A stretch of DNA of 64,000 nucleotides, taken from NCBI RefSeq assembly GCF_054482595.1, contig NZ_CM137008.1; one strand, 5' to 3'. Both the position numbers and the translations under genes were made by a program. The notes beneath the pieces are model-generated. The model did no database searches and had not been told where the DNA came from. It saw nothing but the letters and a program-made list of their open reading frames with translations. This document shows, piece after piece, positions 1 to 64,000 of this stretch. Numbering within the stretch: the stretch's first letter is position 1; each line of letters opens with the position of its first letter.

Positions 1-664
1 CATTCTCCATTCACGTCTCGAAGAGATGAACGGCGTTCCGGTGGTGCCGCTGTATGACACGCCGCTTTCCGGGGTTAACCGCCTGCTAAAACGTGCGGAA
101 GACATTGTGCTGGCGACGCTGATCTTGCTGCTGATCTCCCCGGTGCTGTGCTGTATTGCGCTGGCGGTGAAACTCAGTTCACCTGGGCCGGTTATTTTCC
201 GCCAGACTCGCTATGGCATGGATGGCAAGCCGATCAAAGTGTGGAAGTTCCGTTCCATGAAAGTGATGGAGAACGACAAAGTGGTGACTCAGGCGACGCA
301 GAACGATCCGCGCGTCACCAAAGTGGGGAACTTTCTGCGCCGCACCTCGCTGGATGAACTGCCGCAGTTTATCAATGTGCTGACCGGGGGGATGTCGATT
401 GTCGGTCCACGTCCGCACGCAGTAGCGCATAACGAACAGTATCGCCAGCTCATTGAAGGCTACATGCTGCGCCACAAAGTGAAACCGGGCATTACCGGCT
501 GGGCGCAGATTAATGGCTGGCGCGGCGAAACCGACACGCTGGAGAAAATGGAAAAACGCGTCGAGTTCGACCTTGAGTACATCCGCGAATGGAGCGTCTG
601 GTTCGATATCAAAATCGTTTTCCTGACGGTGTTCAAAGGTTTCGTTAACAAAGCGGCATATTGA
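1..664 (+). CDS. wcaJ: Colanic acid undecaprenyl-phosphate glucose phosphotransferase WcaJ, C-terminal part (5' end outside window)
   Basis: Reading frame is open to the window start; the 26..664 ORF is an internal Met. C-terminal sugar-transferase domain (SIVGPRPHAVAHNEQY, GWAQINGWRGET). Sits directly upstream of wzxC as in the colanic-acid cluster. Confidence 0.88.
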   Translation, partial: ILHSRLEEMNGVPVVPLYDTPLSGVNRLLKRAEDIVLATLILLLISPVLCCIALAVKLSSPGPVIFRQTRYGMDGKPIKVWKFRSMKVMENDKVVTQATQNDPRVTKVGNFLRRTSLDELPQFINVLTGGMSIVGPRPHAVAHNEQYRQLIEGYMLRHKVKPGITGWAQINGWRGETDTLEKMEKRVEFDLEYIREWSVWFDIKIVFLTVFKGFVNKAAY

Positions 665-665
665 T

Positions 666-2144
666 ATGAGCTTACGTGAAAAAACCATCAGCGGCGCGAA
701 GTGGTCGGCGATTGCCACGGTGATCATCATCGGCCTCGGGCTGGTGCAGATGACCGTGCTGGCGCGGATTATCGACAACCACCAGTTCGGCCTGCTGACT
801 GTGTCGCTGGTGATTATCGCGCTGGCAGATACGCTTTCTGACTTCGGTATCGCTAACTCGATTATTCAGCGAAAAGAAATCAGTCACCTTGAACTCACCA
901 CGTTGTACTGGCTGAACGTCGGGCTGGGGATCGTGGTGTGCGTGGCGGTGTTTTTGTTGAGTGATCTCATCGGCGACGTGCTGAATAACCCGGACCTGGC
1001 ACCGTTGATTAAAACATTGTCGCTGGCGTTTGTGGTGATCCCCCACGGGCAACAGTTCCGCGCGTTGATGCAGAAGGAGCTGGAGTTCAACAAAATCGGC
1101 ATGATCGAAACCAGCGCGGTGCTGGCGGGCTTCACTTTTACGGTGGTTAGCGCCCATTTCTGGCCGCTGGCGATGACCGCGATCCTCGGTTATCTGGTCA
1201 ATAGTGCGGTGAGAACGCTGCTGTTTGGCTACTTTGGTCGAAAAATTTATCGCCCCGGTCTGCATTTCTCGCTGGCGTCTGTGGCACCAAACTTACGTTT
1301 TGGTGCCTGGCTGACGGCGGACAGCATCATCAACTATCTCAATACCAACCTTTCAACGCTGGTGCTGGCGCGTATTCTCGGCGCGGGCGTGGCAGGGGGA
1401 TACAACCTGGCGTACAACGTGGCCGTTGTGCCGCCGATGAAGCTGAACCCAATCATCACCCGTGTGTTGTTTCCGGCGTTTGCCAAAATTCAGGACGATA
1501 CCGAAAAGCTGCGCGTCAACTTCTACAAGCTGCTGTCGGTGGTGGGGATTATCAACTTTCCGGCGCTGCTCGGGCTGATGGTGGTGTCAAATAACTTTGT
1601 ACCGCTGGTATTTGGCGAAAAGTGGAACAGCATTATTCCGGTGCTGCAATTGCTGTGTGTGGTGGGGCTACTGCGCTCCGTGGGTAACCCGATTGGTTCG
1701 CTGCTGATGGCGAAAGCGCGGGTCGATATCAGCTTTAAATTCAACGTATTCAAAACATTTCTGTTTATTCCGGCGATTGTTATTGGTGGGCAGATGGCGG
1801 GCGCAATCGGCGTCACGCTCGGTTTCCTGCTGGTGCAGATTATCAACACCATTCTGAGTTACTTCGTGATGATTAAACCGGTTCTTGGTTCCAGTTATCG
1901 CCAGTACATCCTGAGTTTGTGGCTGCCGTTTTATCTCTCGTTGCCGACGCTGGTGGTCAGTTATGCGCTGGGCATTGTGCTGAAAGGGCAACTGGCGCTG
2001 GGGATGCTGCTGGCGGTGCAAATAGCCGCGGGCGTGCTGGCGTTTGTGGTGATGATTGTGCTGTCGCGCCATCCGCTGGTGGTGGAAGTGAAGCGTCAGT
2101 TTTGTCGCAGCGAAAAAATGAAAATGCTTTTACGGGCGGGGTGA
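666..2144 (+). CDS. wzxC: Colanic acid repeat-unit flippase (polysaccharide exporter family)
   Basis: 492-aa polytopic membrane protein; gene order wcaJ-wzxC-wcaK-wcaL-wcaM matches the E. coli colanic-acid cluster. Confidence 0.88.
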   Translation: MSLREKTISGAKWSAIATVIIIGLGLVQMTVLARIIDNHQFGLLTVSLVIIALADTLSDFGIANSIIQRKEISHLELTTLYWLNVGLGIVVCVAVFLLSDLIGDVLNNPDLAPLIKTLSLAFVVIPHGQQFRALMQKELEFNKIGMIETSAVLAGFTFTVVSAHFWPLAMTAILGYLVNSAVRTLLFGYFGRKIYRPGLHFSLASVAPNLRFGAWLTADSIINYLNTNLSTLVLARILGAGVAGGYNLAYNVAVVPPMKLNPIITRVLFPAFAKIQDDTEKLRVNFYKLLSVVGIINFPALLGLMVVSNNFVPLVFGEKWNSIIPVLQLLCVVGLLRSVGNPIGSLLMAKARVDISFKFNVFKTFLFIPAIVIGGQMAGAIGVTLGFLLVQIINTILSYFVMIKPVLGSSYRQYILSLWLPFYLSLPTLVVSYALGIVLKGQLALGMLLAVQIAAGVLAFVVMIVLSRHPLVVEVKRQFCRSEKMKMLLRAG

Positions 2145-2190
2145 GTTGTTGTTTTCGGTTCCGACAACGGTTGCCGGGTGCAGCGTAAAA

Positions 2191-2358
2191 CGCCTTATCC
2201 ATCCTACGGTTCTGTGCTCGGGTCTTGTAGGCCTGATAAGACGCGTCAGCGTCGCATCAGGCACTGAATGCCGGATGCGGCGTGAACGCCTTATCCGGCC
2301 TACGGTTCTGTGCTCGGGTCTTGTAGGCCTGATAAGACGTGCCAGCGTCGCATCAGGC
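2191..2358. repeat. REP/BIME palindromic units (two ~72-bp copies)
   Basis: Two near-identical units, cgccttatcc(a/g)(t/g)cctacggttctgtgctcgggtcttgtaggcctgataagacg...cgcatcaggc, at 2191-2262 and 2287-2358, containing the classic REP palindrome gcctgatgcgacgc; intergenic between wzxC and wcaK. Confidence 0.75.
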
Positions 2359-2419
2359 AAAAAACGGCAACGAACACAACAAACACAGCCTCACCTGGCA
2401 TCAAATTTATGAGGAAAAA

Positions 2420-3700
2420 ATGAAATTACTTATTCTGGGCAACCACACTTGCGGCAACCGCGGCGACAGCGCCATCCTGCGCGGCTTACTTGATGCCATC
2501 AACATCCTCAATCCACACGCCGAAGTGGACGTGATGAGCCGCTATCCGGTCAGTTCTTCCTGGCTGCTCAACCGCCCGGTAATGGGCGATCCGCTGTTCC
2601 TGCAAATGAAACAACACAATAGCGCGGCGGGCGTTGTCGGGCGCGTTAAAAAAGTCCTCCGTCGCCGCTATCAACACCAGGTACTGCTCTCACGCGTCAC
2701 CGACACTGGCAAGCTGCGCAATATCGCCATCGCCCAGGGATTCACCGACTTCGTGCGCCTGCTGTCAGGTTACGACGCCATTATTCAGGTCGGCGGATCG
2801 TTTTTTGTCGATCTCTATGGCGTGCCGCAGTTTGAACATGCACTTTGCACGTTTATGGCGAAAAAGCTGCTGTTTATGATTGGTCACAGCGTCGGTCCCT
2901 TCCAGGATGAGCAATTTAACCAACTGGCGAACTATGTCTTTGGTCATTGCGACGCGCTGATCCTGCGCGAATCGGTCAGCCTCGATCTAATGAAACGCAG
3001 CAATATCACTACCGCAAAAGTGGAACATGGCGTTGATACCGCGTGGCTGGTCGATCACCACACCGAAGATTTCACCGCCAGCTATGCCGTCCAACACTGG
3101 CTGGACGTTGCCGCACAACAGAAAACGGTGGCAATTACCCTGCGCGAACTGGCACCGTTCGACAAACGTCTCGGCACCACTCAACAAGCGTATGAAAAAG
3201 CCTTTGCCGGGGTGGTCAATCGCATTCTCGATGAAGGGTATCAGGTGATTGCGCTCTCCACCTGTACGGGCATCGACAGCTATAACAAAGACGACCGCAT
3301 GGTGGCGCTCAATCTGCGCCAGCACATCAGCGATCCTGCCCGTTACCACGTAGTGATGGATGAATTCAACGATCTGGAAATGGGCAAAATTCTCGGTGCC
3401 TGTGAACTCACCGTCGGTACGCGCCTGCACTCTGCCATTATCTCGATGAATTTTGCCACTCCGGCAATTGCCATCAACTACGAACATAAATCCGCCGGGA
3501 TTATGCAGCAGCTGGGACTACCGGAGATGGCAATTGATATCCGTCATTTATTAGACGGCAGCCTGCAAGCGATGGTTGCGGATACCTTAGGCCAGCTTCC
3601 GGTGCTGAACGCTCGACTTAACGAAGCCGTCAGTCGCGAACGTCAGACGGGAATGCAGATGGTGCAATCTGTGCTTGAACGCATCGGGGAGGTGAAATGA
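2420..3700 (+). CDS. wcaK: Colanic acid biosynthesis pyruvyl transferase
   Basis: ORF 2339..3700; start reassigned to the internal ATG at 2420 (MKLLILGNHTCGNRGDSAIL), giving 426 aa; position in cluster. Confidence 0.85.
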   Translation: MKLLILGNHTCGNRGDSAILRGLLDAINILNPHAEVDVMSRYPVSSSWLLNRPVMGDPLFLQMKQHNSAAGVVGRVKKVLRRRYQHQVLLSRVTDTGKLRNIAIAQGFTDFVRLLSGYDAIIQVGGSFFVDLYGVPQFEHALCTFMAKKLLFMIGHSVGPFQDEQFNQLANYVFGHCDALILRESVSLDLMKRSNITTAKVEHGVDTAWLVDHHTEDFTASYAVQHWLDVAAQQKTVAITLRELAPFDKRLGTTQQAYEKAFAGVVNRILDEGYQVIALSTCTGIDSYNKDDRMVALNLRQHISDPARYHVVMDEFNDLEMGKILGACELTVGTRLHSAIISMNFATPAIAINYEHKSAGIMQQLGLPEMAIDIRHLLDGSLQAMVADTLGQLPVLNARLNEAVSRERQTGMQMVQSVLERIGEVK

Positions 3701-4917
3701 AGGTCGGCTTCTTTTTACTGAAATTTCCGCTGTCTTCGGAAACCTTCGTCCTCAATCAAATTACCGCGTTTATTGATATGGGCTTTGAGGTGGAGATTGT
3801 CGCGCTGCAAAAAGGCGACACCCAGAACACCCACGCGGCATGGACGAAATACAACCTTGCCGCAAGAACCCGTTGGTTACAGGACGAACCTACGGGCAAA
3901 GTGGCGAAGCTACGCCACCGTGCCAGCCAGACGTTACGAGGCATTCATCGTAAAAATACCTGGCAGGCGCTCAACCTCAAACGCTATGGCGCAGAGTCGC
4001 GGAATCTGATTTTGTCTGCCATTTGCGGCCAGGTCGCAACACCGTTTCGCGCCGATGTGTTCATCGCTCATTTTGGTCCAGCGGGGGTAACCGCAGCAAA
4101 ACTCCGCGAACTGGGTGTCATTCGCGGCAAAATTGCCACCATTTTCCACGGCATTGATATTTCCAGTCGGGAAGTGCTCAACCACTACACTCCCGAATAT
4201 CAGCAACTGTTTCGCCGTGGCGACCTGATGTTACCGATAAGCGATCTGTGGGCCGGAAGGCTGCAAAAAATGGGCTGCCCGAGGGAAAAAATCGCCGTAT
4301 CGCGCATGGGCGTAGATATGACGCGCTTTAGCCCGCGTCCCGTGAAAGCGCCCGCAACGCCGCTGGAGATTATTTCCGTCGCACGCTTAACCGAGAAAAA
4401 AGGCCTGCATGTGGCGATCGAAGCCTGCCGTCAGTTGAAAGAGCAGGGCGTGGCATTTCGCTATCGCATCCTCGGCATTGGCCCGTGGGAAAGACGCCTG
4501 CGTACCCTCATCGAACAATATCAACTCGAAGATGTGGTGGAGATGCCGGGCTTTAAACCGAGCCACGAAGTGAAAGCGATGCTCGACGACGCGGATGTTT
4601 TCTTGTTGCCATCGGTAACGGGTGCGGATGGCGATATGGAAGGTATTCCGGTGGCGCTAATGGAAGCGATGGCGGTCGGTATTCCGGTGGTTTCTACTCT
4701 GCATAGCGGAATACCGGAACTGGTGGAGGCCGATAAATCCGGCTGGCTGGTGCCTGAGAACGATGCTCGCGCACTGGCGCAACGACTGGCGGCGTTTAGC
4801 CAACTGGACACCGACGAATTGGCTCCGGTCGTCAAACGCGCGCGCGAAAAAGTCGAACACGATTTTAACCAGCAGGTGATTAACCGAGAACTCGCCAGCT
4901 TGCTGCAGGCTTTATAG
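3697..4917 (+). CDS. wcaL: Colanic acid glycosyltransferase (GT4 family)
   Basis: 406-aa ORF whose start overlaps the wcaK stop; GT-B-type C-terminal motif region ([20 protein letters not shown]); position in cluster. Confidence 0.85.
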
Positions 4918-4927
4918 AGGAGAACGT

Positions 4928-6322
4928 ATGCCATTTAAAAAACTCTCCCGACGCACCTTCCTGACGGCAAGCTCGGCGCTTGCCTTCCTCCATACCCCTT
5001 TCGCTCGCGCACTTCCTGCTCGACCAAGCGTTAATATCAACGATTACAATCCGCACGACTGGATCGCCTCATTTAAACAAGCTTTTAGTGAAGGGCAAAC
5101 GGTCGTCGTGCCTGCCGGATTGGTTTGTGACAATATCAACACCGGCATCTTCATTCCTGCAGGTAAAACGTTACACATCCTTGGAAGCCTGCGCGGCAAC
5201 GGCAAAGGGCGATTTGTTTTACAGGACGGCAGCCAGGTGACAGGGGAGGAGGGCGGCAGTATGCATAACATCACCCTGGATGTGCGCGGCTCTGACTGCA
5301 CCATCAAAGGGCTGGCGATGAGCGGCTTTGGCCCGGTAACGCAGATTTATATCGGCGGCAAAAACAAACGGGTCATGCGCAACCTGACCATCGATAACCT
5401 CACTGTCAGCCACGCTAATTACGCCATCTTACGCCAGGGATTTCATAACCAGATTATCGGTGCCAACATCACCAATTGTAAGTTCAGCGACTTACAGGGG
5501 GACGCTATTGAATGGAACGTGGCGATTAACGACAGTGATATTTTGATCTCCGACCATGTCATCGAGCGCATCAACTGTACTAACGACAAAATCAACTGGG
5601 GCATCGGCATAGGTCTTTCGGGTAGTACCTACGATAACAACTACCCGGAAGACCAGGCAGTGAAAAACTTTGTCGTGGCGAATATCACGGGATCGGATTG
5701 TCGGCAGTTGATCCATGTTGAAAATGGTAAACATTTTGTTATTCGTAATATCAAAGCCCGCAATATCACACCGGATTTCAGTAAGAAAGCAGGTATTGAT
5801 AACGCGACAGTCGCTATTTACGGTTGTGACAATTTCGTGATTGATAATATTGAAATGATTAATAGCGCCGGGATGTTAATCGGTTATGGGGTAATTAAAG
5901 GCAAATATCTCTCGATACCGCAAAATTTCCGAGTGAATAATATTCAACTGGATAATACCCACCTTGCTTACAAATTGCGCGGTATCCAAATCTCCGCCGG
6001 GAATGCTTTCTCCTTTGTGGCGCTGACTAACATTGAGATGAAGCGTGCCTCGCTGGAGCTTCACAATAAACCGCAACATCTTTTTATGCGAAATATCAAT
6101 GTGATGCAGGAATCCTCAGTTGGACCCGCATTGAGCATGAACTTCGACATGCGCAAAGACGTTCGCGGCGTCTTTATGGCGAAAAAAGAAACGCTGCTTT
6201 CACTCACGAATATTCATGCCGTGAATGAAAAAGGGCAAAGCACCGTCGATATCGACAGGATAAATCACCATATTGTTAATGTGGAAAAGATTAACTTTAA
6301 ATTGCCGGAACGGAGGGAGTAG
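4928..6322 (+). CDS. wcaM: Colanic acid biosynthesis protein WcaM (signal peptide, beta-helix-like)
   Basis: 464 aa with an N-terminal twin-arginine-like leader ([13 protein letters not shown]); last gene of the colanic-acid cluster by position. Confidence 0.8.
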
Positions 6323-6479
6323 ATTTGCGACCATTCATAAACTTACTGGATATAATGTTCTAAAAGATTATAATCCTTACGCTAACTGTTAAAGCTGGGG
6401 CTGGGCAGCATTGACTACTCAGGGAAGATACTCATCTTTATCTTGTGTTTCTTACGTAACAACCAGACTAAAGTGATTT

Positions 6480-7475
6480 ATGAACGATAACGTTTTGCTC
6501 ATAGGAGCTTCCGGATTCGTAGGAACCCGACTACTTGAAACGGCAATTGCTGACTTTAATATCAAGAACCTGGACAAACAGCAGAGCCACTTTTATCCAG
6601 AAATCACGCAGATTGGTGATGTTCGTGATCAACAGGCACTCGACCAGGCGTTAGCCGGTTTTGACACTGTTGTACTACTGGCAGCGGAACACCGCGATGA
6701 CGTCAGCCCTACTTCTCTCTATTATGATGTCAACGTTCAGGGTACCCGCAATGTGCTGGCGGCCATGGAAAAAAATGGCGTTAAAAATATCATCTTTACC
6801 AGTTCCGTTGCTGTTTATGGTTTGAACAAACACAACCCTGACGAAAACCATCCACACGATCCTTTCAACCACTACGGCAAAAGTAAGTGGCAGGCAGAGG
6901 AAGTGCTGCGTGAATGGTATAACAAAGCACCAACAGAACGTTCATTAACCATCATCCGTCCTACCGTTATCTTCGGTGAACGGAACCGCGGTAACGTCTA
7001 TAACTTGCTGAAACAGATCGCTGGCGGCAAGTTTATGATGGTGGGCGCAGGGACTAACTATAAGTCCATGGCTTATGTTGGAAACATTGTTGAGTTTATC
7101 AAGTACAAACTGAAGAATGTTGCCGCAGGTTATGAGGTTTATAACTACGTTGATAAGCCAGACCTGAACATGAACCAGTTGGTTGCTGAAGTTGAACAAA
7201 GCCTGAACAAAAAGATCCCTTCTATGCACTTGCCTTACCCACTAGGAATGCTGGGTGGATATTGTTTTGATATCCTGAGCAAAATTACGGGCAAAAAATA
7301 CGCTGTCAGCTCAGTGCGCGTGAAAAAATTCTGCGCAACAACACAGTTTGACGCAACGAAAGTGCATTCTTCAGGTTTTGTGGCACCGTATACGCTGTCG
7401 CAAGGTCTGGATCGAACTCTGCAGTATGAATTCGTTCATGCCAAAAAAGACGACATAACGTTTGTTTCTGAGTAA
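6480..7475 (+). CDS. gne: NAD-dependent epimerase, UDP-GlcNAc/GalNAc 4-epimerase-like (Gne family)
   Basis: 331 aa with an N-terminal Rossmann motif (LLIGASGFVGTRL) and a YxxxK active-site motif (YGKSK); lies between wcaM and galF, where gne is found in several E. coli serogroups. Confidence 0.65.
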   Translation: MNDNVLLIGASGFVGTRLLETAIADFNIKNLDKQQSHFYPEITQIGDVRDQQALDQALAGFDTVVLLAAEHRDDVSPTSLYYDVNVQGTRNVLAAMEKNGVKNIIFTSSVAVYGLNKHNPDENHPHDPFNHYGKSKWQAEEVLREWYNKAPTERSLTIIRPTVIFGERNRGNVYNLLKQIAGGKFMMVGAGTNYKSMAYVGNIVEFIKYKLKNVAAGYEVYNYVDKPDLNMNQLVAEVEQSLNKKIPSMHLPYPLGMLGGYCFDILSKITGKKYAVSSVRVKKFCATTQFDATKVHSSGFVAPYTLSQGLDRTLQYEFVHAKKDDITFVSE

Positions 7476-7717
7476 TGCAGACGAGTCAGAGAAAAAAGGA
7501 CCAGGTTGGACTACGATTATTCGGAAAGAGGTACTGATTAAATTATCAGTATGCGGAATTCCGAGTAATCCGAGTAACCCAGATGCTGATGGTGTGTAGT
7601 GTTATCCTAAGGTTTAAGCAAAGTTTTGCGGAACTAAGCTTTGGTATATAGCCATAACGTTTGGCTAACCTATGGCAATAATTTACGCACTATCAGCCAC
7701 TTAGAGGTAGGAAAAGA

Positions 7718-8611
7718 ATGACGAATTTAAAAGCAGTTATACCGGTAGCAGGTCTTGGGATGCATATGTTGCCTGCCACTAAGGCGATTCCCAAAGAGAT
7801 GCTACCGATCGTCGACAAGCCAATGATTCAGTACATTGTTGACGAGATTGTGGCTGCAGGGATCAAAGAAATCCTCCTGGTGACTCACGCGTCCAAGAAC
7901 GCGGTCGAAAACCACTTCGACACCTCTTATGAATTAGAATCTCTCCTTGAACAGCGCGTGAAGCGTCAACTGTTGGCGGAAGTGCAGTCTATCTGTCCGC
8001 CTGGCGTGACCATTATGAACGTGCGTCAGGGCGAACCTTTAGGTTTAGGCCACTCCATTTTATGTGCACGACCCGCCATTGGCGACAACCCATTTGTCGT
8101 GGTACTGCCAGACGTAGTGATCGACGACGCCAGCGCTGACCCGCTGCGCTACAACCTTGCTGCCATGATTGCGCGCTTCAATGAAACGGGCCGTAGCCAG
8201 GTGCTGGCAAAACGTATGCCGGGTGACCTCTCTGAATACTCTGTCATCCAGACCAAAGAACCGCTTGATCGTGAAGGTAAAGTCAGCCGCATTGTTGAAT
8301 TTATCGAAAAACCGGATCAGCCGCAGACGCTGGACTCAGACATCATGGCTGTTGGTCGCTATGTGCTTTCTGCCGATATTTGGCCGGAACTAGAACGTAC
8401 TCAGCCTGGTGCATGGGGACGTATTCAGCTGACTGATGCAATTGCTGAGCTGGCGAAAAAACAGTCCGTTGATGCCATGCTGATGACCGGCGACAGTTAC
8501 GACTGCGGTAAAAAAATGGGTTATATGCAGGCGTTTGTGAAGTATGGGCTTAGGAATTTAAAGGAAGGTGATAAGTTCAGGATGAGTGTAAAAAAATTGT
8601 TAGAAATCTAA
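7718..8611 (+). CDS. galF: UTP-glucose-1-phosphate uridylyltransferase paralog GalF
   Basis: 297 aa with a nucleotidyltransferase N-terminus ([35 protein letters not shown]); immediately precedes the O-antigen cluster. Confidence 0.9.
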
Positions 8612-8842
8612 CTCCGAACTATTAACGCGTTCCTTGGGCGATAGGGGACTTAATACGATTGTAATGGTTAATCGTGTTTCCCCTTTTTTAGATTGATTGG
8701 TAGTTGGAATGGAAATTTTATATTGAGCAAAATATGGGGAAAATATATTTTAGTTAGTTATTAAGAGTACAATCTGTTGAATACTTGTTTCGCTAAATAA
8801 TTGAGTTTTAGGTTTTTATTAAAATTTATAACTATTAATGAG

Positions 8843-8883
8843 CATAGTGCACTGGTAGCTATAGAGCCAGGGGCGGTAGCTTG
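8843..8883 (+). promoter_or_regulatory. JUMPstart element with ops (GGCGGTAG) antitermination site upstream of the O-antigen operon
   Basis: cactggtagctatagagccaggggcggtagcttg; ops core ggcggtag at 8872-8879, about 80 bp upstream of wzx; RfaH-dependent operons carry this element. Confidence 0.65.
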
Positions 8884-8960
8884 TTTAGTGTTAGGTATTC
8901 TGGTTTTAAAAGCATAAAACTCTCCAGTATTTTCATTGCATACATAATATTATTCATTAA

Positions 8961-10208
8961 ATGTCATTAAAAAAAAATGTTATATATCTAGTGTTGATGC
9001 AAGCGGTTAATTATATTGCTCCTCTTGTTTTAGTACCATATTTAACGCGAATCCTTGGAGTGGAAAAATATGGCGTTCTAGGTCTTGCTATTACGGTTAG
9101 CCAGTACTTAATTTTGTTGACGGATTTTGGTTTTAATTTTACTGCCAGTAGAAAAATAGCTCAATTTAAAGATAGTAAAGTCAGGGTTAGTCAAATATTT
9201 TGGACTATCATCTCAGCAAAATTTTTAATGATGATAGTATCATTCGGTTTAATTGTCCCTTTTGTTGTGTTTTCAGAAAAATTAAATCCCTTAAAATGGG
9301 AAATATTTTTAGTTTCGCTATCTGTAGTTGCGAGTGTGATTATTCCATCTTGGTTGTTTCAGGGGCTTGAAAAGGTTACAGTTTTTTCCGGCATCAATAT
9401 TTTTTCTAAGATTTTGATTGTGCCTCTTGTCTTTATTTTTGTGAAATCTAAGGAGGATTTACTGATTGCCTGCTTATTACAAGGTGGAGTGCAAGTATTT
9501 TCTGGAATAATATCCATATTGTATGTTAAGTATAATAAGATTATTTCATTTAAAGTTGTGAGGCCAAAATTAATCTTTATATATTTAAAAGAGTCTCTAT
9601 CAGTATTTTTAGGTAATTTATCTATTTCTTTATATACTCTCAGTACGCCCTTAGTTTTAGCTCTTATGGGGACAACGTATCAAGTTGGGCTTTATAGTGC
9701 CACTGATAGAATCAGAGGGGCTGCAATTGGTATCTTTATAGTTGTTGGATATGCAATTTTCCCCAGAGTAAGCTATTTGTTTAAAAAAAATCCCTTAGAA
9801 GCTAATGTTTTGCTTAAAAAAATAATATTTATCTTCTCGATTCTGGGATGTTTAGGTGGAGTACTTGTATATAGTATTGCTGATGAGATTGTTTTAGTTG
9901 CATTTGGTAATCAATATTTAGATTCTGCCATTCTTTTGAAAATAATGGCGCCTATGTTTTTACTCATTCCTCTTTCAATAATTATGGCAAACTACTTATT
10001 ATTGCCAAATGGTTTTAAAAAAGAGTATGCAAAAAATTCTGTGATAGTATGCTTATTGCATATGACATATGTTTTCCCTCTTTGTAAATACTATGGTGCA
10101 GTTGGCGGTAGTTATTCGATTCTTATTTCAGAGATAATAAGCTTTATTTTATTAATTTTTTGGACGATAAAAAATAATTTATTGAAGAAGGTTTTTTATG
10201 CAAGATAA
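8961..10208 (+). CDS. wzx: O-antigen flippase
   Basis: 415-aa highly hydrophobic polytopic protein; AT-rich codon usage typical of O-antigen clusters; first gene after JUMPstart. Confidence 0.7.
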   Translation: MSLKKNVIYLVLMQAVNYIAPLVLVPYLTRILGVEKYGVLGLAITVSQYLILLTDFGFNFTASRKIAQFKDSKVRVSQIFWTIISAKFLMMIVSFGLIVPFVVFSEKLNPLKWEIFLVSLSVVASVIIPSWLFQGLEKVTVFSGINIFSKILIVPLVFIFVKSKEDLLIACLLQGGVQVFSGIISILYVKYNKIISFKVVRPKLIFIYLKESLSVFLGNLSISLYTLSTPLVLALMGTTYQVGLYSATDRIRGAAIGIFIVVGYAIFPRVSYLFKKNPLEANVLLKKIIFIFSILGCLGGVLVYSIADEIVLVAFGNQYLDSAILLKIMAPMFLLIPLSIIMANYLLLPNGFKKEYAKNSVIVCLLHMTYVFPLCKYYGAVGGSYSILISEIISFILLIFWTIKNNLLKKVFYAR

Positions 10209-11199
10209 TAAAAGTATAAAACTAAGCGTTATAATACCATGTTGGAACTGTAGTAAATATATCACAAAAACATTGGATTCTATCAAATATTCATATTATA
10301 TGTCTAGAAAGCCAATTTTAGAGATTATTTTAGTGGATGATGGCTCTACAGACTTAACAAGCAAAATAATCAAAGCGTATGACTTCGGAACTCGAGCGGT
10401 TAATGTTAAATATCATTTTCAAAATAACGCCGGTCCTAGTAAGGCACGAAATCAAGGAATTAAATTAGCGCAAGGTAGGTATGTGACTTTCTTGGATTCG
10501 GATGATATATGGAGTCCAGATTACCTTAGAATCATAGAGTCTATAATGGACAAATATGATTCTGAAATTATTGAATTTAATGCCGTTAGGTTTATTGAAG
10601 AAAATGCCAATTTAAAAATTCATAATAATTATACATTAGTGGACGAGGAGTATCATGGTCCTATAAATGAACGTATTCTTTCTGAGGTTTTTATAAAAAG
10701 CGAGTGGTATGTTTGGGCTCGTGTTTACAAAAAAAAACTTTTGGAAGGAGAGTCCTTCAATGAAAATATTACACATCATGAAGATGCTGAATTTCTACCA
10801 CGGATTTATCTTACAGCTAAATCAATCAGCAGAATTACTTCCCAGTTAATTTATTATAGATTAACGCAGAATAGTATTACAACAAAACCAAAAATTAGTA
10901 GCATCAAAGATCTCACTTTAGTATGCGAATTGTATTATGAAAATATCAATGGGCCAAATGACAAATATTATAAGGCTGCAATGATCAACTGTCTCTGGGG
11001 TTTAAAAAGACTAATCCTTGATAAAGGAGAATTTAGTTATATAAAAAAAAGTAGAATATTATATTACTGCCATATTGCTAGAAATAGTTCACAACTTTTT
11101 AATATGTTAAGTTGGAAAAAAAGATTATTTGTTTATCTTCCTCGAACCTATATATTTTTAAATTCCCTTAAATATAAGCTGTCAAAACGTGGTGCATAA
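10198..11199 (+). CDS. Glycosyltransferase family 2
   Basis: 333 aa with N-terminal GT-A signature (LSVIIPCWNCSKYI ... LVDDGSTD ... DSDD). Confidence 0.7.
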   Translation: MQDNKSIKLSVIIPCWNCSKYITKTLDSIKYSYYMSRKPILEIILVDDGSTDLTSKIIKAYDFGTRAVNVKYHFQNNAGPSKARNQGIKLAQGRYVTFLDSDDIWSPDYLRIIESIMDKYDSEIIEFNAVRFIEENANLKIHNNYTLVDEEYHGPINERILSEVFIKSEWYVWARVYKKKLLEGESFNENITHHEDAEFLPRIYLTAKSISRITSQLIYYRLTQNSITTKPKISSIKDLTLVCELYYENINGPNDKYYKAAMINCLWGLKRLILDKGEFSYIKKSRILYYCHIARNSSQLFNMLSWKKRLFVYLPRTYIFLNSLKYKLSKRGA

Positions 11200-12131
11200 T
11201 GGAAATATCAATAGTAATTCCACTGTATAACAAAGAGAATTATATCAAGAGGACGTTGCTTTCAATAATTGATACTTTTGGGAGAGTCTATAACGAGAAA
11301 GAGTATGAAATAGTCATCGTGGATGATGGGTCAAAAGATAAAAGTGTAAGTGTAGTAGAAAGTATAAATAGTAATGTTGTAAAACTCTACAAACAAGAAA
11401 ATGGCGGTCCTTCAAAAGCAAGAAATAATGGTGTAAATTTCAGTGATGGAAAATATGTCATTTTTTGTGATGCTGATGATATTATTTTGCCAAATTATGG
11501 TGATTATATAAAATATTCCATTGATAATTATCCTGACCATGATGTATTTGTTGCATTTAGCCGTGTTTTAAGAAACAGTAAAGAAAATTATAGCATACCT
11601 CTTTTTGACCCCGTGGATGTTTCTATTGTTGATGATTTTTTCTATGAGTGGGATAAGAGAAAGTTTTTTAGTGCATCGTCAATTTGTATAAAAAAACATT
11701 TCTTTATACAAAATGACTTGTATTTTGATGAAACGATTTCATCAGGTGAAGATTTATTGATGTTTTATAAAGCTGCGATTAAAACTAAATATGTTGCCTA
11801 TAGTCAACCGGCAGTATTATATGATAAAACAGTAGATTCGCAGTTAAGTTCTAATCCTGATTTGAAAATTGGTGCACATACTTATTTTTTAATAAAAGTC
11901 TACAAAACAGAGAATTTATCAGTCAAAGATAAAACTGCAATAAATCGAATTATCGATAAACAAATATGCTTTGTTGCAGTGGATAATCTCTTACGTAAAA
12001 AGTATGCAAATTCGTTAAATATAGTATTGTTCCGCAAACGAATGCTTTTACAACCTAAATTAGCTATAAAATTAATTATAGCCAGTATTTCGTATAAACT
12101 TTTTACTAAAATATCTAGTCTACTAAGATGA
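11199..12131 (+). CDS. Glycosyltransferase family 2
   Basis: 310 aa with GT-A signature (ISIVIPLYNKENYI ... VDDGSKD ... CDADD). Confidence 0.7.
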   Translation: MEISIVIPLYNKENYIKRTLLSIIDTFGRVYNEKEYEIVIVDDGSKDKSVSVVESINSNVVKLYKQENGGPSKARNNGVNFSDGKYVIFCDADDIILPNYGDYIKYSIDNYPDHDVFVAFSRVLRNSKENYSIPLFDPVDVSIVDDFFYEWDKRKFFSASSICIKKHFFIQNDLYFDETISSGEDLLMFYKAAIKTKYVAYSQPAVLYDKTVDSQLSSNPDLKIGAHTYFLIKVYKTENLSVKDKTAINRIIDKQICFVAVDNLLRKKYANSLNIVLFRKRMLLQPKLAIKLIIASISYKLFTKISSLLR

Positions 12132-13228
12132 TCATAGAGAATAATAAAGTGAGTTCACATAGCTATTTATGGGTTCTTTTCCAATCCTTTATATTTTATT
12201 ACAAATTCATGCTCCAAAGTTGGGACGGTGATGAACAGATTGTAAATGTAATATCTATCATCTTAACCTTACTTCTTTTATGTGGTACGATTAGTGCTTT
12301 TATAATCTCAAATATTAAAGAGAAATGTATATTTTTAATAATTTTCATTTTTGTTGCCTTGAACATAATTATAGCAGATAACAAATCTGTCTTTTGGATG
12401 GTGACGGCGTTCACTTTCTTGATACTCTTTTCAACGTTAACCATTAAAAATAGAATTAGGATATTGGTTTTCTCTTTTATAATTGCATGGTGTTTCTTTT
12501 TACCACTACAAATATTTTTCTCCAATTCCTATACATATATTGATGATCGATATTTAAGATATACATTTGGATTTTTAAATCCTAATGGATTAGGGATGTT
12601 TCTATTACTGTTGCAGACACTTTTATATTATTGGATATGGACTTCAATAAAAGCAACAATAATCGTGAAGCAAATGATTACAATAATTTTGGGTGGATCT
12701 ATCATATGCATAATATTTTTAAGTGAATCAAGAACATATATATTACTATCCTTTTTATTACTGATTTTAACTGTAATATACGGATTTAAGAAATTTAAAT
12801 TCTCATCACGACTTCTATTTATATATTTACTGTTTGTTATGCTTTTACAATGGCTTTCTGTAAAAGGTTTTGAGAATTACCTCATATTTCAAGATATGAA
12901 CGCATATATGAGTGGGCGAGTCTGGTTTTCCTATAATTTACTAAGCCAAATGGGAGAACCGAAATTCTTTATTGGTAGTGATATTTCATTGTATCAACCG
13001 ATAGACTTCTTCTTTATATCACTATTATATAATAATGGGATACTGGCTTCGTTAATATTGTTATACTGTAACTATATCTTTCTAAAAAAGTTAGACAACT
13101 CTACGAAATATGAAAGTATATTAGCTTTTATATTTATTACAGTAAGTTTCACAGAAGCTGTATATAATATTCCTCTGTTGAATTTCTTCTTTTTGCTGTT
13201 ATATAAAAAGGAATTGAGGTTTTCATGA
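12128..13228 (+). CDS. wzy: O-antigen polymerase
   Basis: 366-aa very hydrophobic, low-complexity membrane protein with about 10 predicted TM segments and a larger loop; position in the O-antigen cluster. Confidence 0.6.
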   Translation: MIIENNKVSSHSYLWVLFQSFIFYYKFMLQSWDGDEQIVNVISIILTLLLLCGTISAFIISNIKEKCIFLIIFIFVALNIIIADNKSVFWMVTAFTFLILFSTLTIKNRIRILVFSFIIAWCFFLPLQIFFSNSYTYIDDRYLRYTFGFLNPNGLGMFLLLLQTLLYYWIWTSIKATIIVKQMITIILGGSIICIIFLSESRTYILLSFLLLILTVIYGFKKFKFSSRLLFIYLLFVMLLQWLSVKGFENYLIFQDMNAYMSGRVWFSYNLLSQMGEPKFFIGSDISLYQPIDFFFISLLYNNGILASLILLYCNYIFLKKLDNSTKYESILAFIFITVSFTEAVYNIPLLNFFFLLLYKKELRFS

Positions 13229-14244
13229 AAGTTGATGCAGTAATCTTATGGGTAGATGGTAATGATCCAAAATGGCAGGAAGAATACAATAAATATTGTA
13301 AGCCGGCCTCTCGAATTGAGAATGGTGTACAAAGATATAGAGATTGGGATACACTACGATATGTAATTCGTGGAATAGAATATAACCTTCCTTGGATTGA
13401 CAAAATACATTTTGTGACATGTGGTCAAAAGCCAAGTTGGATGGTTGGATATCATCCAAAACTCAATTTTGTACATCATAACGATATTTTTGAGAATGAT
13501 ACATTTTTACCCACATTTAATTCAAGTGCAATAGAGTTAAATCTGTCAAGGATAAAGGGATTAAGTGAGAGGTTTATATATTTTAATGATGATATGCTTG
13601 TGCTTAAAAACACTCCTCTTCAGAGGTTTTTTGTAAATGATTTACCGGTGGATTTTTTAATTGAAGCTTTCCCACGGCGTGGGTTATTGTATGAAAAAAT
13701 ACGTTCCAACTCAACTTGGGTTTCAATGATAAATAATTGCACTTCGCTCATAAATAGAGTGTATCACAAGAATAAATATATACAGGATAATCGTAATTTA
13801 TATTATAACATGAACTATGGACGACATGTCATTGCTAATGTACTGGCGTCCCCTTTTAAGCAGTTTTTGGCTTTTAAACACTATCATCATCCTCAAGCAT
13901 ATCTTAAAAAGACATTACAATCCGTTGAGCGTGAGTTCCCAGTGGAGTTTAACTTAACATGCAAATCTAGATTCCGAGAACATGATAATATCTCACAGGC
14001 GTTGTTTAGATATTACCAATTGGTAACTGGTAGTTTTTATCCGTGCTATTATAATGATCATGCCTGTGTTAATGTAGTAAATAAAAAATCTGCAAGCCAG
14101 TGTATTGAAGCTCTTCATCAAAAACGATTTGTGTGTATAAATGATGAGATTAATGACGACTTAGATGATAGTTCAATTTTAATAAATGATATAATTAAAG
14201 AGTTGGATTTGATTCTTCCAAATAAATCAAGTTTTGAGATCTAA
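13225..14244 (+). CDS. Stealth-family sugar-1-phosphate (hexose-phosphate) transferase
   Basis: N-terminal DAVILWVDGNDP matches Stealth conserved region 1; downstream LRYVIRG...PWIDKIHFVTCGQKP...LPTFNSSAIELNL...GLSERFIYFNDDM matches CR2. Confidence 0.6.
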   Translation: MKVDAVILWVDGNDPKWQEEYNKYCKPASRIENGVQRYRDWDTLRYVIRGIEYNLPWIDKIHFVTCGQKPSWMVGYHPKLNFVHHNDIFENDTFLPTFNSSAIELNLSRIKGLSERFIYFNDDMLVLKNTPLQRFFVNDLPVDFLIEAFPRRGLLYEKIRSNSTWVSMINNCTSLINRVYHKNKYIQDNRNLYYNMNYGRHVIANVLASPFKQFLAFKHYHHPQAYLKKTLQSVEREFPVEFNLTCKSRFREHDNISQALFRYYQLVTGSFYPCYYNDHACVNVVNKKSASQCIEALHQKRFVCINDEINDDLDDSSILINDIIKELDLILPNKSSFEI

Positions 14245-14250
14245 ATTAAT

Positions 14251-15069
14251 ATGAATTCGTTTGATGAGTTTAATGTGCTACTATCTCTTTATAAAAATGA
14301 GAGCCCCGATAATCTGGATGCGTGTTTTCAAAGCATAAGCACTCAATCTTTGAAAAGATTTAAAATAATACTTGTCATAGATGGTCCTATTTCTTCTGAG
14401 TTAAATGAGGTTGTCGGAAAGTGGAAGTCACTATTACCTATTAAAATTATCAATCTCGAACGTAATGTTGGCTTAGGTAATGCTTTAAATATAGGTTTGA
14501 AATATTGCAGTTGTGATTATGTGTTTCGTATGGATACAGATGATATTTGTCATCCGGATAGGTTTTCCATACAATTTAGTTATCTGAGGAAACACCCCGA
14601 TATTGATTTGCTTGGTGGACAGATTGTAGAATTCCATGAATGCATAGAGGAGCCTAACGGTATGCGGTTAGTACCTTCTAAATATGAGGAAATTCTTCAG
14701 TATTGTAAACTTAAAAACCCATTTAATCATATGACAGTTGTGTTTAAAAGAGAGAGTGTACTTAAGGTCGGTGGATATAAACATCATTTATATATGGAGG
14801 ATTATAATCTTTGGCTTCGTATGATATCAATTGGTTGCAAAGTGGAAAATTTAGATGATGTGATTGTTTTTGCCCGAACAGACGTGAATTCATTAATGAG
14901 ACGTAGAGGGTGGCAATATGTTAAAAGTGAATGGAAATTAGCACTGTTAAAAATAAAGTTAAGAATAAATAATCCTATTGTTTCTTTATCTGTTTTTATC
15001 CTCCGATCTATACCTCGATTATTACCTATTATGTTGATTCGTAGAATTTATGCCCACAACCGCAAGTGA
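14251..15069 (+). CDS. Glycosyltransferase (GT-A fold, GT2-like)
   Basis: 272 aa; N-terminal NVLLSLYKNE and DxD-like FRMDTDD motif; last gene before gnd. Confidence 0.55.
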   Translation: MNSFDEFNVLLSLYKNESPDNLDACFQSISTQSLKRFKIILVIDGPISSELNEVVGKWKSLLPIKIINLERNVGLGNALNIGLKYCSCDYVFRMDTDDICHPDRFSIQFSYLRKHPDIDLLGGQIVEFHECIEEPNGMRLVPSKYEEILQYCKLKNPFNHMTVVFKRESVLKVGGYKHHLYMEDYNLWLRMISIGCKVENLDDVIVFARTDVNSLMRRRGWQYVKSEWKLALLKIKLRINNPIVSLSVFILRSIPRLLPIMLIRRIYAHNRK

Positions 15070-15217
15070 ATTTTTTTAAGTCATATTGAGTAATTGAGTA
15101 ATAGTTTTCCTATGTAATCAAAATTAACTATCAGTTTTATTATTAGTTGGGTAATATCTCTCTATATCTCAACCAGTGCAGTCATTGCATGGTGAACACC
15201 CCTGACAGGAGTAAACA

Positions 15218-16624
15218 ATGTCAAAGCAACAGATTGGCGTCGTCGGTATGGCAGTGATGGGGCGCAACCTTGCGCTCAACATCGAAAGCCGTGGTTATAC
15301 CGTCTCTATTTTCAACCGTTCCCGTGAAAAGACGGAAGAAGTGATTGCCGAAAATCCAGGCAAAAAACTGGTTCCTTACTATACGGTGAAAGAGTTTGTT
15401 GAATCTCTGGAAACGCCTCGTCGCATCCTGTTAATGGTGAAAGCAGGTGCAGGCACGGATGCTGCTATTGATTCCCTCAAGCCATACCTCGATAAAGGTG
15501 ACATCATCATTGATGGTGGTAATACTTTCTTCCAGGACACCATTCGTCGTAACCGTGAACTTTCTGCCGAAGGCTTTAACTTCATTGGTACCGGTGTTTC
15601 CGGTGGTGAAGAAGGCGCGCTGAAAGGGCCTTCCATTATGCCTGGTGGCCAGAAAGAAGCCTATGAACTGGTTGCACCGATCCTCACCAAAATCGCCGCA
15701 GTGGCTGAAGACGGTGAGCCATGCGTTACCTATATTGGTGCCGATGGAGCAGGTCACTATGTGAAGATGGTTCACAACGGTATTGAATACGGCGATATGC
15801 AGCTGATTGCTGAAGCCTATTCTCTGCTTAAAGGTGGCCTGAATCTTTCCAACGAAGAACTGGCGCAGACGTTTACCGAGTGGAATAACGGTGAACTGAG
15901 CAGCTACCTGATCGACATCACCAAAGATATCTTCACCAAAAAAGATGAAGACGGTAACTACCTGGTTGATGTGATTCTGGATGAAGCAGCAAACAAAGGT
16001 ACGGGCAAATGGACCAGCCAGAGTGCGCTGGATCTCGGCGAACCGTTGTCGCTGATTACCGAGTCTGTGTTTGCTCGTTATATCTCTTCTCTGAAAGATC
16101 AGCGTGTTGCCGCATCTAAAGTTCTCTCTGGCCCGCAAGCACAGCCAGCAGGCGACAAGGCTGAGTTCATCGAAAAAGTTCGTCGTGCGCTGTATCTGGG
16201 CAAAATCGTTTCTTACGCCCAGGGCTTCTCTCAGCTGCGTGCTGCGTCTGAAGAGTACAACTGGGATCTGAACTACGGCGAAATCGCGAAGATTTTCCGT
16301 GCTGGTTGCATCATCCGTGCGCAGTTCCTGCAGAAAATCACCGATGCATACGCCGAAAATCCGCAGATCGCTAACCTGCTGCTGGCTCCGTACTTCAAGC
16401 AAATTGCCGATGACTACCAGCAGGCGCTGCGCGATGTCGTCGCTTATGCGGTACAGAACGGTATCCCGGTTCCGACCTTCGCCGCTGCGGTTGCCTATTA
16501 TGACAGCTACCGCGCCGCAGTTCTGCCTGCGAACCTGATCCAGGCACAGCGTGACTATTTCGGTGCGCATACTTATAAGCGCATTGATAAAGAAGGTGTG
16601 TTCCATACCGAATGGTTGGATTAA
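15218..16624 (+). CDS. gnd: 6-phosphogluconate dehydrogenase, decarboxylating
   Basis: 468 aa; NADP-binding N-terminus ([16 protein letters not shown]) and 6PGDH signature region; conserved position downstream of the O-antigen cluster. Confidence 0.95.
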
Positions 16625-16650
16625 TCTGATCTAACCAACAATAAATTTAG

Positions 16651-16679
16651 GCCCGGCGTATATTGCGCCGGGCTTTTTG
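16651..16679 (+). terminator. Rho-independent terminator-like hairpin after gnd (or left-end hairpin of the IS200-like element)
   Basis: ggcccggcg-tatatt-gcgccgggc followed by ttttt. Confidence 0.45.
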
Positions 16680-17390
16680 TGCACAGAAAACCCCCAGCTA
16701 GGCTGGGGGTTCCGGAAAGCTATCAGCTTTGAGCCAGTTATTAAAACCCCTTTTGATTTGTTAAAACACCTTGCGGTCTGGCAACTGCAAGTGTCAAACA
16801 AGAAATCAAAAGGGGGTCCCAATGGGGAACGAAAAGAGCTTAGCGCACACCCGATGGAACTGTAAATATCACATAGTTTTTGCGCCAAAATACTGAAGAC
16901 AAGTGTTCTACAGAGAGAAACGTAGAGCAATAGGCAGTATTTTGAGAAAGCTGTGTGAGTGGAAAAGCGTACGGATTCTTGAAACTGAATGCTGTGCAGA
17001 TCATATCCATATGCTTGTGGAGAGCCCGCCCAAAATGAGCGTATCCGGCTTTATGGGATATCTGAAAGGGAAAAGCAGTCTGATGCTTTACGAGCAGTTT
17101 GATGATTTGAAATTCAAATACAGGAACAGGGAGTTCTGGTGCAGAGGGTACTACGTCGATACGGTGGGTAAGAACACGGCGAAGATACAGGATTACATAA
17201 AGCACCAGCTTGAAGAGGATAAAATGGGAGAGCAGTTATCGATTCCCTATCCGGGCAGCCCGTTTACGGGCCGTAAGTAACGAAGTTGGATGCAAATGTC
17301 AGATCGTGTGCGCCTGTTAGGGCGCGGCTGGTAAGAGAGCCTTATAGGCGCATTTGAAAAACCTCCGGCTATGCCGGAGGATATTTATTT
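16680..17390 (+). mobile_element. IS200-like insertion sequence (IS200/IS605 family), about 710 bp, ends approximate
   Basis: Encodes an IS200-type TnpA; the gnd-ugd spacer is about 958 bp, roughly 710 bp longer than the approximately 250-bp spacer recalled for K-12; hairpins near both ends (aacccccagc-tag-gctgggggtt at about 16689-16711; cctccggc-tat-gccggagg at about 17361-17379). Boundaries uncertain by about 40 bp. Confidence 0.7.
16822..17280 (+). pseudogene. tnpA: IS200 transposase TnpA (HuH Y1 family) with in-frame TGA at codon 25
   Basis: Translation from ATG 16822 gives MGNEKSLAHTRWNCKYHIVFAPKY then TGA (16894-16896), then RQVFYREKRRAIGSILRKLCEW...HIHML... in the same frame to 17280. 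Canonical IS200 TnpA has Arg at this position, consistent with CGA to TGA. Confidence 0.7.
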
Positions 17391-17573
17391 TTGCCAATTA
17401 TCTTATAGACTAAATTTCACTGCTTAATATTAACTTAATAAATATCAGCTATTCTTATAAAGAAAATCTGAATTGTTTTTCGTTGCGTTGACCATCTGAC
17501 AACGTAGCGTTAAAACTTTTAGCTCTTATCAGGATGCTAAAAACATCATGATTCACAGTTAAGTTAATTCTGA

Positions 17574-18749
<1,176 letters not shown>

Positions 18750-18895
18750 CATCCTGTTATCAGGGCGATTTTCGCCCTGATTCTCTTATGTTCCCTTTGT
18801 AATAATTCATTATTTTTATCATTTATCCTATAGCATTCATGGCGATTATCGCTAAACTATGGCGACTTAAAATTATTTCGTCCGTTAGGGTAATG

Positions 18896-19876
18896 ATGAG
18901 AGTAGAAAATAATAATGTTTCTGGGCAAAACCATGACCAGGAACAGATTGATTTGATTGATTTACTGGTGCAGTTGTGGCGTGGCAAGATGACAATTATC
19001 ATCTCTGTCATTGTTGCTATTGCCCTGGCTATTGGGTATTTGGCGGTAGCGAAGGAGAAATGGACGTCAACAGCAATTATCACTCAGCCTGACGTGGGGC
19101 AAATTGCTGGCTATAACAATGCCATGAATGTTATCTATGGTCAGGCTGCACCTAAAGTGCCGGATTTACAGGAGGCGTTAATTGGTCGCTTCAGTTCTGC
19201 CTTCTCTGCATTAGCAGAAACGCTGGATAATCAGAAAGAACCAGAAAAACTTACCATCGAACCTTCTGTAAAGAACCAGCAATTACCATTGACTGTTTCT
19301 TATGTTGGGCAAACTGCAGAGGACGCACAAATGAAATTGGCCCAATACATTCAGCAAGTTGATGATAAAGTAAATCAAGAGCTAGAAAAGGATCTCAAGG
19401 ACAACCTTGCTTTGGGACGGAAAAACTTGCAGGACTCTTTAAGAACTCAGGAAGTGGTTGCGCAGGAGCAGAAAGATCTGCGTATCCGTCAGATTCAGGA
19501 AGCGTTGCAGTATGCGAATCAGGCGCAGGTGACAAAACCGCAGATTCAACAGACTGGCGAAGATATCACACAAGATACGTTGTTCCTTTTGGGGAGCGAA
19601 GCGCTGGAGTCGATGATTAAGCATGAGGCAACTCGTCCGTTGGTGTTTTCGCCAGACTACTATCAGACTCGTCAAAACCTGCTGGATATCGAAAACTTAA
19701 AGGTTGACGATCTTGATATTCATGCTTACCGTTATGTGATGAAACCGACGTTACCTATTCGTCGCGATAGCCCGAAAAAGGCAATTACCTTGATTCTGGC
19801 GGTGCTGCTGGGCGGCATGGTTGGCGCGGGGATTGTGTTGGGGCGTAATGCTCTGCGTAATTACAACTCGAAGTAA
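18896..19876 (+). CDS. wzzB: O-antigen chain-length determinant (polysaccharide co-polymerase)
   Basis: ORF 18839..19876; start reassigned to MRVENNNVSGQNHD (326 aa). Two TM segments flank a coiled-coil periplasmic domain; conserved position between ugd and hisI. Confidence 0.88.
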   Translation: MRVENNNVSGQNHDQEQIDLIDLLVQLWRGKMTIIISVIVAIALAIGYLAVAKEKWTSTAIITQPDVGQIAGYNNAMNVIYGQAAPKVPDLQEALIGRFSSAFSALAETLDNQKEPEKLTIEPSVKNQQLPLTVSYVGQTAEDAQMKLAQYIQQVDDKVNQELEKDLKDNLALGRKNLQDSLRTQEVVAQEQKDLRIRQIQEALQYANQAQVTKPQIQQTGEDITQDTLFLLGSEALESMIKHEATRPLVFSPDYYQTRQNLLDIENLKVDDLDIHAYRYVMKPTLPIRRDSPKKAITLILAVLLGGMVGAGIVLGRNALRNYNSK

Positions 19877-19892
19877 TCTTTTCGGTTTTAAA

Positions 19893-19931
19893 GAAAATGG
19901 GCAGGGTGGTGACACCTTGCCCGTTTTTTTT
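19893..19931. terminator. Bidirectional terminator-like hairpin between wzzB and hisI
   Basis: gggcagggtggtgacaccttgccc followed by gtttttttt on the plus strand; an adjacent 9-bp inverted repeat cggatgcga...tcgcatccg is REP-like. Confidence 0.4.
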
Positions 19932-19972
19932 GCCGGATGCGACGACAATATCGCATCCGCTTACCCCGCAAC

Positions 19973-20577
19973 TCACTGATGCCGTTTACGCAGGTTCTCA
20001 ATCACCGTCGTTAAGTCCAGATCCTGATCCTGCAATAGCACCAGCAGGTGATACATCAAATCAGATGCCTCGTTGGTCAGCTCAAAGCGGTCATGTACTG
20101 TCGCTGCCAGTGCGGTTTCCACGCCTTCTTCGCCCACTTTCTGCGCAATGCGCTTGGTGCCGCTGGCATACAGTTTGGCGGTATAGGAGGTTTCCGGGTC
20201 GGCAGATTTACGTTCGGCGAGCAGTTGTTCCAGTTGATACAGGAACAGCCACTGGTGAGCGGTGTCGCCGAAGCAGCTGCTGGTGCCTTTGTGGCAGGTC
20301 GGGCCGATGGGATTCGCCAGCAACAGTAACGTGTCGTTGTCGCAGTCCGGCGTAATATTTACTACGTTGAGGAAATTGCCCGACGTTTCGCCTTTGGTCC
20401 ACAGTCGCTGTTTAGTGCGCGAGAAGAAGGTGACTTTGCCGCTTTCGATGGTTTTGTCCAGGGCTTGCGGGTTCATATAGCCCAGCATTAACACTTCACC
20501 GGATACCGCGTGTTGCACAATCACCGGCATAAGTCCGTCGGTTTTTTCCCAGTCCAGTTCGCGACGTTGTTGTTCTG

Positions 20578-20584
<7 letters not shown>
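19973..20584 (-). CDS. hisI: Bifunctional phosphoribosyl-AMP cyclohydrolase / phosphoribosyl-ATP pyrophosphatase
   Basis: 203 aa; last gene of the his operon; overlaps the hisF stop. Confidence 0.93.
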
Positions 20585-22662
<2,078 letters not shown>

Positions 22663-22663
<1 letters not shown>

Positions 22664-23729
22664 TACAGCACTCCTTTCGACGAGGGCAGGGTATCGCCTT
22701 CCACGCGGATGGCCTGGCGCAGGGTGCGACCAAAAGCTTTGAACAGGCTCTCTACACGGTGATGATCGTTTTTACCTTTGGTTTTCAGGTGCAACGTCAC
22801 GCCCATGGTGTAAGAGAGCGAACGGAAGAAGTGCTCGATCATTTCAGTGCTGAGATCGCCCACGCGCTGGTAGGTAAATTCAGCTTTATATTCCAGGTGC
22901 GGGCGACCAGAGATATCCAGTGCGCAGCGGGCAAGGCATTCGTCCATCGGCAGCACAAAACCAAAGCGGCAAATACCGCGTTTGTCGCCAAGAGCAATTT
23001 TTAACGCTTCGCCCAGCGCCAGGCCGGTATCTTCGACGGTGTGGTGATCGTCGATATAGAGGTCGCCTTTGACGTTGATTTCCATCCGGAAACCGCCGTG
23101 GGTGGCGATCTGATCCAGCATGTGATCAAAGAAGCCAACGCCGGTGTTAATCTTGCTGCCACCTTCGCGATCCAGCCACACCTGGACGTCAATTTGCGTC
23201 TCTTTGGTGTTGCGCACCACATGGGCGTAACGGTCTCGTTTAGTGAGCTGCTCGCCAATCATTGGCCAGTTCAGGGTTTCGCGGTCATAGCGTAAACCAT
23301 TAATGCCCATGTTTTCCGCCAGTTGAATGTCGGTCGCGCGATCGCCAATCACATAACTGTTGGCACGGTCCATCGCTTGCTCAGCCAGATAACGCTCTAC
23401 CAGTTTTACTTTCGGCTTACGGCAGTCGCACTCATCGGCGGGCAGGTGCGGACAAATCAGCACTTCATCAAACTGCACGCCTTGCGAGGTGAAGATCTGC
23501 ATCATCAGGTTGTGCGGGCCATCAAAATCCGCCTGCGGGAAACTTTGTGTTCCCAGACCATCCTGATTAGTGATCATCACCAGCTTGTAGCCCGCTTTTT
23601 GCAGCTTCAGTAGCTCCGGGATCACGCCCGGTTCAAAGGCGAGTTTGTCAAAACGGTCCACCTGAAAATCACTCGGCGGTTCGCTAATCAGGGTTCCATC
23701 GCGATCGATAAAAAGATACTTCTGACTCA

Positions 23730-23730
<1 letters not shown>
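22663..23730 (-). CDS. hisB: Bifunctional histidinol-phosphatase / imidazoleglycerol-phosphate dehydratase
   Basis: 355 aa from [15 protein letters not shown] (HAD phosphatase N-terminus); start overlaps the hisC stop. Confidence 0.93.
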
Positions 23731-26101
<2,371 letters not shown>

Positions 26102-26106
26102 GGCGA

Positions 26107-27006
26107 TCACTCCATCATCTTCTCAATCGGCAGGACCAGGATTGAACTGGCACCCAGCGCTTTCAGTTTTTCCATGGTTTCCCAGAACAGGGTTTCGCTA
26201 CTGACCATGTGCATCGCTACGCGCTGTTGATCACCCGCCAGCGGTAGAATAGTTGGGCGTTCGGCACCTGGCAGCAGGGCGATGACTTCATCCAGACGTT
26301 CGGTCGGTGCGTGCATCATGATGTATTTTGATTCGCGCGCCTGGATCACACCCTGAATACGGGTCAGCAGTTTGTCGATCAGTTGCTGTTTGGATTCTTC
26401 CATTTCGCCATCGCGCTGGATCAGGCAGGCTTTCGAGCGGTAGATAACTTCGACTTCGCGCAGGCCGTTAGCTTCCAGCGTGGCACCGGTGGAAACCAGA
26501 TCGCAAATCGCATCCGCCAGTCCGGCACGCGGGGCGACTTCAACAGAACCGTTCAGTAAGCAGGATTTAAAAGAGATGCCTTTCTGGTCGAGATAACGCT
26601 TGAGCAGGTGAGGATAAGAGGTGGCGATACGTTTACCGTTTAAGGAGAGCGGGCCGTCCCAGGCTTCATCAACTGGCGTTGCCAGCGAAAGACGGCAGCC
26701 GCCGAAATCCAGACGACGCAGGGTAAAGTAGCGTGGATCTTCACCCTGGGCGCGGCGGTTAAGCAGCTCTTCTTCCAGCACGTTTTCGCCGATAATCCCA
26801 AGGTCTACCACGCCATCCATTACCAGACCGGGAATGTCGTCGTCACGCACGCGCAGAATATCAATCGGCATGTTTTCTGCCATCGCGATCAGGCGCTGGG
26901 TGTGAAGATTGATTTTAATGCCACAGCGCGCCAGCAATTCGCGTGAGTCATCACTTAAACGGCCGGATTTCTGCATAGCTATGCGTAAACGAGTGTTGTC
27001 TGTCAT
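26107..27006 (-). CDS. hisG: ATP phosphoribosyltransferase
   Basis: 299 aa from [17 protein letters not shown] (ORF 26107..27045, start trimmed). Confidence 0.93.
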
Positions 27007-27052
27007 TTTCTTATTCCTCTTTAAACCTGTCTGAACCGTTATCAACCGCGCA

Positions 27053-27088
27053 ATAAAAAAGCCCCCGGAAGGTGATCTTCCGGGGGCT
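27053..27088 (-). terminator. his attenuator terminator
   Basis: Plus strand aaaaaaaa-gcccccggaag-gtgat-cttccgggggc; on the minus strand an 11-bp GC-rich stem followed by a U-run, between hisL and hisG. Confidence 0.75.
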
Positions 27089-27151
27089 TTCTCATGCGTT
27101 CATGCACCACTGGAAGATCTGAATGTCTTCCAGCACACATCGCCTGAAAGA

Positions 27152-27202
27152 CTAGTCAGGATGATGGTGATGATGGTGGTGTTTAAATTGAACGCGTGTC
27201 AT
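27152..27202 (-). CDS. hisL: his operon leader peptide
   Basis: Reverse complement reads ATG ACA CGC GTT CAA TTT AAA CAC CAC CAT CAT CAC CAT CAT CCT GAC TAG = MTRVQFKHHHHHHHPD*, seven consecutive His codons. Confidence 0.92.
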   Translation of the reverse strand: MTRVQFKHHHHHHHPD

Positions 27203-27224
27203 AAAAGTCTCTGTGAATGTTTAT

Positions 27225-27290
27225 TCAACTGATGTCTTTTAACCTAAACCACTTTCACGTTAGAAAGCAAGGGCTTTTTTATATATTTTA
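27225..27290 (-). promoter_or_regulatory. Probable his operon promoter region
   Basis: AT-rich region 25-90 bp upstream of hisL on the minus strand (ggtttaggttaaaagacatcagttgaataaacattcacagagac); assigned by position only. Confidence 0.3.
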
Positions 27291-27485
27291 TGGCGATGGA
27301 TTTGTTTAATGAATGAGCGGGGAAAGGAGGGCGCTAAGAGGACTGTCCTCTAACCTGACGGTACCCAAAATAGCGAAGCCTGGATTTTTCGTCTCACTGA
27401 CAATGTCTTGATCTACAAACTAATTAATAAATAGTGAATCAACGTCTATCATTGTACAATAAGCTGTACAAAAGAGGAGATTGAC

Positions 27486-27737
27486 ATGCGTACAATTAGT
27501 TACAGCGAAGCGCGTCAGAATTTGTCGGCAACAATGATGAAAGCCGTTGAAGATCATGCCCCGATCCTTATTACTCGTCAGAATGGAGAGGCTTGTGTTC
27601 TGATGTCACTCGAAGAATACAACTCGCTGGAAGAGACGGCTTATCTACTGCGTTCCCCCGCTAACGCCCGGAGATTGATGGACTCAATCGATAGCCTGAA
27701 AGCAGGCAAAGGAACGGAAAAGGACATTATTGAGTGA
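27486..27737 (+). CDS. yefM: Type II antitoxin YefM (Phd family)
   Basis: 83 aa ([41 protein letters not shown]); 4-bp overlap with yoeB. Confidence 0.92.
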
Positions 27738-27988
27738 AACTAATCTGGTCTGAGGAGTCATGGGATGATTATCTGTACTGGCAGGAAACAGATAAGCGAA
27801 TTGTTAAAAAGATCAATGAACTTATCAAAGATACCCGCAGAACACCATTTGAAGGTAAGGGGAAGCCAGAACCCCTGAAGCATAATTTGTCAGGCTTCTG
27901 GTCCCGACGCATTACAGAGGAGCACCGTCTGGTATACGCGGTTACTGACGATTCACTGCTCATTGCAGCATGTCGTTATCATTATTGA
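27734..27988 (+). CDS. yoeB: Type II toxin YoeB (RelE-fold ribosome-dependent mRNA interferase)
   Basis: 84 aa ([22 protein letters not shown] ... [15 protein letters not shown]). Confidence 0.92.
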
Positions 27989-28070
27989 ACAGATTCATTC
28001 ATAGAATGAATTGTCAGTTTTGATACGCTAGCGTAGCCTTATAGATCTAAGGTGTATCAGGAGATAACGG

Positions 28071-28895
28071 ATGAAAAAGGTCGCAATTGTCGGGTTAGGG
28101 TGGTTAGGCATGCCGCTGGCGATGTCACTTTCAGCGCGAGGCTGGCAAGTCACCGGGAGTAAAACCACACAAGATGGTGTCGAAGCGGCCCGAATGAGTG
28201 GCATTGATAGCTATCTGCTTCGCATGGAGCCTGAGTTAGTTTGCAATTCTGACGATCTGGATGCCCTGATGGATGCCGATGCACTGGTCATTACGCTTCC
28301 GGCACGTCGTAGCGGCTCCGGCGATGAGTTCTATTTACAAGCGGTACAAGAGTTAGTGGATAGCGCGCTGGCCCATCGTATTCCCCGAATTATTTTTACC
28401 AGCTCAACATCTGTCTATGGCGACGCGCAAGGCACGGTGAAAGAAACCACCCCGCGTAATCCGGTAACCAACAGTGGACGAGTATTAGAAGAACTCGAAG
28501 ACTGGCTGCACAATTTACCCGGTACTTCGGTCGATATTCTGCGTCTTGCGGGGCTGGTCGGACCGGGACGTCATCCCGGACGCTTCTTTGCCGGAAAAAC
28601 CGCGCCTGATGGTGAACATGGTGTTAATTTAGTCCATTTAGAAGATGTTATTGGCGCTATCACTCTGTTGTTACAGGCACCTAAAGGCGGACACATCTAT
28701 AATATATGTGCGCCAGCTCACCCTGCGCGTAATGTTTTCTATCCGCAGATGGCCCGTTTACTGGGGCTGGAACCTCCGCAGTTCAGAAATAGTCTGGACA
28801 GCGGCAAAGGTAAGATTATTGATGGCAGTCGGATTTGTAATGAACTGGGGTTTGAATACCAGTATCCCGATCCGCTGGTAATGCCGCTGGAGTAA
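28071..28895 (+). CDS. yeeZ: NAD(P)-dependent epimerase/dehydratase-family protein
   Basis: 274 aa with Rossmann N-terminus (KKVAIVGLGWLGMPLA); conserved neighbour of yefM-yoeB. Confidence 0.85.
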   Translation: MKKVAIVGLGWLGMPLAMSLSARGWQVTGSKTTQDGVEAARMSGIDSYLLRMEPELVCNSDDLDALMDADALVITLPARRSGSGDEFYLQAVQELVDSALAHRIPRIIFTSSTSVYGDAQGTVKETTPRNPVTNSGRVLEELEDWLHNLPGTSVDILRLAGLVGPGRHPGRFFAGKTAPDGEHGVNLVHLEDVIGAITLLLQAPKGGHIYNICAPAHPARNVFYPQMARLLGLEPPQFRNSLDSGKGKIIDGSRICNELGFEYQYPDPLVMPLE

Positions 28896-28940
28896 ACGAT
28901 CACGCCAGCAGGACGCCGCATACACTGCAAGGGGGCGTGT

Positions 28941-29870
28941 ATGAAACCACTGCTGGATGTGTTGATGATCCTCGATGCCTTAGAAAAAGAAGGCAGTTTT
29001 GCGGCGGCGTCGGCCAAACTCTATAAGACGCCGTCCGCTCTGAGTTACACCGTTCACAAGCTGGAAAGCGACCTTAATATTCAATTGCTTGATCGTAGCG
29101 GTCACCGCGCTAAATTCACCCGTACCGGAAAAATGTTATTAGAGAAAGGGCGGGAAGTTCTGCATACCGTGCGGGAACTGGAAAAGCAGGCGATCAAACT
29201 GCATGAAGGCTGGGAAAACGAGCTGGTGATTGGCGTGGACGACACGTTTCCTTTTTCTCTGCTTGCGCCACTGATTGAAGCTTTTTATCAACATCATAGC
29301 GTGACGCGCCTGAAGTTTATCAATGGCGTACTCGGTGGTTCCTGGGATGCCCTGACTCAGGGGCGAGCGGATATTATTGTTGGCGCGATGCATGAGCCAC
29401 CATCTTCCAGTGAGTTTGGTTTCTCGCGGTTGGGCGATCTGGAACAAGTCTTTGCGGTCGTGCCTCATCATCCGTTAGCCCTGGAAGAAGAACCGTTAAA
29501 CCGTCGTATCATTAAACGATATCGGGCGATTGTGGTGGGGGACACTGCACAGGCCGGCGCTTCTACGGCCTCACAACTTCTCGACGAACAAGAAGCCATT
29601 ACCGTTTTCGATTTTAAAACCAAGCTGGAGCTGCAAATTAGCGGCCTTGGCTGCGGCTATTTACCCCGTTATCTGGCGCAACGTTTTCTCGATAGTGGCG
29701 CGTTAATCGAGAAGAAAGTAGTCGCCCAAACTCTCTTTGAACCCGTCTGGATTGGCTGGAACGAACAGACCGCAGGGCTTGCCAGCGGCTGGTGGCGAGA
29801 TGAAATTTTAGCAAATAGTGCGATCGCCGGTGTTTATGCAAAATCTGATGACGGAAAATCAGCCATTTAA
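28941..29870 (+). CDS. yeeY: LysR-family transcriptional regulator
   Basis: 309 aa; N-terminal LysR HTH (LLDVLMILDALEKEGSFAAASAKLYKTPSALSYTVHKLE) plus substrate-binding domain. Confidence 0.85.
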   Translation: MKPLLDVLMILDALEKEGSFAAASAKLYKTPSALSYTVHKLESDLNIQLLDRSGHRAKFTRTGKMLLEKGREVLHTVRELEKQAIKLHEGWENELVIGVDDTFPFSLLAPLIEAFYQHHSVTRLKFINGVLGGSWDALTQGRADIIVGAMHEPPSSSEFGFSRLGDLEQVFAVVPHHPLALEEEPLNRRIIKRYRAIVVGDTAQAGASTASQLLDEQEAITVFDFKTKLELQISGLGCGYLPRYLAQRFLDSGALIEKKVVAQTLFEPVWIGWNEQTAGLASGWWRDEILANSAIAGVYAKSDDGKSAI

Positions 29871-30136
29871 AGAAAAATTATTATGACAAGCCTCTCATTC
29901 TCTTGTCATTTCCCCCCCATTTAGGCACAATGCGCCGCTGTCAAAAAATGACTAAAAACCGACGTTTCATCAGCGTCGGTTATTTTTTGCTTCAAACCAA
30001 TCATTCATACCAAGAGGCCGGGCTTCGTACCGGATAGATATTTACTAAAAATCGACAGTTGTTGTCGCTGAGGAATCCAAAAAAATGGGGCAATTTTTTG
30101 CTTACGCGACGGTTATCACCGTAAAGGAGAATGACC

Positions 30137-31495
30137 ATGTCGCATAACGTTACTCCAAACACCTCTCGCGTGGAATTGCGTAAAACGCTTACGTTAGTTC
30201 CGGTTGTAATGATGGGTCTTGCCTATATGCAGCCGATGACGCTGTTTGATACATTTGGTATCGTTTCAGGCCTCACGGATGGTCATGTGCCGACAGCCTA
30301 TGCGTTCGCATTGATTGCGATCCTGTTTACGGCTCTGAGCTACGGGAAGCTGGTTCGCCGCTATCCTTCTGCTGGCTCTGCATACACTTACGCCCAGAAA
30401 TCCATTAGCCCGACTGTCGGCTTTATGGTGGGTTGGTCTTCTCTGCTCGACTATCTGTTCGCGCCGATGATCAACATTCTGCTGGCGAAAATCTATTTTG
30501 AAGCTCTGGTGCCTTCCATCCCATCGTGGATGTTTGTGGTGGCGCTGGTGGCCTTTATGACCGCCTTTAACCTGCGTAGTCTGAAATCCGTAGCGAACTT
30601 CAACACTGTAATCGTCGTGTTGCAGGTAGTGCTGATCGCGGTGATTCTGGGCATGGTTGTTTATGGCGTATTTGAAGGTGAAGGCGCGGGTACGCTGGCG
30701 AGCACTCGTCCGTTCTGGTCTGGCGATGCGCATGTTATCCCGATGATTACCGGGGCGACAATCCTGTGCTTCTCCTTTACCGGCTTTGACGGCATCAGCA
30801 ACCTGTCGGAAGAAACCAAAGATGCAGAGCGCGTGATCCCGCGTGCGATTTTCCTGACCGCGCTGATTGGCGGCATGATCTTCATCTTTGCAACTTACTT
30901 CCTGCAGCTGTACTTCCCGGATATCTCTCGCTTTAAAGATCCGGATGCGTCACAGCCTGAAATCATGCTGTACGTTGCGGGTAAAGCGTTCCAGGTTGGC
31001 GCGCTGATCTTCTCCACCATTACCGTACTGGCGTCCGGTATGGCGGCGCATGCAGGCGTAGCGCGTCTGATGTACGTAATGGGGCGTGACGGTGTGTTCC
31101 CGAAAAGCTTCTTCGGTTATGTACACCCGAAATGGCGTACTCCGGCGATGAACATCATCCTGGTTGGCGCGATTGCCCTGCTGGCAATCAACTTCGACCT
31201 GGTAATGGCTACGGCGCTGATTAACTTTGGTGCGTTGGTGGCGTTCACCTTCGTTAACCTGTCGGTTATCTCGCAGTTCTGGATCCGTGAGAAGCGTAAC
31301 AAGACGCTGAAAGATCACTTCCAGTATCTGTTCCTGCCGATGTGTGGTGCGCTGACCGTTGGTGCGCTGTGGGTTAACCTGGAAGAAAGCTCAATGGTTC
31401 TGGGTCTGATCTGGGCTGCTATCGGTCTGATTTACCTGGCTTGCGTCACCAAGAGCTTCCGTAACCCGGTTCCGCAGTACGAAGACGTAGCATAA
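30137..31495 (+). CDS. plaP: Putrescine importer (APC superfamily amino-acid/polyamine permease)
   Basis: 452 aa from [16 protein letters not shown]; 12-TM APC-type permease. Confidence 0.88.
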
Positions 31496-31673
31496 TCATC
31501 TTTTCTAATAATCAACCGGAGTCGAATGAATATTTGGCTCCGGTTTTTTTATTCTTTTTTATCGAAATCCTCATTAATAACCATTTGTTCTAATTTAGAG
31601 AATTTGGTTATTGGTCTGCATTCCACCAGTCATGAATAATTTCCTCATTAACATTCATCTGGTTAATTAATTT

Positions 31674-32732
31674 ATGTTTTCAATGATATTAAGCGGGCTA
31701 ATTTGTGGTGCTCTGCTGGGATTTGTCATGCAGCGTGGGCGTTTTTGCCTGACAGGTGGTTTTCGCGATATGTATATCGCGAAAAATAATCGCATGTTTT
31801 ACGCCCTGCTGATTGCAATTTCGGTACAAAGCGTGGGGGTTTTTGCGTTAATTCAGGCGGGCCTACTGACTTACGAAGCCGGGGCGTTCCCGTGGCTTGG
31901 TACTGTTATAGGTGGGTATCTTTTCGGGCTGGGAATTGTTCTGGCGGGTGGATGTGCCACCGGGACCTGGTATCGCGCGGGTGAGGGATTGATCGGCAGT
32001 TGGATCGCGCTTTTCACTTATATGGTGATGAGTGCGGTGATGCGTTCTCCACACGCCAGTGGTTTAAATCAAACCTTGCAGCACTACACTACTGAACATA
32101 ACTCTATTGCTGATACTTTTAATTTGTCTGTGTGGCCGTTGGTTGCCGTTTTGCTGGTGATAACGCTCTGGGTGGTGATGAAAGAGTTGAAGAAGCCAAA
32201 ACTCAAAGTCGCGACCTTACCGCCGCGCCGAACCGGGATCGCTCATATTCTGTTTGAAAAACGCTGGCATCCCTTTGTCACTGCTGTACTCATCGGTTTG
32301 ATTGCGCTTTTAGCCTGGCCCCTGAGTGAAGCAACCGGACGCATGTTTGGGTTAGGAATCACTTCCCCAACGGCCAATATTCTGCAATTTCTGGTCGCGG
32401 GTGACGTGAAATACATTAACTGGGGCGTTTTCCTGGTGTTAGGGATCTTCGTGGGGTCATTTATTGCAGCCAAAGGGAGCCGTGAGTTCCGCGTTCGCGC
32501 AGCTGATGCACAAACAACATTACGTAGCGGGTTAGGTGGTGTACTGATGGGCTTCGGTGCCAGTATTGCAGGTGGTTGCTCTATCGGTAATGGACTGGTT
32601 ATGACTGCAATGATGACCTGGCAGGGCTGGGTTGGCCTTGTATTTATGATTCTCGGTGTCTGGACTGCGTCCTGGCTTGTGTATGTTCGACCGCAGCGTA
32701 AGGCGCGACTGGCGACTGCTGCGGCAAATTAA
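31674..32732 (+). CDS. yeeE: Thiosulfate transporter (YeeE/YedE family)
   Basis: 352-aa polytopic membrane protein with duplicated Cys-containing GGCATG/GGCSIG motifs. Confidence 0.88.
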   Translation: MFSMILSGLICGALLGFVMQRGRFCLTGGFRDMYIAKNNRMFYALLIAISVQSVGVFALIQAGLLTYEAGAFPWLGTVIGGYLFGLGIVLAGGCATGTWYRAGEGLIGSWIALFTYMVMSAVMRSPHASGLNQTLQHYTTEHNSIADTFNLSVWPLVAVLLVITLWVVMKELKKPKLKVATLPPRRTGIAHILFEKRWHPFVTAVLIGLIALLAWPLSEATGRMFGLGITSPTANILQFLVAGDVKYINWGVFLVLGIFVGSFIAAKGSREFRVRAADAQTTLRSGLGGVLMGFGASIAGGCSIGNGLVMTAMMTWQGWVGLVFMILGVWTASWLVYVRPQRKARLATAAAN

Positions 32733-32745
32733 GTAAGGTGTAAAG

Positions 32746-32973
32746 ATGGCGATTAAAAAGCTGGATGTGGTGACGCAGGTCTGTCCGTTTCCACTCATAG
32801 AAGCAAAAGCAGCACTGGCAGAAATGACCAGCGGCGATGAGTTGGTAATTGAGTTTGATTGCACCCAGGCAACAGAAGCAATCCCACAATGGGCGGCAGA
32901 AGAAGGACATGCCATCACCGATTATCAGCAGATTGGCGATGCTGCGTGGAGCATCACCGTTCAAAAAGCCTGA
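32746..32973 (+). CDS. yeeD: TusA-like sulfurtransferase
   Basis: 75 aa with the TusA CPxP motif (LDVVTQVCPFPLIEAKAAL). Confidence 0.88.
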   Translation: MAIKKLDVVTQVCPFPLIEAKAALAEMTSGDELVIEFDCTQATEAIPQWAAEEGHAITDYQQIGDAAWSITVQKA

Positions 32974-33015
32974 CCCAACATTGTCCTCCGCCGTATCAGC
33001 GGCGGAGGCTTCAAA

Positions 33016-34443
33016 CTAGACAATCTCTTCCGCGTACTGCCAAAGCGCTTTTAACAGCGCCACTTTTTCTTTATCGTCGGCATACTGCTGCGCCAGCATC
33101 TGAATCTCTTCTGCATAGCCTTGTAAAAACTCGGGTGTGAATACCTGGCGGCGGTGCTCCAGCCAGCGTTGCTGCTCGGCATAATCCAGCGTCCCCGGGA
33201 AGTTGCGCGCCCGATAATTGAACAACAGCTTTTCAATCCGTTTATCGACAAAAGTGATATCCAGTGCCGGTAAATTACGCGGCTCGGTTTCCAGCACAAT
33301 TTTCATTGCTGCACGATCGGCGTCACTGAAAAAGCCGTTATAAAGCTGTGCATCCACGTTATCTGAAGGCGTAAACGGTTCGGCTTCCGCGAATATCGCC
33401 ACCACTTTTTCGCGCACTTGCGGATTTTCACGCAGAATTTTCAGGTTATCGAGGCAATGCTGACGATTAATTCCCAGTCGGTCGGCATCTTCCGGGCGTA
33501 GCGTATTCGCCTGGGCCAGCACCGGACATTTATTGATGTGCACCAGCTTAACCGGAACGGCGGCGTTATCGCCAAGATCGGTTTTTGCGGTATATAAACG
33601 CTCGCGCAATGTGTCGCTATCCAGTTCCAGTAATGGCGAAATGTCTCCTGCCAAATCCACCATAATTACGGCATTGCGATTTTCAGGATGCCACGCCAGC
33701 GGTGCCACCCAGCTGGTGTTGCCGCGCCATGCCCCAAACATTCCGGAAACGTGCACCAGGGGTTTCATCTGCGGAACATCAATCAACGCCATCAGTTTGT
33801 GTTTATTACGATGGGTAAAGAGATAATCAAACAGGCGTGGCTGACGCGTTTTTACCAGCTTTGCCATCGCAATAGTGGCGTACACATCAGCCATCGCATC
33901 GTGGGCGTTGCTATGTTCAATACCATTCGCTTTGGTTAAATGCTCAAGGCGAAAGCTCGGTAGACCGTCATCATTTTCAGGCCAGTTTATTCCTTCCGGG
34001 CGCAGGGCATAACAGGCACGCATAACATCCAGTAAATCCCAGCGCGAGTTATCATGCTGCCAGCTCCAGGCGTAAGGATCGTAGAAATTACGATAAAAAA
34101 CGTTGCGTGTGACTTCGTCGTCGAAACGCACATTGTTGTAGCCCAGAATACAGGTCTTCGGTACGGTAAAAAGCGAGTGAATACGGGCGGCAAACGCGGC
34201 TTCGTTTTCTCCTTTCGACCGTGCTTCCTGCGGGGTAATACCGGTAATTAATACTGCTCCAGGCTGGGGTAAATAGTCATCAGCGGGCTTGCAGTAAAAG
34301 ACTTCGGGTTCGCCGATGACATTGAATTCGCTATCGGTGCGAATGGCTGCGAACTGTGCAGGGCGATCTAACGCGGGGTGCGTGCCAAAGGTTTCGTAAT
34401 CGTGAAACAAAAAGGTAGATTGTTGCTTACCGTCATTCATCAT
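33016..34443 (-). CDS. sbcB: Exodeoxyribonuclease I
   Basis: 475 aa from MMNDGKQQSTFLFHDYETFGTHPALDRPAQFAAIRTD (DnaQ-like exonuclease fold). Confidence 0.93.
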   Translation of the reverse strand: MMNDGKQQSTFLFHDYETFGTHPALDRPAQFAAIRTDSEFNVIGEPEVFYCKPADDYLPQPGAVLITGITPQEARSKGENEAAFAARIHSLFTVPKTCILGYNNVRFDDEVTRNVFYRNFYDPYAWSWQHDNSRWDLLDVMRACYALRPEGINWPENDDGLPSFRLEHLTKANGIEHSNAHDAMADVYATIAMAKLVKTRQPRLFDYLFTHRNKHKLMALIDVPQMKPLVHVSGMFGAWRGNTSWVAPLAWHPENRNAVIMVDLAGDISPLLELDSDTLRERLYTAKTDLGDNAAVPVKLVHINKCPVLAQANTLRPEDADRLGINRQHCLDNLKILRENPQVREKVVAIFAEAEPFTPSDNVDAQLYNGFFSDADRAAMKIVLETEPRNLPALDITFVDKRIEKLLFNYRARNFPGTLDYAEQQRWLEHRRQVFTPEFLQGYAEEIQMLAQQYADDKEKVALLKALWQYAEEIV

Positions 34444-34651
34444 TAGGTTAAATCCGTTATTTCTGCTGTCTGCCAGAGTATCAAATATCACCGTGCTAAT
34501 CAGCTTTAGCGCCACAATTTGGCAGCGAGTGGCAACAGATCATGTCAGATAAAAATGAGAGGGTAGTCACATTTTCTTGCACTTTATTCCAGCCAGTTCA
34601 TAAGTATTTCCGTAAAAAGAACAGCTATTTGAAACTCCTGAGGGTTTGCTG

Positions 34652-35818
34652 TTGAAACGCCGTCTTATTATTGCTGCTTCTTTGTTCGTTTTTAACTTAT
34701 CGTCTGGTTTTGCGGCGGAAAACATTCCTTTTTCACCTCAGCCTCCAGAGATTCATGCCGGGTCCTGGGTATTGATGGATTACACCACCGGTCAGATCCT
34801 CACCGCGGGTAATGAGCATCAACAGCGCAATCCCGCCAGCCTGACAAAGCTGATGACGGGTTATGTCGTGGATCGCGCTATCGATAGTCATCGCATTACG
34901 CCAGACGATATTGTCACCGTGGGGCGCGATGCGTGGGCGAAAGATAATCCGGTGTTTGTCGGTTCTTCACTGATGTTTTTGAAAGAGGGCGATCGCGTAT
35001 CGGTACGTGATTTAAGCCGTGGTTTAATTGTGGATTCCGGAAATGACGCTTGTGTTGCTCTGGCTGACTATATTGCCGGTGGGCAACGGCAGTTTGTTGA
35101 AATGATGAACAACTATGCCGAGAAGCTGCATCTCAAGGATACGCATTTTGAAACAGTGCATGGTCTGGATGCACCTGGCCAGCATAGCTCGGCTTATGAT
35201 TTAGCTGTGCTTTCTCGCGCTATCATCCACGGCGAGCCCGAGTTTTATCATATGTACAGTGAGAAAAGCCTCACCTGGAACGGTATCACTCAGCAAAACC
35301 GTAACGGGTTATTGTGGGATAAAACCATGAATGTTGACGGCCTGAAAACGGGTCATACTTCTGGTGCCGGGTTTAATCTCATTGCTTCGGCTGTAGATGG
35401 GCAGCGTCGTCTCATTGCAGTGGTAATGGGGGCTGACAGTGCAAAAGGTCGTGAGGAAGAGGCAAGAAAATTACTGCGTTGGGGGCAACAAAACTTTACT
35501 ACGGTGCAAATTTTGCACCGTGGGAAAAAGGTCGGAACGGAACGCATCTGGTATGGCGATAAAGAAAATATCGCCCTGGGAACGGAACAAGAGTTCTGGA
35601 TGGTGCTACCGAAAGCCGAAATTCCACATATCAAAGCCAAATATACCCTTGATGGTAAAGAACTCACCGCGCCAATTAGCGCCCATCAGCGGGTAGGGGA
35701 AATTGAACTTTATGACCGTGATAAACAGGTGGCGCACTGGCCGCTGGTTACCCTGGAATCTGTCGGGGAAGGCAGCATGTTTTCCCGGCTGAGTGATTAT
35801 TTCCACCATAAGGCCTGA
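34652..35818 (+). CDS. dacD: D-alanyl-D-alanine carboxypeptidase (PBP6b)
   Basis: Signal peptide, SxxK (NPASLTKLM), SGN (VDSGND) and KTG (GLKTGHT) motifs. Probable TTG start at 34652 with GAGGG Shine-Dalgarno 8 nt upstream. Confidence 0.88.
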   Translation: MKRRLIIAASLFVFNLSSGFAAENIPFSPQPPEIHAGSWVLMDYTTGQILTAGNEHQQRNPASLTKLMTGYVVDRAIDSHRITPDDIVTVGRDAWAKDNPVFVGSSLMFLKEGDRVSVRDLSRGLIVDSGNDACVALADYIAGGQRQFVEMMNNYAEKLHLKDTHFETVHGLDAPGQHSSAYDLAVLSRAIIHGEPEFYHMYSEKSLTWNGITQQNRNGLLWDKTMNVDGLKTGHTSGAGFNLIASAVDGQRRLIAVVMGADSAKGREEEARKLLRWGQQNFTTVQILHRGKKVGTERIWYGDKENIALGTEQEFWMVLPKAEIPHIKAKYTLDGKELTAPISAHQRVGEIELYDRDKQVAHWPLVTLESVGEGSMFSRLSDYFHHKA

Positions 35819-35936
35819 CCTTTCTTTTGCAGCAGACTGGCAGGAGTGCGAGTCTGCTCGCATAATCAACACTCATTCCTTGTGGTTTTAATATTGCAAC
35901 TATACTGTATATAAAAACAGTGTTAGTGGAGGCGTC

Positions 35937-36410
35937 ATGAACTACGAGATTAAGCAGGAAGATAAACGTACCGTTGCAGGTTTCCATCTTGTTGGCCCGT
36001 GGGAGCAGACGGTAAAGAAAGGTTTTGAGCAGTTGATGATGTGGATAGATAGCAAAAATATTGTGCCGAAGGAGTGGGTTGCTGTCTATTACGACAATCC
36101 GGATGAAACACCCGCCGAAAAATTACGCTGCGACACCGTCGTGACGGTACCGAATAACTTTACGCTCCCCGAAAACAGTGAGGGCGTCATTCTGACAGAA
36201 ATTTCAGGTGGTCAGTATGCGGTGGCGGTGGCTCGTGTAGTCGGTGATGATTTTGCTAAACCCTGGTATCAGTTCTTTAATAGCCTCTTGCAGGACAGTG
36301 CCTATGAAATGTTACCAAAGCCCTGCTTCGAGGTTTACTTGAACAATGGCGCGGAAGATGGGTACTGGGATATCGAAATGTATGTTGCGGTGCAGCCAAA
36401 ACATCACTAA
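35937..36410 (+). CDS. sbmC: DNA gyrase inhibitor (GyrI-like domain)
   Basis: 157 aa ([30 protein letters not shown]). Confidence 0.9.
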
Positions 36411-36607
36411 TTCATCTCAGGGCGGTGTGTTGACGCGAAGACCACTCTTTTTTTGAAAGTGAAAAGAGTAAGATGCGCCTTTCAATTTTTTCGCTCCTGC
36501 CGGGAAATTACACTGTTCCCGGTTTGTCCGTCGGATAATTCAGAGGCGCGCCTTCTGGCCGACAGATGAGTTATGAGCGCTTTTAATCTTCATTACGGAG
36601 TTTCTGT

Positions 36608-37666
36608 GTGCGTGCCGATAAGTCATTAAGCCCGTTTGAAATCCGGGTATACCGCCATTACCGCATTGTGCATGGTACTCGGGTCGCGCTGGCATTCCTG
36701 CTCACTTTTCTCATTATCCGCCTGTTTACTATCCCGGAAAGCACCTGGCCGCTGGTCACCATGGTGGTGATTATGGGGCCAATCTCGTTCTGGGGGAACG
36801 TTGTCCCTCGTGCCTTCGAACGTATTGGCGGTACGGTGTTGGGTTCGATTTTAGGTCTTATCGCTCTGCAACTGGAGTTAATTTCGTTACCGCTGATGTT
36901 AGTCTGGTGCGCGGCGGCGATGTTTCTTTGCGGTTGGCTGGCGCTGGGCAAGAAACCGTATCAAGGATTATTGATTGGGGTGACGCTGGCAATTGTTGTG
37001 GGTTCCCCGACAGGTGAAATTGATACGGCGTTATGGCGAAGCGGCGATGTGATCCTCGGCTCTTTACTGGCAATGTTGTTTACCGGTATCTGGCCACAAC
37101 GCGCGTTCATCCACTGGCGCATTCAACTGGCGAAAAGTCTGACCGAGTATAATCGGGTCTATCAATCGGCATTCTCACCGAACTTACTCGAACGCCCACG
37201 TCTGGAAAGCCATCTACAAAAACTGCTGACCGATGCCGTGAAAATGCGTGGGCTGATTGCGCCCGCCAGCAAAGAAACCCGTATTCCAAAATCGATATAT
37301 GAAGGTATCCAGACCATTAATCGCAATCTGGTTTGTATGCTGGAGTTGCAAATCAATGCATACTGGGCCACGCGCCCCAGCCATTTCGTGTTATTGAACG
37401 CGCAAAAACTTCGTGATACCCAGCACATGATGCAGCAAATACTGCTGAGCCTTGTTCATGCGCTGTACGAAGGTAATCCGCAGCCGGTTTTTGCCAATAC
37501 GGAAAAATTGAACGATGCTGTGGAAGAGCTGCGTCAGTTGCTGAATAACCACCATGACCTGAAGGTTGTGGAAACACCAATCTATGGTTATGTGTGGCTG
37601 AACATGGAAACGGCACATCAGCTTGAGTTGCTATCGAGTCTGATTTGCCGGGCCTTGCGCAAATAA
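36608..37666 (+). CDS. yeeA: Inner-membrane protein, FUSC/ArAE-like family
   Basis: 352 aa; N-terminal TM bundle plus soluble C-terminal domain; conserved position. Confidence 0.8.
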   Translation: MRADKSLSPFEIRVYRHYRIVHGTRVALAFLLTFLIIRLFTIPESTWPLVTMVVIMGPISFWGNVVPRAFERIGGTVLGSILGLIALQLELISLPLMLVWCAAAMFLCGWLALGKKPYQGLLIGVTLAIVVGSPTGEIDTALWRSGDVILGSLLAMLFTGIWPQRAFIHWRIQLAKSLTEYNRVYQSAFSPNLLERPRLESHLQKLLTDAVKMRGLIAPASKETRIPKSIYEGIQTINRNLVCMLELQINAYWATRPSHFVLLNAQKLRDTQHMMQQILLSLVHALYEGNPQPVFANTEKLNDAVEELRQLLNNHHDLKVVETPIYGYVWLNMETAHQLELLSSLICRALRK

Positions 37667-37837
37667 TTCCTGAACTTCAGAATCATCTTGCTGCTGCTTC
37701 GATTCAGCAAGGATAAAGGGTATGATAGTGAAAAGGGATAAAAGCATTGTCATCTGCGGCAGCTATGAGTAATGTTGGCCCTAACGAATAGCGGTTGCTT
37801 AAACGAATCCGACTCTCACATTATCAGGGGTATAAAA

Positions 37838-38167
37838 ATGGAAACTACCAAGCCTTCATTCCAGGACGTACTGGAATTTGTTCGTCTGTTCCGTCGTAAG
37901 AACAAACTGCAACGTGAAATTCAGGACGTTGAGAAAAAGATCCGTGACAACCAGAAGCGCGTCCTGTTGCTGGACAACCTGAGCGATTACATCAAGCCAG
38001 GGATGAGCGTTGAAGCAATCCAGGGCATCATCGCCAGCATGAAAGGTGACTATGAAGATCGCGTTGACGATTACATCATCAAAAATGCCGAGCTCTCCAA
38101 AGAACGCCGCGATATCTCCAAAAAGCTGAAAGCTATGGGCGAAATGAAAAACGGCGAAGCGAAGTAA
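37838..38167 (+). CDS. yeeX: UPF0265 protein YeeX
   Basis: 109 aa from [41 protein letters not shown]; start trimmed from ORF 37772. Confidence 0.88.
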
Positions 38168-38267
38168 TTCCTGTTTTATTCAATGAGGGTTGCCCGGCAA
38201 CCCTCAGTGCTCATTGATTCTTATCTGTGTATCACCGTCATCATTCTCATCTGAGAACCTATCGAAA

Positions 38268-38480
38268 TTAGCGACAGCCTTCTTCTGTATGCAGCAAGGC
38301 AAAAACTTCTGTAACTCCATTGTTATTAACCGCACTGGTTACTAACACGTTGTGCGCTCCAGCTTCCCGTAACCAACATTTCACCAAAGATGTTTGTTCC
38401 ATACTGGCTAAATCTGCTTTGGTTACTACTCCAATGACCGGGTGATTCATGGCCCGGTAGGGCGTTTTTACCTCTAATTC
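38268..38480 (-). pseudogene. yoeF-like fragment (C-terminal remnant of a possible small GTPase; family assignment weak)
   Basis: C-terminal about 65 codons (HPVIGVVTKADLASMEQTSLVKCWLREAGAHNVLVTSAVNNNGVTEVFALL) look like the end of a small GTPase; the N-terminal part of the 118-aa ORF is just the antisense of the IS66 remnant. Confidence 0.35.
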
Positions 38481-38482
38481 CT

Positions 38483-38650
38483 GCTTCAGCGCTGAGATTC
38501 CTGCTTGTTGCCGGAAAAGCAGGCACCTGCCGTCTGAACGGTATCGATCCGGAAGCGTATCTGCGCCATATTCTGAGCATACTGCCGGAATGGCCCTCCA
38601 ACCGTGTTGACGAACTCCTGCCATGGAACGTAGTTCTCACCAATAAATAA
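38483..38650 (+). mobile_element. IS66-family transposase C-terminal remnant
   Basis: Plus-strand frame encodes ...FLLVAGKAGTCRLNGIDPEAYLRHILSILPEWPSNRVDELLPWNVVLTNK*, the conserved C-terminus of IS66 TnpC with an internal deletion; no upstream transposase body. Confidence 0.5.
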
Positions 38651-39064
38651 GCGTCAATACGGTGCTCCGTTGACGCTTACTTTAATCCGTTTTCTGAGCT
38701 TAGATTTTTCTGTTCCTACCCAGACCGTGGATTTGGAATTCATTTTTTGTCAGGTCAATGCTAATCGTTAAAACGGCCATAACGCACCTCCACTGGAAGG
38801 TTTATCAGTAATATCCTACCGTTGCTTCATGGTCGGGGCGTCCATTCCATTATTATCGGTTTTCCTTTCTGTTTATAAATGAAAACGCCAGCTGTATTCA
38901 GGCTGGCGTCAGGGGAAATGAAGCCTGTTGAGTGAGATTCACCGGTTCTGGTGCAGAAGCTGCAGATGGCGCAGGGTAAGGACATCTTCTCTTGCCTGCT
39001 TAATACAGGACAACAGTGCTGTTTCTGTGGTTAATGGCACTATACCCTGCATCACTGCATTGTC

Positions 39065-39259
39065 TTACAGCAACTGGTGAGGGCTGGCATAAGTTGCCGG
39101 TGTTTCGGTAGAGTCACGGTCATCCACCACGCGGAGTGAATAACCGTTTTCAGCGGCCTTATTAATCAGTTCAGTGATATTAACACCATCAATGTCAACG
39201 ACAATGTGCCCCATATCCAGCGCCTGTACGTTAACGCTGTCGGCTTCCAGTGTCATCAT
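39065..39259 (-). CDS. yeeW: YeeW-like small protein
   Basis: 64 aa; start ATG overlaps the cbtA-frame stop (ATGA); last gene of the CP4-44-type backbone. Confidence 0.55.
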   Translation of the reverse strand: MMTLEADSVNVQALDMGHIVVDIDGVNITELINKAAENGYSLRVVDDRDSTETPATYASPHQLL

Positions 39260-39629
39260 TTCGCCTCCGGATACTTACCCAGGGTAATGTTATTTACCGT
39301 TCTGTAATTGTCGCGGGTCATCAGGCCGGTCGCCCTGCGAGCCCGGAGGATATCGATGCTGTTTATTAACTGAGAGCGGGTACAGGCGCTGAATCCCGGC
39401 TGGTCGGTAGCACCAGCGCGTATTTTTCCACGAGAAAGTTCACCGCATCACACAGTGAAATGCCTGCCTCAATATGCTGCTCAATCACACGTTCATCGGC
39501 AAAAGGTGTGTCATTCTGTGTGAGGCCATAGTGCTGGTCCAGCAGTCGGGACAGCAGTATCTGCCAGATTTCAACAGGAGACGGGCGAGAACTGGCCGCC
39601 TGCCCGGGTAATACAGGTAATGTTTTCAT
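39256..39629 (-). pseudogene. cbtA: CbtA (YeeV) cytoskeleton-binding type IV toxin, disrupted by a -1 frameshift
   Basis: N-terminus [36 protein letters not shown]...FLVEKYALV reads for 73 codons and stops at codon 88 (39366). The next frame encodes [50 protein letters not shown] with no stops, ending in the ATGA overlap with yeeW; consistent with a 1-bp deletion near 39409-39411. Confidence 0.75.
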
Positions 39630-39717
39630 ACTGAAGATTTTCCTGATATGCAGATATAAAAATGGAAAAGTGGCGTGGTGAAAACACCAGGCCGTAGCAG
39701 AAGGCTATTCTGGAGAG

Positions 39718-40086
39718 TTAATTTTTCATTTCGGGCGTCGGATAAACAGCCAGATAAACGTAACCACAACTGCTGAGGGTATCGGCTTTGCAGGTCAGCC
39801 CTTTTGCATACAGCGTGACGGTATGCTGATGGCGGGGATTCAGTTCACCGCTGGTGAGCATGAGTTCCAGTTGTTTCATCAGCAGCGGAAAGGCCTGGTC
39901 CAGGTGGTACGCATCTGCATCGCTGAACAGGCCTCTGATACCGGCGCGGTCGGCAAGGTAATGCAACCGGTTACCCTCCTGCACCAGACGTGCCCCGAAA
40001 CAGGGCGTCACGGTGCAGGGCAGCCCCCACCAGGGGCGGTCGTGATTGTCGTCGGGAAGTGTTGTCCCGGGGAGTGTGTCTGACAC
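39718..40086 (-). CDS. cbeA: CbeA (YeeU) type IV antitoxin
   Basis: 122 aa (MSDTLPGTTLPDDNHDRPWWGLPCTVTPCFGARLVQEGNRLHYLADRAG); immediately upstream of cbtA. Confidence 0.85.
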   Translation of the reverse strand: MSDTLPGTTLPDDNHDRPWWGLPCTVTPCFGARLVQEGNRLHYLADRAGIRGLFSDADAYHLDQAFPLLMKQLELMLTSGELNPRHQHTVTLYAKGLTCKADTLSSCGYVYLAVYPTPEMKN

Positions 40087-40159
40087 GATAAAATCCTTAC
40101 AGAAAATCGGCTAAGAATGGTCCGGTAGTGGCGATAATTCTGCTCATCAGAATTCCCAC

Positions 40160-40381
40160 TCAGTTCAGGGTGACGCTCATCAGCCGGACATACGGACCAA
40201 AACTGTCCTTACGGCGTTCAGCAAACACGGCCAGCACACCGGGAATATCCTGCACTTCACGACCGGTATACGCTTCAGCACTGCCGTGCCAGCGGTATTT
40301 ACCGGTACAGAACGGAAAAAGACGGGATGTCGGATGTTGTTGGTGAATACGCATGGCTTCACCACGGGTGATAATTTTCAT
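40160..40381 (-). CDS. yeeT: YeeT-like protein (DUF987)
   Basis: 73 aa (MKIITRGEAMRIHQQHPTSRLFPFCTGKYRWHG); conserved backbone gene. Confidence 0.8.
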   Translation of the reverse strand: MKIITRGEAMRIHQQHPTSRLFPFCTGKYRWHGSAEAYTGREVQDIPGVLAVFAERRKDSFGPYVRLMSVTLN

Positions 40382-40443
40382 AATGGGATACCTCTGAAGA
40401 CAGAAGATAAAAGTGAAAACAGGTGTGATGTGGTTGTGAAGGG

Positions 40444-40935
40444 TTAAAGCAGACCATGTTCGGCAAAGGAGAAAACCTGGTTGCCACCGACTATCAGATG
40501 GTCCGGCACCCGGATATCCACCAGGCCCAGTGCCTGTACCAGACGTTCGGTGATAAGCCGGTCTGCCTTACTGGGTGTGACTTCACCGGACGGGTGATTG
40601 TGTGCCAGTACCACGGCAGCGGCATTGTGGTACAGGGCGCGTTTAATCACTTCCCGGGGATGGACTTCCGTGCGGTTGATGGTGCCGGTGAAGAGGGTTT
40701 CACCGGCAATCAGCTGATTCTGGTTGTTCAGATACAGCACCCGGAATTCTTCACGCTCCAGTCCCGCCATGTTCAGAATCAGCCATTCCCGTGCTGCACG
40801 GGTGGAGGTGAAGGCCACGCCGGGTTCATGAAGATGGCGGTCCAGGGTTTTCAGGGCCCGTTGAATGAGGCTGCGCTCGCCGGGCGTCATCTCTCCGGGC
40901 AGAAAGGAAAGTTGTTGCATTGTGCTTCTCTCCAT
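40444..40935 (-). CDS. yeeS: RadC-like JAB-domain protein (YeeS family)
   Basis: JAMM-type HNHPSG motif (VVLAHNHPSGEVTPSKAD); start may be the internal MQQLSFLPGE. Confidence 0.8.
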   Translation of the reverse strand: MERSTMQQLSFLPGEMTPGERSLIQRALKTLDRHLHEPGVAFTSTRAAREWLILNMAGLEREEFRVLYLNNQNQLIAGETLFTGTINRTEVHPREVIKRALYHNAAAVVLAHNHPSGEVTPSKADRLITERLVQALGLVDIRVPDHLIVGGNQVFSFAEHGLL

Positions 40936-41415
40936 TCAGTCGATGATGCGCATAATGGCGCTGCATTCCGGATGCTGCAGGGCGTAATCCCGCAACCGGT
41001 AATAATGGACCGTCATGGCATAATTCTCCGTACGACAGGCATGATGACTGTACGTCATCAGACAGGCGGCAATACCGGCGGCTTCCGGGCTCATTTCTGC
41101 GCGGTTACCGTTCATGGCATTGAACAGTACCCATGTTTCGTCATCATCGTCATCCGGTTCGGGTGCCATAAATGCCCCGCCGTTGTTCAGGGTGTACAGA
41201 TTCCAGATACCACCGCAGTAGTCTTCGCACAGACGGTCCATCCAGCCGAAGACACGGGGCTCCAGGGTCACCCACTGTGGAATGAGGCCAAAATGCTGCG
41301 GCCAGAAGCTGATGCGCTGTTCATCAGGGACGAGGCTGGCAACCAACTGAGGCGGATTATTCTCTGGTGTTGTAGCTGAATAAATTGTGGGGGTATTCTG
41401 AGAAACGGTTTTCAT
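40936..41415 (-). CDS. Antirestriction protein (ArdB/KlcA-like; YfjX/YafX family)
   Basis: 159-aa acidic protein (DDDDDE patch) in the conserved slot upstream of yeeS in CP4-type islands. Confidence 0.65.
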   Translation of the reverse strand: MKTVSQNTPTIYSATTPENNPPQLVASLVPDEQRISFWPQHFGLIPQWVTLEPRVFGWMDRLCEDYCGGIWNLYTLNNGGAFMAPEPDDDDDETWVLFNAMNGNRAEMSPEAAGIAACLMTYSHHACRTENYAMTVHYYRLRDYALQHPECSAIMRIID

Positions 41416-41496
41416 GAGATAACTCCTTAAATAACAAATAAATGTGTGTTTTTCAGGAACGAAAGCTGAATGATTCCCTCACTCAGGGAAACGGCA

Positions 41497-42315
41497 TCAG
41501 CGCAGGCTCTCCAGCATCGTTTCTGCCATCACCCACAATGCGCGATTGAGCTTAATGTCGGTATCAATGCTGTGAATGGCCCGGGTATGGATACGTTTTC
41601 CTTTTGCACTGCGACCGGAAATCCCGCCTTTCAGCATATTCTCCTGGATGGTCTGATATGCGCTCCACAGGTCCTTACCGTAATCCTCCCGGCGTCGCGG
41701 CGTCAGAATGTCGGCGGTGGTGACGGGCTGATGTTCGTCACCATAACGGTAAGTCAGTGCCGCCTGTGCCAGCGCCTGGCGTGCCGGTGGCGGCAGGACC
41801 AGCGACTGCATGGCATCACGCTTCTCCTCTATCCGGTCAAACACGCCCACCACCTCGTAAGCCCCTTCGATAACTTTCTCCACTACATTTCCCCGGTGTG
41901 GAACACGCACTTCCCCCAGAGACTGGCCACAGACGCACCCGTTCTGGCAGACGAACCTGAAGTAACCCGGCAGCATCTGGTAGCTGGAGGTACCGTCATG
42001 AGAGTTGAGCAGAATAATTTCAGGGACATGTTCTCCGTTTATCTCTCCGGCCCGCCGCAGACGCAGCATGTGTTTTGTGTATCCCCGGCGGCCCGGGTCG
42101 CGCACACGGGTCTGGCAGGCGAAGAACGGCTGAAAGCCTTCCCGCTGCAGATTTTCCAGGACGGTAATGGTGGGAATGTACGCATACCGTTCACTGCGGG
42201 AGGTATGCCGGTCTTCCCCAAAAATACTGGGTACATAGTGCATCAGTTCTTCGTGTGTCAGCGGACGGTCACGGCGTATCTGGTTTACATGACCAAAACG
42301 ACTTGCTAATCGCAT
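41497..42315 (-). CDS. DUF932-family protein (YafZ/YfjQ-like island backbone protein)
   Basis: 272 aa; position and composition match the DUF932 gene of CP4-6/CP4-57-type islands; assigned from memory of the family. Confidence 0.55.
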   Translation of the reverse strand: MRLASRFGHVNQIRRDRPLTHEELMHYVPSIFGEDRHTSRSERYAYIPTITVLENLQREGFQPFFACQTRVRDPGRRGYTKHMLRLRRAGEINGEHVPEIILLNSHDGTSSYQMLPGYFRFVCQNGCVCGQSLGEVRVPHRGNVVEKVIEGAYEVVGVFDRIEEKRDAMQSLVLPPPARQALAQAALTYRYGDEHQPVTTADILTPRRREDYGKDLWSAYQTIQENMLKGGISGRSAKGKRIHTRAIHSIDTDIKLNRALWVMAETMLESLR

Positions 42316-42349
42316 GATTTGCTCCTTATGAATGAGTTAGCGGTATAAA

Positions 42350-42381
42350 TGAAAAAGCTGCGTCTCCCGGAGAAGACGCGG
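42350..42381 (-). terminator. Rho-independent terminator downstream of the cargo operon
   Basis: Minus strand gcgtcttctccgggagacgc followed by agcttttt; separates the cargo genes from the DUF932 backbone gene. Confidence 0.45.
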
Positions 42382-42525
42382 CCTGACGGGTGAAATGAAT
42401 AAGGTTTATTGTCTGAGAGGCCTTTCACTGGCGAGCCACGCATTAAGCGGCTTTCCGGTAACAATGGCTGGGGCTGTATTTACCTTTGATATTAATAATG
42501 TGCAGAGAAACGCATGGTTTACTCC

Positions 42526-42936
42526 TTAGATTTTAAGTTTGTCCTGGGCTACAACGACAGGTTTTCCGGATGTGTCGATGACTCCTACCGTCGGTACGCC
42601 ATTTTTGATTTCGAAGAACGGTTTGTTGCTACCTGAGCACAGTTGATTGTCCCCGTATTCAATCATTTGTGCTTTCCCGGTTTTCAGGTTAACTACCGAG
42701 ACAGTGTAGTCGTAGCACCAGGCACCACCACGTTCAAGCACGAAAACATAGCTGTTATCTTTATAGTTGAACTGATTCTTTGTCTGGCAATTCATACCGT
42801 CAATCTCAGTACAGGAAAACGCTTCTGTAGTATTAACGTATTTGATGTTATTTGGCAGTTTTACTTGTTTCGCAGTAGCGAAGACAGAGAACAGAATAGT
42901 TACAGCAACGAGTAAAGTTTTGATAAAAGTTTTCAT
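42526..42936 (-). CDS. Small exported protein with signal peptide, unknown function
   Basis: 136 aa; N-terminal signal peptide (MKTFIKTLLVAVTILFSVFATA), 5 Cys, AT-rich codon usage unlike the flanking genes. Confidence 0.5.
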   Translation of the reverse strand: MKTFIKTLLVAVTILFSVFATAKQVKLPNNIKYVNTTEAFSCTEIDGMNCQTKNQFNYKDNSYVFVLERGGAWCYDYTVSVVNLKTGKAQMIEYGDNQLCSGSNKPFFEIKNGVPTVGVIDTSGKPVVVAQDKLKI

Positions 42937-42951
42937 GATAGACTCCTTAAA

Positions 42952-43440
42952 TTAGTTAACCGCAGCTACGTAGTTTTTCACCAGATACGCGAATTCATGC
43001 ACGCCAATTTCACCGAACCAAACCAGGTAGGCCGGGTCATCTAAACCAAAGTAACGGTAGCCAACAACTTCATGGGTTTTTGGGTTATAGAGTGTTACGA
43101 TAAAGTCCCAGCCGCAGGTATTGGCTTTGCAACCGTCGCCCTGGAGCCAGACTGTACCGTTAATGTTTACTGGCGTGATACCTCCACCAGGGCCATCCAT
43201 ATAGCCGCCTTTACCGAACATGCCGCTCAGTCCGACCGGTTTTAATGCTTTGTCGATAGCGGCTTTGTAGGTAGCGTCACCTTCGTACAACTCGTACGTT
43301 GATGGACACGCTCCAGGTTGTTCAGCCCAGGCTTCCGGGTTACAACTAAGTGCTTGTTTTACGGTAGCCGCTTCTGCGTTAAAGTTAAAGCCCGTGAACA
43401 GAACCGCCAGAAATAACATAAGGGTATGTAAACGTTTCAT
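42952..43440 (-). CDS. Exported protein, possible Ivy-family (inhibitor of vertebrate lysozyme-like) protein
   Basis: Start set at MKRLHTLMLFLAVLFTGFNFNAEA (signal peptide). Motif GCKANTCGWDFIVTLY resembles the Ivy CKPHDCG loop but lacks the His. The same frame stays open upstream to 43743 with a second signal-like segment from 43635. Confidence 0.4.
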   Translation of the reverse strand: MKRLHTLMLFLAVLFTGFNFNAEAATVKQALSCNPEAWAEQPGACPSTYELYEGDATYKAAIDKALKPVGLSGMFGKGGYMDGPGGGITPVNINGTVWLQGDGCKANTCGWDFIVTLYNPKTHEVVGYRYFGLDDPAYLVWFGEIGVHEFAYLVKNYVAAVN

Positions 43441-43770
43441 TGTAAATATTCTTCCGTTGTAAATGGCGCTGGAAAATTTCTCATCAGTGAAACCTTCCGG
43501 AAGTTTCCCCCCCTTGTATGATGTATATCGCCAGTATTTTATTTCATCCCGGCTGTAATTTTTATATTCCCCGGCACGTGCAATAACGCTGACCAGAGAT
43601 ATAAGGCTCATTAATAACTTTACAGGTAATTTCATAATTAAATTTCCAGTGAGTGAATTGACAGGTGAGGGGTAAAACTTTCTCTCAGGTAATATATATC
43701 TGAAAATATTTTCAATAACACCAGACAGGAAAAACACCACCACAGGCGGTGGCGTTTCTTTGGGGCGTCT

Positions 43771-44841
43771 TTATTTAATCCGGGCCATCGCGTTTCTCAG
43801 TGCCAAATCTGCCTCTTCCGTTATATCCAGGCTTTTCTGCAATACCGCCTCTGACCGGGTCAGTGCCTGACGTGCTGCCAGCGGTTTCCGGATATGCTCC
43901 ATCGCCAGCATCGTGTCTTCATAGCCCTGCTGACGCCAGGCGTCGGTATGTGCCGATGTAAAACTGAGCAGACCGCCGCTGTTGCCACCATCACCTGCAT
44001 ATTTCAGCCTTTTCCGGGGACGGATCTCAAGGATTGTGGTGTCCGGAAAAGCCTGGCGATCCCATAAAGAACCGTCACTCAGATGCGTCACAATCACCAT
44101 ATTGCATCCGGCATCGACCAGAGGCGTCACAGGGGTATTTCCCTGCATATTTCGCCATCCTCCCATACCACCATCACCGAACATTGTCCCCTGAACCTCA
44201 CGGGGACGGAACAGCAGGGGCAGCGCGGCTGACGCAAGCAGAGCCTCTTTCTGCTGTCCGCGGGGCAGGCTCTGGATATGCTGAAAAACGGCGTTTTTCG
44301 TGGTTCCGACACCCAGTTCAGCACGAATGCAGTCAATAATATCCTGCATGCCCCCTTCTGTGGGGTACAGCGACACATACAGCGGTAGCCCGTCTGCCAG
44401 AGCATCAGTATCAAGATAATGATCCATCAGCGCTGTCAGGGGCTCATCTGACAACAACGGCTGAGCCATCAGATTGTCAAACCCGTTGATTGTCGATATA
44501 TGGCGAAGAAGCGTCGTAAGCAGTGCTCCTGCACGTCCGGGGATCTGGCAGAGGTTCATTGCCTGGAACAATTTTTTCAGCAATGAAAAGTAAACCAATC
44601 TGTTTACCGACAGCACCTGATTATTCCCCAGATGATCCCAGAGCGCCTCCAGGCGTACGGCAGCTTCTGACAGATCGGGAGAGGCCGCGATAATGGCACC
44701 ATTGAATGCGCCAATGCTGGCCCCTGAAACCATGCTGATCTGTGTACCACACTCTGCCAGTGCCTTAACCACTCCCGCCTGATAAGCGCCCACCGCCCCG
44801 CCACCGGACAGCACCAGCCCCGTTTTCATTTCTGTACTCAT
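43771..44841 (-). CDS. Patatin-like phospholipase
   Basis: 356 aa; Gly-rich oxyanion loop LVLSGGGAVGAYQAG, nucleophile elbow VSGASIGAF (GxSxG), catalytic Asp in FGDGGM (DGG); no signal peptide; start ATG overlaps the upstream stop (ATGA). Confidence 0.8.
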   Translation of the reverse strand: MSTEMKTGLVLSGGGAVGAYQAGVVKALAECGTQISMVSGASIGAFNGAIIAASPDLSEAAVRLEALWDHLGNNQVLSVNRLVYFSLLKKLFQAMNLCQIPGRAGALLTTLLRHISTINGFDNLMAQPLLSDEPLTALMDHYLDTDALADGLPLYVSLYPTEGGMQDIIDCIRAELGVGTTKNAVFQHIQSLPRGQQKEALLASAALPLLFRPREVQGTMFGDGGMGGWRNMQGNTPVTPLVDAGCNMVIVTHLSDGSLWDRQAFPDTTILEIRPRKRLKYAGDGGNSGGLLSFTSAHTDAWRQQGYEDTMLAMEHIRKPLAARQALTRSEAVLQKSLDITEEADLALRNAMARIK

Positions 44842-45743
44842 GCAGCCCCCTTCTGAAATATTTCATCGACCATACTTTCAGAGAGGCGTTCTGCAGAGCA
44901 GAGGCGAGGCATGCGAACCGGTAAGTGTTCTGCAGCCTGCGTGGTTGACCAGATCACCGGATGCTGCTCTTCACTGCACCAGTCTCCCAGCCAGTTAATC
45001 GCGTCATGCCACTCGTTATCTGCCTGCTCCCGGCCCTGACCACCAAGCCAGTCCAGAGTGTTCAGACGCACGGTTGCACTACCGCCACTCTCCTGTGCCA
45101 TCTGCGTTAATGCTTTATGTCTGAGAATATCCAGTAGCTGGTTAACCTGGCCTGTTTCGCCCTGACGTATCACATCACCAAACGCGCCCCAGCGAAGCTC
45201 TTCAAGTGCCACATAACAACGTCCGGCAGGGGAAAATGACGCATATCGCCCGGCGCTCCACCATGAGAATATCTGCTCAAGATGTAACTGCGCCCGCTGA
45301 ACCTGGTCAACACGGTGGAGTTTTTCTTCAAGATGATTCAGTTTATGGTGAACCTGATCGGCCAGGGTGAGTAACTGCTCCCGCGTATCTGCGGAATAAT
45401 GCGCCAGCCTGGCTGTATCACTGACCAGTGAACTGACCCTGTCGTTTACCCGGGTAATCGCGTAGTTTGTGGTGGCAAGTGACGTTGTCATCTCCGTCAG
45501 CCAGCGCAGGGACGCCTCAACGCCCTGTGCAAGCGACGCATTGATGGCATTCTGCCGTGCAGCGCCTTCGCCGGTCAGCCCCTCTTTTAAACGCCGGAAG
45601 AACGTGCGCTCTCCGGCCGTGCGGATATGCTCCTGTGCAACATCGATTCCGTTTGCGAAATCAACCACAAATTTTTCAGGAAGACAGGTGAGTACCTGAC
45701 ATACCCGGTTATCAGCAATTTGTTGAATAAATGGTGAAGTCAC
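44838..45743 (-). CDS. Helical/coiled-coil protein of unknown function, translationally coupled partner of the dynamin-like GTPase
   Basis: 301 aa, no nucleotide-binding motif; ATGA overlaps at both ends (45740-45743 and 44838-44841). Confidence 0.6.
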   Translation of the reverse strand: MTSPFIQQIADNRVCQVLTCLPEKFVVDFANGIDVAQEHIRTAGERTFFRRLKEGLTGEGAARQNAINASLAQGVEASLRWLTEMTTSLATTNYAITRVNDRVSSLVSDTARLAHYSADTREQLLTLADQVHHKLNHLEEKLHRVDQVQRAQLHLEQIFSWWSAGRYASFSPAGRCYVALEELRWGAFGDVIRQGETGQVNQLLDILRHKALTQMAQESGGSATVRLNTLDWLGGQGREQADNEWHDAINWLGDWCSEEQHPVIWSTTQAAEHLPVRMPRLCSAERLSESMVDEIFQKGAA

Positions 45744-48136
45744 AGCATTGTCTCCAGCTCTTCCCTCAGCGCCTTACTGTCAGTAATGAGCTCAGGAACC
45801 CTTTCATTTAATGCCTGAAGTCGCCCGGTAAGTCGTTCCTGCGCCTGCTGATCGCGTTTATGATCCTCAGAGCTCTGAATCAGCGTGTTACGCAGTTGTT
45901 CAACTTTCTCCCTGAATGCGCAGAAAAAGGCATCGATTTCCTGGCGGACGGGCTGGTTAATATCCTGCTCAATGGATGCCTGCAGCTCCCCGAAATATGC
46001 CCGGGTCAGTGACATAACTTCCTCTCTGACCTTGTTGATATTGATCACGCTGCGACTCACATCCTCGTCATAGTTTTCCCAGCCCAGGTCACTGGTGCCA
46101 AACCATCGACAAACGGTTCCCCATACGCCACTCTGCCGACGGCGACGGGTGACGGTCTCCGTTCTTTCCTCCATAAGCGCACTCAGATTTATTTTTACCG
46201 CGAGCCGGGTCTGTAACTGGCTGACTGCCGGAAAACTGATTTTTACGGTAAAGCCCTCATCCTCCAGGCGGGCATTGATGCGACCGGCAATGTTTTCTGT
46301 GGCGTACAGGGCCGTGCCACGAAAACCTGTTTCAATCCCGCTGACGATTTTCTCCAGCTCAGGCCGGAACTGTGCTTCAGCCTCACGGTGCAGGCTGGTC
46401 ACGGTCGATTCGATTTGCGTCATCAGTTCAAGGGCTTCCCTGCGATCACTGAATTTTATTTCGGGGCTGTCCGGGGCAAAATCTCGTTTCCTGTAATCCT
46501 CCCGGCCCTGGTTGTTGATACCGGACCATTGAGAAATTTTCCCCCATAATCCGGACTGAGACCTTCGTTGTTCTGCGTCTTCTTCCTCCAGCATTTGCTG
46601 TTCTTTGCGTTTACCGCTTCTGAAATAGTCATTCAGCTCCTCTTCCAGTGAGGTGCAGACCCCCGTCAGTAATTCCCGGGTTTTAGTATCGATCTCCTCC
46701 ATGGCCATTCTGACATCAGTGGTCATCTGCTCCTGACAGTCCGCGATTTCCCGGATATCCGCAAGCAGGCTGGTGATATGCGACTGCAGTGACTGAATGC
46801 TTTGCTGTAGCCCCTGATGGCGTAACAACAGGTATTCACTGATATTTTCTGCATTCTGCATCAGTTTTGCGGCGGCAGAGTCAACCGCCAGTGCCGCAGC
46901 TCTGGAATGTGAGCTCTGTATGACTTCCGTTATCAGTTGATCGATAAGTGAGCCTTCCCACAGGTCTGTCGCCCCTTCAGTTGCCAGTTCACTGTCTTTA
47001 CAGACGTATTCTTTTTTCATGCAACCGAAGGCACCTCTGATAAAATCATCGACCCAGGCTTCATCAACAGGAAGGGTTCCGTTTTTCCGTAACTCATGAA
47101 GCGCACGGTTAGCCAGGTATGCCTGGCGTGAGGATCCGGGATAAACGCGGGAGGCGGGCAGCACATCGCTGTTCAGCATTGCCGGAACTTTCTGGCGTAC
47201 GGCATCTGCCCCATCGCCATTGCGGTCTTTCTCATCAAATTTATTGACCAGTACAAACAGGCGGCCGGCTGATACGTCAGCAATGGCATTAAGCTCTTTA
47301 CGGACGTCTTCATCCGCTTTTGAGTTCATCTGGGTGTAATCCATCACAGCCAGAACCGCAGAGGCTTTCTGCAGTTGATCCCGCATCATCACTTCCATCT
47401 GCGGTTGTCCGGCCTCATTAGGGCCGGGGGTATCCAGCAGTGTGAGTGTTCCCTGGCATGCATCCATCCCCACCAGATGGCTGAATTCCACGTCGATCAC
47501 CGGCAGTTTCTGCACTTCTGCGTATTCATCAAAAGGAAATTCAGTCCCCATTGCCGCAGCAAGACGAACCAGATCGTTTAACGATGCCAGTCCGGTAAAG
47601 ATTTCCTCCTCCCCGTGGTATTCATTTTTGAGCCAGCCATCATCCGTCAGAATATCCAGCAGTTCGCGGGTATCCCCGGTTTGCTGCAGGGTCTGTGCGA
47701 CCTGCTGTCCTGCCGGGGTGGCGAGTTTTTCCTGCAGTGTGATTAATAAATTGCGGACAGGCTGAATATGTTCCAGATGGAGAACCGGCTCAGTTTTTCC
47801 GGGAACGTGGCGGATGAGCGTCGGTACAGAGGTCATGGGGCGGTTACGGTTAGGCAGAATTTCCTGCCCCACAATGGCATTGATGGTGGTTGATTTGCCT
47901 GCTTTCATCGTGCCGACAACAGCCAGCACCATCTCCCTGCGGGCGGTTTTGATTTGTTCGCCCTCCAGCTCCTCAATTCTTTTCAGTGCTTTCTGTTTAT
48001 CAAAAAGCAGTCTGTTTTCGTTCTTACTGTCAGATAACACATCTGGCTCCTCAACCATTTGCCGGAGCAGATTAATGTTCAGTTGCAAAAGTCGGTCGGC
48101 TTCATCACAAAGCAGGGCGATGTTCTTTTCGTGCAT
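45740..48136 (-). CDS. Dynamin-like large GTPase (bacterial dynamin-like protein family)
   Basis: 798 aa; G1 P-loop VVGTMKAGKSTTINAI, G3 LLDTPGPNE, G4 VLVNKFDEK, then about 500 aa of helical/coiled-coil sequence; AGGAAGG Shine-Dalgarno 7 nt upstream of the ATG. Confidence 0.8.
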   Translation of the reverse strand: MHEKNIALLCDEADRLLQLNINLLRQMVEEPDVLSDSKNENRLLFDKQKALKRIEELEGEQIKTARREMVLAVVGTMKAGKSTTINAIVGQEILPNRNRPMTSVPTLIRHVPGKTEPVLHLEHIQPVRNLLITLQEKLATPAGQQVAQTLQQTGDTRELLDILTDDGWLKNEYHGEEEIFTGLASLNDLVRLAAAMGTEFPFDEYAEVQKLPVIDVEFSHLVGMDACQGTLTLLDTPGPNEAGQPQMEVMMRDQLQKASAVLAVMDYTQMNSKADEDVRKELNAIADVSAGRLFVLVNKFDEKDRNGDGADAVRQKVPAMLNSDVLPASRVYPGSSRQAYLANRALHELRKNGTLPVDEAWVDDFIRGAFGCMKKEYVCKDSELATEGATDLWEGSLIDQLITEVIQSSHSRAAALAVDSAAAKLMQNAENISEYLLLRHQGLQQSIQSLQSHITSLLADIREIADCQEQMTTDVRMAMEEIDTKTRELLTGVCTSLEEELNDYFRSGKRKEQQMLEEEDAEQRRSQSGLWGKISQWSGINNQGREDYRKRDFAPDSPEIKFSDRREALELMTQIESTVTSLHREAEAQFRPELEKIVSGIETGFRGTALYATENIAGRINARLEDEGFTVKISFPAVSQLQTRLAVKINLSALMEERTETVTRRRRQSGVWGTVCRWFGTSDLGWENYDEDVSRSVININKVREEVMSLTRAYFGELQASIEQDINQPVRQEIDAFFCAFREKVEQLRNTLIQSSEDHKRDQQAQERLTGRLQALNERVPELITDSKALREELETML

Positions 48137-48193
48137 TATTTAACCTTCCTAAGACGCATTTTCATGACAACCACGGAGGAGGTCATTCACTAC

Positions 48194-48236
48194 AAACGAT
48201 CGTTTATAACGATCGATATGATAGTAACGATCGATG
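48194..48236. promoter_or_regulatory. Cluster of three GATC-containing AACGATCG boxes upstream of the dynamin operon (candidate Dam/OxyR phase-variation switch)
   Basis: aaacgatcgttt-ataacgatcgat-atgatagtaacgatcgatg; GATC at 48198, 48211 and 48229, 60-100 bp upstream of the dynamin start codon, in the slot corresponding to the yeeP-flu intergenic region. Confidence 0.4.
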
Positions 48237-48353
48237 TATTCTATTAACTTGAGAAACACAACGCAAGGGGACAACCCGGGTATGGCTGCGTTTGCATAGT
48301 GTTTTCATGGAGTTAAAAATCTGTAACAACAGCCTGGTACATCACCACCGGGT

Positions 48354-49226
48354 TCAGAAGAAAATCCAGTTCCATACCGCGCGGGCAACAGAGACCACCG
48401 AGTCACGGACGGCGCGCAGAACCGTGCGTGCAACAGAGGCAATGCAGACGCTCTCCGCCGTGTCAAATATCCGGTCCACCGCACCGGTAAACTGTTCACG
48501 GGCCTGAGACCGGACAGACTCCGTGCGCAGCTCGTCCTGCAGGCGGGTCATCAGGGGACTGGCGGCATGGTCGGGAAGTGCTGTCATGAGCGCACTGACC
48601 AGCGTATCCAGTTCCCAGCCGGTGCGGGCCGATACGGCAACAACCCGATGTACGGGCCGGAACAGACGGAATACCGCCTCCGTTTTTTCGCGAATGTTCT
48701 GTGCCTGTGCGGGAGAAGGCTGAATACCGGCCATATCCCATTCATGGCAGGGCTCCGTTTTATCGGCCTGCATCACCACAAACAGTACCCGCTGATGTCC
48801 CCGGTGCAGGATGTGTCGCCAGAAATACTCATCCACAGACAGGGCACGGTCATCGGCTTTAATCAGCCACAGTACCAGGTCCAGTTCGGGCAGAATGTCA
48901 CGGTACAGGGCTTCATACTCTGCATCCCTGTCCCGGCTCTCGCCCACCCCGGGCAGGTCAGTGATAACCATGCTGTGACCATGGCCATTCAGACGGAAGC
49001 GCTGCACTTCCCGGGTGCCGGCGTGAACATCACTGACCGGGGTGACCTCCCCCTGAAACAGCGCATTACAGAGTGAGGATTTACCGGCCCCGCTTTTCCC
49101 CATAATGCCAATCACGGGTTCGTGACTGGTGAGTTTGCGCAGATGTTCCAGGATGTGACGGGAAAGTGAGTAAGGCAGGGAGGAGAGCGGTTTTTCGATT
49201 GCCTCAATGGCATCAGACGGATTCAT
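48354..49226 (-). CDS. yeeP: YeeP/YfjP/YkfA-family small GTPase (island backbone)
   Basis: P-loop GIMGKSGAGKSSLCNAL, G3 ITDLPGVGE, G4 VMQADKTE; start set at MNPSDAIEAIEK (GGGAA Shine-Dalgarno), about 290 aa. Confidence 0.7.
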   Translation of the reverse strand: MNPSDAIEAIEKPLSSLPYSLSRHILEHLRKLTSHEPVIGIMGKSGAGKSSLCNALFQGEVTPVSDVHAGTREVQRFRLNGHGHSMVITDLPGVGESRDRDAEYEALYRDILPELDLVLWLIKADDRALSVDEYFWRHILHRGHQRVLFVVMQADKTEPCHEWDMAGIQPSPAQAQNIREKTEAVFRLFRPVHRVVAVSARTGWELDTLVSALMTALPDHAASPLMTRLQDELRTESVRSQAREQFTGAVDRIFDTAESVCIASVARTVLRAVRDSVVSVARAVWNWIFF

Positions 49227-49309
49227 ACATGTATTCCCGGTGAAAAAAGACAAAACCCCGCGCACCGGAAAGGTGGCGGGGGATTCACGGAAATAATATC
49301 TGTCTGAAA

Positions 49310-50473
49310 TTATCTGGAATCGATTTGGCTGTTCTGCCTGGTTGCCACCAAATCATGGTACGCCTGCTCAATCATTTCATTCAGCAGTTTTTTTGGGAGG
49401 ACACCACGACTTCGGGCAATACTTTCAAGCTGTTTGTGGATTTTTCCGGACAGTTTCAGAGGGACGGAACCATCAGCACGTTCATCACGCCTTTTTTGTT
49501 GCTCCCGGGCACTTTTCAGCTCATCAAGAAGAATCGCTTTATGCTGAATCCTGGGGGCCTGGAAGGAGACCTGCGTAAACTTCGCTCTGTTCCGTCTGGG
49601 ATTACTTTCCAGTAAAAACTGTACCTGTTGCTCATTCCAGCCCTCCCAGTTATCAAACGTGGCGCAGGCAAACCAGTATTTCTGCTCCGGGGTAAGGGGA
49701 TTCAGCGGGGTTCCCACACACCGGACCTGCATGGCGTTCCATAACCAGTCACACTGTTCACTGTCCCTGCTGTCCACCCACGAAAAGGGGGAGGGGTAAT
49801 CATTGTTTATGCTGGCCCATTCAGAGAATACTGAGTTGATAATCGTCCTCGTAGCCTCTGGTCCGGATTTCAGCAGGTAACTGGAGCAGAACCATATAAT
49901 TTCACGGTAGATTTTATCCGGATGCACGGTGCGCATCGGCTTTTCTCTGGGACCGGCAATCTTCGGTTGCGATGGAAACCCCGTGGCAAACCGCAGATGT
50001 TCCGGGGGCATTCCTGAACGTTTTTCAGGAATGGGTGTGAGTCCTGCGTTTCTGGTCTTTTCCGCTTGTCCGGTATTGCCTCCGGCCGGAGTGTTGTCGG
50101 GAGTATCTTCCGGAGGCGAGGTGTTTTCATTAGTTGGGGGAACAACAGCAGAACTGTCCATCTCCGGAATGGGTTGAGGGGCATAATCACTGTGGTAGCC
50201 AGGGGAAAGCGTTAAGTCCCGAAGGGTGACATCAGGTTCCGGGCAGTGAGTGCCACCGGGAGTGAACGGGAGTTGTTGCTTTTGGGAGAAAAATGTATTG
50301 TGAATGCGGGTATACAGCTGGAACAGAAAAAAATAAGATGCCCGTGGTTCTTTTTTTAACCACTGTGTATATTCCTCTATGGCACCGAGCTGTTGTTTGT
50401 GCCGTTTTACAGCATCGATATACGGACAGCTGGTGCAGATATCATCCAGTTCCTTTCCCACAATACACCTCAC
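49310..50473 (-). CDS. Hypothetical protein (Pro/Thr-rich linker; basic C-terminal helical region)
   Basis: 387-aa ORF with no recognisable family; no canonical ATG near the 5' end (the listed start is GTG), so the start is uncertain. Confidence 0.35.
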   Translation of the reverse strand: MRCIVGKELDDICTSCPYIDAVKRHKQQLGAIEEYTQWLKKEPRASYFFLFQLYTRIHNTFFSQKQQLPFTPGGTHCPEPDVTLRDLTLSPGYHSDYAPQPIPEMDSSAVVPPTNENTSPPEDTPDNTPAGGNTGQAEKTRNAGLTPIPEKRSGMPPEHLRFATGFPSQPKIAGPREKPMRTVHPDKIYREIIWFCSSYLLKSGPEATRTIINSVFSEWASINNDYPSPFSWVDSRDSEQCDWLWNAMQVRCVGTPLNPLTPEQKYWFACATFDNWEGWNEQQVQFLLESNPRRNRAKFTQVSFQAPRIQHKAILLDELKSAREQQKRRDERADGSVPLKLSGKIHKQLESIARSRGVLPKKLLNEMIEQAYHDLVATRQNSQIDSR

Positions 50474-51993
50474 CTGCTTTTCTCACATTTGCAGATTTTA
50501 AAAAAGCAAACAAAAACCTCCGTACATGATGTACAGAACAATCTACCAGGTAGTGGCGTCAGAAAACCTCCGGGCCGCCTGCACTTTCCGGAATGCGCCG
50601 GTTATGAAAAACCGGAAATTCAGTCTCTGTTGTAAGATGTACCCTCTGATACTACGTTTTCTCTGTGTATTTAACTCACTGTATTTATTGTCTTTTTAAG
50701 CTTGACTAATATTCTCCGGTCATAGTGTGCCGGATACACATCCCGTAAACTTCTCATTTTTATATAAAAATACCTGCACTCTCTTCAGCGCATCTGTCTC
50801 CTTTAAGTAAAAAATGTTTTTACGTATTGCTGTAAATTCATTTTAAATCAGTATATTACCTTGATATTGCTGTCTCCTGGTTTGATGCGTAATCGTTCTG
50901 CCTTTCTGGATGATTCTGGTGCTTCCGGGTGCATTCTCCTCTGCACATGCAACAGTTCGTCATCGCCACGCTCCCAAAAAGCATATAAAAACGAATCGAA
51001 TTTGATATTTTTTTCAATCGTTTTTCATAGGAATTTCGTAGGGTATTCTCCGCTATAACCTCCATATTTGCTGTCTTTTTCTTCATAAATCGTATGCAAT
51101 GTAGCCTGTCTGTCAAGACCTCTTCTCTGCTGTTGAGGAGACGATCTCATTTTTGGTCTTTTCCGGGAGAGAGGCTGTCAGATGAGCGAGCCGGATATAC
51201 TGTCAGAGGTACACCCCGTAGCAGACCTGTGCTCCCATTTCCGCGATCCGGAACCAACAACACCCTACGGTTAATACCATTTGAAGCGTCAGGTACTGCA
51301 GGAAGTTCCCCCCTGCGCGGACATCGGTTCCTGCCGACATCTCACAATACGGCCAGACTGTCATGCAGTAACACCCGCATGCGGTCTGCGGTTTTAAGCG
51401 CACTCTCCCGTTTTCAGTGCATCGATAATGCGTCATAGTAAGTCTGGGGGAAGTTACGGAATGCCTGTTAAGTGGTGCCGTGGGTGGAGACAGCTTACTT
51501 TTCTACAGCAACTGCAGTCATTCAGGATGATCAGGAGATATTCTGTCAATGTCACGATCCTGCCATTTTCGTACCCGCTAAGATACTTCCGTTACTGATG
51601 CTGTCCGCTTTTCACCATTTCATCCTCACTGACAGGCGTTGCGTTTTGGGTCATCACCACAGCTTTACGTTTCTCTTTTAACCGGTAACGCTCTCCTTTG
51701 ATATTCAGCGTGGTTGAGTGATGCAGCAGTCAATCCAGGAGCGCTGTTGTCCGGCAACCACCATATCAACTTCTTCCCGGGTGTGGCGGAGAGGTGGTAT
51801 CCTGGCTGAGTTTCGAAGCGAACCGTTCTTTTTGACGGGCGCATTTTACGTCCGGGCTGAATGTAGTAACGCGGCATGGAACGTCGGCCCGTATACCATT
51901 GCCTTAATCTCCGCAAAGATAACCTCGTCATTCCGGACATTCTCTGCCAGGCATATGTCGATGTAATCCATAAACGATTTCAGCTTACCCCTT

Positions 51994-53951
<1,958 letters not shown>

Positions 53952-54813
53952 TTTGTGGCCAGTCTTTCTGGCTGGCGGTTCAGGGGATGTTTTCTGGTTA
54001 TCGTGTACCACAAAGCAGGGATATTGCCCCGATAGTCACATTTCAGATTGATCGCGGTCTGAAGATGTGGCACTGAGGTAACGTGCTGGTGTCACTGGTA
54101 TTGCTGAAGTTATGGTTTTTCGGGGTCAGGTGAGCCTGTTGTGTGTATGCTTTTTGTTCAGGTCAGAGGGGGACTGTGTGGACAGCGGCTTTTGTCTCCG
54201 GGCATTCACGCCTGAACGATGAATGCGATTTTCAGCAATATTTGTCTTTGTGACACTCTCTGGTTGAGAAGCTAATGCGCGCCCCTGTTTCCACAGAGAA
54301 TGAGGCTTGCCATCAGCCGAAACATCAGTATTCCACGCCATACAGACGGCGCCTGACCATGTGCTGATGCAGGTAAAATGTTTCACTACAACTGTTCGGG
54401 TTGCTATGCAACGAAACAGCGATTCTCACGATCTTTAACTGCAACGTTTTTCCGCCTGAAAGCTGACTGCCTCCTGCTGAGGTGGGAGGCTATGATTCAG
54501 TGCGTTTATAGTCTCCGGGGTATGCATGTACCGGAGCATACCATTTCTGGTGGATAACAAGCCGGCACATTCAGACTGCAGTGAAGATGGAGGCACCTGG
54601 TTGTGAAGAACGTTTCTGCCCGTGGCTGCTTCGCATCATCAATGGTATTCATACCCGCTCAGAAATGACCGGGTGCTGAAGCCCTCCGTTATCGCGCAGT
54701 ATAATGACGTATATGATCTGTGGACGAGTGAGCGGCGTGCCTGATGTACGCCGCTATTACTGTATTTTACCACAGGGCTGGTTTTCTGCTGCCAGCCCTG
54801 TGGTTCTCAGACA

Positions 54814-55416
54814 TCAACTGTGAGCGGCATCAACCGATGTACGGTATGCCATAAGCACGTACTGATCCATCAGATTTGTCAGTGGTTCACTCTGACCCTG
54901 ACGTGCAATGATCCATTGCTCCAGATCTTTTTCTGATTTGTGTTTCAGGTTTTTCGTCCAGTCGTCAAGGCTGTTTCCGGTCATTAAGTCAAGCCAGCAG
55001 AGCCAGACCAGTTTGAGACGTAACTCCGTGCCGCCAAACTGACGGAAGAGGCTGATCAGTTTGTTTGCCAGAGAATGTTGCTTCAGGCGCTCACATTCAG
55101 ACAGCAGGATCCCTTCCAGCATCGGATGATGAACCAGCAGGTGTTCGCTGGTGCATAAATTCACCACCAGATCATCATCCAGGGACGGGGAGCTCCGTTT
55201 GTCCGGACCATAAATCAGCCGGTGCAGACTCTGGGGAACGATGGCAATCTCCGGTTTTTCGCCATTGAATGACACCCACCCGGGCGTCAGATTATGGAAA
55301 TAGTAGATATTCGGATGACACACGCCCCATGATACGGCGTGCCGGGTGAAGCCGGTCAGCCATTTCTGGTAGTTTTCATGGAGCAGCTCGTAACGGGTCT
55401 GATACTGTTGTTTCAT
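54814..55416 (-). CDS. Hypothetical protein
   Basis: ORF 54814..55431; likely start MKQQYQTRYELL with GAGGAA Shine-Dalgarno; no family recognised. Confidence 0.35.
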   Translation of the reverse strand: MKQQYQTRYELLHENYQKWLTGFTRHAVSWGVCHPNIYYFHNLTPGWVSFNGEKPEIAIVPQSLHRLIYGPDKRSSPSLDDDLVVNLCTSEHLLVHHPMLEGILLSECERLKQHSLANKLISLFRQFGGTELRLKLVWLCWLDLMTGNSLDDWTKNLKHKSEKDLEQWIIARQGQSEPLTNLMDQYVLMAYRTSVDAAHS

Positions 55417-55509
55417 TTTCATATTCCTCACGGGGGATAACAGGCAGCAGAGCGCCGCCGGCAGGCCGGAGATTGCGTCTGCTGTGGGCGAAGGGTTAGT
55501 GGTTAAAAA

Positions 55510-55716
55510 TTACAGACGGGACTGTGCAATACGCGCCTGCAGCCAGGCTTCCACTTCACTTTTCAGCCAGCGGGAGCTGCGCCCCATTTTGATGGGCGCA
55601 GGAAAGCCCCCATCTTTGATGAGTTTGTCAAACCACTTATCGGTAAGGCCGGTCAGTTGAGTGATAAACGCCATGTCGACCATCTGGTCATCCATCAGCG
55701 AAACTGGGGTAGCCAT
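55510..55716 (-). CDS. alpA: AlpA-family phage/island transcriptional regulator (HTH)
   Basis: 68 aa from MATPVSLMDDQMVDMAFITQLTGLTDKWFDKLIKDGGFPAPIKMGRSSRWLKSEVEAWL, the AlpA signature; the longer ORF to 55920 is an upstream extension through a poly-C tract. Confidence 0.6.
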   Translation of the reverse strand: MATPVSLMDDQMVDMAFITQLTGLTDKWFDKLIKDGGFPAPIKMGRSSRWLKSEVEAWLQARIAQSRL

Positions 55717-55880
55717 GAGAATGTTCCTCCGGATGTTGTTAAACCAGCCGGTGTGGTCATGAAAACAGCGCGCCACCTTCACCGGCATAACAACCGGGGA
55801 GAAACGTAAAAAATAATCGGGAATGTGGCTGTCCGGAGATAAACGGGGGGATTGCGATGGCAGAGCCGTAGCGGAATCCC

Positions 55881-55894
55881 GGGGGGGGGGGGGG
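55881..55894. repeat. Homopolymeric G tract, 14 nt (C14 on the minus strand)
   Basis: cccgggggggggggggggttgcg at 55878-55900, about 165 bp upstream of the alpA-like start. Confidence 0.9.
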
Positions 55895-56845
55895 TTGCGA
55901 AAAGATGCTTCCGCACGCACGCGCGATAAAGAGGGGATAGTTTTCGTGAGGACAGGGAGAGAAGCAGGCGTTCTGATAATTGCAGAGTTGTTTTCGGAGG
56001 TGGTTACAGTGAGTCAGCCCGTTCCTGGCGAGCAGGAGACTGATATCACCGATGGGATAAGGTTGTCTGATTGGTATTATAAATATAAGAAGTCATCAGA
56101 GAGTAACGTAAAGGATTTGCCAGAATAACCTAAGAGAGTAAATCTCTCCGGTAACAGAGCGCTGTGAAGCATTCTGTATTAGAGTGCAGATACATGAACG
56201 CTGATGCGTAAAATCAGCAGTGACACGCCAGCTCCCCCTATGCCCATTCCTGTATAAGACATGAACTGAGTGTATTAATGCTTCTGCCCTGAGACTGAGC
56301 CGGTGAGTGAGGGGCTGAGAAATCCCTCTTGACACAGCTCTAACCAGAAATACTTCCCCGGTTGTTGCGGTGCGTCCGGATCCCCGATAACGGAACACTA
56401 AGGCTGTATTGCGGGACACCGGGTAAGTAGCAGCCCGTAAGGCGTTCTGTCAACGCCAGAAAAAATGATTTCCCACACGCGTTATAGACTCACTCCTGTG
56501 GACCTGGAAGCCCGTAACTCTGCGGTTGCCCACTGACTGACGGAACTGACCGCAAATTTTACGAGTGCGTGCTGGGCTTCAGTCTGGTCACCTGAGCGTT
56601 CGGTAACGGAGGCGCGGGCGGTAATAGGCTGATTTTCAGGTATTACCGGCTTACAGCGTGTGGTTGATATTGAGGGGCTGTGAGTTTCGCGTATTTGTCA
56701 GAAACCCAGACGAGTTTTCCTGTATGGGACGAAATAAGGCAGCGGCAATACCTGGAAAAATTTAATATGGTATGAAGGAGAACCTGTCGGTTACGCTTAA
56801 TATACCCGGTACACTGTCAGCTCAGGGGATACATGAACCGTTATC

Positions 56846-57049
56846 TCACCAGCTACACAGTATATACACACTGACGCTGACAGTAGTCAGCAGGACCACA
56901 ATAATCAGTGCCAGCAGTATGGTAACGATACGGTCTGTATTCCGGTAATAGCCGAAGGGGTCGACAGAACCACAATACGGGCAACACACTGTATTATGAG
57001 TAATCGCGTTTCCACAGTCCCTGCACTTCTTTTTGCGTATCACCATCAC
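56846..57049 (-). CDS. Small zinc-ribbon membrane protein (hypothetical)
   Basis: 67 aa; CRDCGN...CCPYCGS zinc-ribbon pair then one TM helix (IVTILLALIIVVLLTTVSVSVYIL); GGAGG Shine-Dalgarno 6-7 nt upstream of the ATG. Confidence 0.3.
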   Translation of the reverse strand: MMVIRKKKCRDCGNAITHNTVCCPYCGSVDPFGYYRNTDRIVTILLALIIVVLLTTVSVSVYILCSW

Positions 57050-57245
57050 TCCCTCCTCACAGCCTTACCCGTAACCGGTTTTTTACATTAAAAAAACAAC
57101 GCTGAAAATTCAACCGTCAGTCCGGAGACGACCGTTCGGGTTATCACAGAGTGCCTGAGACAGTGTCCTGCCGGAGGTCACTTCAGGGACTCTGCGCATT
57201 TTTTACGACGTGGCTATTCCGTATGAACCATACGGAGATTTAACC

Positions 57246-57815
57246 ATGACCTACAAATACAACCCCTTCTGGCAGCAACGTATTCGTGAGACGGTGCGGC
57301 ACGCACTGAATGTTCATCCCCGCCTGACGGCATTGCGGGTTGACCTGCGTTTCCCGGATGTACCGGCAGCAACGGACGCAGCTGTGATATCCCGCTTCAT
57401 CAATGCCCTGAAAGCCCGAATCGACGCTTACCAGAAACGTAAGCATCGGGAAGGTAAACGCGTGCATCCCACAACCCTGCATTACGTCTGGGCCCGGGAG
57501 TTTGGGGAGTGCAAAGGTAAAAAACACTATCACCTGATGCTGCTGGTTAACCGGGATACCTGGTGTCGTGCCGGTGATTACCGTGCTCCGGGATCACTGG
57601 CCGGGATGATTAAACAGGCGTGGTGCAGTGCCCTGGGAGTGGATGTCGGGTGCCATGCCACGCTGGTGCATTTCCCGGCCTGGCCGGCGGTGTGGCTGGA
57701 ACGCGATGATGACACTGGCTTTCAGCAGGTGCTGGAACGTGCTGACTATCTGGCGAAGGAACATACCAAAGCTCACTGCACCGGTGAGCGCAATTTTGGC
57801 TGTAGCCGGAGTTGA
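57246..57815 (+). CDS. YagK/YfjJ-family protein (inovirus Gp2-like domain)
   Basis: 190 aa from MTYKYNPFWQQRIRETVRHALNVHPRLTALRVDLRFPD; GGAG Shine-Dalgarno 8 nt upstream; family assigned from memory. Confidence 0.5.
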   Translation: MTYKYNPFWQQRIRETVRHALNVHPRLTALRVDLRFPDVPAATDAAVISRFINALKARIDAYQKRKHREGKRVHPTTLHYVWAREFGECKGKKHYHLMLLVNRDTWCRAGDYRAPGSLAGMIKQAWCSALGVDVGCHATLVHFPAWPAVWLERDDDTGFQQVLERADYLAKEHTKAHCTGERNFGCSRS

Positions 57816-58074
57816 GCACGACTGGCGCGCCAATACCCGGCAAACCAAAAGTATGGGTTGTTGTCTGGCGGCAACGATGTATCCACTCGCCCACTGACTG
57901 TTTTTTACGTCAGTGTTCCATTGTGTGACAACCACAGTGCTGTAACAGCAACCAGCCTGCTTTACCCAAACTCCAGTCCAGATTTTAACTGAACCGCCAT
58001 TCACACCCTGACCACGCTGCCCGTACCGGGACGGCTGTTGCCTGCGTGTCGTCTGGCGGCTGAGGAATATGACT

Positions 58075-58476
58075 ATGTACGCAAAATCCTTTATCGCTCT
58101 TGATGGCAACGGACGTCTGACGGGCGCCCGTACTGCACAGGCCGCACCTTATGCTAACTACACCTGCCACTTGTGTGGCAGTGCACTCAGATACCATCCG
58201 CAATACGACACTGAACTTCCCTGGTTTGAACACACTGACGACAGGCTGACAGAGCACGGTCAACAGTGCCCTTATGTCAGGCCGGAGCGCAGAGAAATAC
58301 AGTTGATTAAACGTCTGCAGCAATTCGTACCGGATGCCTTACCCGTGGTGCGTAAAGCCAGCTGGCACTGCAGACAATGTCACCACGATTATTATGGGGA
58401 GCGGTACTGCACACACTGCCAGACCGGAGGATTCAGTATTCCCCGGACAACTCAGGAGGAAATATGCGAATTCTGA
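58075..58476 (+). CDS. Zinc-ribbon protein, paralog 1 (hypothetical)
   Basis: CHLCGS...PWFEH...CRQCHH...CTHCQTG; two CxxC pairs and a shared PWFEH motif. Confidence 0.4.
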   Translation: MYAKSFIALDGNGRLTGARTAQAAPYANYTCHLCGSALRYHPQYDTELPWFEHTDDRLTEHGQQCPYVRPERREIQLIKRLQQFVPDALPVVRKASWHCRQCHHDYYGERYCTHCQTGGFSIPRTTQEEICEF

Positions 58477-58871
58477 ACTGTTATATGGCGAATGACAGCA
58501 AAGGCCATTTTGTTACGGCGAAAGAAGCAGCGAAGCACAACCGCCAGGACGTTTTGTGCTGTGTGTCCTGTGGATGCCCGTTAACACTTCAGCGGGGCAA
58601 TGACGGACAACCACCGTGGTTTGAACATGACCAGATGACTGTCGCTGAGAAAATCCTGCTGCGATGCACCTGGCTTGACCCGGCAGAGAAAGAGGCCCGT
58701 CGTTTGCATCTGCAGGGTATGACGGTTCCGGATTATACGGTGAAGGTGAGAAAGTGGTTTTGTGTGATGTGTGACGAAAATTATGAGGGGGAAAAGTGCT
58801 GCCCGAGTTGTGGTACCGGGGTATACAGCAGGGAGGGGGGGCAGGAGGGCAACTGGAAGGATAGGAACTGA
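58464..58871 (+). CDS. Zinc-ribbon protein, paralog 2 (hypothetical)
   Basis: From MRILNCYMAND; CVSCGC...PPWFEH...CVMCDE...CPSCGTG; same motif architecture as the upstream gene; 13-nt overlap. Confidence 0.4.
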   Translation: MRILNCYMANDSKGHFVTAKEAAKHNRQDVLCCVSCGCPLTLQRGNDGQPPWFEHDQMTVAEKILLRCTWLDPAEKEARRLHLQGMTVPDYTVKVRKWFCVMCDENYEGEKCCPSCGTGVYSREGGQEGNWKDRN

Positions 58872-59154
58872 GCGGTTCAGTCGCGGAAATCAGTTGCAGA
58901 GCTGTAATGATATCTCCGGGAGTGCTGCGTTGGTAGGGGCATCCCGGGATAGAGAAATTTTAGCACTTTGCCCTGAATGATTGTAGACGTCCCGAGTACT
59001 CGTACCGGTCTGAGTTATTACAGTTAGATATTCACTTTTTCTCCCGCATACTTCACATCTGTCAACGACGGATGAAAAGTGGTTCTTCCGCAACCTGGGT
59101 GGAAGAAAATGGATGAAACTTTCTGGCGAACAAGGATCTAAGCTGTTTTAAGTT

Positions 59155-60774
59155 ATGGGCAACGCAATGCACTCTCTTAAGACACTTCTACAGTTACCTT
59201 GCGGATGGCGATGCAGTCGACAAATTATTAGCTCTGACGGTATAACCCTCCATCTCCACGGAAAACGCAAAACAGCACAATGTCCTGAATGCTTTAAGCG
59301 TAGCGACTCTGTTCATAGTTGTCGTCGGCGCCGGATACAGCATCTACCCTGCTCAGGGCAGACGCTATGGCTTGTATTTTCCGTCCGCCACTGGTACTGC
59401 CGTAACCCGGCTTGTTCACGTAAAATTTTTGCCGAGTCGCTTGCTCCCTTCGCCAGTTCACACCAGCAGTCTTCACAGGCGTTACAAAATTAACAACGTC
59501 AACTGGGATTAATAGCTGGAGGTGAGGCTGGAAAACGGGCTGCAACGGCAGTGGGTCTCCGTTGCAGTGCTGATACTCTTCTTCGCAGGCTTATCAATAC
59601 CCCGGAGACGAAACAGTCAGGCGCGCCTCATGTCGGTATTGATGAGTGGGCGTGGCATCGGGGCCACTGCTGCGGTATGTTAATAGTCAATCCTGATACT
59701 CACCGTCCCCTCGTCCTGCTTCCCGGCCGTGATCAGCGTACGCTGGCGACCTGGTTCAGAAAATATCCGGAAATACAGGTTGTCTCGCGTGATCGCAGTG
59801 GAGTCTATGCGACAGCAGCACGTGAAGGTGCACCTCAGGCCAGACAGGTGGCCGATCGATGGCACCTGCTAAAAAATATTGGTGATGAGCCTGAACGAAT
59901 GATGTACAGACATATGCCTCTGATACGTCTTGTTGTCAGAGAGTTATCACTGAAGAAATCACCTGAGCCAGAAATATCTGTGCCTGTAGCATCGCTCCGT
60001 CGTCTGGAACGCCTTAAACAGCACATCCGCAAAAAACGGCATCAGCGTTGGACAGAGGTTATGGCCCTGCATAACAAGGGATGTAGTTTCAGGGAAATAT
60101 CCCGTATTACAGGCCTGTCGCGAGTGACAGTCAGTCGCTGGGTGGGTTCAGGAACATTCCCTGAAATGTCAACCAGGCCTCCAAAGCGAGGGCTTCTGGA
60201 CCCATGGAGGGAGTGGTTAAAAGAGCAACGAGAATGTGGTAATTATAACTCCGGCCGGATATGGCGGGAAATGGTGGCCAGGGGGGTTACAGGCAGTGAA
60301 ACCATCGTCAGGGATGCTGTTGCCAAATGGCATAAAGGCTGGATCCCACCGGTTACTACTGCCGCAAGACTTCCTTCAGTGTCACGGGTAAGCCGCTGGT
60401 TGATGCCCTGGAGAATAATCAGGGGTGAAGAAAATTATGCTTTCCGATTTATTAGTCTGATGTGTGAAAAAGAACCGGAGTTGAAAATAGCGCAGCAACT
60501 GGTACTCGAGTTCTACCGTATTCTGAAAACCTAAAATAAATCACAGCTAAGCAGCTGGTTCACTCGGGTCCACGAAAGCGGCTCAGCAGAACTTCGGTGC
60601 GTAGCTGCGGGGATGGAAGCTGATGCTGCGGCTATATGTGAGGCAATCAGCAGTCGCTGGAGTACTGGTGTTGTCGAAGGTCATGTAAATCGCCTGAAGG
60701 TGCTGATACGCCAGATGTATGGTCGAGCCGGACTTGAACTACTTAGGCGGAGGGTAATGAGTCCACTGGCATGA
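59155..60774 (+). pseudogene. ISL3-family transposase, degenerate (split over three reading frames)
   Basis: Fragment 1 (59155-59493) zinc-finger N-terminus (CPECFKR...RRIQHLPCSGQ...RHWYCRNPACSRKIFAE); fragment 2 (59551-60534) DDE region (VGIDEWAWHRGHCCGML...VVSRDRSGVYA...ADRWHLLKN); fragment 3 (about 60540-60774) C-terminus (VVEGHVNRLKVLIRQMYGRAGLELLRRRVM). Confidence 0.5.
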
Positions 60775-60844
60775 AAATCTTCACCTAGGTTGAGGAAGAG
60801 CCACTTTTGCACTGTTCGTGACAGTATGGCCTTTATGTACTCAC

Positions 60845-61146
60845 TTTGTTACCGGTAGCTGGATCATCACTACCGTGCCGCAAATGGTGGTGAACAGCAT
60901 CAATTGTGGAATGAATGTTGCCGAAGCGACCAATGCGCCTCGTTTCCACCATCAGTGGTTGCCGGACGAGCTGCGTGTTGAAAAGGGTTTAGTCCGGATA
61001 CGCTCAAGCTGCTGGAAGCAAAAGGTCAGAAAGTGGCGCTGAATGAGGCGATGGGCAGCACGCAAAGCATTATGGTTGGGTCGGATGGTGAGTTGTACGG
61101 CGCATCCGACTCGCGCTTGGTGGATGATTTAACGGCGGGGTATTAA
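60845..61146 (+). pseudogene. ggt: Gamma-glutamyltranspeptidase 3' remnant with internal frameshift
   Basis: Encodes ...VTGSWIITTVPQMVVNSINCGMNVAEATNAPRFHHQWLPDELRVEKG, then after a 1-bp frame change FSPDTLKLLEAKGQKVALNEAMGSTQSIMVGSDGELYGASDSRLVDDLTAGY*; abuts the ISL3 remnant. Confidence 0.65.
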
Positions 61147-61153
61147 TTGACAT

Positions 61154-61176
61154 CCCCCGGCGCAATGTGCCGGGGG
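61154..61176. terminator. Bidirectional terminator-like hairpin between convergent genes
   Basis: cccccggc-gcaatgt-gccggggg, 8-bp GC stem. Confidence 0.4.
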
Positions 61177-61185
61177 ATAATGGTT

Positions 61186-62220
61186 TTATGCGGTCAATAA
61201 TCGTCCGGGATTATCGATACAGAGTTTTTTGAGGATCGTTTTATCGACGCCGCGCTCCGCCAGATAGGCCAGAAAAACATCTGGAACAAATCCCCAGCCA
61301 TTACCGCCATTTTTAGCCCACATTTGTTTAAGGAAGACATCGTGGCTGAGAACAAGCTGATCGGCGTATCCCAACTCAATGAGATGAGCGACGGCATCGG
61401 CAGTCTCCTGCACCCCTGGCGCTATTCCCTCTTTCGGGAAGGTAATGTCTAGGCCAATCATGTCGAATTCCAGCCAGACACCTTTATCAAGCATTTTCCG
61501 CTGATACGCCACGTCTTTTCCTGACGGATCCGAGTGTGCGAGAGAGACTTTATTTGGCGAGACGCCCATTTCACCTAACACAATGTCGAGTACTTCATCA
61601 CCGCGACGAAGCCAGCCCGGCATGTGAATATTCATCGCCACATGAGGATTGTTAATCTGTGCCAGCGAGGCAGCCCGCAAGCTGTTATGCTCGGCTTCGG
61701 TAAATGTCGGTGAGACACCTATTTCACCGATCATTCCGGCACGAATATCCGTATCGCCAATCCCTTGATTCAATTCTTTATCGATCGTTGTCGCTAGTTC
61801 ATCAACCGTTTTATGAATTCTCTGGCTTTCAAATTTTTCCAGGTAGGGACCGGAGGAAGCAACAATATTCAGACCTGTTTTTAATGCGACTTCTCGTAAT
61901 GCCTGCGCATCTCGTCCGATAGACTCAGACCCTGTGGCATCAACAATGGTGCGACCACCGAGCGAGATAAAGTTATTAATTTCGAAGATCACATCTTCAA
62001 TAGGTTTGCGGTCCATATTATCAGCGCAGCAATAAGGATCGTGTTTTAATGCCCACTGGATTTCTGCCGTGACTTTTTTATCAACAAGCCGTTGTGAAAA
62101 AGGATAGCAAGGAGCATCCACAACAGAGGAAAGATCGTTGAACAGATGTTCATGAGGAAGTGTTAGCCCCATATCTTCACGGGCGACGGGGCCCGTCACA
62201 GTTTGTAGATAATCTTTCAT
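61186..62220 (-). CDS. Phosphotriesterase-family (PTE/Php-like amidohydrolase) protein
   Basis: 344 aa; N-terminal metal-binding HxH (GLTLPHEHLF) and TIM-barrel hydrolase layout. Confidence 0.6.
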   Translation of the reverse strand: MKDYLQTVTGPVAREDMGLTLPHEHLFNDLSSVVDAPCYPFSQRLVDKKVTAEIQWALKHDPYCCADNMDRKPIEDVIFEINNFISLGGRTIVDATGSESIGRDAQALREVALKTGLNIVASSGPYLEKFESQRIHKTVDELATTIDKELNQGIGDTDIRAGMIGEIGVSPTFTEAEHNSLRAASLAQINNPHVAMNIHMPGWLRRGDEVLDIVLGEMGVSPNKVSLAHSDPSGKDVAYQRKMLDKGVWLEFDMIGLDITFPKEGIAPGVQETADAVAHLIELGYADQLVLSHDVFLKQMWAKNGGNGWGFVPDVFLAYLAERGVDKTILKKLCIDNPGRLLTA

Positions 62221-62222
62221 GA

Positions 62223-63188
62223 TTATACCTCCATTTTCTTCATTGTTTTCGAGGCTCTGTATTCCGGAATAGTGGTAACAATTGCACCGACCAGTGCAAA
62301 CAGTGTTCCGATGATCGTGACCAGATAAACGGTATTGCCCAGCGATGGAATTAATACGTCAATCAATACTGATCCCAGTAACTGGCCCGCCGTTGAAGCA
62401 ACCCCCAGCATCAGTAACCCAAGACCTCTGACCAAAATGGCCATTAAACCGATAGACATTAGTCCAAGCGGGCCGCCAAGATACATCCACCAGACATCTG
62501 GTAATTGAACAGTGACGTGCCCTAATGCGACACGAATAGCTAGCGCTGTGCCTAAAACACAAAATCCAACGATGAAATTCCAGGTGATTGAAACCAGCAT
62601 GGATCCCGTAGCTTCAGCTACTTTTGCATTTCCAGCGGGCTGCCATCCTGCAAGCAAACCAGCTAAGAACGGAAGAATGGCAAGTAAAATGAAAGAGGTA
62701 GAATGCCACTGCGGTGACACAACAAAAATCGTAGCAATAACCGCAAATAATGCACCGATGATGCGATAAGGGGTAAAGTATTTTTTCTCGTCGACACCGA
62801 TACCAAAGCGATCGCAAAGTAAACCAGACAGCAATAGCGCGGAGATCAGTGCGGTCTGAAACGTTGCGACCCCGAGTGCGCTGGCTGATGCGCCTTCAGA
62901 AAATACCACCATCGCTCCACAGAGACCGGCAAACCAGTTCCAGAGAGGAACTTTTCGGTTTTTAATCAGAGAAGGAATTGCCGCAAATTGTTGCCGGGTT
63001 TCTTTTCGCGCCATAATAATAAAAAACATCACGACTAAACCACTGGCAAAGGAGATAACTGCGCATGCATTACCGTCCTGTAACCAGTGACCTAATTGAC
63101 CATTCACCGCTGATTGCATAGGGGAGAGCATACCCGCAAGAATCGTGGCAAGCATCCATAAGGGAGTTGAGTACTTATTCTTTTTCAT
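62223..63188 (-). CDS. Polytopic inner-membrane protein (putative transporter)
   Basis: 321 aa, about 10 hydrophobic segments, internally duplicated appearance; 2-bp gap to the upstream gene. Confidence 0.5.
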   Translation of the reverse strand: MKKNKYSTPLWMLATILAGMLSPMQSAVNGQLGHWLQDGNACAVISFASGLVVMFFIIMARKETRQQFAAIPSLIKNRKVPLWNWFAGLCGAMVVFSEGASASALGVATFQTALISALLLSGLLCDRFGIGVDEKKYFTPYRIIGALFAVIATIFVVSPQWHSTSFILLAILPFLAGLLAGWQPAGNAKVAEATGSMLVSITWNFIVGFCVLGTALAIRVALGHVTVQLPDVWWMYLGGPLGLMSIGLMAILVRGLGLLMLGVASTAGQLLGSVLIDVLIPSLGNTVYLVTIIGTLFALVGAIVTTIPEYRASKTMKKMEV

Positions 63189-63244
63189 ACATCAATCCTT
63201 CTATTATAGTAAATGGAGTAACTGGTGTTACCCCATTATTATTA

Positions 63245-63976
63245 TTATCTTGCAATATGAGTCAGTATATTTACCCACAACGCGGTATAGAACGGCCAGG
63301 ACATAAACTGCTGTGTACCCCAGTGCGGTGAACAGTCACTCATAAAGCAGGCTATTTTCCCGTTGTGATAGTTACCAAAGACCAGTAATGGATCGTTGTT
63401 TATTGTTAATACCACCTCAGCATTTTCTTTAGCGATCGCCCGGTTATAACCTAGGAAAAAAGGATATTCAGAGAACCCTTTAATAACCGGATGGTCAGGT
63501 TGTGATGGCTGTGCAATAACCCCCTCTGGTTTTTCGACACGATCGTCACCATCTAACATCGTAACCGGGAGCACATCAGCCAGAACTGTATTTTTATAAT
63601 TGGCTTTTGCTTCAATTCCCATGAATGAGAGATAGCCGCCAATCATCAATAACCCACCACCGTTATTCACATATTCTTTAATCAGTTCGAGAGCGTTTGG
63701 TTTTATGCGAAGCTGATAAAAAGTATCATTTTGTAGCAGGAAAGTATTACTACCAATATCACTAATAACGATGGCATCATATTGTTCTAACTGTGCCACA
63801 TCTTCAGGGAAGGCAATTTGTACCGTATGTGCCGGCATATAGGTGACATCTACCTGACTATTTTTCAGACATTGGAGTAACCAGGTCGCACCTTCTTCAT
63901 ATTTACTTGAGGTAAAACTGTCATATCCTTTTGAATGAATCATATGAATATGCCAGGATTCTCCAATAAAGAGCAC
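63245..63976 (-). CDS. Hypothetical protein, possible class-I glutamine-amidotransferase-like fold
   Basis: 243-aa ORF with YDAIVISD...GGGLLMIGG; frame is open to the window end, so the true start may be GTG 63976, ATG 63943 or beyond the window. Confidence 0.35.
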   Translation of the reverse strand: MLFIGESWHIHMIHSKGYDSFTSSKYEEGATWLLQCLKNSQVDVTYMPAHTVQIAFPEDVAQLEQYDAIVISDIGSNTFLLQNDTFYQLRIKPNALELIKEYVNNGGGLLMIGGYLSFMGIEAKANYKNTVLADVLPVTMLDGDDRVEKPEGVIAQPSQPDHPVIKGFSEYPFFLGYNRAIAKENAEVVLTINNDPLLVFGNYHNGKIACFMSDCSPHWGTQQFMSWPFYTALWVNILTHIAR

Positions 63977-64000
63977 CTTTAGTGATTTTTTGGTGTTATT

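Follow-up and report, generated by a model that had tools for sequence, protein, structure and literature searches.

A likely agn43-type Dam/OxyR switch upstream of a dynamin-like/RdcB-family/patatin operon in Escherichia coli

The 217-bp spacer that separates a yeeP-family GTPase gene from a dynamin-like gene is almost certainly a true homologue of the phase-variation switch of agn43 (flu), and we think it probable that this spacer drives heritable ON/OFF expression of the dynamin-like/RdcB-family/patatin operon that follows. The spacer was found in a 64,000-nucleotide (nt) stretch of contig NZ_CM137008.1, which is called the window below. In its sequence the spacer has every feature by which an agn43-type switch is recognized: homology, three spaced GATCs, a single OxyR tetramer match, an operator over the transcription start, and a location in an island of the yeeP-GTPase/CP4-44 type. 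What marks the agn43 (flu/cah) locus proper is absent, for there is no Ag43-family autotransporter downstream and no IS102/IsrC-type leader. Because the gene downstream encodes a CrfC-paralogous dynamin-like GTPase and there is no IS102 match, we regard the spacer as a relative of the switch and not as an agn43 locus.

The spacer, its elements, and its neighbors

E. coli WP4-S18-ESBL-08 matches the window with 99.7% identity over 24 kb. In that genome the island adjoins tmaR-yeeA-sbmC, and the chromosomal locus is therefore the K-12 CP4-44 locus. K-12 has flanks in common with the window (yeeP; yeeS to yeeA) but carries flu-yeeR in place of the window's dynamin operon and four other genes. The GTPase gene that precedes the spacer is 96% identical to the K-12 yeeP pseudogene and gave Era/Der-type GTPase matches in a profile search; its RefSeq homologue, annotated at the identical locus in another genome, is a 290-amino-acid (aa) "GTPase family protein." The product also had weak PADLOC matches to the dynamin-like defense proteins LeoBC (E = 9e-9) and LeoA (E = 2e-4), which would give the island two dynamin-related GTPases, one on either side of the switch. 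An IS100 element (IS21 family, with istA and istB) lies at 52084-53885, ~3 kb upstream of the GTPase gene, and is also present in WP4-S18-ESBL-08.

The dynamin-like gene appears in RefSeq as "dynamin family protein." The protein matched the NCBIfam CrfC model with an E value of 1e-166, but at 556 bits versus a cutoff of 1146, and we class the gene as a paralogue of CrfC/YjdA (RdcA). The hairpin with a T-run behind the patatin gene is the probable end of the core operon; nevertheless, two more genes downstream of the patatin gene were coregulated with the operon in E. coli MP1, which is discussed below. We do not claim the operon as a member of a known defense system, because the operon proteins had only marginal PADLOC matches (LeoBC or phospholipase effectors) and none of the three had a match in PHROGs. 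The coordinates of all features are given in Table 1.

Table 1. Features of the switch region and operon in the window
Feature	Position	Strand	Basis and remarks
yeeP-family GTPase gene	48354..49265	-	ORF list, GTG start; stop codon adjoins the switch spacer
Intergenic spacer	48137-48353		217 bp; between the GTPase gene and the dynamin-like gene, both on the minus strand
-35 hexamer TTGCGT	48261..48266	-	Alignments; identical to the O157 cah promoter
17-bp promoter spacer	48244-48260	-	
-10 hexamer TAGAAT	48238..48243	-	Identical in K-12 flu, O157 cah, and MP1 (alignments)
Predicted OxyR tetramer operator ATCGATCGTTACTATCATATCGATCGTTATAAACGAT	48199..48235	-	Consensus scan; 37 bp, all three GATCs within
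GATC-I (Dam site)	48229..48232		At the predicted transcription start; aligned with agn43 GATC-I
GATC-II	48211..48214		18 bp from GATC-I (K-12 agn43, 19 bp)
GATC-III	48198..48201		13 bp from GATC-II, same in agn43
Leader, GATC-III to dynamin ATG	48137..48197	-	61 nt; Shine-Dalgarno AGGAAGG at ~48145-48151
Dynamin-like GTPase gene (798 aa)	45740..48136	-	First gene under the putative switch; ATG at 48134-48136
RdcB-family gene (301 aa)	44838..45743	-	Start overlaps the dynamin stop by 4 nt; ORF list and RefSeq annotation
Patatin-like phospholipase gene (356 aa)	43771..44841	-	Start overlaps the RdcB-family stop by 4 nt
Terminator-like hairpin and T-run	43735..43751	-	20 nt past the patatin stop

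The original prediction placed three GATC boxes in front of the dynamin start codon, and this proved correct. The sites begin at 48198, 48211, and 48229, so that the cluster spans 35 bp, and each is contained in a copy of AACGATCG (plus strand, at 48195, 48208, and 48226); there are no other plus-strand copies of this 8-mer in the window. Because the operon is read from the minus strand, the GATCs are 61 to 96 bp upstream of the dynamin ATG. The ATAG segment that had been pointed out beside them is also real; it occupies 48219-48222 on the plus strand and, read on the coding strand, gives the CTAT of an OxyR half-site.

If the cluster were merely a product of chance or base composition, it would have no regulatory meaning. 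Triple GATCs within 31 bp are in fact expected about once per 64 kb (~1.2), and 2 are present in the window. The second, at 23107-23127, has three GATCs in 21 bp and lies inside a gene (a 356-aa open reading frame [ORF]); since it has neither the CGATCG context nor an OxyR match, we consider it an ordinary chance cluster. For the pattern CGATC-N10-12-TATCGATCGTT-N5-CGATCG, on the other hand, the window has one match, and 100 dinucleotide-preserving shuffles yielded none; unlike the bare GATC triplet, the structured pattern is nonrandom. Furthermore, the spacer contains the best OxyR match in the window, it is homologous to a characterized switch, and the module has been kept across species although its flanks are unrelated. 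We give the chance explanation next to no credence, as the alignments described below effectively refute it.

The cluster is situated in a GATC-poor island, there being no other GATC between 47575 and 51143. Two long GATC-free stretches, 48233-51142 (2.9 kb) and 38550-44022 (5.5 kb), flank the operon inside the island, and consequently the triple cluster stands out locally. GATC is reported to be underrepresented in mobile elements, and the GATC-free stretches around the operon are consistent with this.

The -35 hexamer fits the consensus at only 3 of 6 positions, which explains why a generic promoter scan did not call the switch promoter. What such scans did call, an overlapping and weaker-looking promoter pair and the palindromic operator as a terminator-like element, we regard as artifacts of dyad symmetry. 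The annotated 5' end of isrC in K-12 is the G of GATC-I, 5 nt past TAGAAT; the match to Rfam IS102 extends 2 nt farther upstream. The geometry in the window is equal; transcription is accordingly predicted to start at ~48232, which is the G of GATC-I, and the OxyR site would extend from about -3 to +34. The OxyR consensus used was ATAGnTnnnAnCTAT-N7-ATAGnTnnnAnCTAT, which has 20 specified positions. The predicted operator matches 16 of these and is the only site with at least 15 matches among the ~128,000 positions on both strands of the window; K-12 agn43 in the same register matches 14 of the 20. With the start placed by alignment, an operator lying over the start of a TTGCGT-17-TAGAAT promoter has the geometry of a repressor site, as in K-12.

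Only the first ~20 nt of the leader resemble the cah/agn43 leader. A search for IS102/IsrC gave no match in the window at an E value of ≤1 (the K-12 leader, as a control, scored 252.6 bits). We do not claim a leader hairpin in which CCUCCUCC would pair with the Shine-Dalgarno sequence AGGAAGG, since its z score was -1.5 and 15 of 200 shuffles folded as well.

The alignment with the K-12 yeeP-flu region that had been proposed earlier revealed homology across the promoter and all three GATC boxes. A block common to the spacer, the K-12 yeeP-flu region, and the O157:H7 GTPase-cah region consists of the -35 element, the 17-bp spacer, the -10 context TAATAGAAT (identical in all), and the three GATC boxes in register; within the aligned boxes, TATCGATCGTT and CGATCG are identical. 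The part shared with agn43 amounts to only ~75 bp, from the -35 element to ~20 nt past GATC-III. In a distant blastn search, the core (query positions 43-103, which are window positions 48188-48248) retrieved switches of the Ag43/Cah type at ~81% identity. The original proposal, that an agn43-type switch stands here before a different cargo, is thus supported at the sequence level: the neighbor is a yeeP-family GTPase gene, the locus is that of CP4-44, and the cargo is the dynamin-like/RdcB-family/patatin operon.

Conservation, natural variants, and distribution

The entire spacer shows high conservation among genomes of the dynamin-type lineage. Of these genomes, 74% have an identical 44-bp GATC core, and 50% have an identical 44-bp segment upstream; because the core is only moderately above its flank, conservation within the lineage says little, and as we read the alignments it is the comparison across lineages that carries the argument for constraint. 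Across lineages with unrelated flanks (flu, cah, dynamin, Citrobacter braakii, C. amalonaticus, and C. werkmanii), the invariant columns were concentrated at 48195-48265, and they included -35 and -10 positions that were outside the requirements of the search pattern.

The sampled variants of the switch were mostly base changes outside the GATCs, and loss of a GATC was rare. An allele in which GATC-III has become AATC was found in 7 genomes, all of one mouse-associated lineage (strain 8178, L012:4055-4098). In strain NCTC9699 (L137:2883-3081), an 18-bp deletion takes out GATC-I together with the first OxyR half-site. We consider the alleles of NCTC9699 and of the mouse-associated lineage candidates for naturally locked switches.

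The spacer was present at ≥90% identity in 1985 of 5426 complete E. coli genomes (~36%), and in 1970 of these 1985 it was contiguous with the first 600 bp of the dynamin gene. Carriers of the spacer-dynamin fusion include CFT073, IHE3034, ST131, O104:H4, O145, O121, O111, O55:H7, and the type strain. The operon overall was found in ~2470 of the 5426 genomes, ~1970 of them with the direct fusion. In ~500 more genomes, including O157:H7, the dynamin gene has a different upstream region, and the order is GTPase, switch, cah, dynamin, RdcB-family, patatin. In PAI-CFT073-aspV (NC_004431.1; L004:8218-10615), the dynamin gene was annotated as frameshifted in the original record, and the switch upstream of it is intact.

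In O157:H7 strain F8492 (L003:1807-10364), the dynamin/RdcB-family/patatin operon is directly behind cah and its cah-type switch. Neither a consensus promoter nor a terminator was found in the 110-bp gap between cah and the dynamin gene in O157:H7, so that the operon might, at a stretch, be under the cah-type switch there too.

We surveyed 132 copies of the switch, which comprised the window, reference loci, 4 species representatives, and 120 metagenome contigs among the matches listed. In 125 of the 132 copies, counting metagenome contigs from among the matches listed, a downstream ORF could be called: 63 were Cah-like, 37 Flu-like, and 20 dynamin, 3 were Citrobacter-specific small proteins, and 2 were artifacts. 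Among the matches listed, every surveyed copy with a 37-bp core and a callable ORF had the dynamin gene downstream, with its ATG 60 nt past the GATC-III box, and an OxyR match of 15 to 16; the copies with a 38-bp core had Ag43/Cah downstream, except for three Citrobacter copies, and OxyR matches of 12 to 14. Since the correspondence between core length and cargo is strict, the dynamin-type switch is an established sublineage and no recent accident in this strain. Judged by these cores, it is a distinct and widespread sublineage in which GATC-I is 1 bp closer to GATC-II and the OxyR match is better.

Outside E. coli, C. werkmanii NBRC 105721 (L007:4705-7212) has a diverged three-GATC module with the -35 sequence TTGTCA, followed by genes for two small membrane or exported proteins. 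On the same strand, ~1.2 kb downstream, PADLOC identified a CBASS pair made up of a 2TM/SLATT effector (E = 6e-72) and a cyclase (E = 1e-115). We considered whether this CBASS is under the switch, but it is probably a separate unit, given that the two small exported-protein genes and an AT-rich gap intervene. In C. braakii and C. amalonaticus, the GTPase-switch module is accompanied by other small unknown proteins.

Predicted switching and the MP1 transcriptome

At agn43, OxyR occupies the operator when this is unmethylated, thereby repressing transcription and keeping Dam from the GATCs, whereas methylation abolishes binding and so allows transcription; both states are inherited, with switching at ~10^-3 to 10^-2 per generation (PMC2909390, PMC4872104, PMC3764049, PMC13337833). 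The switch is locked OFF in a dam mutant and locked ON in an oxyR mutant or when Dam is in excess (PMC2909390, PMC4872104, PMC3764049, PMC13337833). All of the cis elements required are present in the spacer in the same arrangement, and an agn43-like switch acting on the operon is therefore its most likely function. From these elements we infer OxyR binding, sensitivity of that binding to methylation, and bistable, heritable expression at the spacer.

The proposed mechanism is as follows. A sigma-70 promoter (TTGCGT, 17 bp, TAGAAT) would be overlaid by one OxyR tetramer operator with three Dam sites, which would cover the start and the first ~35 transcribed bases. In the OFF state the GATCs would be unmethylated, and OxyR would bind, block transcription of the dynamin-like, RdcB-family, and patatin genes, and shield the GATCs from Dam, a condition that the daughter cells would inherit. 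In the ON state Dam would have methylated the sites first, after replication; OxyR would then be excluded and the operon transcribed, and this state would likewise be inherited. Rare flips between OFF and ON would result in a mixed population. Since the spacer is a close relative of the agn43 switch, it is probable that only some cells of a clonal population express the operon.

The differences from agn43 could also mean that the promoter is homologous but monostable, that is, either OxyR repressed or constitutive, locked OFF or always ON, with unimodal expression. The OxyR match is above that of agn43 (16/20 versus 14/20) and GATC-I is shifted by 1 bp, and in Salmonella, phase variation of opvAB is lost when OxyR half-sites are improved by single bases (PMC4856963). 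The shorter distance between GATC-I and GATC-II combined with the better OxyR match could thus lock the locus, most likely OFF. However, a locked promoter would not need its three GATCs, and these are kept in register in nearly all of the ~1980 genomes; moreover, strain MP1 exhibits both a strongly expressed and a near-silent state in one genetic background. We consider a monostable promoter unlikely, and an agn43-like switch remains our preferred interpretation.

The MP1 data come from a 2026 transcriptome sequencing (RNA-seq) study in which a wild-type Kapi1 lysogen of E. coli MP1 was compared to a cured derivative, with two colonies per strain (PMC12922286). The strongest difference between the two strain lineages was a five-gene cluster; it was seen in both media and was independent of the lysis-lysogeny decision (PMC12922286). 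The authors concluded that the difference was due to Kapi1 lysogeny and remarked that regulation of such dynamins had not been described previously (PMC12922286). We located this cluster (NZ_CP139039.1, 4061483-4067571; L006:2084-8172). Its five members are the dynamin, RdcB-family, and patatin genes and the two genes that follow, and it starts right after a 217-bp spacer which, by alignment, bears the same three-GATC switch. The GTPase gene upstream of the spacer is excluded from the differential cluster.

These results bear on whether the operon has another main input, either a regulator encoded by a prophage or the island or read-through from the GTPase gene, with the GATC/OxyR module minor or vestigial. 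Such an input would agree with the authors' attribution of the difference to Kapi1 lysogeny, and since no terminator was found between the GTPase gene and the spacer, read-through may add a component that is independent of the switch. Yet the upstream GTPase gene did not change with the cluster, the MP1 difference does not follow the induction state of the prophage, and the promoter elements are conserved across switch lineages. In addition, the hyxRAB operon also differs in the MP1 comparison (PMC12922286). The regulator gene of this operon, hyxR, is under the control of hyxS, an invertible element that is phase variable (PMC6083910), and the hyxRAB difference therefore points to clonal phase states. 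We hold it improbable that another input is the main one. For agn43 it is a documented pitfall that the phase state of a clone gives clone-dependent results (PMC3764049). An inherited difference in phase state may fit the MP1 data at least as well as prophage-dependent regulation, although the argument is circumstantial, and the published induction of the cluster by lysogeny may be a clonal phase-state difference. An agn43-like switch would thus offer an alternative explanation for the finding that this cluster was the one most strongly induced by the prophage.

The literature searched, which lay largely outside subscription journals, contained no account of the operon as phase variable nor of an agn43-type switch before a cargo other than an autotransporter. 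To our knowledge, the surface adhesins of the Ag43/Cah family are essentially the only case of Dam/OxyR phase variation known in E. coli. If the switch works, a widespread three-gene cytoplasmic operon would be expressed only in a subpopulation. Any search for the function of the operon would be affected, since knockouts, RNA-seq, and phage assays started from single colonies would be clone dependent, as documented for agn43 (PMC3764049). The interest of the case is in its unusual cytoplasmic and possibly toxic cargo and in its presence in ~36% of complete E. coli genomes. The dynamin-like/RdcB/patatin system may be a phage-defense or membrane-remodeling module.

We can also suggest, tentatively and with less than even confidence, a broader interpretation. 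The agn43-type module might be a portable epigenetic cassette of ~75 bp at the cargo entry point of yeeP-GTPase islands, by which an intracellular, potentially self-damaging dynamin-like/RdcB/patatin-phospholipase system would be placed under stochastic, heritable bet-hedging in about a third of E. coli strains (CFT073, ST131, O104:H4, and the type strain among them). If so, Dam/OxyR phase variation would for the first time be seen to act on a cytoplasmic system and not on a surface structure, and part of the published "regulation" of such operons would be clonal phase state. Should the switch work as predicted, the spacer would also provide a natural second operator, different in spacing and affinity, with which to study how competition between Dam and OxyR sets the switching bias.

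Comparison with known switches

The spacer and the switch of K-12 agn43 (flu) belong to the same island family and chromosomal locus, and both have a yeeP-family GTPase gene as neighbor, the -10 sequence TAGAAT, a 17-bp promoter spacer, a single OxyR operator across the start, and three GATCs with identical spacing between GATC-II and GATC-III. They differ in cargo, which in K-12 is an autotransporter adhesin and here a cytoplasmic dynamin-like/RdcB-family/patatin operon. They also differ in the distance from GATC-I to GATC-II (19 bp in K-12 versus 18 bp here), in the OxyR match (14/20 versus 16/20), in the -35 sequence (TTGTCC versus TTGCGT), and in the leader (an IS102/IsrC leader of ~200 nt versus one of 61 nt).

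By sequence the closest relative is the cah region of O157:H7, in which the -35 sequence TTGCGT, the -10 sequence, and CGATCGTTT(G/A)TAGTG past GATC-III are the same. There, however, the switch is followed by cah and a long leader, whereas here it is fused straight to the dynamin gene; the dynamin alleles of O157:H7 and the window differ by ~6%. We considered an origin of the fusion by simple deletion of cah, but local alignments of the 61-nt leader with the O157 cah leader and with the cah-dynamin spacer were no better than those of shuffles.

The Salmonella gtr and opvAB systems are similar in that Dam and OxyR act together, the GATCs are in or next to OxyR half-sites, and the methylation patterns are heritable (PMC2909390, PMC4856963). 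Unlike the spacer, they have three or four half-sites upstream of the promoter, at which alternative positions of OxyR activate or repress, and they have no sequence homology to it; here, as in agn43, there is one predicted tetramer site on the start point, at which OxyR would act as a repressor only. The Dam/Lrp switches of the pap family are alike in that epigenetic ON and OFF states are inherited through protection of GATCs, but their regulator is Lrp/PapI, their two GATC boxes are 102 bp apart, and they have no homology to the spacer (PMC2909390).

Follow-up and report, generated by a model that had tools for sequence, protein, structure and literature searches.

Directly upstream of a YeeP-like GTPase gene in a window of 64,000 nucleotides, the whole stretch of DNA analysed here, lies a long ORF that raises a simple question: is it a gene, and if so is it exchangeable cargo, a decaying relic or a regulator? 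The ORF is present exactly where a first-pass annotation had placed it, at 49310-50473 on the minus strand, with 387 codons counted from a GTG. An in-frame TGA lies 9 nt upstream of this codon (GTG 50473), and the only other candidate start is GTG 50461. The same annotation had described the frame as having no canonical start codon; because GTG is an ordinary bacterial start codon, this is true only in the sense that there is no ATG, the first one not occurring before codon 105. RefSeq/PGAP begins translation at 50461, giving a 383-aa "hypothetical protein" (WP_000514100.1, a PGAP CDS in an identical record). This GTG is the start kept across other alleles, and a GAGGTG Shine-Dalgarno sequence precedes it by 4 nt. 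Allele L005 has lost 5 nt, so that the position of the first GTG no longer falls in frame, and in some alleles TGG replaces the upstream TGA, the PGAP product there being 391 aa long and starting from an ATG. Hereafter, X denotes the gene and protein of ORF 49310-50461:

49310-50461, minus strand: coding sequence of X (383 aa, GTG 50461, stop TAA 49310-49312), defined by the PGAP CDS match, the conserved start and the maintained frame
50462-50473, minus strand: four extra codons to the first GTG (out of frame in L005), including the Shine-Dalgarno GAGGTG (50466-50471) of the real start

X is a real, intact gene that is weakly constrained. Among 5426 complete E. coli genomes, 1963 carry an intact, annotated copy; the ORF was matched in 2096 genomes at 2554 places. 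The five indels found within the gene between alleles (3, 3, 3, 9 or 21 nt) are all multiples of three, whereas those just upstream of it are not. The frame stays open in alleles 153-179 nucleotides apart; when the observed substitutions were placed at random in simulations, it did so in only 0.2% and 0.1% of cases, corresponding to a probability of about 0.001-0.002 of meeting no stop. The dN/dS ratio among E. coli alleles is 0.5-0.7, and falls to 0.24-0.41 in the core and C-terminus (window or L003 allele versus L005), with the exception of the C-terminus in the L003-L005 pair (0.77). Variable sites are distributed almost evenly over the three codon positions (53/37/49), a nearly neutral spread that a gene of marginal importance could show as well.

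These measures of weak constraint, together with frameshifted or truncated copies (P0013, P0015, P0017 and a fragment in L002) and the lack of any X homologue in K-12, are what would be expected if X were variable cargo or a decaying gene without current function. We consider this very unlikely, given a frame kept open against neutral expectation, intragenic indels that are all in frame, the lower dN/dS of the core and of most C-terminal comparisons, the large number of genomes with an intact copy and a position that is conserved across genera (see below). The earlier suggestion of decay thus does not apply to the copy in the window, whose frame is intact and maintained across alleles; the damaged copies occur elsewhere.

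The wider distribution of X emerged from sensitive searches. The window protein had no match in Pfam, NCBIfam, PHROGs, PADLOC or PDB in single-sequence and shallow-profile searches. A word-indexed search returned the same 21 E. coli-type clusters, and nothing beyond, whether the protein or a five-sequence profile was used, and a scan of species-representative genomes with E. coli-specific peptide patterns revealed no relative. Distant relatives surfaced only with an exhaustive HMMER search of 1.84 billion proteins, which yielded 60 cluster representatives of the X family at E<=1e-3. Profile homology, which the first-pass annotation had proposed as a check, thereby produced full-length homologues, 20-33% identical to X, in Yersinia, Serratia, Kluyvera and Hafnia. 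A later scan of species-representative genomes, performed with a 6-sequence alignment, located the relatives' loci.

In these other-genera loci and in metagenomic ones, alpA lies upstream of X and divergent from it, and a gene for a YeeP-like GTPase lies downstream. The order YfjJ(-), hyp200(-), AlpA(-), followed by X(+) and GTPase(+), recurs in Yersinia, Serratia, Kluyvera and Hafnia (L020-L023), in L013-L015 and in L016, and also in L019, where no hyp200 match was found. The genes for the YfjJ/Gp2-like Rep and the 200-aa protein belong to the same module on the strand opposite to X. The divergent X-alpA interval measures ~0.5-0.8 kb in every non-E. coli locus. In E. coli, alpA is co-directional with X and IS remnants lie between them; the alpA module has been inverted there next to IS21 remnants, and the divergent arrangement is ancestral.

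Downstream of X, two further features define the locus:

49243-49307, minus strand: conserved leader of the YeeP-like GTPase gene, starting 3 nt past the X stop codon and recognised by an exact 15-mer in several loci
49293-49307, 49256-49282 and 49243-49255, minus strand: its parts, namely TCAGACAGATATTAT, a GC-rich hairpin and a T-run
48354-49226, minus strand: YeeP/YfjP-like GTPase gene (290 aa), the conserved downstream neighbour (PGAP "GTPase family protein"; MMR_HSR1 2e-15)

The exact 15-mer TCAGACAGATATTAT is found in E. coli loci and in L013-L016, where the X proteins are 27-33% identical, and a variant of it precedes K-12 yfjP. An 86-nt stretch with the leader hairpin folds at -28.7 kcal/mol (z -3.4). 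The leader marks the far side of a cargo slot: in E. coli alleles that carry cargo here (iron uptake genes, TetR/EamA), the inserted genes lie between X and the leader, and homology with these alleles resumes at 49320.

The first-pass annotation had suggested that X might be another variable cargo gene. Because the same place between AlpA and the GTPase is held in islands of several Enterobacterales genera as well as on metagenomic contigs, and is kept at 20-33% protein identity, X is not variable cargo and belongs to the conserved backbone of a class of tRNA-associated integrative islands found in Enterobacterales; comparison across related islands, another check that had been proposed, gave a positive answer. 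The statement that CP4-57 carries rnlAB at the equivalent position proved correct: rnlA-rnlB are found immediately upstream of yfjP. No relative of X exists in CP4-57, and since rnlAB adjoin yfjP, they occupy the cargo slot bordering X and not the place of X itself. The CP4-44 pseudogenes yoeG/yoeH of K-12, considered as possible X remnants, show no similarity to it.

The islands concerned carry a P4-type integrase, AlpA, a YfjJ/Gp2-like rolling-circle Rep, a cargo region and the YeeP-like GTPase, together with a DUF932/antirestriction/RadC/CbtA-CbeA module. This class was recently described as an uncharacterised mobile element with defence and other cargo (PMC12458937).

Within this backbone, the GTPase gene is always directly downstream of X in other genera, where the GTPase is 53-60% identical. 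The succession of X and GTPase in the same orientation with a gap of 80-170 nt is kept from 97% down to 52% GTPase identity, and this lasting adjacency would be explained if X were a functional partner of the GTPase, acting as its regulator, as an adaptor or as half of a two-gene system. Such a partnership appears quite improbable, however, since a conserved leader of its own, including a terminator-like hairpin, precedes the GTPase gene, which can be parted from X by several kb of cargo in E. coli. Moreover, most E. coli GTPase copies, K-12 yfjP included, have no X; among E. coli places matching the 5' end of the gene plus leader, this is the case for roughly three quarters, a proportion that also counts against the reading of X as a backbone regulator. 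Conversely, the short relative P0108 resides in an island without a GTPase in the locus sequence examined. Nor does any PADLOC defence model match X: none was found for the window protein, and 25 relatives gave three scattered single-member matches (E 0.005-0.01).

X evolves faster than every neighbouring backbone gene. Across genera, its identity is 27-33%, compared with 53-60% for the GTPase and 64-78% for AlpA; within E. coli, the corresponding values are 73-77%, 97% and 90%. An alignment of 25 X-family sequences (A4) nevertheless resolves a defined architecture, in which an N-terminal Trp/Arg motif is followed by a disordered hypervariable linker, a Trp-rich core, a basic helix and a C-terminus resembling a ribbon-helix-helix (RHH) domain:

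50321-50362, minus strand: N-terminal motif WLKxxPRAxxFxxF, residues 34-47, with W34 and R40 nearly invariant (A4)
50012-50275, minus strand: hypervariable low-complexity linker rich in Pro/Thr/Ser/Asn/Glu, residues ~63-150 (dN, dS and indels)
49562-49936, minus strand: Trp-rich core, residues 176-300, PFSW[LV]D..EEQCxWxWxxM ... FDxWxGW (A4)
49478-49552, minus strand: basic helix HKxxLLDELKSAxEQQKRR, residues 304-328, preceding the predicted DNA-binding domain (A4 and prediction)
49346-49471, minus strand: RHH-like domain, residues 331-372, with strand VPLKLS, helix GKIHKQLESIARSRG and helix KKLLNEMIEQAYHDL (weak matches in relatives)

The Cys-containing N-terminus (CxxC), the Pro/Thr-rich stretch and the basic helical C-terminus noted at first pass are all found in the protein. 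Conservation across the family is limited to the C-terminus and the Trp-rich core, while CxxC is confined to E. coli-type sequences. W215, W228, W239 and D270 are invariant in A4, and the core is the region matched in all distant relatives; database searches with the window protein and its relatives returned no family or structure match for it. The N-terminal motif is probably a degenerate copy of the core Trp motif, as suggested by their hhalign comparison (P=0.002). The Pro/Thr-rich linker varies in every family member, from almost nothing to ~130 aa. In divergent allele pairs it shows dN of 0.21-0.37 and dS of 0.34-0.57, against a dS of ~0.1 in the core; four of the five in-frame indels fall within it, and it has diverged too far for blastn. 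In the basic helix, K308, A318, Q321 and R325 are nearly invariant in A4, and helix 304-328 is predicted with low confidence. A full-length AF2 model of X from five sequences was unusable (pLDDT 36.9), and the larger part of the protein is therefore without an assigned fold.

The C-terminal ~45 residues of X probably behave as an RHH DNA-binding domain, in line with the earlier remark that the gene is possibly regulatory. All sequence evidence for this prediction comes from sub-threshold matches in relatives: no RHH family model scored above its curated threshold for X or for them (best relatives, 23.2 bits against a cut-off of 62 for YbfE and 20.6 against 87 for RepA2), and the isolated C-terminus of the window protein gave no Pfam/NCBIfam RHH match even at E<=10. 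Eight of ten distant members matched RHH families of NCBIfam within their last 45-55 residues, with E-values of 7.2e-5 for YbfE, 3.5e-4 for RepA2/CopB and 2.8e-3 for IncL/M RepC, and further matches to BrnA (E=0.04) and BfmA. Among the 25 members searched against Pfam, RepB-RCR_reg was matched in four, and RHH_1 and RHH_7 were also found; the PHROG match of the family is an Arc-like repressor, and its PDB profile matches are the RHH region of MatP and SvtR. The similarity, weak as it is, is thus consistent across several independent RHH families and always falls on one C-terminal segment. The match to the BrnA antitoxin, at no better than E=0.04, comes via the shared RHH and does not place X among known toxin/antitoxin proteins. 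In an AF2 model of a fused dimer, an artificial construct built from four near-identical sequences, the helices were predicted with pLDDT ~86 and the ribbon strand was not predicted. The model resembles single-chain and tandem RHH structures; the E-values of its Foldseek matches, which include TraY near the top, were all >=0.28.

The strand-helix-helix pattern predicted for this segment is shared with CopG (pMV158), CopB/RepA2 (IncFII), IncL/M RepC, Arc/Mnt (P22) and YbfE, and the X gene, like those of small RHH repressors, is carried on a mobile element. In contrast to these repressors, which comprise 45-100 aa and little beyond the RHH, X devotes to it the C-terminal tenth of 383 aa and adds the Trp-rich core, the second Trp motif and the linker. 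The best sub-threshold matches belong to RHH proteins of plasmid replication control (RepA2/CopB, IncL/M RepC and Pfam RepB-RCR_reg), TraY is among the top structural matches, and an HUH Rep gene is always present in the same module. X could accordingly be pictured as an accessory origin-binding or copy-control protein for the rolling-circle Rep of the island (a YfjJ/Gp2-like HUH endonuclease), modelled either on CopG/CopB, which repress rep genes, or on RHH proteins of the TraY type, which help HUH relaxases at the nick site. We regard this role as unlikely. RHH domains of all functions look alike here, with YbfE, BrnA, Arc and MatP scoring similarly; X exceeds CopG or CopB 4- to 8-fold in size; and it does not adjoin the Rep gene, AlpA and the 200-aa protein being encoded between them.

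The best PDB sequence-profile match is MatP, the macrodomain Ter protein, a chromosome organiser composed of a four-helix bundle, an RHH and a coiled coil that binds the 13-bp palindrome matS. The alignment spans the basic helix and the RHH (MatP 70-130); in hhalign, residues 335-372 of X align with MatP 94-131 (P=0.0018), MatP being represented by a single sequence because a search for its homologues gave only near-identical E. coli sequences. Both proteins have a helical domain N-terminal to the RHH. The similarity is confined to the RHH region, however: a WxWxY resemblance in the N-terminal bundle did not score, and none of the 25 X-family members matches the Pfam MatP models PF06303 and PF17414. 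The idea that the Trp-rich core corresponds to the MatP four-helix bundle found no support in PDB profile search or hhalign. X also differs from MatP in having no C-terminal coiled coil, as it ends ~10 residues past the RHH, and in residing on a mobile island.

Taken together, X is a weakly constrained backbone protein of the island and, in our moderately confident reading, a fast-evolving DNA-binding regulator of it. Its fixed position and probable DNA-binding domain make it the most obvious candidate regulator of this island class. X would dimerise via the RHH and bind DNA, and would act as a transcriptional regulator of the island, most likely a repressor, on its own promoter region and, in the ancestral arrangement, on the control region shared with divergent alpA; the N-terminal and core domains would provide a surface for oligomerisation or sensing. 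Literature searches by protein accession for expression, DNA-binding or phenotype of X gave nothing. In E. coli, the possible site of action would lie in a lineage-specific upstream region:

50474-51300, minus strand: conserved, mostly unannotated 0.83-kb upstream region that travels with X (co-occurrence and allele identity)
50522-50534, no strand: perfect 13-bp palindrome GTACAT-N-ATGTAC, lying ~60 nt before the start codon, with a T-run and TAAAAT after it (unique in the window)

The upstream region was detected in 2091 genomes at 2482 places, numbers close to those of the ORF itself, and is 86-89% identical between alleles. It contains a conserved sigma-70-like site, TTGACA-16-TACGAT, at 51089-51116, and has no conserved counterpart among the equivalent regions of other genera. 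The palindrome, with a 6-1-6 layout and the same length as matS, is kept in six of seven E. coli-type alleles compared, L011 having one substitution. It is a candidate for an operator or for the stem of a weak terminator, and its fold is no better than that of shuffled sequence (z -0.9). As an operator it would stand alone, being one palindrome that other genera do not conserve. An ORF of 76-86 codons in the same region was rejected as a conserved protein because 1-2-nt indels break its frame in three of seven alleles; only its last 35 codons are kept. Rfam searches in and around X returned no RNA element at the gathering threshold or at E<=1.

A narrower form of the regulator reading casts X as the master repressor and sensor of a satellite-like element, which would silence the divergent alpA/excision-replication module until a helper-phage or stress-induced protein binds its fast-evolving N-terminal and core domains and inactivates it, on the model of Stl in SaPIs. 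Behaviour like that of a phage satellite has been proposed for the element class (PMC12458937). X is divergent from alpA across ~0.5-0.8 kb in every locus outside E. coli and has a predicted RHH domain, and as the fastest-evolving backbone gene with a hypervariable segment it behaves as expected in an arms race. We consider this scenario possible but doubtful. Its evidence is position and analogy; no operator is common to the X and alpA regions, and the divergent arrangement has been lost in E. coli. The high linker dS points to old or recombinant alleles and not to demonstrated positive selection. X and Stl are alike in being highly variable between islands and in being encoded, as DNA-binding proteins (predicted in the case of X), divergently from the excision/activation module of an integrative island, an arrangement that holds in other genera and not in E. 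coli, where alpA is co-directional behind IS remnants. They have no sequence or fold relationship, and their DNA-binding domains differ in type and position, Stl-type repressors using HTH and not RHH domains. Derepression by a helper phage, as for Stl, is entirely hypothetical for X. Carried to its conclusion, the scenario would make X the missing master switch of widespread enterobacterial integrative elements with defence, iron-uptake and adhesin cargo, a role to which we give limited credence. Only tentatively could X then be pictured as an RHH repressor that detects a helper phage or host signal through its rapidly diversifying Trp-rich domain and linker. It is similarly conjectural that such a signal would release AlpA-driven excision and rolling-circle replication, with X representing a new sensor-domain family fused to an RHH.

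Irrespective of these details, a protein that roughly one in three complete E. coli genomes encodes has been annotated just as a hypothetical protein, with no covering model in Pfam, NCBIfam, PHROG or PADLOC; new here are its family, its fixed AlpA-GTPase position and its probable DNA-binding domain. Should X control the island, whose class carries Ag43, iron uptake, toxin-antitoxin and defence cargo, it would give a means of finding out whether these "cryptic prophages" are active as satellites; should it not, it is one more fast-evolving accessory protein. The result has value for annotation; mechanistically it is no surprise.

The Shigella flexneri SRL pathogenicity island is of the same type, with orf42-orf45 located between the Vis/AlpA-like orf41 and the YeeP-like orf46. 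These ORFs, described as hypothetical with "no similarity" (PMC6980539, Table 2), occupy the same interval as X.

The reading frame studied here, whose product we call X, spans window positions 49310..50473 on the minus strand and holds 387 codons from its first GTG, as the first-pass annotation had described it. An in-frame TGA lies 9 nt 5' of that GTG, the first ATG does not occur before codon 105, and the only possible starts are GTG 50473 and GTG 50461. The earlier remark that the gene has no canonical start codon is therefore right in the sense that ATG is missing, and overstated beyond it, as GTG starts are available. GTG 50461 follows GAGGTG with a 4-nt spacer, and in E. coli 7/2 (NZ_CP023820.1), identical over the X stretch, 50461..49310 is annotated as WP_000514100.1, a "hypothetical protein" of 383 aa. 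Since a 5-nt deletion in the diverged allele L005 takes the first GTG out of frame and retains AGGTG-TATT-GTG, GTG 50461 is the conserved start. In alleles L010 and L011 the upstream TGA is replaced by TGG, and the annotated product starts nine codons further upstream, at an ATG (391 aa); L003 also has TGG at this site, yet its PGAP start is GTG. In allele L004 (P0006), an 11-nt tandem duplication at about 7990-8030 (GATGATATCTGCAC region) breaks the original GTG start, and a new in-frame ATG within the duplication gives X a start again; every other length change within the gene or at its border is a multiple of three.

An X frame of at least 80% of the full length was found in 1963 of 5426 complete E. 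coli genomes, and 39 of 40 among the X-ORF records listed carry the label "hypothetical protein". We compared six alleles (the window, L003, L004, L005, L010 and L011). The five indels within the coding sequence measure 3, 3, 3, 9 and 21 nt; those in adjacent non-coding DNA measure 1, 2, 4, 5 nt and so on. When the observed substitutions (153 for L005, 179 for L004) were placed at random in 20,000 trials, the frame stayed open in 0.22% and 0.095% of them, respectively. The in-frame indels and the simulation argue that the frame is actively maintained. Overall dN/dS (Nei-Gojobori) was 0.5-0.7; it was 0.24-0.41 in the N-terminus, core and C-terminus (window or L003 against L005), except for the C-terminus in the L003-L005 pair (0.77), and 0.57-0.76 in the linker between divergent alleles, where linker dS reached 0.34-0.57, several-fold above the core value of ~0.1. 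Variable sites spread almost evenly over codon positions (53/37/49 outside the linker, 37/39/43 within), which together with dN/dS points to weak constraint. X thus looks like a translated gene that tolerates many amino-acid changes. The suggestion that it is decaying does not hold, as the frame is kept in diverged alleles and coding indels are all multiples of three. Decayed copies circulate alongside intact ones: L002 retains only a 3' fragment, and the frameshifted products P0013, P0015 and P0017 run into an alternative frame in the linker region (49870..50190, minus strand, 106 codons), which P0015 and P0017 read through.

In E. coli loci, the island runs from two DUF7828/zinc-ribbon genes through YagK/YfjJ (an inovirus Gp2-like Rep), AlpA (68 aa, PF05930), a 200-aa protein, IS21-family remnants and 0.8-1.1 kb of unannotated DNA to X and the YeeP-like GTPase (48354..49226, minus strand). 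Past the GTPase lie Ag43 and/or a dynamin-RdcB-patatin group, then DUF932, antirestriction, RadC, DUF987 and CbeA/CbtA genes. Features near X in the window are as follows.

54814-55416, minus strand: gene of the 200-aa protein, always after AlpA
52084-53106 and 53103-53885, plus strand: istA and istB of an IS100 copy in the region upstream of X

The IS100 copy adjoins older IS21-family remnants (about 51301-51806), all within 51301-53951. The 200-aa protein, which has no Pfam domain, is 58-64% identical in four genera, far better conserved than X, and adds a further uncharacterised gene to the backbone of this island class. On the 3' side of the GTPase (43771-48136, minus strand), genes whose stop and start codons overlap encode a 798-aa dynamin-family protein, a 301-aa YjcZ/RdcB-family protein and a 356-aa patatin-like phospholipase; the group is an island-borne counterpart of chromosomal RdcA/RdcB with a phospholipase added. 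In PADLOC the GTPase and the dynamin resembled LeoBC/LeoA only weakly.

Loci of Yersinia similis, Serratia quinivorans, Kluyvera and Hafnia paralvei and the contigs of relatives P0067 and P0074 share one gene order: YfjJ, the 200-aa protein and AlpA on one strand, 0.5-0.8 kb, then X and the GTPase on the other. The P0092 contig follows this order with no match to the 200-aa protein found. P0108, one of the short relatives, is encoded in a smaller island beside an integrase, with YfjJ, RadC and AlpA and no GTPase in the available sequence. The AlpA module of E. coli points the same way as X, an inversion relative to these four genera, with IS21 remnants at the junction. The interval between X and the GTPase holds the cargo: in L003 an iron-uptake cluster (TonB-dependent receptor/ABC), in L004 TetR/EamA genes, and in L002, after the X fragment, MFS, hydrolase and LysR genes. 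Homology with cargo-bearing alleles ends at 49342 and restarts at 49320; the cargo junction therefore falls inside the last ~10 codons of X, which explains its two C-terminal tails (...ATRQNSQIDSR and ...ANEQHKT..). Because its position is the same across genera and cargo is found between it and the GTPase, X is a backbone gene bordering the cargo slot, and not the variable cargo gene suggested earlier. The same annotation had likened its place to that of rnlAB in CP4-57. In the K-12 island rnlA-rnlB do lie directly before the GTPase leader, and CP4-57 of K-12 holds no relative of X; the slot meant is the one beside X, not X's own place.

X evolves faster than every backbone neighbour.

Amino-acid identity of window proteins to their counterparts
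X: 27-33% across genera; 73-77% within E. coli alleles
GTPase: 53-60% across genera; 97% within E. coli alleles
AlpA: 64-78% across genera; 90% within E. coli alleles
200-aa protein: 58-64% across genera (32% in L016, a locus with divergent X); 86-90% within E. coli alleles
YfjJ: 39-42% across genera; 87-88% within E. coli alleles
DUF932: 35-41% across genera

Searches of Pfam, NCBIfam, PHROGs, PADLOC and PDB with window X, even split into domains, returned nothing at E<=10. A word-indexed search of 5.8 billion clusters yielded 21 clusters, all E. coli-type at >=59% identity, whose named members are all "hypothetical protein [Escherichia coli]". Exhaustive HMMER against 1.84 billion representatives retrieved 60 proteins at E<=1e-3, including full-length relatives (316-388 aa) and a shorter group (233-314 aa). 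In a 25-sequence family alignment (A4), in which relatives outside the E. coli-type group are 17-33% identical to window X, the following elements recur.

Motif A: WLKxxPRAxxFxxF, with W34 and R40 nearly invariant
Low-complexity linker that differs widely in length
Trp-rich core: PFSW[LV]DxxxEEQCxWxWxYM...QxYxFIxAxFDxWxGW, with W215, W228, W239 and D270 invariant
Basic helix: HKxxLLDELxKAWxQKxxR
C-terminal strand-helix-helix segment

The N-terminal CxxC is restricted to E. coli-type sequences. By hhalign, motif A can be aligned to the Trp motif of the core (P=0.002), and short relatives carry two or three Trp motifs each; the Trp motif probably represents a unit repeated within the protein. 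For the core, no relative of known structure could be detected. X founds a family outside current domain libraries, combining a probable DNA-binding domain of known type with an uncharacterised core.

The C-terminal assignment draws on the relatives. NCBIfam matches occurred in 8 of 10 distant ones, all within the last 45-55 residues and all far under curated cut-offs, the best being YbfE "LexA regulated protein" (E 7.2e-5), RepA2/CopB (3.5e-4) and IncL/M RepC (2.8e-3), with BrnA and BfmA also matched. Pfam gave RepB-RCR_reg in four family members, as well as RHH_1 and RHH_7, and PHROGs an Arc-like repressor. Three of four PDB matches of the A4 profile fell on the C-terminal segment (MatP, E 0.3 and 1.3; SvtR, 2kel, a ribbon-helix-helix (RHH) protein, E 1.6), and hhalign placed residues 335-372 of A4 onto E. 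coli MatP 94-131 (P=0.0018). The MatP N-terminal bundle shows a co-linear likeness to the core of X (WKWKYL against WxWxYM), which did not score in the A4 profile search of PDB or in hhalign. The full-length AF2 model was unusable (pLDDT 36.9), semi-confident only in two helices at 339-381. A fused model of residues 322-380 taken twice with a Gly/Ser linker gave four helices (pLDDT ~86, pTM 0.56) and no ribbon strands. Arc, TraY and AvtR, which are single-chain or tandem RHH proteins, topped its Foldseek list without significance (E>=0.28); the identity of the matched TraY chain was confirmed. From several independent weak signals, we consider it probable that X ends in an RHH domain.

Sequence comparison establishes X as an intact, fixed-position and fast-evolving gene. 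X would dimerise through the RHH domain and bind DNA, while the N-terminal motif, linker and Trp-rich core might form an oligomerisation or sensing surface. Because X and alpA diverge in the ancestral gene order, X would most likely regulate island transcription, acting on its own promoter, on the alpA-Rep module or on both. The probable RHH domain makes the earlier "possibly regulatory" plausible; of that interpretation, cargo and decay fall away. Variants of the regulator idea would make X, by analogy, an Stl-like master repressor sensing a helper phage or an accessory factor that assists the HUH Rep in the manner of CopG/CopB or TraY, or else have it act as partner to the GTPase. An account that does not mention X recently drew attention to this class of islands as a mobile element not yet characterised, whose parts are an integrase, an AlpA-like excisionase, an HUH Rep, cargo and a RadC/ArdB/CbtA module (PMC12458937); the same interval of the Shigella SRL island holds orf42-45, reported with "no similarity" (PMC6980539). 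X is a testable candidate regulator of a common island class, and the result is useful for annotation.

The 827 nt 5' of X (50474-51300), mostly without annotation, occur in 2091 genomes at 2482 places, against 2096 and 2554 for X itself. Elements flanking X are as follows.

51116-51089, minus strand: sigma-70-like site TTGACA-16-TACGAT, about 620 nt 5' of X, fully conserved in E. coli-type alleles
50856-50963, minus strand: Cys-rich micro-ORF (MTNCCMCRGECTRKHQNHPERQNDYAS...), 35 codons, in a nearly invariant ~95-nt stretch
50522-50534: perfect 13-bp palindrome GTACAT-C-ATGTAC, about 60 nt before the X start
49243-49307, minus strand: GTPase leader with TCAGACAGATATTAT, a GC-rich hairpin and a T-run, directly before the GTPase start codon

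The palindrome is unique in the window and followed by a T-run and TAAAAT. Outside the E. coli lineage neither it nor the sigma-70-like site is conserved; at other loci the palindromes near X starts are different ones, and these could be operators or chance occurrences. At 50775-50800 (minus strand), a strong Shine-Dalgarno sequence, AAGGAG, precedes a two-codon ORF (ATG-CGC-TGA) that overlaps a weak terminator-like hairpin and is kept in all E. coli-type alleles. The micro-ORF is present in all seven alleles examined, with three synonymous changes and one non-synonymous change in its first 27 codons; the 76-codon ORF enclosing it is frame-broken in three of the seven. This stretch could encode a small protein or form an RNA element. 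The GTPase leader matched no Rfam family and resembles either a promoter with an attenuator or a small RNA. It is conserved before YeeP/YfjP-type GTPases, also in L013 (9116-9130), L016 (9210-9224) and upstream of K-12 yfjP (L025), where a variant occurs; its 15-mer is unchanged between islands whose X proteins share no more than 27-33% identity.

Follow-up and report, generated by a model that had tools for sequence, protein, structure and literature searches.

A hypervariable poly-G tract upstream of an alpA-like gene in an Escherichia coli island and ISEc20 insertions in G runs

The alpA-like gene and its surroundings

The window, meaning the whole 64-kb stretch of DNA that was analysed, is part of an E. 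coli chromosome. It contains the rfb (O154) and his operons and the yee genes, followed by a large degraded island of the CP4-44 type. The island occupies about 33000-64000 and includes yeeW, cbtA/cbeA, an antirestriction gene, a patatin-like gene, and dynamin-family and GTPase genes. It is rich in IS (IS21/ISEc12, IS100, ISL3 and IS66 remnants) and contains pseudogenes, such as a frameshifted cbtA and GTPase fragments. No integrase is annotated in the island stretches examined. With no annotated integrase and so many IS and pseudogenes, the alpA-like excisionase/regulator gene of this island may be vestigial. The features around this gene are as follows.

54814..55431, minus strand: gene for a 205-aa hypothetical protein, downstream of and co-oriented with the alpA-like gene (ORF list; RefSeq WP_000813432.1)
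55510..55716, minus strand: AlpA/excisionase-family HTH gene, 68 aa, the nearest gene downstream of the tract (Pfam, PHROG; RefSeq CDS WP_000235213.1)
55717..56005, no strand: conserved non-coding block upstream of the alpA-like gene, containing the tract (alignment of 19 distinct copies)
55726..55730, minus strand: Shine-Dalgarno sequence GGAGG, 9 nt before the ATG at 55716 (direct sequence reading)
55823..56128, plus strand: 101-aa ORF that reads the tract as GGGG, judged spurious (ORF list)
55845..55857, no strand: direct repeat GGGGGG(A/G)TTGCGA, copy 1 (copy 2 at 55888-55900)
55881..55894, no strand: G14 homopolymer (C14 on the alpA-like coding strand), a hypervariable simple-sequence repeat (sequence and cross-genome length polymorphism)
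55976..55984, minus strand: best minus-strand promoter candidate, a putative extended -10 element TGcAATTAT (relaxed consensus scan)
56846-57049 (minus strand), 57210-57815, 58069-58476 and 58377-58871 (plus strand): YagK/YfjJ-like and small zinc-ribbon genes

The local order is the 205-aa gene and the alpA-like gene (both minus strand), an unannotated region of 1.1 kb that holds the tract, a 67-aa zinc-ribbon ORF (minus strand) and a gene of the YagK/YfjJ "inovirus Gp2" family (plus strand). The 68-aa protein passes the gathering threshold of Pfam PF05930, Phage_AlpA (25.2 bits, cut-off 21), and matches PHROG excisionase/regulator families (E = 8e-9). In matching genomes, RefSeq annotates a 207-nt CDS for a helix-turn-helix regulator that starts at the ATG at 55716. 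A longer minus-strand ORF, 55510-55920, reads ...NPPPPRD... across the tract, as the original prediction had it. The Shine-Dalgarno sequence in front of the ATG favours the short start over this PPPP-containing extension. The 205-aa protein has no match in Pfam, NCBIfam or PHROG, and its gene probably forms one operon with the alpA-like gene.

The product resembles AlpA of prophage CP4-57 (PF05930) in being a small HTH/excisionase-like protein that is encoded in a P4-type E. coli island and passes the Pfam threshold. Its sequence is presumably quite different from that of K-12 AlpA. Unlike the CP4-57 gene, the window gene is not beside an annotated integrase but precedes the 205-aa gene.

Several further observations concern the right side of this locus. 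The unannotated 1.1-kb region is highly divergent among copies (56100-56850 of the window). Paralogous islands carry remnants of Hha/YmoA-family genes there (2178-2321 in locus L006 and 2179-2358 in L008), and none is annotated in the window copy. The YagK/YfjJ gene ("inovirus Gp2", REP_ORF2-G2P-like) is flanked by three small zinc-ribbon proteins. The unannotated region near this gene could hold an origin-like site for a Gp2-type initiator.

Read directly, the sequence has CCC at 55878-55880 followed by 14 G, exactly as predicted, and the tract lies 165 bp from the ATG, in agreement with the predicted value of about 165 bp. Every other G or C run in the window is 7 nt or shorter, with 7 nt reached as the next longest. 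To our knowledge, a tract of 14 is much longer than usual for E. coli. An iid or first-order Markov model of composition predicts about 2e-4 chance runs of at least 14 nt in the window.

Length variation and origin of the tract

A pure G run is found at the tract site in more than 130 complete genomes, and its length ranges from G9 to G20. A second series of alleles, GnTG, runs parallel to the pure Gn series. Lengths were counted with synthetic queries composed of a 53-nt flank, Gn and a 53-nt flank; full-length matches were assigned by their span, and the lengths were verified by sequence in nine fetched loci. The counts by identity band from these searches were discarded as allele counts and replaced by row-by-row spans, because partial 100% alignments to paralogs inflate the band of 99% and above. 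The pure runs were G9 (3 records), G10 (10), G11 (25), G12 (at least 23, a minimum taken from a 1-kb query), G13 (15), G14 (23), G15 (9-13), G16 (7), G17 (10), G18 (6) and G20 (1, from one fetched locus). The GnTG alleles were G8TG (5 records), G11TG (4) and G14TG (22).

Among the 60 top matches of the 1-kb query, all with identity of 99.6% or more, the matched span was 999, 1000, 1001 or 1002 nt. In the fetched loci, differences in span are the tract itself (G10, G14TG, G20, G16, G8TG and G11TG). G13 in place of G14 is found where the 1-kb flanks match the window at 100% identity. Copies with at least 99.97% identity to the window across 20 kb have G12 or G14; the closest genomes are HCM-21C-2 (G12) and WP4-S18-ESBL-08 (G14). 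The tract therefore changes in length within a handful of SNPs per 20 kb. Change on this scale, as judged from aligned genomes, is the signature of a slippage hot spot. The part of the original prediction that described a length-variable element is thus borne out by the comparison across related genomes that it had proposed, with G9 to G20 at the exact site in otherwise near-identical DNA. Another genome, TUM1880 (NZ_CP135706.1), is 100% identical over 1 kb at the tract and has an extra IS66-family (ISCro1) insertion within 44000-64000, which marks it as another strain than that of the window.

Tract length is the same within each of five apparent clonal pairs: MSB1_7A/3B, KN13-4/KN12-1, DETEC-P649/P666, GN03551/GN03139 and APEC E16002/E18006. 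Pairs were taken as clonal when genome sizes and coordinates were nearly identical. Such agreement means that the lengths can be reproduced and do not represent random assembly noise. The identical lengths also argue against extremely high switching rates.

The original prediction had allowed for an artefact, and an error of sequencing or assembly in either the tract or its length was considered. Homopolymers this long are error-prone on all platforms, and the assembly with G20 (L005) also reads G7 in a nearby run where others have G6. Part of the variation by one nucleotide may be homopolymer sequencing error, and the length in any single assembly may be off by +/-1. However, the site lies in mid-chromosome between conserved flanks, and the tract recurs in the independently assembled complete genomes counted above as well as in short-read metagenome contigs (G10 in L017 and G9TG in L035). 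The agreement within clonal pairs and a range of 9-20, far in excess of typical errors of +/-1, also stand against an artefact. We regard this explanation as extremely unlikely and reject it for the presence of the tract.

The origin of the tract can be followed in related copies. The segment from the alpA-like gene to about 56005 forms a block common to paralogous E. coli islands, with about 85-91% identity. At the tract position, the paralogs and metagenome contigs have GGGTGGTTG or GGGGGGTTG, followed by TTGCG. GGGTGGTTG is a non-repetitive 9-mer in the paralogous copies of the block. Metagenome contigs and genomes also provide intermediate alleles, namely GGGGGGTTG, G6TTG, G7TTG, G7TG, G9TG and the interrupted GGAGGGGGGTG. 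The interrupted GGAGGGGGGTG accounts for the majority of the near-orthologous rows in a systematic sample, as assigned by span with one confirmed by sequence. The alleles of the window haplotype are GnTG+TTGCG (n = 8, 11, 14) and Gn+TTGCG (n = 9-20). The haplotypes nearest to the window, with flank divergence of 0.3% or less, have GGAGGGGGGTG, G10 or G14TG. By this comparison within E. coli, the tract is the derived state of the site. Scans of species-representative genomes with the tract-site pattern and with a 28-nt conserved segment upstream of alpA gave zero matches, so they supply no cross-species polarity.

The simplest path to the tract, as suggested by these alleles, is recurrent T-to-G change adjoining a G run with subsequent slippage. 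T-to-G changes beside the G run would have made a seed of G6-G9, and one further T-to-G change would convert GnTG to G(n+2). Replication slippage would then lengthen or shorten the tract much faster than point substitutions accrue. Expansion has also occurred on other backgrounds: L017 carries its G10 on flanks that are about 2% diverged, and in L035 a different paralog has G9TG. Expansion is thus an inherent tendency of the motif.

ISEc20 insertions in G runs

The tract site is also the insertion site of a mobile element. ISEc20, an IS110-family element of about 1449 bp, is found exactly in the G-run site in L009 (1602-3070) and L037. The junction reads AATCCC-G6TG/CCCC...GTAAC/G5-TGCG, where the slashes mark the ends of the element. 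Of 60 rows drawn at even intervals from the ranked matches to a junction query, 21 had this junction, ST131 strains included, which implies roughly 850 complete E. coli genomes with the junction. In both of the two ISEc20-bearing loci that were fetched, the flanking genes are annotated intact. The ISEc20 haplotype (L009, L037) is about 1% diverged from the window haplotype, and there is no ISEc20 in the 64 kb of the window.

ISEc20 is found in G runs at other sites as well. Four unrelated insertions lie in the 3' region of a YadA-like gene, a lambdoid prophage, dgcE and a zinc-ribbon gene (loci L038, L039, L040 and L041, with dgcE in L040), with the junctions near 1700 and 3155 of each locus. 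At the five sites taken together, the left flank is G4-G8 ending in TG (GG at one or two sites, L038 included) and the right flank is G4-G6. All seven rows from other sites in the systematic sample extend into a G run. Independent insertions of ISEc20 thus share a flanking motif and a fixed orientation, as expected of a target of RNA-guided IS110/IS1111 insertion. At the prophage site, the empty alleles have a pure G9. The candidate empty site for the L041 insertion has a diverging right flank.

G runs of this size are also seen in prophages in their own right. Lambdoid prophages downstream of tRNA-Arg (L044, L045, L046) have native pure runs of G9-G12, with left or right flanks that differ. 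Because one of the two flanks differs, the G run falls at a mosaic recombination junction.

The dgcE gene has three types of allele among the loci compared (L042, L043, L040). The normal gene reads GTT-GGGGGGTGT-TCTGG. Strain JS316 has GTT-G11-TCTGG, and its gene is flagged as frameshifted. The ISEc20 allele reads G6/IS/G6-TCTGG, a sequence that simple insertion into the normal gene could not produce.

Guide RNAs have been described for the IS110/IS1111 family, and insertion is reported to occur without duplication of target bases (PMC11187229). ISEc20 is similar to these RNA-guided elements in its annotation as IS110 family, its single orientation and its sequence-defined site. It differs from them in that the target is a length-variable homopolymer and not a unique sequence of 11-14 nt. 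The 5' non-coding region of ISEc20, in the orientation of the transposase, contains CCGGGGGGTG and CTGCCCCCAG, 8-10-nt segments whose sequence is complementary to the two junction strands. On this complementarity, CCGGGGGGTG and CTGCCCCCAG are possible bridge/seekRNA guides for a G/C homopolymer target. A literature search found no experiment on ISEc20 and nothing on its target choice, and its apparent programming for G runs may be new.

The presence of ISEc20 at the very same site, flanked by G6(TG) and G5, raises the question of whether the long G run is a footprint of, or an expansion from, insertion and excision of the element. G runs on both sides at all four of the other insertion sites examined are consistent with such an origin, as is the occurrence in dgcE of the IS allele together with the IS-free G11 frameshift allele, where the normal gene has GGGGGGTGT. 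However, the IS-bearing haplotype is diverged from that of the window, as noted above, and its right junction is G5-TGCG where the window has G14-TTGCG. A gradual series without IS (G7TG, G8TG, G9TG, G11TG, G14TG and then Gn) also speaks against this origin, and so does the reported insertion of IS110/IS1111 elements without target duplication (PMC11187229). The native pure G9 at the empty prophage site shows that G runs precede the IS. A footprint origin is therefore improbable, and a simple ISEc20 excision scar is ruled out for the window tract by junction sequence and haplotype.

A wider reading links these sites. Long G runs of E. coli would form a small class of linked hot spots that arise by T-to-G conversion and slippage, ISEc20 would be RNA-programmed to land there, and the length at the alpA site would perhaps also tune the AlpA-family operon. 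As a whole, this reading is doubtful. Its IS-targeting half is fairly likely, whereas regulation by tract length is speculative, as is any part played by the IS in making or extending the runs. Other candidate hot spots of this class are dgcE and the G9-G12 runs of lambdoid prophages at mosaic junctions.

The conserved upstream block and the role of the tract

The tract is embedded in non-coding DNA that is strongly conserved. Among the 19 copies aligned, the frequency of the majority base is 0.88-0.995 per 30-nt bin over 55717-56005 and 0.64-0.84 further right. Part of this conservation is forced by retrieval, as the copies were partly picked by a 41-nt pattern around the tract. The block is about as conserved as the adjoining coding sequence. 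To the right of about 56010-56100, the alignment collapses into substitutions and indels.

The original prediction had also suggested a promoter element for the island regulator. A tool scan and a relaxed consensus scan found no sigma-70 -35/-10 pair that straddles or abuts the tract on either strand. By consensus scan, the repeat is placed neither in a promoter core nor between an activator site and a promoter, as it is in transcriptional switches of the simple-sequence repeat (SSR) type. The best minus-strand candidate, the putative extended -10 element, lies 82 bp upstream of the tract, just inside the distal border of the conserved block. Initiation from this element would give an alpA-like leader of 250 nt with the tract at about +75 to +88. 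The predicted leader has no excess folding stability (z = -0.32), and an Rfam scan of 54000-58000 at E <= 1 gave nothing. The second copy of the direct repeat is formed by the 3' end of the tract plus TTGCGA, and the two copies are spaced 43 bp apart. An inverted repeat, GGGATTGCG and CGGAATCCC, that abuts the tract was rejected as a functional element because it is not conserved in the paralogs.

ORFs cross the tract on both strands, and translational phase variation of one of them, either the plus-strand 101-aa ORF or an N-terminally extended AlpA, was considered. PGAP calls a "hypothetical protein" over the tract site in some genomes only, apparently according to tract length or allele. This patchy call is an annotation artefact of a variable homopolymer. 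The plus-strand ORF was rejected as a gene: in several paralog types it is cut 14-23 codons after the tract site despite conserved DNA, it has frame-breaking indels and no family match, and all three tract phases are common. Against the extended AlpA, the alpA-like gene has a strong Shine-Dalgarno sequence and start codon of its own. Switching at the level of translation is thus very improbable. Another small ORF, with a GTG near 56010 and GGAGG upstream, was rejected because its start codon and frame are not conserved.

Transcriptional phase variation was also considered. The tract would then be a contingency element whose length alters the promoter or leader geometry of either the alpA-like operon or a divergent transcript, and expression of the regulator would thereby be switched or tuned. 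The length differs between near-identical strains, the tract is located within the strongly conserved upstream block 165 bp from the start codon, and the adjoining direct repeat may be a protein-binding motif. As the block is as conserved as coding sequence, a change in spacing of 5-11 bp could well affect regulation. More than 100 genomes have kept pure runs of 10-20 G, possibly because mutability is selected for.

Promoter-located G/C switches are known from the poly-C tracts of fim2/fim3 in Bordetella pertussis and from the poly-G of porA and the poly-C of opc in Neisseria meningitidis. The window tract resembles these classic transcriptional switches in that a G/C homopolymer of about 9-20 nt precedes a gene and slippage makes its length polymorphic between close isolates. 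In fim2/fim3, porA and opc, the tract lies in the -35/-10 spacer or in the interval between activator and -10, and length-dependent expression has been measured. The window tract, in contrast, is straddled by no recognizable promoter element, is 165 bp from the start codon and is missing from paralogous blocks.

Further points weigh against a switch. The same block functions without the repeat in paralogous islands and in most orthologous alleles, and the inverted repeat beside the tract is not conserved in the paralogs. The island is full of IS and pseudogenes and appears degraded. The common view of E. coli is that it does without homopolymer contingency loci, and it is not known to use any. 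The positional hallmark is absent, the repeat is missing from functional paralogs, and an IS is inserted at the same point in hundreds of genomes, all of which argue against a designed switch. We therefore consider phase variation possible but unlikely, and the promoter element of the original prediction finds no support in the promoter scans, in the distribution of the tract among copies of the block or in the state of the island.

We prefer, with a probability of roughly 0.65, to read the tract as a genuine mononucleotide repeat of recent origin, hypermutable, located in non-coding DNA and with no demonstrated regulatory role. Its length variation would most simply be a neutral or near-neutral by-product. 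One consequence is that the repeat serves as a landing site for ISEc20, which in many genomes separates the alpA-like gene from the distal portion of the conserved upstream block.

As a hypermutable repeat, the tract adds one more case to a familiar class, the polymorphic homopolymers, and its length is unusual for E. coli. Polymorphic simple-sequence repeats are indel hot spots in prokaryotic genomes, and typing studies with mononucleotide repeats exist for E. coli. The tract is like these in being an intergenic mononucleotide repeat whose length varies by strain without a known function. It differs from the usual E. coli repeats in that it consists of G/C rather than A/T and that its birth can be traced from a non-repetitive 9-mer via intermediates. 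No account of a poly-G tract in E. coli islands came up in a literature search. Given the view of E. coli as a species without contingency loci, and an origin that can be traced, the tract is a clean natural example of the birth of a hypermutable repeat.

The site also gives rise to spurious ORF calls, as PGAP annotates according to the phase of the tract, and it brings uncertainty to assembly. Were the tract to modulate the AlpA-family regulator, E. coli would have in it a rare case of an SSR switch. Its association with ISEc20 points to a homopolymer as a possible programmed target of an RNA-guided recombinase. Such targeting bears on the choice of IS insertion sites and on genome rearrangement at prophage junctions.

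Follow-up and report, generated by a model that had tools for sequence, protein, structure and literature searches.

The locus and its genetic setting

The small open reading frame (ORF) described here lies on the minus strand of a stretch of 64,000 nucleotides (the window) that belongs to an E. coli chromosome; over the 20 kb surrounding the ORF, several complete genomes match it with 100% identity. Its site is a decayed island of the CP4-44/CP4-57 type that contains IS100, a broken ISL3 transposase gene and an Hha pseudogene. The coding sequence, in the form used by RefSeq, occupies positions 56846..57046 (minus strand) and comprises 66 codons and a stop codon. Divergent from it, on the plus strand, a gene at 57246..57815 encodes a YagK/YfjJ-type protein of 189 aa ("inovirus Gp2 family protein"), which was recognized by the Pfam model YagK_YfjJ_C (1.1e-47) and also weakly matches the Rep ORF2/G2P model. 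It is followed on the plus strand by two overlapping genes, 58075-58476 and 58464-58871, with domain matches to DUF7828 and Zn_ribbon_11, which complete a conserved module. These two genes are paralogous, overlap by 13 nt and, in most loci that were read, occur together with the small ORF.

The gene context was read in the window and in the related loci L001, L002, L005, L006, L007, L009, L011, L012, and L013. In every related locus examined (about eight), the small gene is divergent from the YagK_YfjJ_C gene across a conserved spacer of about 200 bp. The module consists of the divergent YagK_YfjJ_C gene, then the two DUF7828/Zn_ribbon_11 genes, and an AlpA-like gene on the other side of the small gene; in L002, L012, and L013, either the AlpA-like gene or the second DUF7828 gene has been lost to IS elements. 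The other flank is variable and carries an Hha-like gene, an AlpA-like gene, a gene for a hypothetical protein of about 200 aa, YfjI/DUF3987, a GTPase gene, or Ag43. In the window, 56450-56590 (plus strand) contains what remains of an Hha/YmoA-family gene, interrupted by a stop codon and 56% identical to its intact Hha-like counterpart in L005. Intact Hha-like copies occupy the equivalent place in L005, L009, L011, and L013, where they are convergent with the small ORF.

The first-pass annotation of the window described an ORF of 67 codons at 56846-57049, without naming the strand. This ORF is present on the minus strand as the longest form of the reading frame, begins at GTG 57049 and reads V/MMVIRKKKCRDCGNAITHNTVCCPYCGSVDPFGYYRNTDRIVTILLALIIVVLLTTVSVSVYILCSW*. 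However, RefSeq (WP_001297900.1) starts one codon later, at ATG 57046, and the product of this 66-codon form is MVIRKKKCRDCGNAITHNTVCCPYCGSVDPFGYYRNTDRIVTILLALIIVVLLTTVSVSVYILCSW. Altogether, there are three in-frame start candidates, GTG 57049, ATG 57046, and GTG 57043, and upstream of them lies the Shine-Dalgarno sequence GAGGAGG (57052..57058, minus strand; GGAGG core at 57056-57052). A strong GGAGG had been reported 6-7 nt upstream of the ORF. The motif is indeed there and is strong, but its distance is 2 nt to GTG 57049, 5 nt to ATG 57046, and 8 nt to GTG 57043. Because a gap of 2 nt is too short for GTG 57049 and a gap of 5 nt fits the ATG, the Shine-Dalgarno sequence would serve ATG 57046, which is more likely to be the start codon than GTG 57049. 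Judged by this spacing, the Shine-Dalgarno sequence is real and strong, and the start that it serves should be ATG 57046 or the following GTG 57043, not GTG 57049.

One subfamily, represented by L005 (6001-6003), L012, and L013, has ATC in place of the ATG and GCG in place of the upstream GTG, so that the next GTG, which corresponds to window position 57043, is the sole plausible start there. This GTG is also the sole start codon that is common to all subfamilies. A purine-rich equivalent of the Shine-Dalgarno sequence, GAGGGAG, is retained in the ATC-bearing subfamilies, in which the next GTG must start translation.

The small gene and the yagK-like gene share the divergent control region 57050..57245 of about 200 bp, which is very conserved across related islands and is better conserved than the 3' half of the small ORF itself. 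A weak candidate promoter of the small gene, TTGAAT (57113-57108) and TAATGT (57090-57085) separated by 17 nt, was read by eye and failed the consensus scan, which detected neither a sigma-70 consensus promoter nor an intrinsic terminator on the strand of the small gene. The candidate -10 element is overlapped by a conserved AT-rich palindrome, GTTTTTTACATTAAAAAAAC (57078-57097). A perfect 8-bp inverted repeat, TCCGTATG-aac-CATACGGA (57218-57236), is located 10 nt before the ATG of the yagK-like gene (57246), overlaps its likely ribosome-binding site and is conserved in all seven aligned loci. This repeat may serve as an operator, as a translational hairpin or as a site recognized by Rep. A search against Rfam across 54000-59500 gave no match.

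Architecture of the predicted protein

The N-terminal head of the protein contains a Cys4 zinc-ribbon core, C8-x2-C11-x10-C22-x2-C25, encoded by codons 8-25 (56972..57025, minus strand) and delimited by the alignment and by zinc-ribbon profile matches below threshold. The two CxxC pairs reported for the ORF can thus be located in the translation as C8-x2-C11 and C22-x2-C25; an additional cysteine, C21 (numbering of the 66-aa form), stands beside them. In a wide alignment that includes relatives down to about 30% identity, invariance is confined to C8, C11, C22, and C25. C21 is unconserved in the same alignment, which argues that it is not a ligand. The arrangement, two knuckles about 10 residues apart with four conserved cysteines, is that of a Cys4 zinc ribbon, and the head is predicted to bind zinc.

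The head is followed by the juxtamembrane motif DPFGYYRNTDR (codons 29-39; 56930..56962, minus strand), which was identified in the alignments. Seven of its residues, G32, Y33, Y34, R35, T37, D38, and R39, are invariant in the close family, and the pattern DPFG..R..DR is common to the island protein and to the plasmid-borne relatives described below. The remainder of the protein is a C-terminal transmembrane anchor (codons 40-64; 56855..56929, minus strand), delimited by hydropathy, AlphaFold2 and the diverged copies, after which only about two residues remain. The Kyte-Doolittle hydropathy of a 19-residue segment reaches its maximum of 2.99 at residues 40-58, and AlphaFold2, supplied with the family alignment, predicted a helix at residues 34-65 with block-mean pLDDT values of 91-92 for residues 41-60 and 77 for residues 61-66. 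Both results agree with the one clear transmembrane helix that the first-pass annotation had noted. For the head, the pLDDT was 53-63 with short bridges only. A single hydrophobic helix close to the C-terminus with about two residues beyond it, the layout of a C-tail anchor, was likewise found in six diverged copies.

The sequence also allows a prediction of topology. According to the positive-inside rule, the side of a membrane protein that is rich in Arg and Lys stays in the cytoplasm. The head has 7 Arg/Lys versus 3 Asp before the helix and almost no residues follow the helix, which, by this rule, suggests a cytoplasmic head (N-in topology), in the compartment where a Cys4 zinc site can form. 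In addition, since so short a distance to the stop codon keeps the helix inside the ribosome until termination, membrane insertion of the small protein would be expected to be post-translational. The predicted architecture, that is, a cytoplasmic zinc ribbon with a C-tail anchor in the inner membrane, is very probable.

ORF length alone was uninformative because the window contains 351 mechanically defined ORFs of 40-120 aa. Two of these 351 ORFs have the pattern CxxC-x6-20-CxxC, and only one, the small ORF, also has a transmembrane helix. In 50 Markov-simulated windows with 27,374 ORFs, the cysteine pattern occurred 28 times, and in no case together with a transmembrane helix. The combination of cysteine pattern and helix exceeds chance.

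Searches of Pfam, NCBIfam, PHROGs, and PADLOC did not assign the small protein to any family at threshold and returned only zinc-ribbon matches below threshold and three PHROG families. The best zinc-ribbon scores did not reach the curated cut-offs (Pfam zf-ChsH2, 16.2 versus 23.2 bits; NCBIfam rubre_like_arch, 16.4 versus 32). Comparisons with the PDB by sequence and by fold also produced only insignificant zinc-ribbon matches; those found with Foldseek were local, comprising 23 residues with an rmsd of 0.9-1.4, and all had E > 1. The weak profile and fold matches of the protein were all to Cys4 zinc ribbons. Known representatives of this fold (bL32/eL37/eL40, Spt4, RNA polymerase subunit P, Nop10, and the reverse gyrase zinc ribbon, as well as the families zf-ChsH2, Zn_ribbon_3, and DZR) likewise have two CxxC knuckles about 10 residues apart, but none of them is membrane-anchored, and the matches remained below curated or significance thresholds.

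Three phage families, phrog_38187, phrog_10292, and phrog_14275, share the order of an N-terminal zinc ribbon and a hydrophobic segment (E-values of 1.5e-5 to 1.3e-3 over residues 6-58). However, their profiles comprise 136-178 positions and run past the helix, whereas the island protein stops at the helix. A single C-terminal helix is also the mode of anchoring of TssL, a C-tail-anchored protein, and of YohP; post-translational membrane insertion is described for both (PMC3426401; PMC7549839). Neither of the two is related to the island protein in sequence, and their cytoplasmic domains are unrelated.

Conservation, selection and relatives on plasmids

Codons were compared between the window copy and the diverged copies of L005, L007, L009, L011, and L012, that is, among six intact sequences. 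The first-pass annotation had proposed conservation of the reading frame in related islands as a check of its own prediction, and the outcome was positive: only the proposed frame is free of stop codons in all six copies. In the first 39 codons, 9, 10, and 21 variable columns were observed at codon positions 1, 2, and 3, respectively. The dN/dS ratio of this head region was 0.13-0.29 in 10 of 10 pairs, which equals or undercuts the 0.22-0.32 of the adjacent yagK-like gene in the same loci. The head is under purifying selection. An antisense ORF on the plus strand (56772-56948) was also considered and was rejected because its frame contains stops in four of the six copies.

The transmembrane half has diverged further. 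In the last 25-27 codons, the nucleotide identity is about 51-55% between transmembrane types and 51-65% over all different-type pairs, and the amino acid identity of the helix between types is 27-64%. Despite this divergence, the Kyte-Doolittle maximum is at least 2.8 in all six copies. The variable columns number 20, 13, and 17 at the three codon positions; the minimum at the second position is what maintenance of hydrophobicity would predict. For the same half, dN/dS values of 0.36-2.3 were obtained, which are unreliable and possibly saturated, and this applies also to the values above 1 for the helix in some pairs. All three helix types end 1-4 codons after the helix, resulting in total lengths of 64-66 aa.

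The small ORF is a mosaic: its zinc-ribbon half and its helix half are not closest to the same relatives. In the L005 copy, for example, the head is most similar to that of the window copy, and the helix is most similar to that of L011. Conservation between islands stops inside the helix-coding part of the ORF.

The evolutionary evidence for a translated gene is strong, with translation itself deduced from it, and the small ORF is almost certainly a real protein-coding gene. Its earlier description as a candidate zinc-ribbon membrane protein is in accord with the selection on the head, the four invariant cysteines and the hydrophobicity of the transmembrane half.

The gene had been suspected to be of a kind that is often missed by annotation. 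This is not the case: PGAP calls it in every E. coli record examined, as the "hypothetical protein" WP_001297900.1, and an exact-sequence look-up found the identical protein on at least 1000 contigs. Other sources name this exact protein "zinc-ribbon domain-containing protein" or "predicted nucleic acid-binding Zn ribbon protein." Its UniProt entry is A0A024L0K2_ECOLX, with the identical sequence and the same 201-nt gene model; the record consists of a name only, without family, topology, or function. The small protein is therefore an already annotated hypothetical protein, an uncharacterised minimal zinc ribbon with a membrane anchor, of a familiar kind. Literature searches for the small protein and for yfjJ/yagK returned nothing relevant.

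The 201-nt gene was matched in 3472 of 5426 complete E. coli genomes, at 1-6 places in each (median 2), and in 2100 records of this collection the best copy was at least 99% identical. In total, the collection has about 6300 such places, and ST131 EC958 and O104:H4 are examples of strains with the exact gene. Protein searches revealed at least three subfamilies in E. coli, Shigella, Salmonella, and Klebsiella. Among GTDB species representatives, a peptide-pattern scan and an exact 24-mer search found no confirmed relative, which suggests that the gene is strain-level island cargo. The phage collection contained one truncated match and IMG/VR only two loci; this near absence from collections of phages and viruses marks the gene as atypical of phage genes. 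No such gene adjoins yagK or yfjJ of K-12, which shows that the YagK family does not require it. Frameshifted copies also occur, one in L013, which carries a PGAP pseudogene flag, and others among several variants in the protein searches, indicating that the gene is dispensable or has been lost in some strains. In one E. coli assembly (P0126), the small ORF is fused in frame, after the helix, to a fragment of an autotransporter beta-domain, with a total length of 140 aa; a deletion inside the island is the presumed origin of this fusion.

When 1.84 billion representatives were searched with a profile, only 52 hits were obtained. Those beyond the island family are small proteins that share one collinear pattern, C-x2-CG...C-x2-C-S-x-DPFG-x-R-x2-DR, with a helix after it. 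One group of them is encoded on plasmids (P0109, P0130-P0132, P0135, and P0139) and aligned with the island family over 55 columns with an hhalign probability of 98.2% (E = 4.6e-14). Five genomic contexts were read for this group, with ORFs of 71-77 aa (L021, 3501-3719; L018, 5001-5234; L024, 4001-4216; L026, 4001-4219; L015, 4001-4219). In four of the five, the ORF is situated on the strand opposite to the tra genes of an F-type transfer region, in the short gap between traN and an ORF of 126-133 aa upstream of trbC; in the fifth (L015), it lies between traG and traH. L021 is the IncFIA/FIC plasmid NZ_CP095656.1.

With tblastn, the plasmid group was detected in 121 plasmids, of which 116 are conjugative, and for most of the 121 the PLSDB gene table lists no gene at the site. 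The F-type plasmid ORFs (P0132, P0109, P0131, P0139) resemble the island protein in the collinear motif, the helix and the location on mobile DNA. However, their identity to it is only about 31-35%, about 15 residues follow the helix, and they are found in a type IV secretion system (T4SS) operon instead of the YagK module. Two further small proteins that show this pattern, P0118 and P0123, are more distant and adjoin T4SS genes on the opposite strand. The architecture of zinc ribbon and helix looks like recurring mobile-element cargo.

Alternative explanations and a possible role in the island module

Four alternatives were weighed against the reading of the gene as a membrane-anchored zinc ribbon that serves its own module, and none of them is favoured by the tests that were run. 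According to the first, the product is a small membrane-active toxin or exclusion factor (a type I toxin, or a protein of abortive infection or of superinfection/entry exclusion), the helix of which perturbs or blocks the inner membrane while the zinc ribbon is a regulatory appendage. A small single-helix protein encoded on a mobile island and present at several places per genome would be of the right kind, and its relatives lie within conjugative tra clusters, where exclusion genes are typically found. The fast evolution of the helix, with dN/dS up to 2.3, would also be expected in an arms race. However, the strongest selection was found on the cytoplasmic head and not on the helix, and in PADLOC neither the small protein nor the YagK-like protein, the two DUF7828 proteins and the 205-aa neighbour had a match; weak ones were obtained for the AlpA-like protein only. 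The sole promoter-like site in antisense orientation (56877-56905) is part of the variable helix region and is not found in the other subfamilies; the scan for such sites found 2 versus 1.1 expected. In addition, the 5' UTR (57010-57085) is not notably structured (fold z = -0.95; 35 of 200 shuffles fold equally well), and the Shine-Dalgarno sequence is not sequestered. In known type I toxins, the helix comes first and a zinc ribbon is missing, quite unlike the order found here, with a zinc ribbon and the helix last. The layout of a type I toxin system was rejected on the grounds that a conserved antisense promoter, a fold that hides the Shine-Dalgarno sequence, and a terminator were all missing. 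A toxin or exclusion factor is, on this evidence, unlikely.

Slightly less likely still is a membrane regulator that acts on a sensor kinase, transporter or protease of the host by helix-helix contact, as do MgrB, SafA, and AcrZ. The clear single helix of a small protein would suit this mode of action, which a review names as the commonest one known for small bacterial membrane proteins (PMC12648545). Yet the helix is the least conserved part of the protein and is swapped between subfamilies, a poor fit to a specific helix-helix partner, and the conserved part is predicted to be cytoplasmic.

The anchored zinc ribbon could also be what is left of a longer protein with a zinc ribbon, a transmembrane helix and an ectodomain, as in phrog_38187, phrog_10292, and phrog_14275; the ORF would then be a drifting N-terminal stub, cut by the recombination that made the downstream region variable. 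Matches to the PHROG profiles, which span 136-178 positions, are limited to approximately the first 50 positions, the islands cease to be conserved within the ORF, downstream of which their sequences are unalignable, frameshifted copies exist, and the surrounding island is decayed (IS100, ISL3 pseudogene, Hha pseudogene). Independent truncations, however, would not be expected to stop uniformly 1-4 codons past three different types of helix, at 64-66 aa. Moreover, the head is still under purifying selection between subfamilies (dN/dS of 0.13-0.29), and the plasmid relatives are equally short (71-77 aa). We regard this origin as improbable. The weakest alternative, an untranslated ORF that is incidental to DNA-level constraint emanating from the yagK-like control region, could draw on the continuity of the first 117 nt of the ORF with the very conserved intergenic block and on the lack of a consensus promoter or terminator, but is highly improbable given the concentration of substitutions at third positions (9/10/21), the single frame open in all copies, the persistence of frame, length and hydrophobicity at a nucleotide identity of about 51-55%, and the invariance of the four cysteines out to relatives of about 30% identity.

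On balance, the explanation that we consider the best, and moderately probable as a whole, is that of a real 66-codon gene for a C-tail-anchored zinc ribbon that tethers a partner from its own module. The gene is part of the YagK/YfjJ module of CP4-44/CP4-57-type integrative islands in E. coli and close relatives, and its plasmid homologues occur in other mobile elements that process DNA, namely F-type T4SS clusters. Residues 1-39, the basic Cys4 zinc ribbon and the DPFGYYRNTDR linker, would face the cytoplasm, and residues from about 40 to 64 would form a single anchor helix in the inner membrane, leaving almost nothing in the periplasm. The selection on the cytoplasmic head, together with an interchangeable helix, suggests that the helix is a generic anchor and that the head is the working surface. 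The head may bind a cytoplasmic partner, either protein or nucleic acid, and hold it at the membrane. Because the gene is in a fixed pairing with the Rep-like YagK module, a component of this module would be the most likely partner, namely the Rep-like YagK-type protein, its DNA site or spacer, or the two DUF7828 zinc-ribbon proteins. The choice of partner is guesswork based on the neighbouring position of the genes, and their co-occurrence could be due to nothing but linkage. Accepted on its own, a tethering or regulatory role in the island module is a tentative proposal with a rather low probability.

A still more speculative extension, to which we give somewhat less credence, is that the island gene and the ORFs on the anti-tra strand of F-type plasmids constitute one undescribed family of membrane-anchored cytoplasmic zinc-ribbon proteins that is specific to mobile elements. 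Such proteins might couple DNA-processing machinery, i.e., the Rep-like YagK protein or the transfer apparatus, to the inner membrane or control it there.

Roughly two of every three complete E. coli genomes carry the small gene, frequently at several places, and the islands that carry it also contain Ag43, toxin-antitoxin pairs, and defence genes. The part of the protein that is conserved and selected is the predicted cytoplasmic zinc ribbon held at the membrane, which offers a concrete and cheap experimental entry. Of potentially wider interest is the connection with ORFs that lie unannotated within tra operons of IncF plasmids, which are of clinical importance.

What the first reader, a model, noticed from the sequence alone, without database searches (positions are those of the whole stretch)
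58075..58871. Tandem paralogous double zinc-ribbon proteins sharing a PWFEH motif
Seen in sequence: two adjacent, slightly overlapping genes (134 and 135 aa) each with CxxC...PWFEH...CxxC...CxxC architecture but otherwise diverged; the first has a tandem Shine-Dalgarno/ATG start. Inference: a duplicated nucleic-acid- or protein-binding module of the island with no function I can assign, possibly a regulator or anti-defence pair.
Basis: partly seen in the sequence, partly recalled or inferred. Interest (0 to 1): 0.4.

Follow-up and report, generated by a model that had tools for sequence, protein, structure and literature searches.

The report
Paired zinc-ribbon genes of island core
Two adjacent, related zinc-binding genes in an E. 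coli genomic island belong to catalogued but unstudied protein families, always sit beside the island's replication-type nickase and excision-regulator genes, and probably work with that nickase.

Summary
Two overlapping genes, ZnR1 (58075-58476, 133 aa) and ZnR2 (58464-58871, 135 aa), are paralogs (31% identity, E 3e-15). Both match Pfam DUF7828 plus Zn_ribbon_11 far above threshold and are under purifying selection (dN/dS 0.17-0.36).

They are not new sequences. Both genes are annotated in identical RefSeq genome stretches, and the pair matches 3818 of 5426 complete E. coli genomes. The family occurs only in Enterobacterales, and I found no paper on it.

Thirty-six diverse members show one CxxC...(W)FEH...C site (C2HC, weakly CoiA_N-like) and one CxxC-x9-CxxC ribbon. 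No solved structure resembles the whole protein.

In all 12 lineages examined, the genes follow a YagK/YfjJ ("inovirus Gp2") HUH-type gene on the same strand. AlpA is in the module wherever enough sequence is held. In Serratia the zinc-ribbon protein is fused to a catalytically degenerate Gp2-like domain, and this fusion is conserved (six proteins, 45-52% identical).

Best reading: zinc-dependent partner subunits of the island's Gp2-like nickase, within the AlpA-linked mobility module. This is inferred, not shown.

An 88-nt non-coding element just upstream of ZnR1 is better conserved than the genes around it. Anti-defence has no support, and a regulator role remains possible.

The parts
58075..58476 (+). 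ZnR1, 133 aa, annotated 'putative zinc ribbon protein' (WP_000270974.1). DUF7828 at aa 2-87 plus Zn_ribbon_11 at aa 94-126. Predicted ligands C31, C34, H53, C65 and C99, C102, C112, C115.
   Evidence: ORF and translation. Pfam hits (numbered there on the 135-aa form from ATG 58069). RefSeq annotation of the identical sequence. Start supported by homologue N-termini. dN/dS 0.19-0.22.
58464..58871 (+). ZnR2, 135 aa, annotated 'zinc-ribbon domain-containing protein' (WP_001221623.1). DUF7828 at aa 4-89 plus Zn_ribbon_11 at aa 93-125. Predicted ligands C33, C36, H55, C68 and C100, C103, C113, C116.
   Evidence: AF2 model with mean pLDDT 89.2. Invariant columns. dN/dS 0.17-0.36.
58454..58476 (+). 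Coupling junction: AGGAGG (58454-58459), ZnR2 ATG (58464) and ZnR1 TGA (58474-58476), giving a 13-nt overlap.
   Evidence: Sequence. The same 13-nt overlap occurs in the Klebsiella plasmid pair and a 17-nt overlap in L017. L014 has a 51-nt gap instead.
58062..58077 (+). GAGGA Shine-Dalgarno (58062-58066), a non-conserved in-frame ATG at 58069, and the true ZnR1 start ATG at 58075.
57987..58074 (+). Conserved 88-nt non-coding element directly upstream of ZnR1, with core GCTGCCCGTACCGGGACGGCTG at 58016-58037 (imperfect hairpin). Candidate DNA site or 5' leader; function not established.
   Evidence: It is 92.8%, 94.2% and 98.9% identical to L021, L017 and L004, where the flanking genes are 66-73%, 67-83% and 92-95% identical. 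Alignment. One copy per locus. No RNA covariation support and no Rfam hit.
57246..57815 (+). YagK/YfjJ-type 'inovirus Gp2 family' protein (189 aa; the longest ORF starts at 57210). Carries HYH (HUH-like) and YLAK motifs.
   Evidence: Pfam YagK_YfjJ_C E 1e-47 and REP_ORF2-G2P E 5e-5. Motif conservation across 9 upstream paralogs. Annotation.
55510..55716 (-). AlpA-family helix-turn-helix gene of the same island module. In this E. coli lineage it is transcribed divergently from the Gp2-ZnR1-ZnR2 unit.
   Evidence: tblastn with AlpA proteins of five other lineages gives 65-82% identity, E 4e-26 to 1.5e-35. Annotation of the identical record.
54814..55431 (-). Uncharacterised protein of about 200 aa ('p199' family) next to AlpA. 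Its homologues sit immediately upstream of ZnR genes in L019 and between AlpA and Gp2 in L017.
   Evidence: No Pfam hit for its homologues.
56846..57049 (-). Small ORF (67 aa) with CxxC...CxxC followed by a hydrophobic tail, divergent from Gp2. Whether it belongs to the module is uncertain.
   Evidence: ORF. Annotated as WP_001297900.1. Conserved at 58% identity in L004. Only a sub-threshold zf-ChsH2 hit.

Best explanation
ZnR1 and ZnR2 are two anciently duplicated, zinc-binding core proteins of a family of tyrosine-integrase genomic islands of Enterobacterales. Here the island occupies the CP4-44 chromosomal position.

**Anatomy.** Each protein has an N-terminal C2HC zinc knuckle carrying the (W)FEH motif (Pfam DUF7828, remotely like the N-terminal zinc finger of CoiA). 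A helix and a flexible linker follow, then a CxxC-x9-CxxC zinc ribbon (Pfam Zn_ribbon_11).

**Proposed role.** The two genes are probably transcribed with the island's YagK/YfjJ ('inovirus Gp2'-like) gene. That gene keeps the HUH and Tyr motifs of rolling-circle initiators and nickases. ZnR1 and ZnR2 are probably translationally coupled. I propose they act as non-catalytic partner subunits of this Gp2-like protein, most likely as a ZnR1-ZnR2 pair. Their job would be to tether or target the Gp2-like protein to its DNA site or to a host factor, when the AlpA-linked mobility module is switched on around excision.

**Shown here:** gene reality, family membership, metal-ligand conservation, strict synteny and the fusion.

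**Inferred:** physical interaction with Gp2, DNA-site targeting, and a role in island replication or mobilisation.
For: 1. **Family and fold.** Pfam DUF7828 plus Zn_ribbon_11 score far above threshold. Eight ligand positions are invariant or nearly so in 36 diverse members. The AF2 model is confident, with two separate zinc modules.
2. **Selection.** dN/dS is 0.17-0.36.
3. **Synteny.** In all 12 lineages examined, from E. coli, Klebsiella plasmids, Enterobacter, Proteus, Providencia, Serratia, Yersinia, Pectobacterium and unnamed metagenomic sources, the ZnR gene or genes lie on the same strand within about 1.3 kb downstream of, or adjacent to, a Gp2-like gene. AlpA is in the module wherever enough sequence is held. 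In E. coli, 3080 genomes carry at least 80% of the Gp2-ZnR1-ZnR2 segment, against 2987 with the complete pair.
4. **Fusion.** Six Serratia-lineage proteins of 454-468 aa, 45-52% identical to each other, join DUF7828-Zn_ribbon_11 to a full-length YagK/YfjJ-like domain. That domain matches the neighbouring Gp2 gene at E 7e-24.
5. **Degenerate partners.** Upstream Gp2 genes keep HxH and YLxK. The fused Gp2 domain has lost both motifs, and so has the separate Gp2-like gene just downstream of the ZnR pair in the Klebsiella plasmid (L021). A second upstream copy in L022 is partly degenerate. This fits a structural partner rather than a second enzyme.
7. **CoiA_N similarity.** It is reproducible but sub-threshold: 11 of 36 members, best E 7e-5, plus structural hits of the N-domain to viral proteins, including one named 'Competence protein'. 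In CoiA this zinc finger precedes a nuclease required for resolving D-loops in transformation (bioRxiv 10.1101/2024.02.06.579203).
8. **Candidate cis site.** An 88-nt non-coding element just upstream of ZnR1 is better conserved than the genes.
Against: - No interaction, DNA-binding or zinc data exist, and I could not run a multimer prediction.
- The proteins are near neutral (median pI 7.6, window proteins 6.9 and 7.1), which does not look like a typical DNA binder.
- Synteny with AlpA fits a regulatory role equally well.
- The fused Gp2-like domains are catalytically degenerate, so the fusion links ZnR to the Gp2 fold, not directly to nicking activity.
- The function of YagK/YfjJ proteins is itself untested. 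Their HUH assignment rests on motifs and sub-threshold Rep hits.
- Proteus and Providencia islands carry a single ZnR gene, so a heterodimer is not obligatory.
- In this window AlpA is not co-transcribed with the ZnR genes.
Confidence: 0.45

Rival explanations
1. ZnR1 and ZnR2 are small zinc-finger transcription factors, or RNA-polymerase-binding regulators, of island genes. They would act with or downstream of AlpA, in the manner of P2 Ogr and P4 Delta (Delta being a tandem duplication of an Ogr-like unit).
For: - In most lineages the genes lie immediately downstream of AlpA on the same strand.
- They are small proteins with two zinc modules.
- The conserved 88-nt element upstream of ZnR1 could be an operator or promoter.
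- The profile weakly hits RPB9, an RNA-polymerase subunit with two zinc ribbons (E 0.004). One member hits Pfam Zn_ribbon_RPB9 at E 4e-4.
- They sit at the border of the variable cargo region.
Against: - No Ogr_Delta or other transcription-factor family appears among the Pfam matches, even at E up to 1.
- The RPB9 hit is driven by cysteine spacing, and the fold searches do not return RPB9.
- A regulator model does not explain the conserved fusion to a Gp2-like domain or the Gp2-like paralogs flanking the genes.
- No sigma-70-like promoter was found in the conserved element.
Confidence: 0.25
2. The pair is an anti-defence (anti-restriction or anti-CRISPR-like) or defence-associated module of the island.
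For: - Small island-borne proteins of unknown function.
- The island backbone carries an antirestriction gene and DUF932.
- Defence systems lie just downstream in some lineages, for example KwaA and a type I restriction subunit in L026.
Against: - No homologue in 50,697 phage records.
- No significant PADLOC or PHROG match.
- The genes lie in the Gp2/AlpA unit, divergent from the antirestriction-DUF932-RadC operon.
- They are conserved core genes, whereas the neighbouring defence cargo varies between lineages.
- They are not acidic DNA mimics.
Confidence: 0.05
3. The proteins help the integrase/AlpA excision reaction itself, as a recombination directionality or architectural cofactor, rather than any Gp2-dependent step.
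For: - Constant linkage to AlpA, whose relatives act as excision factors or activators in related islands (my own knowledge: Rox, Hef, Vef; AlpA and CP4-57).
- In many lineages the genes lie on the same strand directly after AlpA, consistent with co-transcription.
Against: - The integrase lies several kb away (about 4-7 kb in L008 and L011), across the variable cargo.
- The pair persists in E. coli islands that have lost their integrase side. No integrase is annotated in this island in the window region, yet dN/dS stays low.
- The only domain fusion found is to Gp2, not to an integrase or Xis-type domain.
Confidence: 0.12
4. The ORFs are decaying remnants without present function in this degraded island.
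For: - The island in the window is broken up by IS100 and an ISL3 pseudogene.
- Many truncated, frameshifted or chimeric copies exist in E. coli databases.
- About 22% of E. coli genomes with a match hold only partial copies.
Against: - Both window ORFs are intact and identical to proteins annotated in several E. coli genomes.
- dN/dS is well below 1.
- All ligand residues are kept.
Confidence: 0.08

Closest known systems
Pfam DUF7828 (PF25165) plus Zn_ribbon_11 (PF11682, formerly DUF3279); RefSeq 'putative zinc ribbon protein' and 'zinc-ribbon domain-containing protein'
   Same: Both window proteins are full-length members (107.5 and 106.1 bits against a cut-off of 25.7; 38.0 and 64.4 bits against 24). 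The genes are annotated in identical RefSeq genome stretches.
   Different: Nothing differs. These families are the finding itself. They carry no functional annotation, and no paper in the searchable library mentions them.
N-terminal zinc finger of competence protein CoiA (Pfam CoiA_N, PF25164), and DUF7830
   Same: The layout CxxC ... aromatic-x-His ... is shared. Sub-threshold but repeated HMM hits occur in 11 of 36 and 9 of 36 members (best E 7e-5 and 1e-3). The N-domain also matches a viral 'Competence protein' structurally. In CoiA the finger sits next to a DNA-processing nuclease.
   Different: ZnR proteins have no PD-(D/E)XK nuclease domain and no CoiA C-terminal region. They add a second CxxC-x9-CxxC ribbon. 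The hits stay below Pfam's threshold, and the associated enzyme is HUH-type, not PD-(D/E)XK.
P2 Ogr / P4 Delta zinc-finger late-gene activators (my own knowledge)
   Same: Small zinc-binding proteins of mobile elements. Delta is a tandem duplication of the Ogr unit, which echoes the tandem ZnR pair. P4-type elements also use AlpA-like regulators.
   Different: No sequence-family match. ZnR proteins have two different metal sites per chain, are not found in phages, and are fused to Gp2-like domains in Serratia.
HUH enzymes with a built-in zinc-binding domain, such as IS91-family and Helitron transposases (my own knowledge)
   Same: A zinc module combined with an HUH/Tyr nickase. The Serratia fusion places the zinc modules N-terminal to a Gp2-like fold, in the same order.
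   Different: In the window the zinc modules are separate proteins. The fused Gp2 domain has lost the HUH and Tyr motifs. No homology to those families was tested or found.
E. coli YfgJ-type 'double zinc ribbon' (Pfam Zn_ribbon_6, PF07191)
   Same: The C-terminal ribbon gives sub-threshold hits in 20 of 36 members (best E 2e-5). Both are small proteins with two metal sites.
   Different: Below threshold for the window proteins (17.8 and 16.2 bits against 25). The N-terminal C2HC/FEH domain is unrelated, and YfgJ is not an island gene (my own knowledge).

Membership tests
Pfam DUF7828 (PF25165) | HMM score above the gathering threshold (25.7 bits) over the full 87-position model | tested here: met
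   ZnR1 scores 107.5 bits (model 1-87) and ZnR2 106.1 bits (model 2-86). All 36 diverse members match.
Pfam Zn_ribbon_11 (PF11682) | HMM score above the gathering threshold (24 bits); CxxC-x9-CxxC ribbon | tested here: met
   38.0 and 64.4 bits. C100, C103, C113 and C116 are invariant or nearly so. The model shows a beta-ribbon at 97-124.
Zinc-binding protein (two sites per chain) | Bound Zn(II) with Cys/His ligands | not testable with these tools
CoiA competence nuclease family | CoiA_N zinc finger scoring above threshold (26.3 bits) | tested here: not met
   14.3 bits, E 0.03 for ZnR2 and no hit for ZnR1. The best family member reaches E 7e-5.
CoiA competence nuclease family | Central PD-(D/E)XK nuclease domain | tested here: not met
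   The proteins are 133-135 aa and fully covered by DUF7828 plus Zn_ribbon_11. No nuclease family was hit.
Ogr/Delta zinc-finger activators | Match to the Ogr_Delta family model | tested here: not met
   No such family among the Pfam matches at E up to 1 for the window proteins, nor among the families listed for the 36 members at E up to 0.1 (the 25 most frequent of 41 are shown).
RPB9/TFIIS-type RNA-polymerase zinc-ribbon proteins | Significant sequence and fold similarity to RPB9 or the TFIIS C-terminal ribbon | tested here: inconclusive
Accessory subunit of a HUH (Gp2/YagK-YfjJ) nickase - a proposed functional class, not a curated family | Conserved genomic linkage and domain fusion with the enzyme | tested here: met
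   12 of 12 lineages are linked. The fusion is conserved in six Serratia-lineage proteins.
Accessory subunit of a HUH (Gp2/YagK-YfjJ) nickase - a proposed functional class, not a curated family | Physical complex with the enzyme and an effect on its nicking or replication activity | not testable with these tools
No experimental data were found.
Known anti-phage defence system components (PADLOC-DB) | Significant match to a PADLOC model | tested here: not met
   Best hit is PDC-S64 at E 0.035 and 11 bits.

The most novel reading that the evidence does not exclude
The Gp2-like HUH protein, the ZnR1/ZnR2 zinc proteins and the conserved 88-nt element upstream of ZnR1 could together form an undescribed nicking or rolling-circle replication and mobilisation apparatus. 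It would belong to the very common CP4-44/CP4-57-type integrative islands of Enterobacterales, with the ZnR pair as the site-recognition or loading subunits. This would give these supposedly 'cryptic' islands an active post-excision life cycle.
Probability: 0.2. Interest if true: 0.7.

Novelty: already known. Interest (0 to 1): 0.4.

Why it matters
- **Scale.** The pair matches about 70% of complete E. coli genomes, often in several copies. It lies in the core of an island family that carries virulence, resistance and defence cargo.
- **Gap in knowledge.** Neither these proteins nor the adjacent YagK/YfjJ proteins have a tested function.
- **What the partnership would give.** If the zinc proteins are partners of a HUH nickase, that offers a concrete and easily tested handle on how these islands replicate or move after excision. 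It would also assign a role to two Pfam families that currently have none.
- **If not.** The result is simply a tidy annotation of two DUF genes.

Tried and rejected
1. **Wrong reference strain.** I first mapped the whole window onto strain BE2-5. This is wrong upstream of about 57000. AlpA and p199 hits exposed the error, and NZ_AP038225.1 is the colinear record for 44000-64000.
2. **Genome scan.** With the 36-sequence alignment the genome-contig scan failed. With the 6-sequence alignment it gave only two loci, from a contaminated MAG. I obtained context through the look-up of encoding contigs instead.
4. **PDB sequence searches.** Only chance-level or cysteine-spacing hits. The Gp2 profile gave only E 0.5 to parvovirus NS1 nuclease.
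5. **Other libraries.** NCBIfam, PHROGs and PADLOC gave nothing significant for the ZnR proteins.
6. **Structured RNA in the 88-nt element.** Rejected for lack of support. RNAalifold's covariation term is unfavourable, with one compensatory pair. The single-sequence z-score is -0.98, and Rfam has no hit.
7. **Iterons or inverted repeats around Gp2.** Only short two-copy matches of chance quality. Shared 9-mers in upstream regions across lineages are just A-runs.
8. **Promoter and terminator scan.** No more sites than in shuffled sequence.
9. **Literature.** Searches for the DUF names, the product names and the WP accessions found nothing functional.

Full report
**What is in the sequence.** On the + strand there are two ORFs. 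ZnR1 runs 58075-58476 (133 aa) and has a second in-frame ATG at 58069. ZnR2 runs 58464-58871 (135 aa). They overlap by 13 nt, and an AGGAGG at 58454-58459 lies inside the end of ZnR1. ZnR1 carries CHLC (31-34), PWFEH (49-53), C65, CRQC (99-102) and CTHC (112-115). ZnR2 carries CVSC (33-36), PWFEH (51-55), C68, CVMC (100-103) and CPSC (113-116).

First, there is one Shine-Dalgarno sequence (GAGGA, 58062-58066), which is well spaced only for the ATG at 58075. The ATG at 58069 is missing in other lineages, and homologues begin MYAKSF. So 58075 is the start, as RefSeq also annotates it. Second, the first metal site is best read as C2HC, as explained below.

**Real, related genes.** The two proteins align at 31% identity, E 3e-15. 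Both hit Pfam DUF7828 (E 3e-31 and 8e-31) and Zn_ribbon_11 (E 1e-9 and 7e-18), far above the curated thresholds. Against an E. coli O114 copy and a Klebsiella plasmid copy, dN/dS is 0.19-0.22 for ZnR1 and 0.17-0.36 for ZnR2, similar to the neighbouring Gp2-like gene at 0.11-0.29.

The DNA is 100% identical to many E. coli chromosomes. There the genes are annotated 'putative zinc ribbon protein' (WP_000270974.1) and 'zinc-ribbon domain-containing protein' (WP_001221623.1). The pair matches 3818 of 5426 complete E. coli genomes, with a median of two places per genome. These are therefore catalogued sequences, not new ones.

**The family.** An exhaustive profile search of 1.84 billion representative proteins found only 255 hits at E up to 0.001. 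Named members all come from Enterobacterales: Escherichia, Klebsiella, Enterobacter, Citrobacter, Proteus, Providencia, Serratia, Yersinia, Pectobacterium and Pantoea. No phage record holds a homologue. Only 32 of 72,556 plasmids do, mostly large Klebsiella plasmids.

The N-domain matches several predicted viral proteins at probability about 1.0 and E 0.01-0.06. It also matches one named 'Competence protein' at probability 0.85 and E 0.24. This agrees with repeated sub-threshold Pfam hits to CoiA_N in 11 of 36 members (best E 7e-5) and to DUF7830 in 9 of 36. [quoted passage not shown] A profile hit to RPB9 (E 0.004) spans both cysteine clusters but is not backed by the fold searches. I treat it as an effect of cysteine spacing.

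**Context in the window.** The island sits next to tmaR/yeeX, which is the CP4-44 chromosomal position (that placement is my own knowledge of K-12). According to the colinear record NZ_AP038225.1, the layout is as follows:
- A minus-strand block running, in gene order, GTPase, dynamin-RdcB-patatin, DUF932, antirestriction, radC, yeeT, cbeA, cbtA, yeeW.
- An IS100 insertion.
- p199 and AlpA on the minus strand (54814-55431 and 55510-55716).
- A small zinc-ribbon/membrane ORF.
- Gp2-like YagK/YfjJ (57246-57815), ZnR1 and ZnR2 on the plus strand.
- An ISL3 pseudogene and metabolic cargo.

My first mapping of the window onto strain BE2-5 is wrong upstream of about 57000 and should be disregarded for that part.

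**Context elsewhere.** I examined 12 lineages. In every one, the ZnR gene or genes lie on the same strand close to a Gp2-like gene. AlpA is in the module in every lineage that holds enough sequence. The commonest order is Gp2, AlpA, ZnR, sometimes a second ZnR, then variable cargo (arsenic resistance, KwaA plus type I restriction, SMC-like ATPases and others). In the lineages with enough flank (L008, L011-L013), the integrase lies beyond that cargo. On the other side a divergent operon encodes GTPase, WYL, antirestriction, DUF932, YfjT, RadC and CbeA.

Proteus and Providencia islands have a single ZnR gene. E. coli, Klebsiella, Enterobacter and others have a pair. In E. coli, 3080 genomes carry at least 80% of the 2.2-kb Gp2-ZnR1-ZnR2 segment, against 2987 with the complete pair.

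**The fusion.** P0190 (454 aa) consists of DUF7828 and Zn_ribbon_11 followed by about 310 residues. Those residues align end to end with the neighbouring 350-aa YagK/YfjJ protein at E 7e-24 and 21% identity. Five further proteins of 466-468 aa are 45-52% identical to it over their full length. Three are named Serratia fonticola or Serratia sp., and one lies in a 190-kb contig with the usual context. The fusion is thus a conserved architecture and not an assembly artefact.

In an alignment of 12 Gp2-like sequences, all nine 'upstream' copies keep HxH and Y-L-x-K. The fused domain has lost both motifs, as has the separate Gp2-like gene just downstream of the ZnR pair in the Klebsiella plasmid (L021). 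A second upstream copy in L022 is partly degenerate. So the zinc proteins are tied to the Gp2 fold, and the tied copy looks like a non-catalytic partner.

**Interpretation.** The best-supported reading is that ZnR1 and ZnR2 are zinc-dependent partner subunits of the island's Gp2-like HUH protein, within the AlpA-linked core module. They are probably made together, given the overlapping genes, and probably act as a pair.

I infer that they target or tether the Gp2-like protein to DNA or to another factor after excision is triggered. This follows from three observations: the fusion, the constant placement beside AlpA, and the CoiA-like finger, which in CoiA accompanies a DNA-processing enzyme.

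Nothing here demonstrates binding, zinc content or any effect on the island. The proteins are not basic (median pI 7.6). The function of YagK/YfjJ proteins is itself unknown, and papers only list them as core island genes, for example in Pseudomonas islands transduced by a jumbo phage (bioRxiv 10.1101/2024.08.29.610337).

I put 0.45 on the partnership model and 0.25 on a transcription-regulator role. Excision cofactor (0.12), decaying remnant (0.08) and anti-defence (0.05) share most of the rest.

**A conserved non-coding element.** The 88 nt just before ZnR1 (57987-58074; core GCTGCCCGTACCGGGACGGCTG at 58016-58037) are 92.8% identical to the Klebsiella plasmid locus, where Gp2, ZnR1 and ZnR2 are 69%, 73% and 66% identical. 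They are 94.2% identical to L017, where ZnR1 is 83% identical. They are 98.9% identical to L004, where ZnR1 is 92% identical.

**Novelty and score.** The proteins are already catalogued: two Pfam families, RefSeq annotation and presence in most E. coli. On the novelty scale the finding is therefore 'already known'. What is not in the literature I could search is any function, the strict linkage to Gp2-like genes, the conserved fusion, and the conserved upstream element. Interest is moderate (0.4). This is a very common unstudied gene pair for which a specific, cheap-to-test hypothesis now exists.

Noticed in passing
window 57987-58074 (core 58016-58037): An 88-nt non-coding element directly upstream of ZnR1 is more conserved across lineages than the flanking coding genes (93-99% against 66-95%). 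It contains an imperfect hairpin, GCTGCCCG-TAC-CGGGACGGC. There is no Rfam hit and no covariation support.
   Followed up: partly
window 56846-57049 (-): A 67-aa ORF with CRDC...CPYC followed by a hydrophobic tail, that is, a zinc ribbon plus a membrane anchor. It is annotated WP_001297900.1, diverges from the Gp2-like gene, and is conserved at 58% identity in a diverged E. coli island (L004).
   Followed up: partly
window 54814-55431 (-); L019 5458-5991 and 7537-8067; L017 2322-2921: An uncharacterised protein family of about 180-205 aa with no Pfam match ('p199') lies next to AlpA in the window. In L019 its homologues sit 9-10 nt upstream of each of two ZnR genes. It may be a further component of the same module.
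   Followed up: partly
L021 9493-10059; L022 7423-8586; P0190 residues 140-454; L020 87-569: A second class of Gp2/YagK-like paralogs has lost the HxH and Tyr-x-x-Lys motifs. These paralogs lie next to, or are fused to, ZnR genes. The L020 copy carries a precomputed Pfam label UCP030791 (PF27752).
   Followed up: partly
window 59155-60774 (+): An ISL3-family transposase pseudogene (internal stop) begins 284 nt after ZnR2. In other lineages the variable cargo begins at this position, with arsenic resistance, KwaA plus type I restriction, or SMC-like ATPases. The ZnR genes therefore mark the edge of the island's cargo hot spot.
   Followed up: partly
window 43771-48136 (-): Patatin-like phospholipase, RdcB-family and dynamin-family genes form a three-gene block inside the island backbone, next to a YeeP-like GTPase (48354-49265).
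   Followed up: no
window 52084-53885 (+): An IS100 element (istA/istB) is inserted between the GTPase side of the island and the AlpA/p199 genes, next to fragments of an AAA ATPase gene.
   Followed up: no
window about 39230-39605 (-), by annotation of the colinear record NZ_AP038225.1: The cbtA toxin gene of the island's CbtA/CbeA pair is annotated as frameshifted, while cbeA is intact. I did not check this in the window sequence itself.
   Followed up: no
proteins P0023, P0030, P0031, P0034, P0038-P0040, P0052: Database E. coli ZnR proteins include chimeras that join the N-terminal part of one paralog type to the C-terminal part of another. This suggests recombination between island copies within genomes.
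   Followed up: no
window 57859-57872 and 58047-58060: A 14-nt direct repeat, TGTYGTCTGGCGGC, brackets most of the Gp2-ZnR1 intergenic region, the position where other lineages carry alpA. It could be chance or a deletion scar.
   Followed up: no

Follow-up and report, generated by a model that had tools for sequence, protein, structure and literature searches.

The locus at 59155-61146 raises the question of how the remains of a transposase came to lie directly against the last part of a gamma-glutamyltransferase gene (ggt) within an E. coli island, and whether either piece still has a function. RefSeq labels 59155-60774 as 'ISL3 family transposase, internal stop' and 60854-61146 as 'gamma-glutamyltransferase, frameshifted; incomplete; missing N-terminus', i.e., both features are of known kinds and are already pseudogenes in that annotation. 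We consider it probable that 59155-61146 is a fossil rearrangement junction without present function, and that it contains the cut edge of a ggt-side block captured in a CP4-44-type island. The consequence is small, namely a corrected description of the transposase damage (nonsense codons, not frameshifts), a name for the element (ISEc38) and an explanation for the presence of the ggt fragment.

In this region the window, i.e., the whole 64-kb stretch of DNA that was analyzed, is 100% identical to complete E. coli chromosomes. The locus is a variable island between tmaR (yeeX) and cobU, which is the position of the cryptic prophage CP4-44 in K-12. CP4-44 and the island have in common this site as well as yeeS, yeeT, cbeA, cbtA, yeeW and yoeA-type TonB receptor relics. 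However, flu and yeeR are found in CP4-44 of K-12, which has neither the ISEc38 relic nor the ggt stub nor the block of four metabolic genes which follows the stub. To the left of the junction lies CP4-44-type backbone, with an AlpA-like regulator, a YagK/YfjJ 'inovirus Gp2 family' protein and two DUF7828 zinc-ribbon genes. The GC content of this backbone is 0.50-0.58, compared to 0.42-0.50 in the metabolic four-gene block on the right. Backbone genes on one side, a metabolic block on the other and the contrast in GC agree with the proposal of the first-pass annotation that island segments of different origin meet here. Among 5,426 complete E. coli genomes, 2,587 contain at least 80% of 58900-61300 and 2,786 contain the IS, and the junction was located at tmaR-cobU in every locus inspected. 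The features are not due to chance, because sequence that is identical or nearly so recurs in over 2,500 complete E. coli genomes.

The left part of the junction is a full-length element of the ISL3 family, ISEc38, at 59060-60823 on the + strand (1,764 bp), recognized by its identity to plasmid copies and by matching ends. Over this interval (21-1784 of the query) it is 95.1-95.2% identical at nucleotide level to copies on E. coli F-type plasmids annotated as 'ISL3-like element ISEc38 family transposase'. Such a value is near the threshold of about 95% identity that ISfinder applies to isoforms. Alignment to ISL3 elements had been suggested as a check, and it identifies the relic as ISEc38 over its full length. 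The limits of the element, TGTCAACG at the start and CGTGACA at the end, are the same in the window and in three independent plasmid contexts, which gives the length of 1,764 bp. The terminal inverted repeats (repeat I1) at 59059-59101 (left, + strand) and 60782-60824 (right, - strand) coincide with these homology limits, and their arms of 43 nt are 77% complementary and 1,680 nt apart. The right repeat includes GAAGAGCC, the complement of the GGCTCTTC-type motif at the termini of ISL3 elements.

The relic thus resembles ISEc38, the name used by ISfinder and NCBI, in length, ends, inverted repeats and gene layout, and also in protein architecture, which comprises a zinc ribbon, an ISL3 DDE domain and an inserted HTH region. 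It differs in having two nonsense codons and about 40 amino-acid replacements, several of which affect conserved residues of the DDE region, and in occupying one fixed chromosomal site instead of variable ones, with no target duplication seen. Target-site duplications of ISL3 elements are typically 8 bp. The flanks in the window, TTCACATC and GTATGGCC, are not repeated, and no duplication was found in the three plasmid contexts of ISEc38. Since the plasmid copies also show none, the missing duplication is neutral with respect to a rearrangement.

The transposase pseudogene at 59155-60774 (+ strand) comprises 540 codons in a single frame without indels, and its translation contains two internal stops in addition to the normal terminal stop. 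Its motifs had been described as spread over three frames and the gene as frameshifted, neither of which agrees with our results. The three ORFs at 59155-59493, 59551-60534 and 60613-60774 share one frame, and no gaps are needed across the element to align it with the intact copy on plasmid pE1246_1. The only inactivating lesions are in-frame nonsense substitutions: TTA in intact ISEc38 is TAA at codon 113 (59491-59493, + strand), and CAA is TAA at codon 460 (60532-60534, + strand). The stop at codon 113 is specific to the sub-lineage of the window, and the stop at codon 460 is found in all chromosomal copies examined. As these two TAA codons break the transposase, the element is a relic and non-autonomous. 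Its recognition as an ISL3-type transposase holds, given the 95% nucleotide identity to ISEc38 over 1,764 bp and the Pfam domains, which are Zn_ribbon_ISL3 (E 4.7e-8; 33.7 bits vs a cut-off of 25.5) and DDE_Tnp_ISL3 on two ORF pieces (E 9.5e-16, and 1.9e-3 for the C-terminal piece). An intact relative of the transposase scores 374 bits on NCBIfam transpos_ISL3, for which the cut-off is 180. Relative to the plasmid gene there are 78 nucleotide differences with a dN/dS of 0.35.

Between the end of the IS and clear ggt sequence are 29 nt (60824-60852, no strand) which align ambiguously. These may be scrambled ggt, in which codons ~477-483 would have lost the 12 nt for 'PGGS'. The ggt 3' fragment follows at 60853-61146 (+ strand) and covers residues ~484-580 of 580 in two frames. 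Compared to K-12 ggt (b3447, glutathione hydrolase proenzyme), it is 92.5% identical at nucleotide level over 295 aligned positions, i.e., the last ~98 codons, with 21 mismatches and one gap, and the stop codon at 61146 marks the precise end of the homology. The match to the GGT protein in tblastn comprises residues 477-580 and reaches back to 60833. Profile searches also detected the fragment, with Pfam G_glu_transpept at E 2.8e-10 (profile positions 420-465 of 512) and NCBIfam PRK09615 at E 5.7e-56 (positions 485-581; 190 bits vs a cut-off of 990). The Pfam match and the identity to K-12 ggt confirm the C-terminus noted earlier, which ends in LTAGY and the stop and extends from ~60833/60853 to 61146, and the suggested alignment to full-length ggt shows that the fragment is ggt-derived.

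A 1-bp frameshift had been placed near 60990, and it corresponds to one A lost from the A4 run at 60981-60984 (+ strand), where K-12 and all outgroups are one base longer. At this site, directly before 'ggtttagtccgg', K-12 has GAAAAAGGG and the window GAAAAGGG. With the frameshift repaired, nine amino acids differ from K-12 ggt, and third codon positions account for 13 of the 21 mismatches; part of the divergence is therefore older than the inactivation. In addition to the shifted frame, the stub is unlike K-12 ggt in that only residues ~477/484-580 remain, in its different 3' flank, and in its place in an island ~1.5 Mb from the native gene. It has neither the large subunit nor the start of the small subunit. 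The autoprocessing and catalytic threonine of GGT opens the small subunit and is Thr391 in E. coli. Because this threonine and the whole large subunit are missing, no active enzyme can be made from the stub.

The left flank of the IS (58849-59059, no strand) consists of 211 nt of non-coding, locus-specific DNA which is single copy across 2,848 genomes, and matching to other CP4-type islands ends at ~58848. Tblastn did not detect ggt similarity in this flank, nor a second ggt piece anywhere in the 64-kb window. Queries with 58560-59059 or 58849-59059 recovered no empty (pre-insertion) site, as all matches either were this locus or ended at the zinc-ribbon gene. A simple insertion would leave ggt on both sides of the element. 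As the left flank is non-ggt, we infer that a deletion or recombination took place at the IS.

On the right, the stub is followed by a hairpin with a T-run (61152-61178, no strand; 12-bp stem with 9 GC pairs, I13), which is likely a shared terminator between the stub and a convergent PTE-family (phosphotriesterase) gene. The latter is intact (61186-62220, - strand; Pfam PTE E 7.5e-47) and is the first gene of what we regard as an imported block. It is followed by a DMT_YdcZ-family membrane protein gene (62223-63188, - strand; Pfam E 3.3e-46), which is collinear with Citrobacter/Salmonella, and by a GATase1_like gene (63245-63976, - strand; Pfam E 1.2e-111), listed as an ORF of 243 aa and as a CDS of 759 nt in RefSeq. 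According to the annotation of identical loci (L001 and L102), the block runs beyond the end of the window to a PfkB/DeoR gene and then to an IS66-family relic. The cargo is thus flanked by ISEc38 on the left and an IS66-family relic on the right, and this pair does not make it a composite transposon. Rfam at gathering thresholds gave no match in 54000-64000.

The same genes lie beside ggt in other genera. In three Citrobacter loci (L014, L016 and L017), the PfkB/DeoR, GATase1-like, DMT and PTE genes face a full-length ggt of 580 aa with yhhA and ugpQ behind it, and this ggt-yhhA-ugpQ order is that of the native ggt locus, which K-12 also has. The S. enterica subsp. diarizonae locus (L015) contains the same four genes and the 3' part of ggt, where the stored locus ends. 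These native neighbourhoods and the E. coli block are alike in gene order, orientation and hairpin position over ~4.5 kb, although the letters of the stem differ. A single collinear alignment to Citrobacter/Salmonella covers ~4.47 kb at ~76% identity, from 60853 to ~95 nt upstream of the PfkB/DeoR gene, and the PTE-family protein is 85-88% identical at amino-acid level to its Citrobacter and S. diarizonae orthologues. Unlike the E. coli block, the native neighbourhoods have a complete ggt and no IS. The 3' flank of ggt in K-12 (yrhB) is unrelated to the sequence downstream of the stub. Since the fragment, the terminator hairpin and the four genes are collinear with a native ggt locus, we regard the stub as the end at which an imported piece of chromosome was cut, with the IS at this cut.

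The first-pass annotation offered a different explanation, in which a second, complete ggt paralog once resided here, was truncated by the insertion of ISEc38, and decayed in place together with the element. In agreement with this, the IS end is within 29 nt of ggt sequence and both elements are pseudogenes; that the junction consists of a dead ISL3-family IS and a decayed ggt 3' fragment is correct. Nevertheless, we find the explanation unlikely. Single-copy DNA unrelated to ggt borders the IS on the left, no other ggt piece exists in the window, and the 3' flank and neighbours of the stub match the native ggt locus of other genera and not an island paralog. The distribution of the junction in E. 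coli also argues against it. A chimeric query, in which the 400 nt of K-12 ggt that precede the cut were joined to window positions 60853-61500, was required to be covered to at least 80% at a single place, and a longer ggt joined to the PTE-family gene was found in none of the 5,426 complete E. coli genomes. Likewise, all exact-protein contexts of the PTE-family gene had the same truncated junction or additional IS damage. The intact arrangement, which was to be looked for in related genomes, was found in Citrobacter, where complete ggt lies beside the PTE-family gene.

The donor of the imported segment looks Escherichia-like, because the stub (~295 nt) is 92.5% identical to E. coli ggt compared to 81-83% to Citrobacter/Salmonella. 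Over the same stretch, K-12 ggt is 83-84% identical to Citrobacter/Salmonella (BLAST). Escherichia was absent among the best 80 loci listed in a search with the PTE-family protein covering one genome per species. Separately, gene conversion by the resident ggt is a process that could inflate the similarity between stub and E. coli.

The higher identity to E. coli ggt would also fit a stub that is a partial duplicate of the resident gene (K-12 b3447) copied into the island. This origin appears quite improbable to us, as the divergence of 7.5% compares to ~2% or less between junction copies across E. coli lineages. Moreover, the K-12 match stops at the stop codon, after which the hairpin and the genes are Citrobacter/Salmonella-like and do not resemble the yrhB flank, and several positions in the stub are in the Citrobacter state, e.g., GGAATGAAT. 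If the segment instead was imported, the stub and its four neighbours might be the only trace in E. coli of an ancestral Escherichia ggt neighbourhood, carried as cargo from an unsampled Escherichia-like lineage. In addition, the relic might still serve as a patch of homology for recombination between plasmid and chromosome or as a substrate for a transposase acting in trans. We put both forward as tentative suggestions, more doubtful than the rearrangement itself.

If 59155-61146 is a fossil rearrangement junction, its history could be as follows. About 4.5 kb of chromosome from an Escherichia-like native ggt neighbourhood would have become cargo in the CP4-44-type island at tmaR-cobU. The imported part would start at ggt codon ~480, take in the terminator and the PTE-family, DMT and GATase1-like genes, and stop a short way upstream of PfkB/DeoR, with ISEc38 at the cut end inside ggt and the IS66 relic at the opposite end. 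ISEc38 would have inserted into or beside ggt. Through an IS-associated deletion or recombination, ggt would then have lost its 5' 1.45 kb, and the IS would have come to adjoin the backbone. The order of insertion, deletion and transfer is our reconstruction and is not readable from the sequence. The decay that followed is documented by the copies compared. CAA>TAA arose at codon 460 of the transposase and the ggt stub lost one A of its A-run, and both lesions predate the split of the compared E. coli lineages. The lineage-specific lesions, i.e., those at codon 113, at codon 88, the O26 insertions and ISEc23 in strain H2, came last.

The relative age of the lesions was assessed by aligning ten copies from chromosomes, among them ST131 and O26. 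None of the ten differs in the junction, in the stop at codon 460 or in the ggt frameshift, and because these are common to all copies, the event is old, as had been suggested. Other lesions vary between lineages. Position 59492 is A in the window, L007 and L013, and T in the seven other chromosomal copies and in ISEc38. ST131 has a stop of its own at codon 88, small insertions occur near 60280 in both O26 and strain 07_3986, and in strain H2 ISEc23 is inserted inside the ggt stub. In O26 the PTE-family gene is also truncated. The dN/dS is 0.54-0.78 among chromosomal copies, where counts are small, vs 0.27-0.44 between chromosomal and plasmid copies. Together with the distribution of lesions, these values form the pattern of a long-dead element that drifts neutrally.

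A transposase still in use, either as a domesticated truncated regulator of 459 aa or through readthrough of TAA, would be compatible with the stop at codon 460 being kept in all copies and with the 459-aa ORF that is called in lineages without early stops (L012). However, we judge continued use to be highly unlikely, and domestication is rejected because the lesions upstream of codon 460 (codons 113 and 88, and the insertions near 60280) are independent and the dN/dS of 0.54-0.78 among chromosomal copies is near neutral, small as the counts are. In addition, conserved residues of the DDE region have been replaced (R172C, Y173C, T175M and L180P), and no sigma-70-like promoter was detected in 58800-61400. 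Sequencing or assembly errors as the source of the stops and the frameshift have a negligible probability and were ruled out, since the same sequence recurs in numerous complete genomes that were sequenced independently (100% identity over 2.4 kb in at least 21, and 99% or more in 1,291 records) and the lesions are phylogenetically structured.

As a fixed relic, the junction can conveniently serve as a neutral marker when the history of the tmaR-cobU island is traced. ISEc38 is mentioned in 28 papers of the literature searched, of which the ten listed are genome surveys of E. coli and Enterobacterales. A fixed relic in about half of complete E. coli genomes could plausibly explain some of the 'ISEc38' calls in such surveys.

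In the transposase (539 aa) of ISEc38, an ISL3-family insertion sequence present here as a dead relic, the ISL3 DDE domain is interrupted by an insert of approximately 130 residues (window 59950-60450; L003:1596-3215 among the compared loci). By profile, this insert matches the N-terminal helix-turn-helix region of IstA transposases of the IS21 family (NCBIfam transpos_IS21 positions 2-104, E 1.6e-16). On this match, the ISEc38 transposase is an ISL3 enzyme that has borrowed a DNA-binding module. The chromosomal relic is also found at 97.7-99.8% identity in records labelled as plasmids in the plasmid collection (H79-H81; 1.0-4.9 Mb), one of which bears the label Klebsiella pneumoniae. Wrong labelling of chromosomes or chimeric assembly probably accounts for these records.

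Damage at the junction, where the relic lies beside the 3' fragment of ggt, is still accumulating in other E. coli strains. In strain H2 (L100), the ggt stub is interrupted by ISEc23 (IS66 family) and the PTE-family gene is cut by IS1. O26 RM10386 (L093) has a PTE-family gene cut short by an IS3 relic, and an IS110 element lies between its two DUF7828 zinc-ribbon genes.

A hairpin (61152-61178) separates the ggt stub from the PTE-family gene. The Citrobacter and Salmonella hairpins match it in position, and this equal placement despite differing stem letters suggests a conserved two-way terminator. The PTE-family gene belongs to a four-gene block (61186-64000 and beyond) together with DMT_YdcZ, GATase1_like and a PfkB kinase fused to a DeoR HTH. 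Across genera (L014-L092), the gene order of the block is kept in Citrobacter, Salmonella diarizonae, Klebsiella spallanzanii, Budvicia, Providencia and Proteus, and many Actinobacteria have relatives of its PTE protein at 44-64% identity.

To the left of the ISEc38 relic are two adjacent, overlapping paralogous genes (58069-58871), each encoding DUF7828 with a zinc ribbon at the C-terminus (Pfam E ~1e-30), which are preceded by a YagK/YfjJ-type gene (57210-57815). The pair following a YagK/YfjJ-type gene is a recurrent island module. Further upstream are an IS100 (IS21 family; about 52084-53885) and island cargo (42500-50500). Among the cargo, genes for a dynamin-family protein (798 aa), a GTPase-family protein, an RdcB-family diguanylate cyclase regulator and a patatin-like phospholipase share a single orientation and could form a defence or signalling module.
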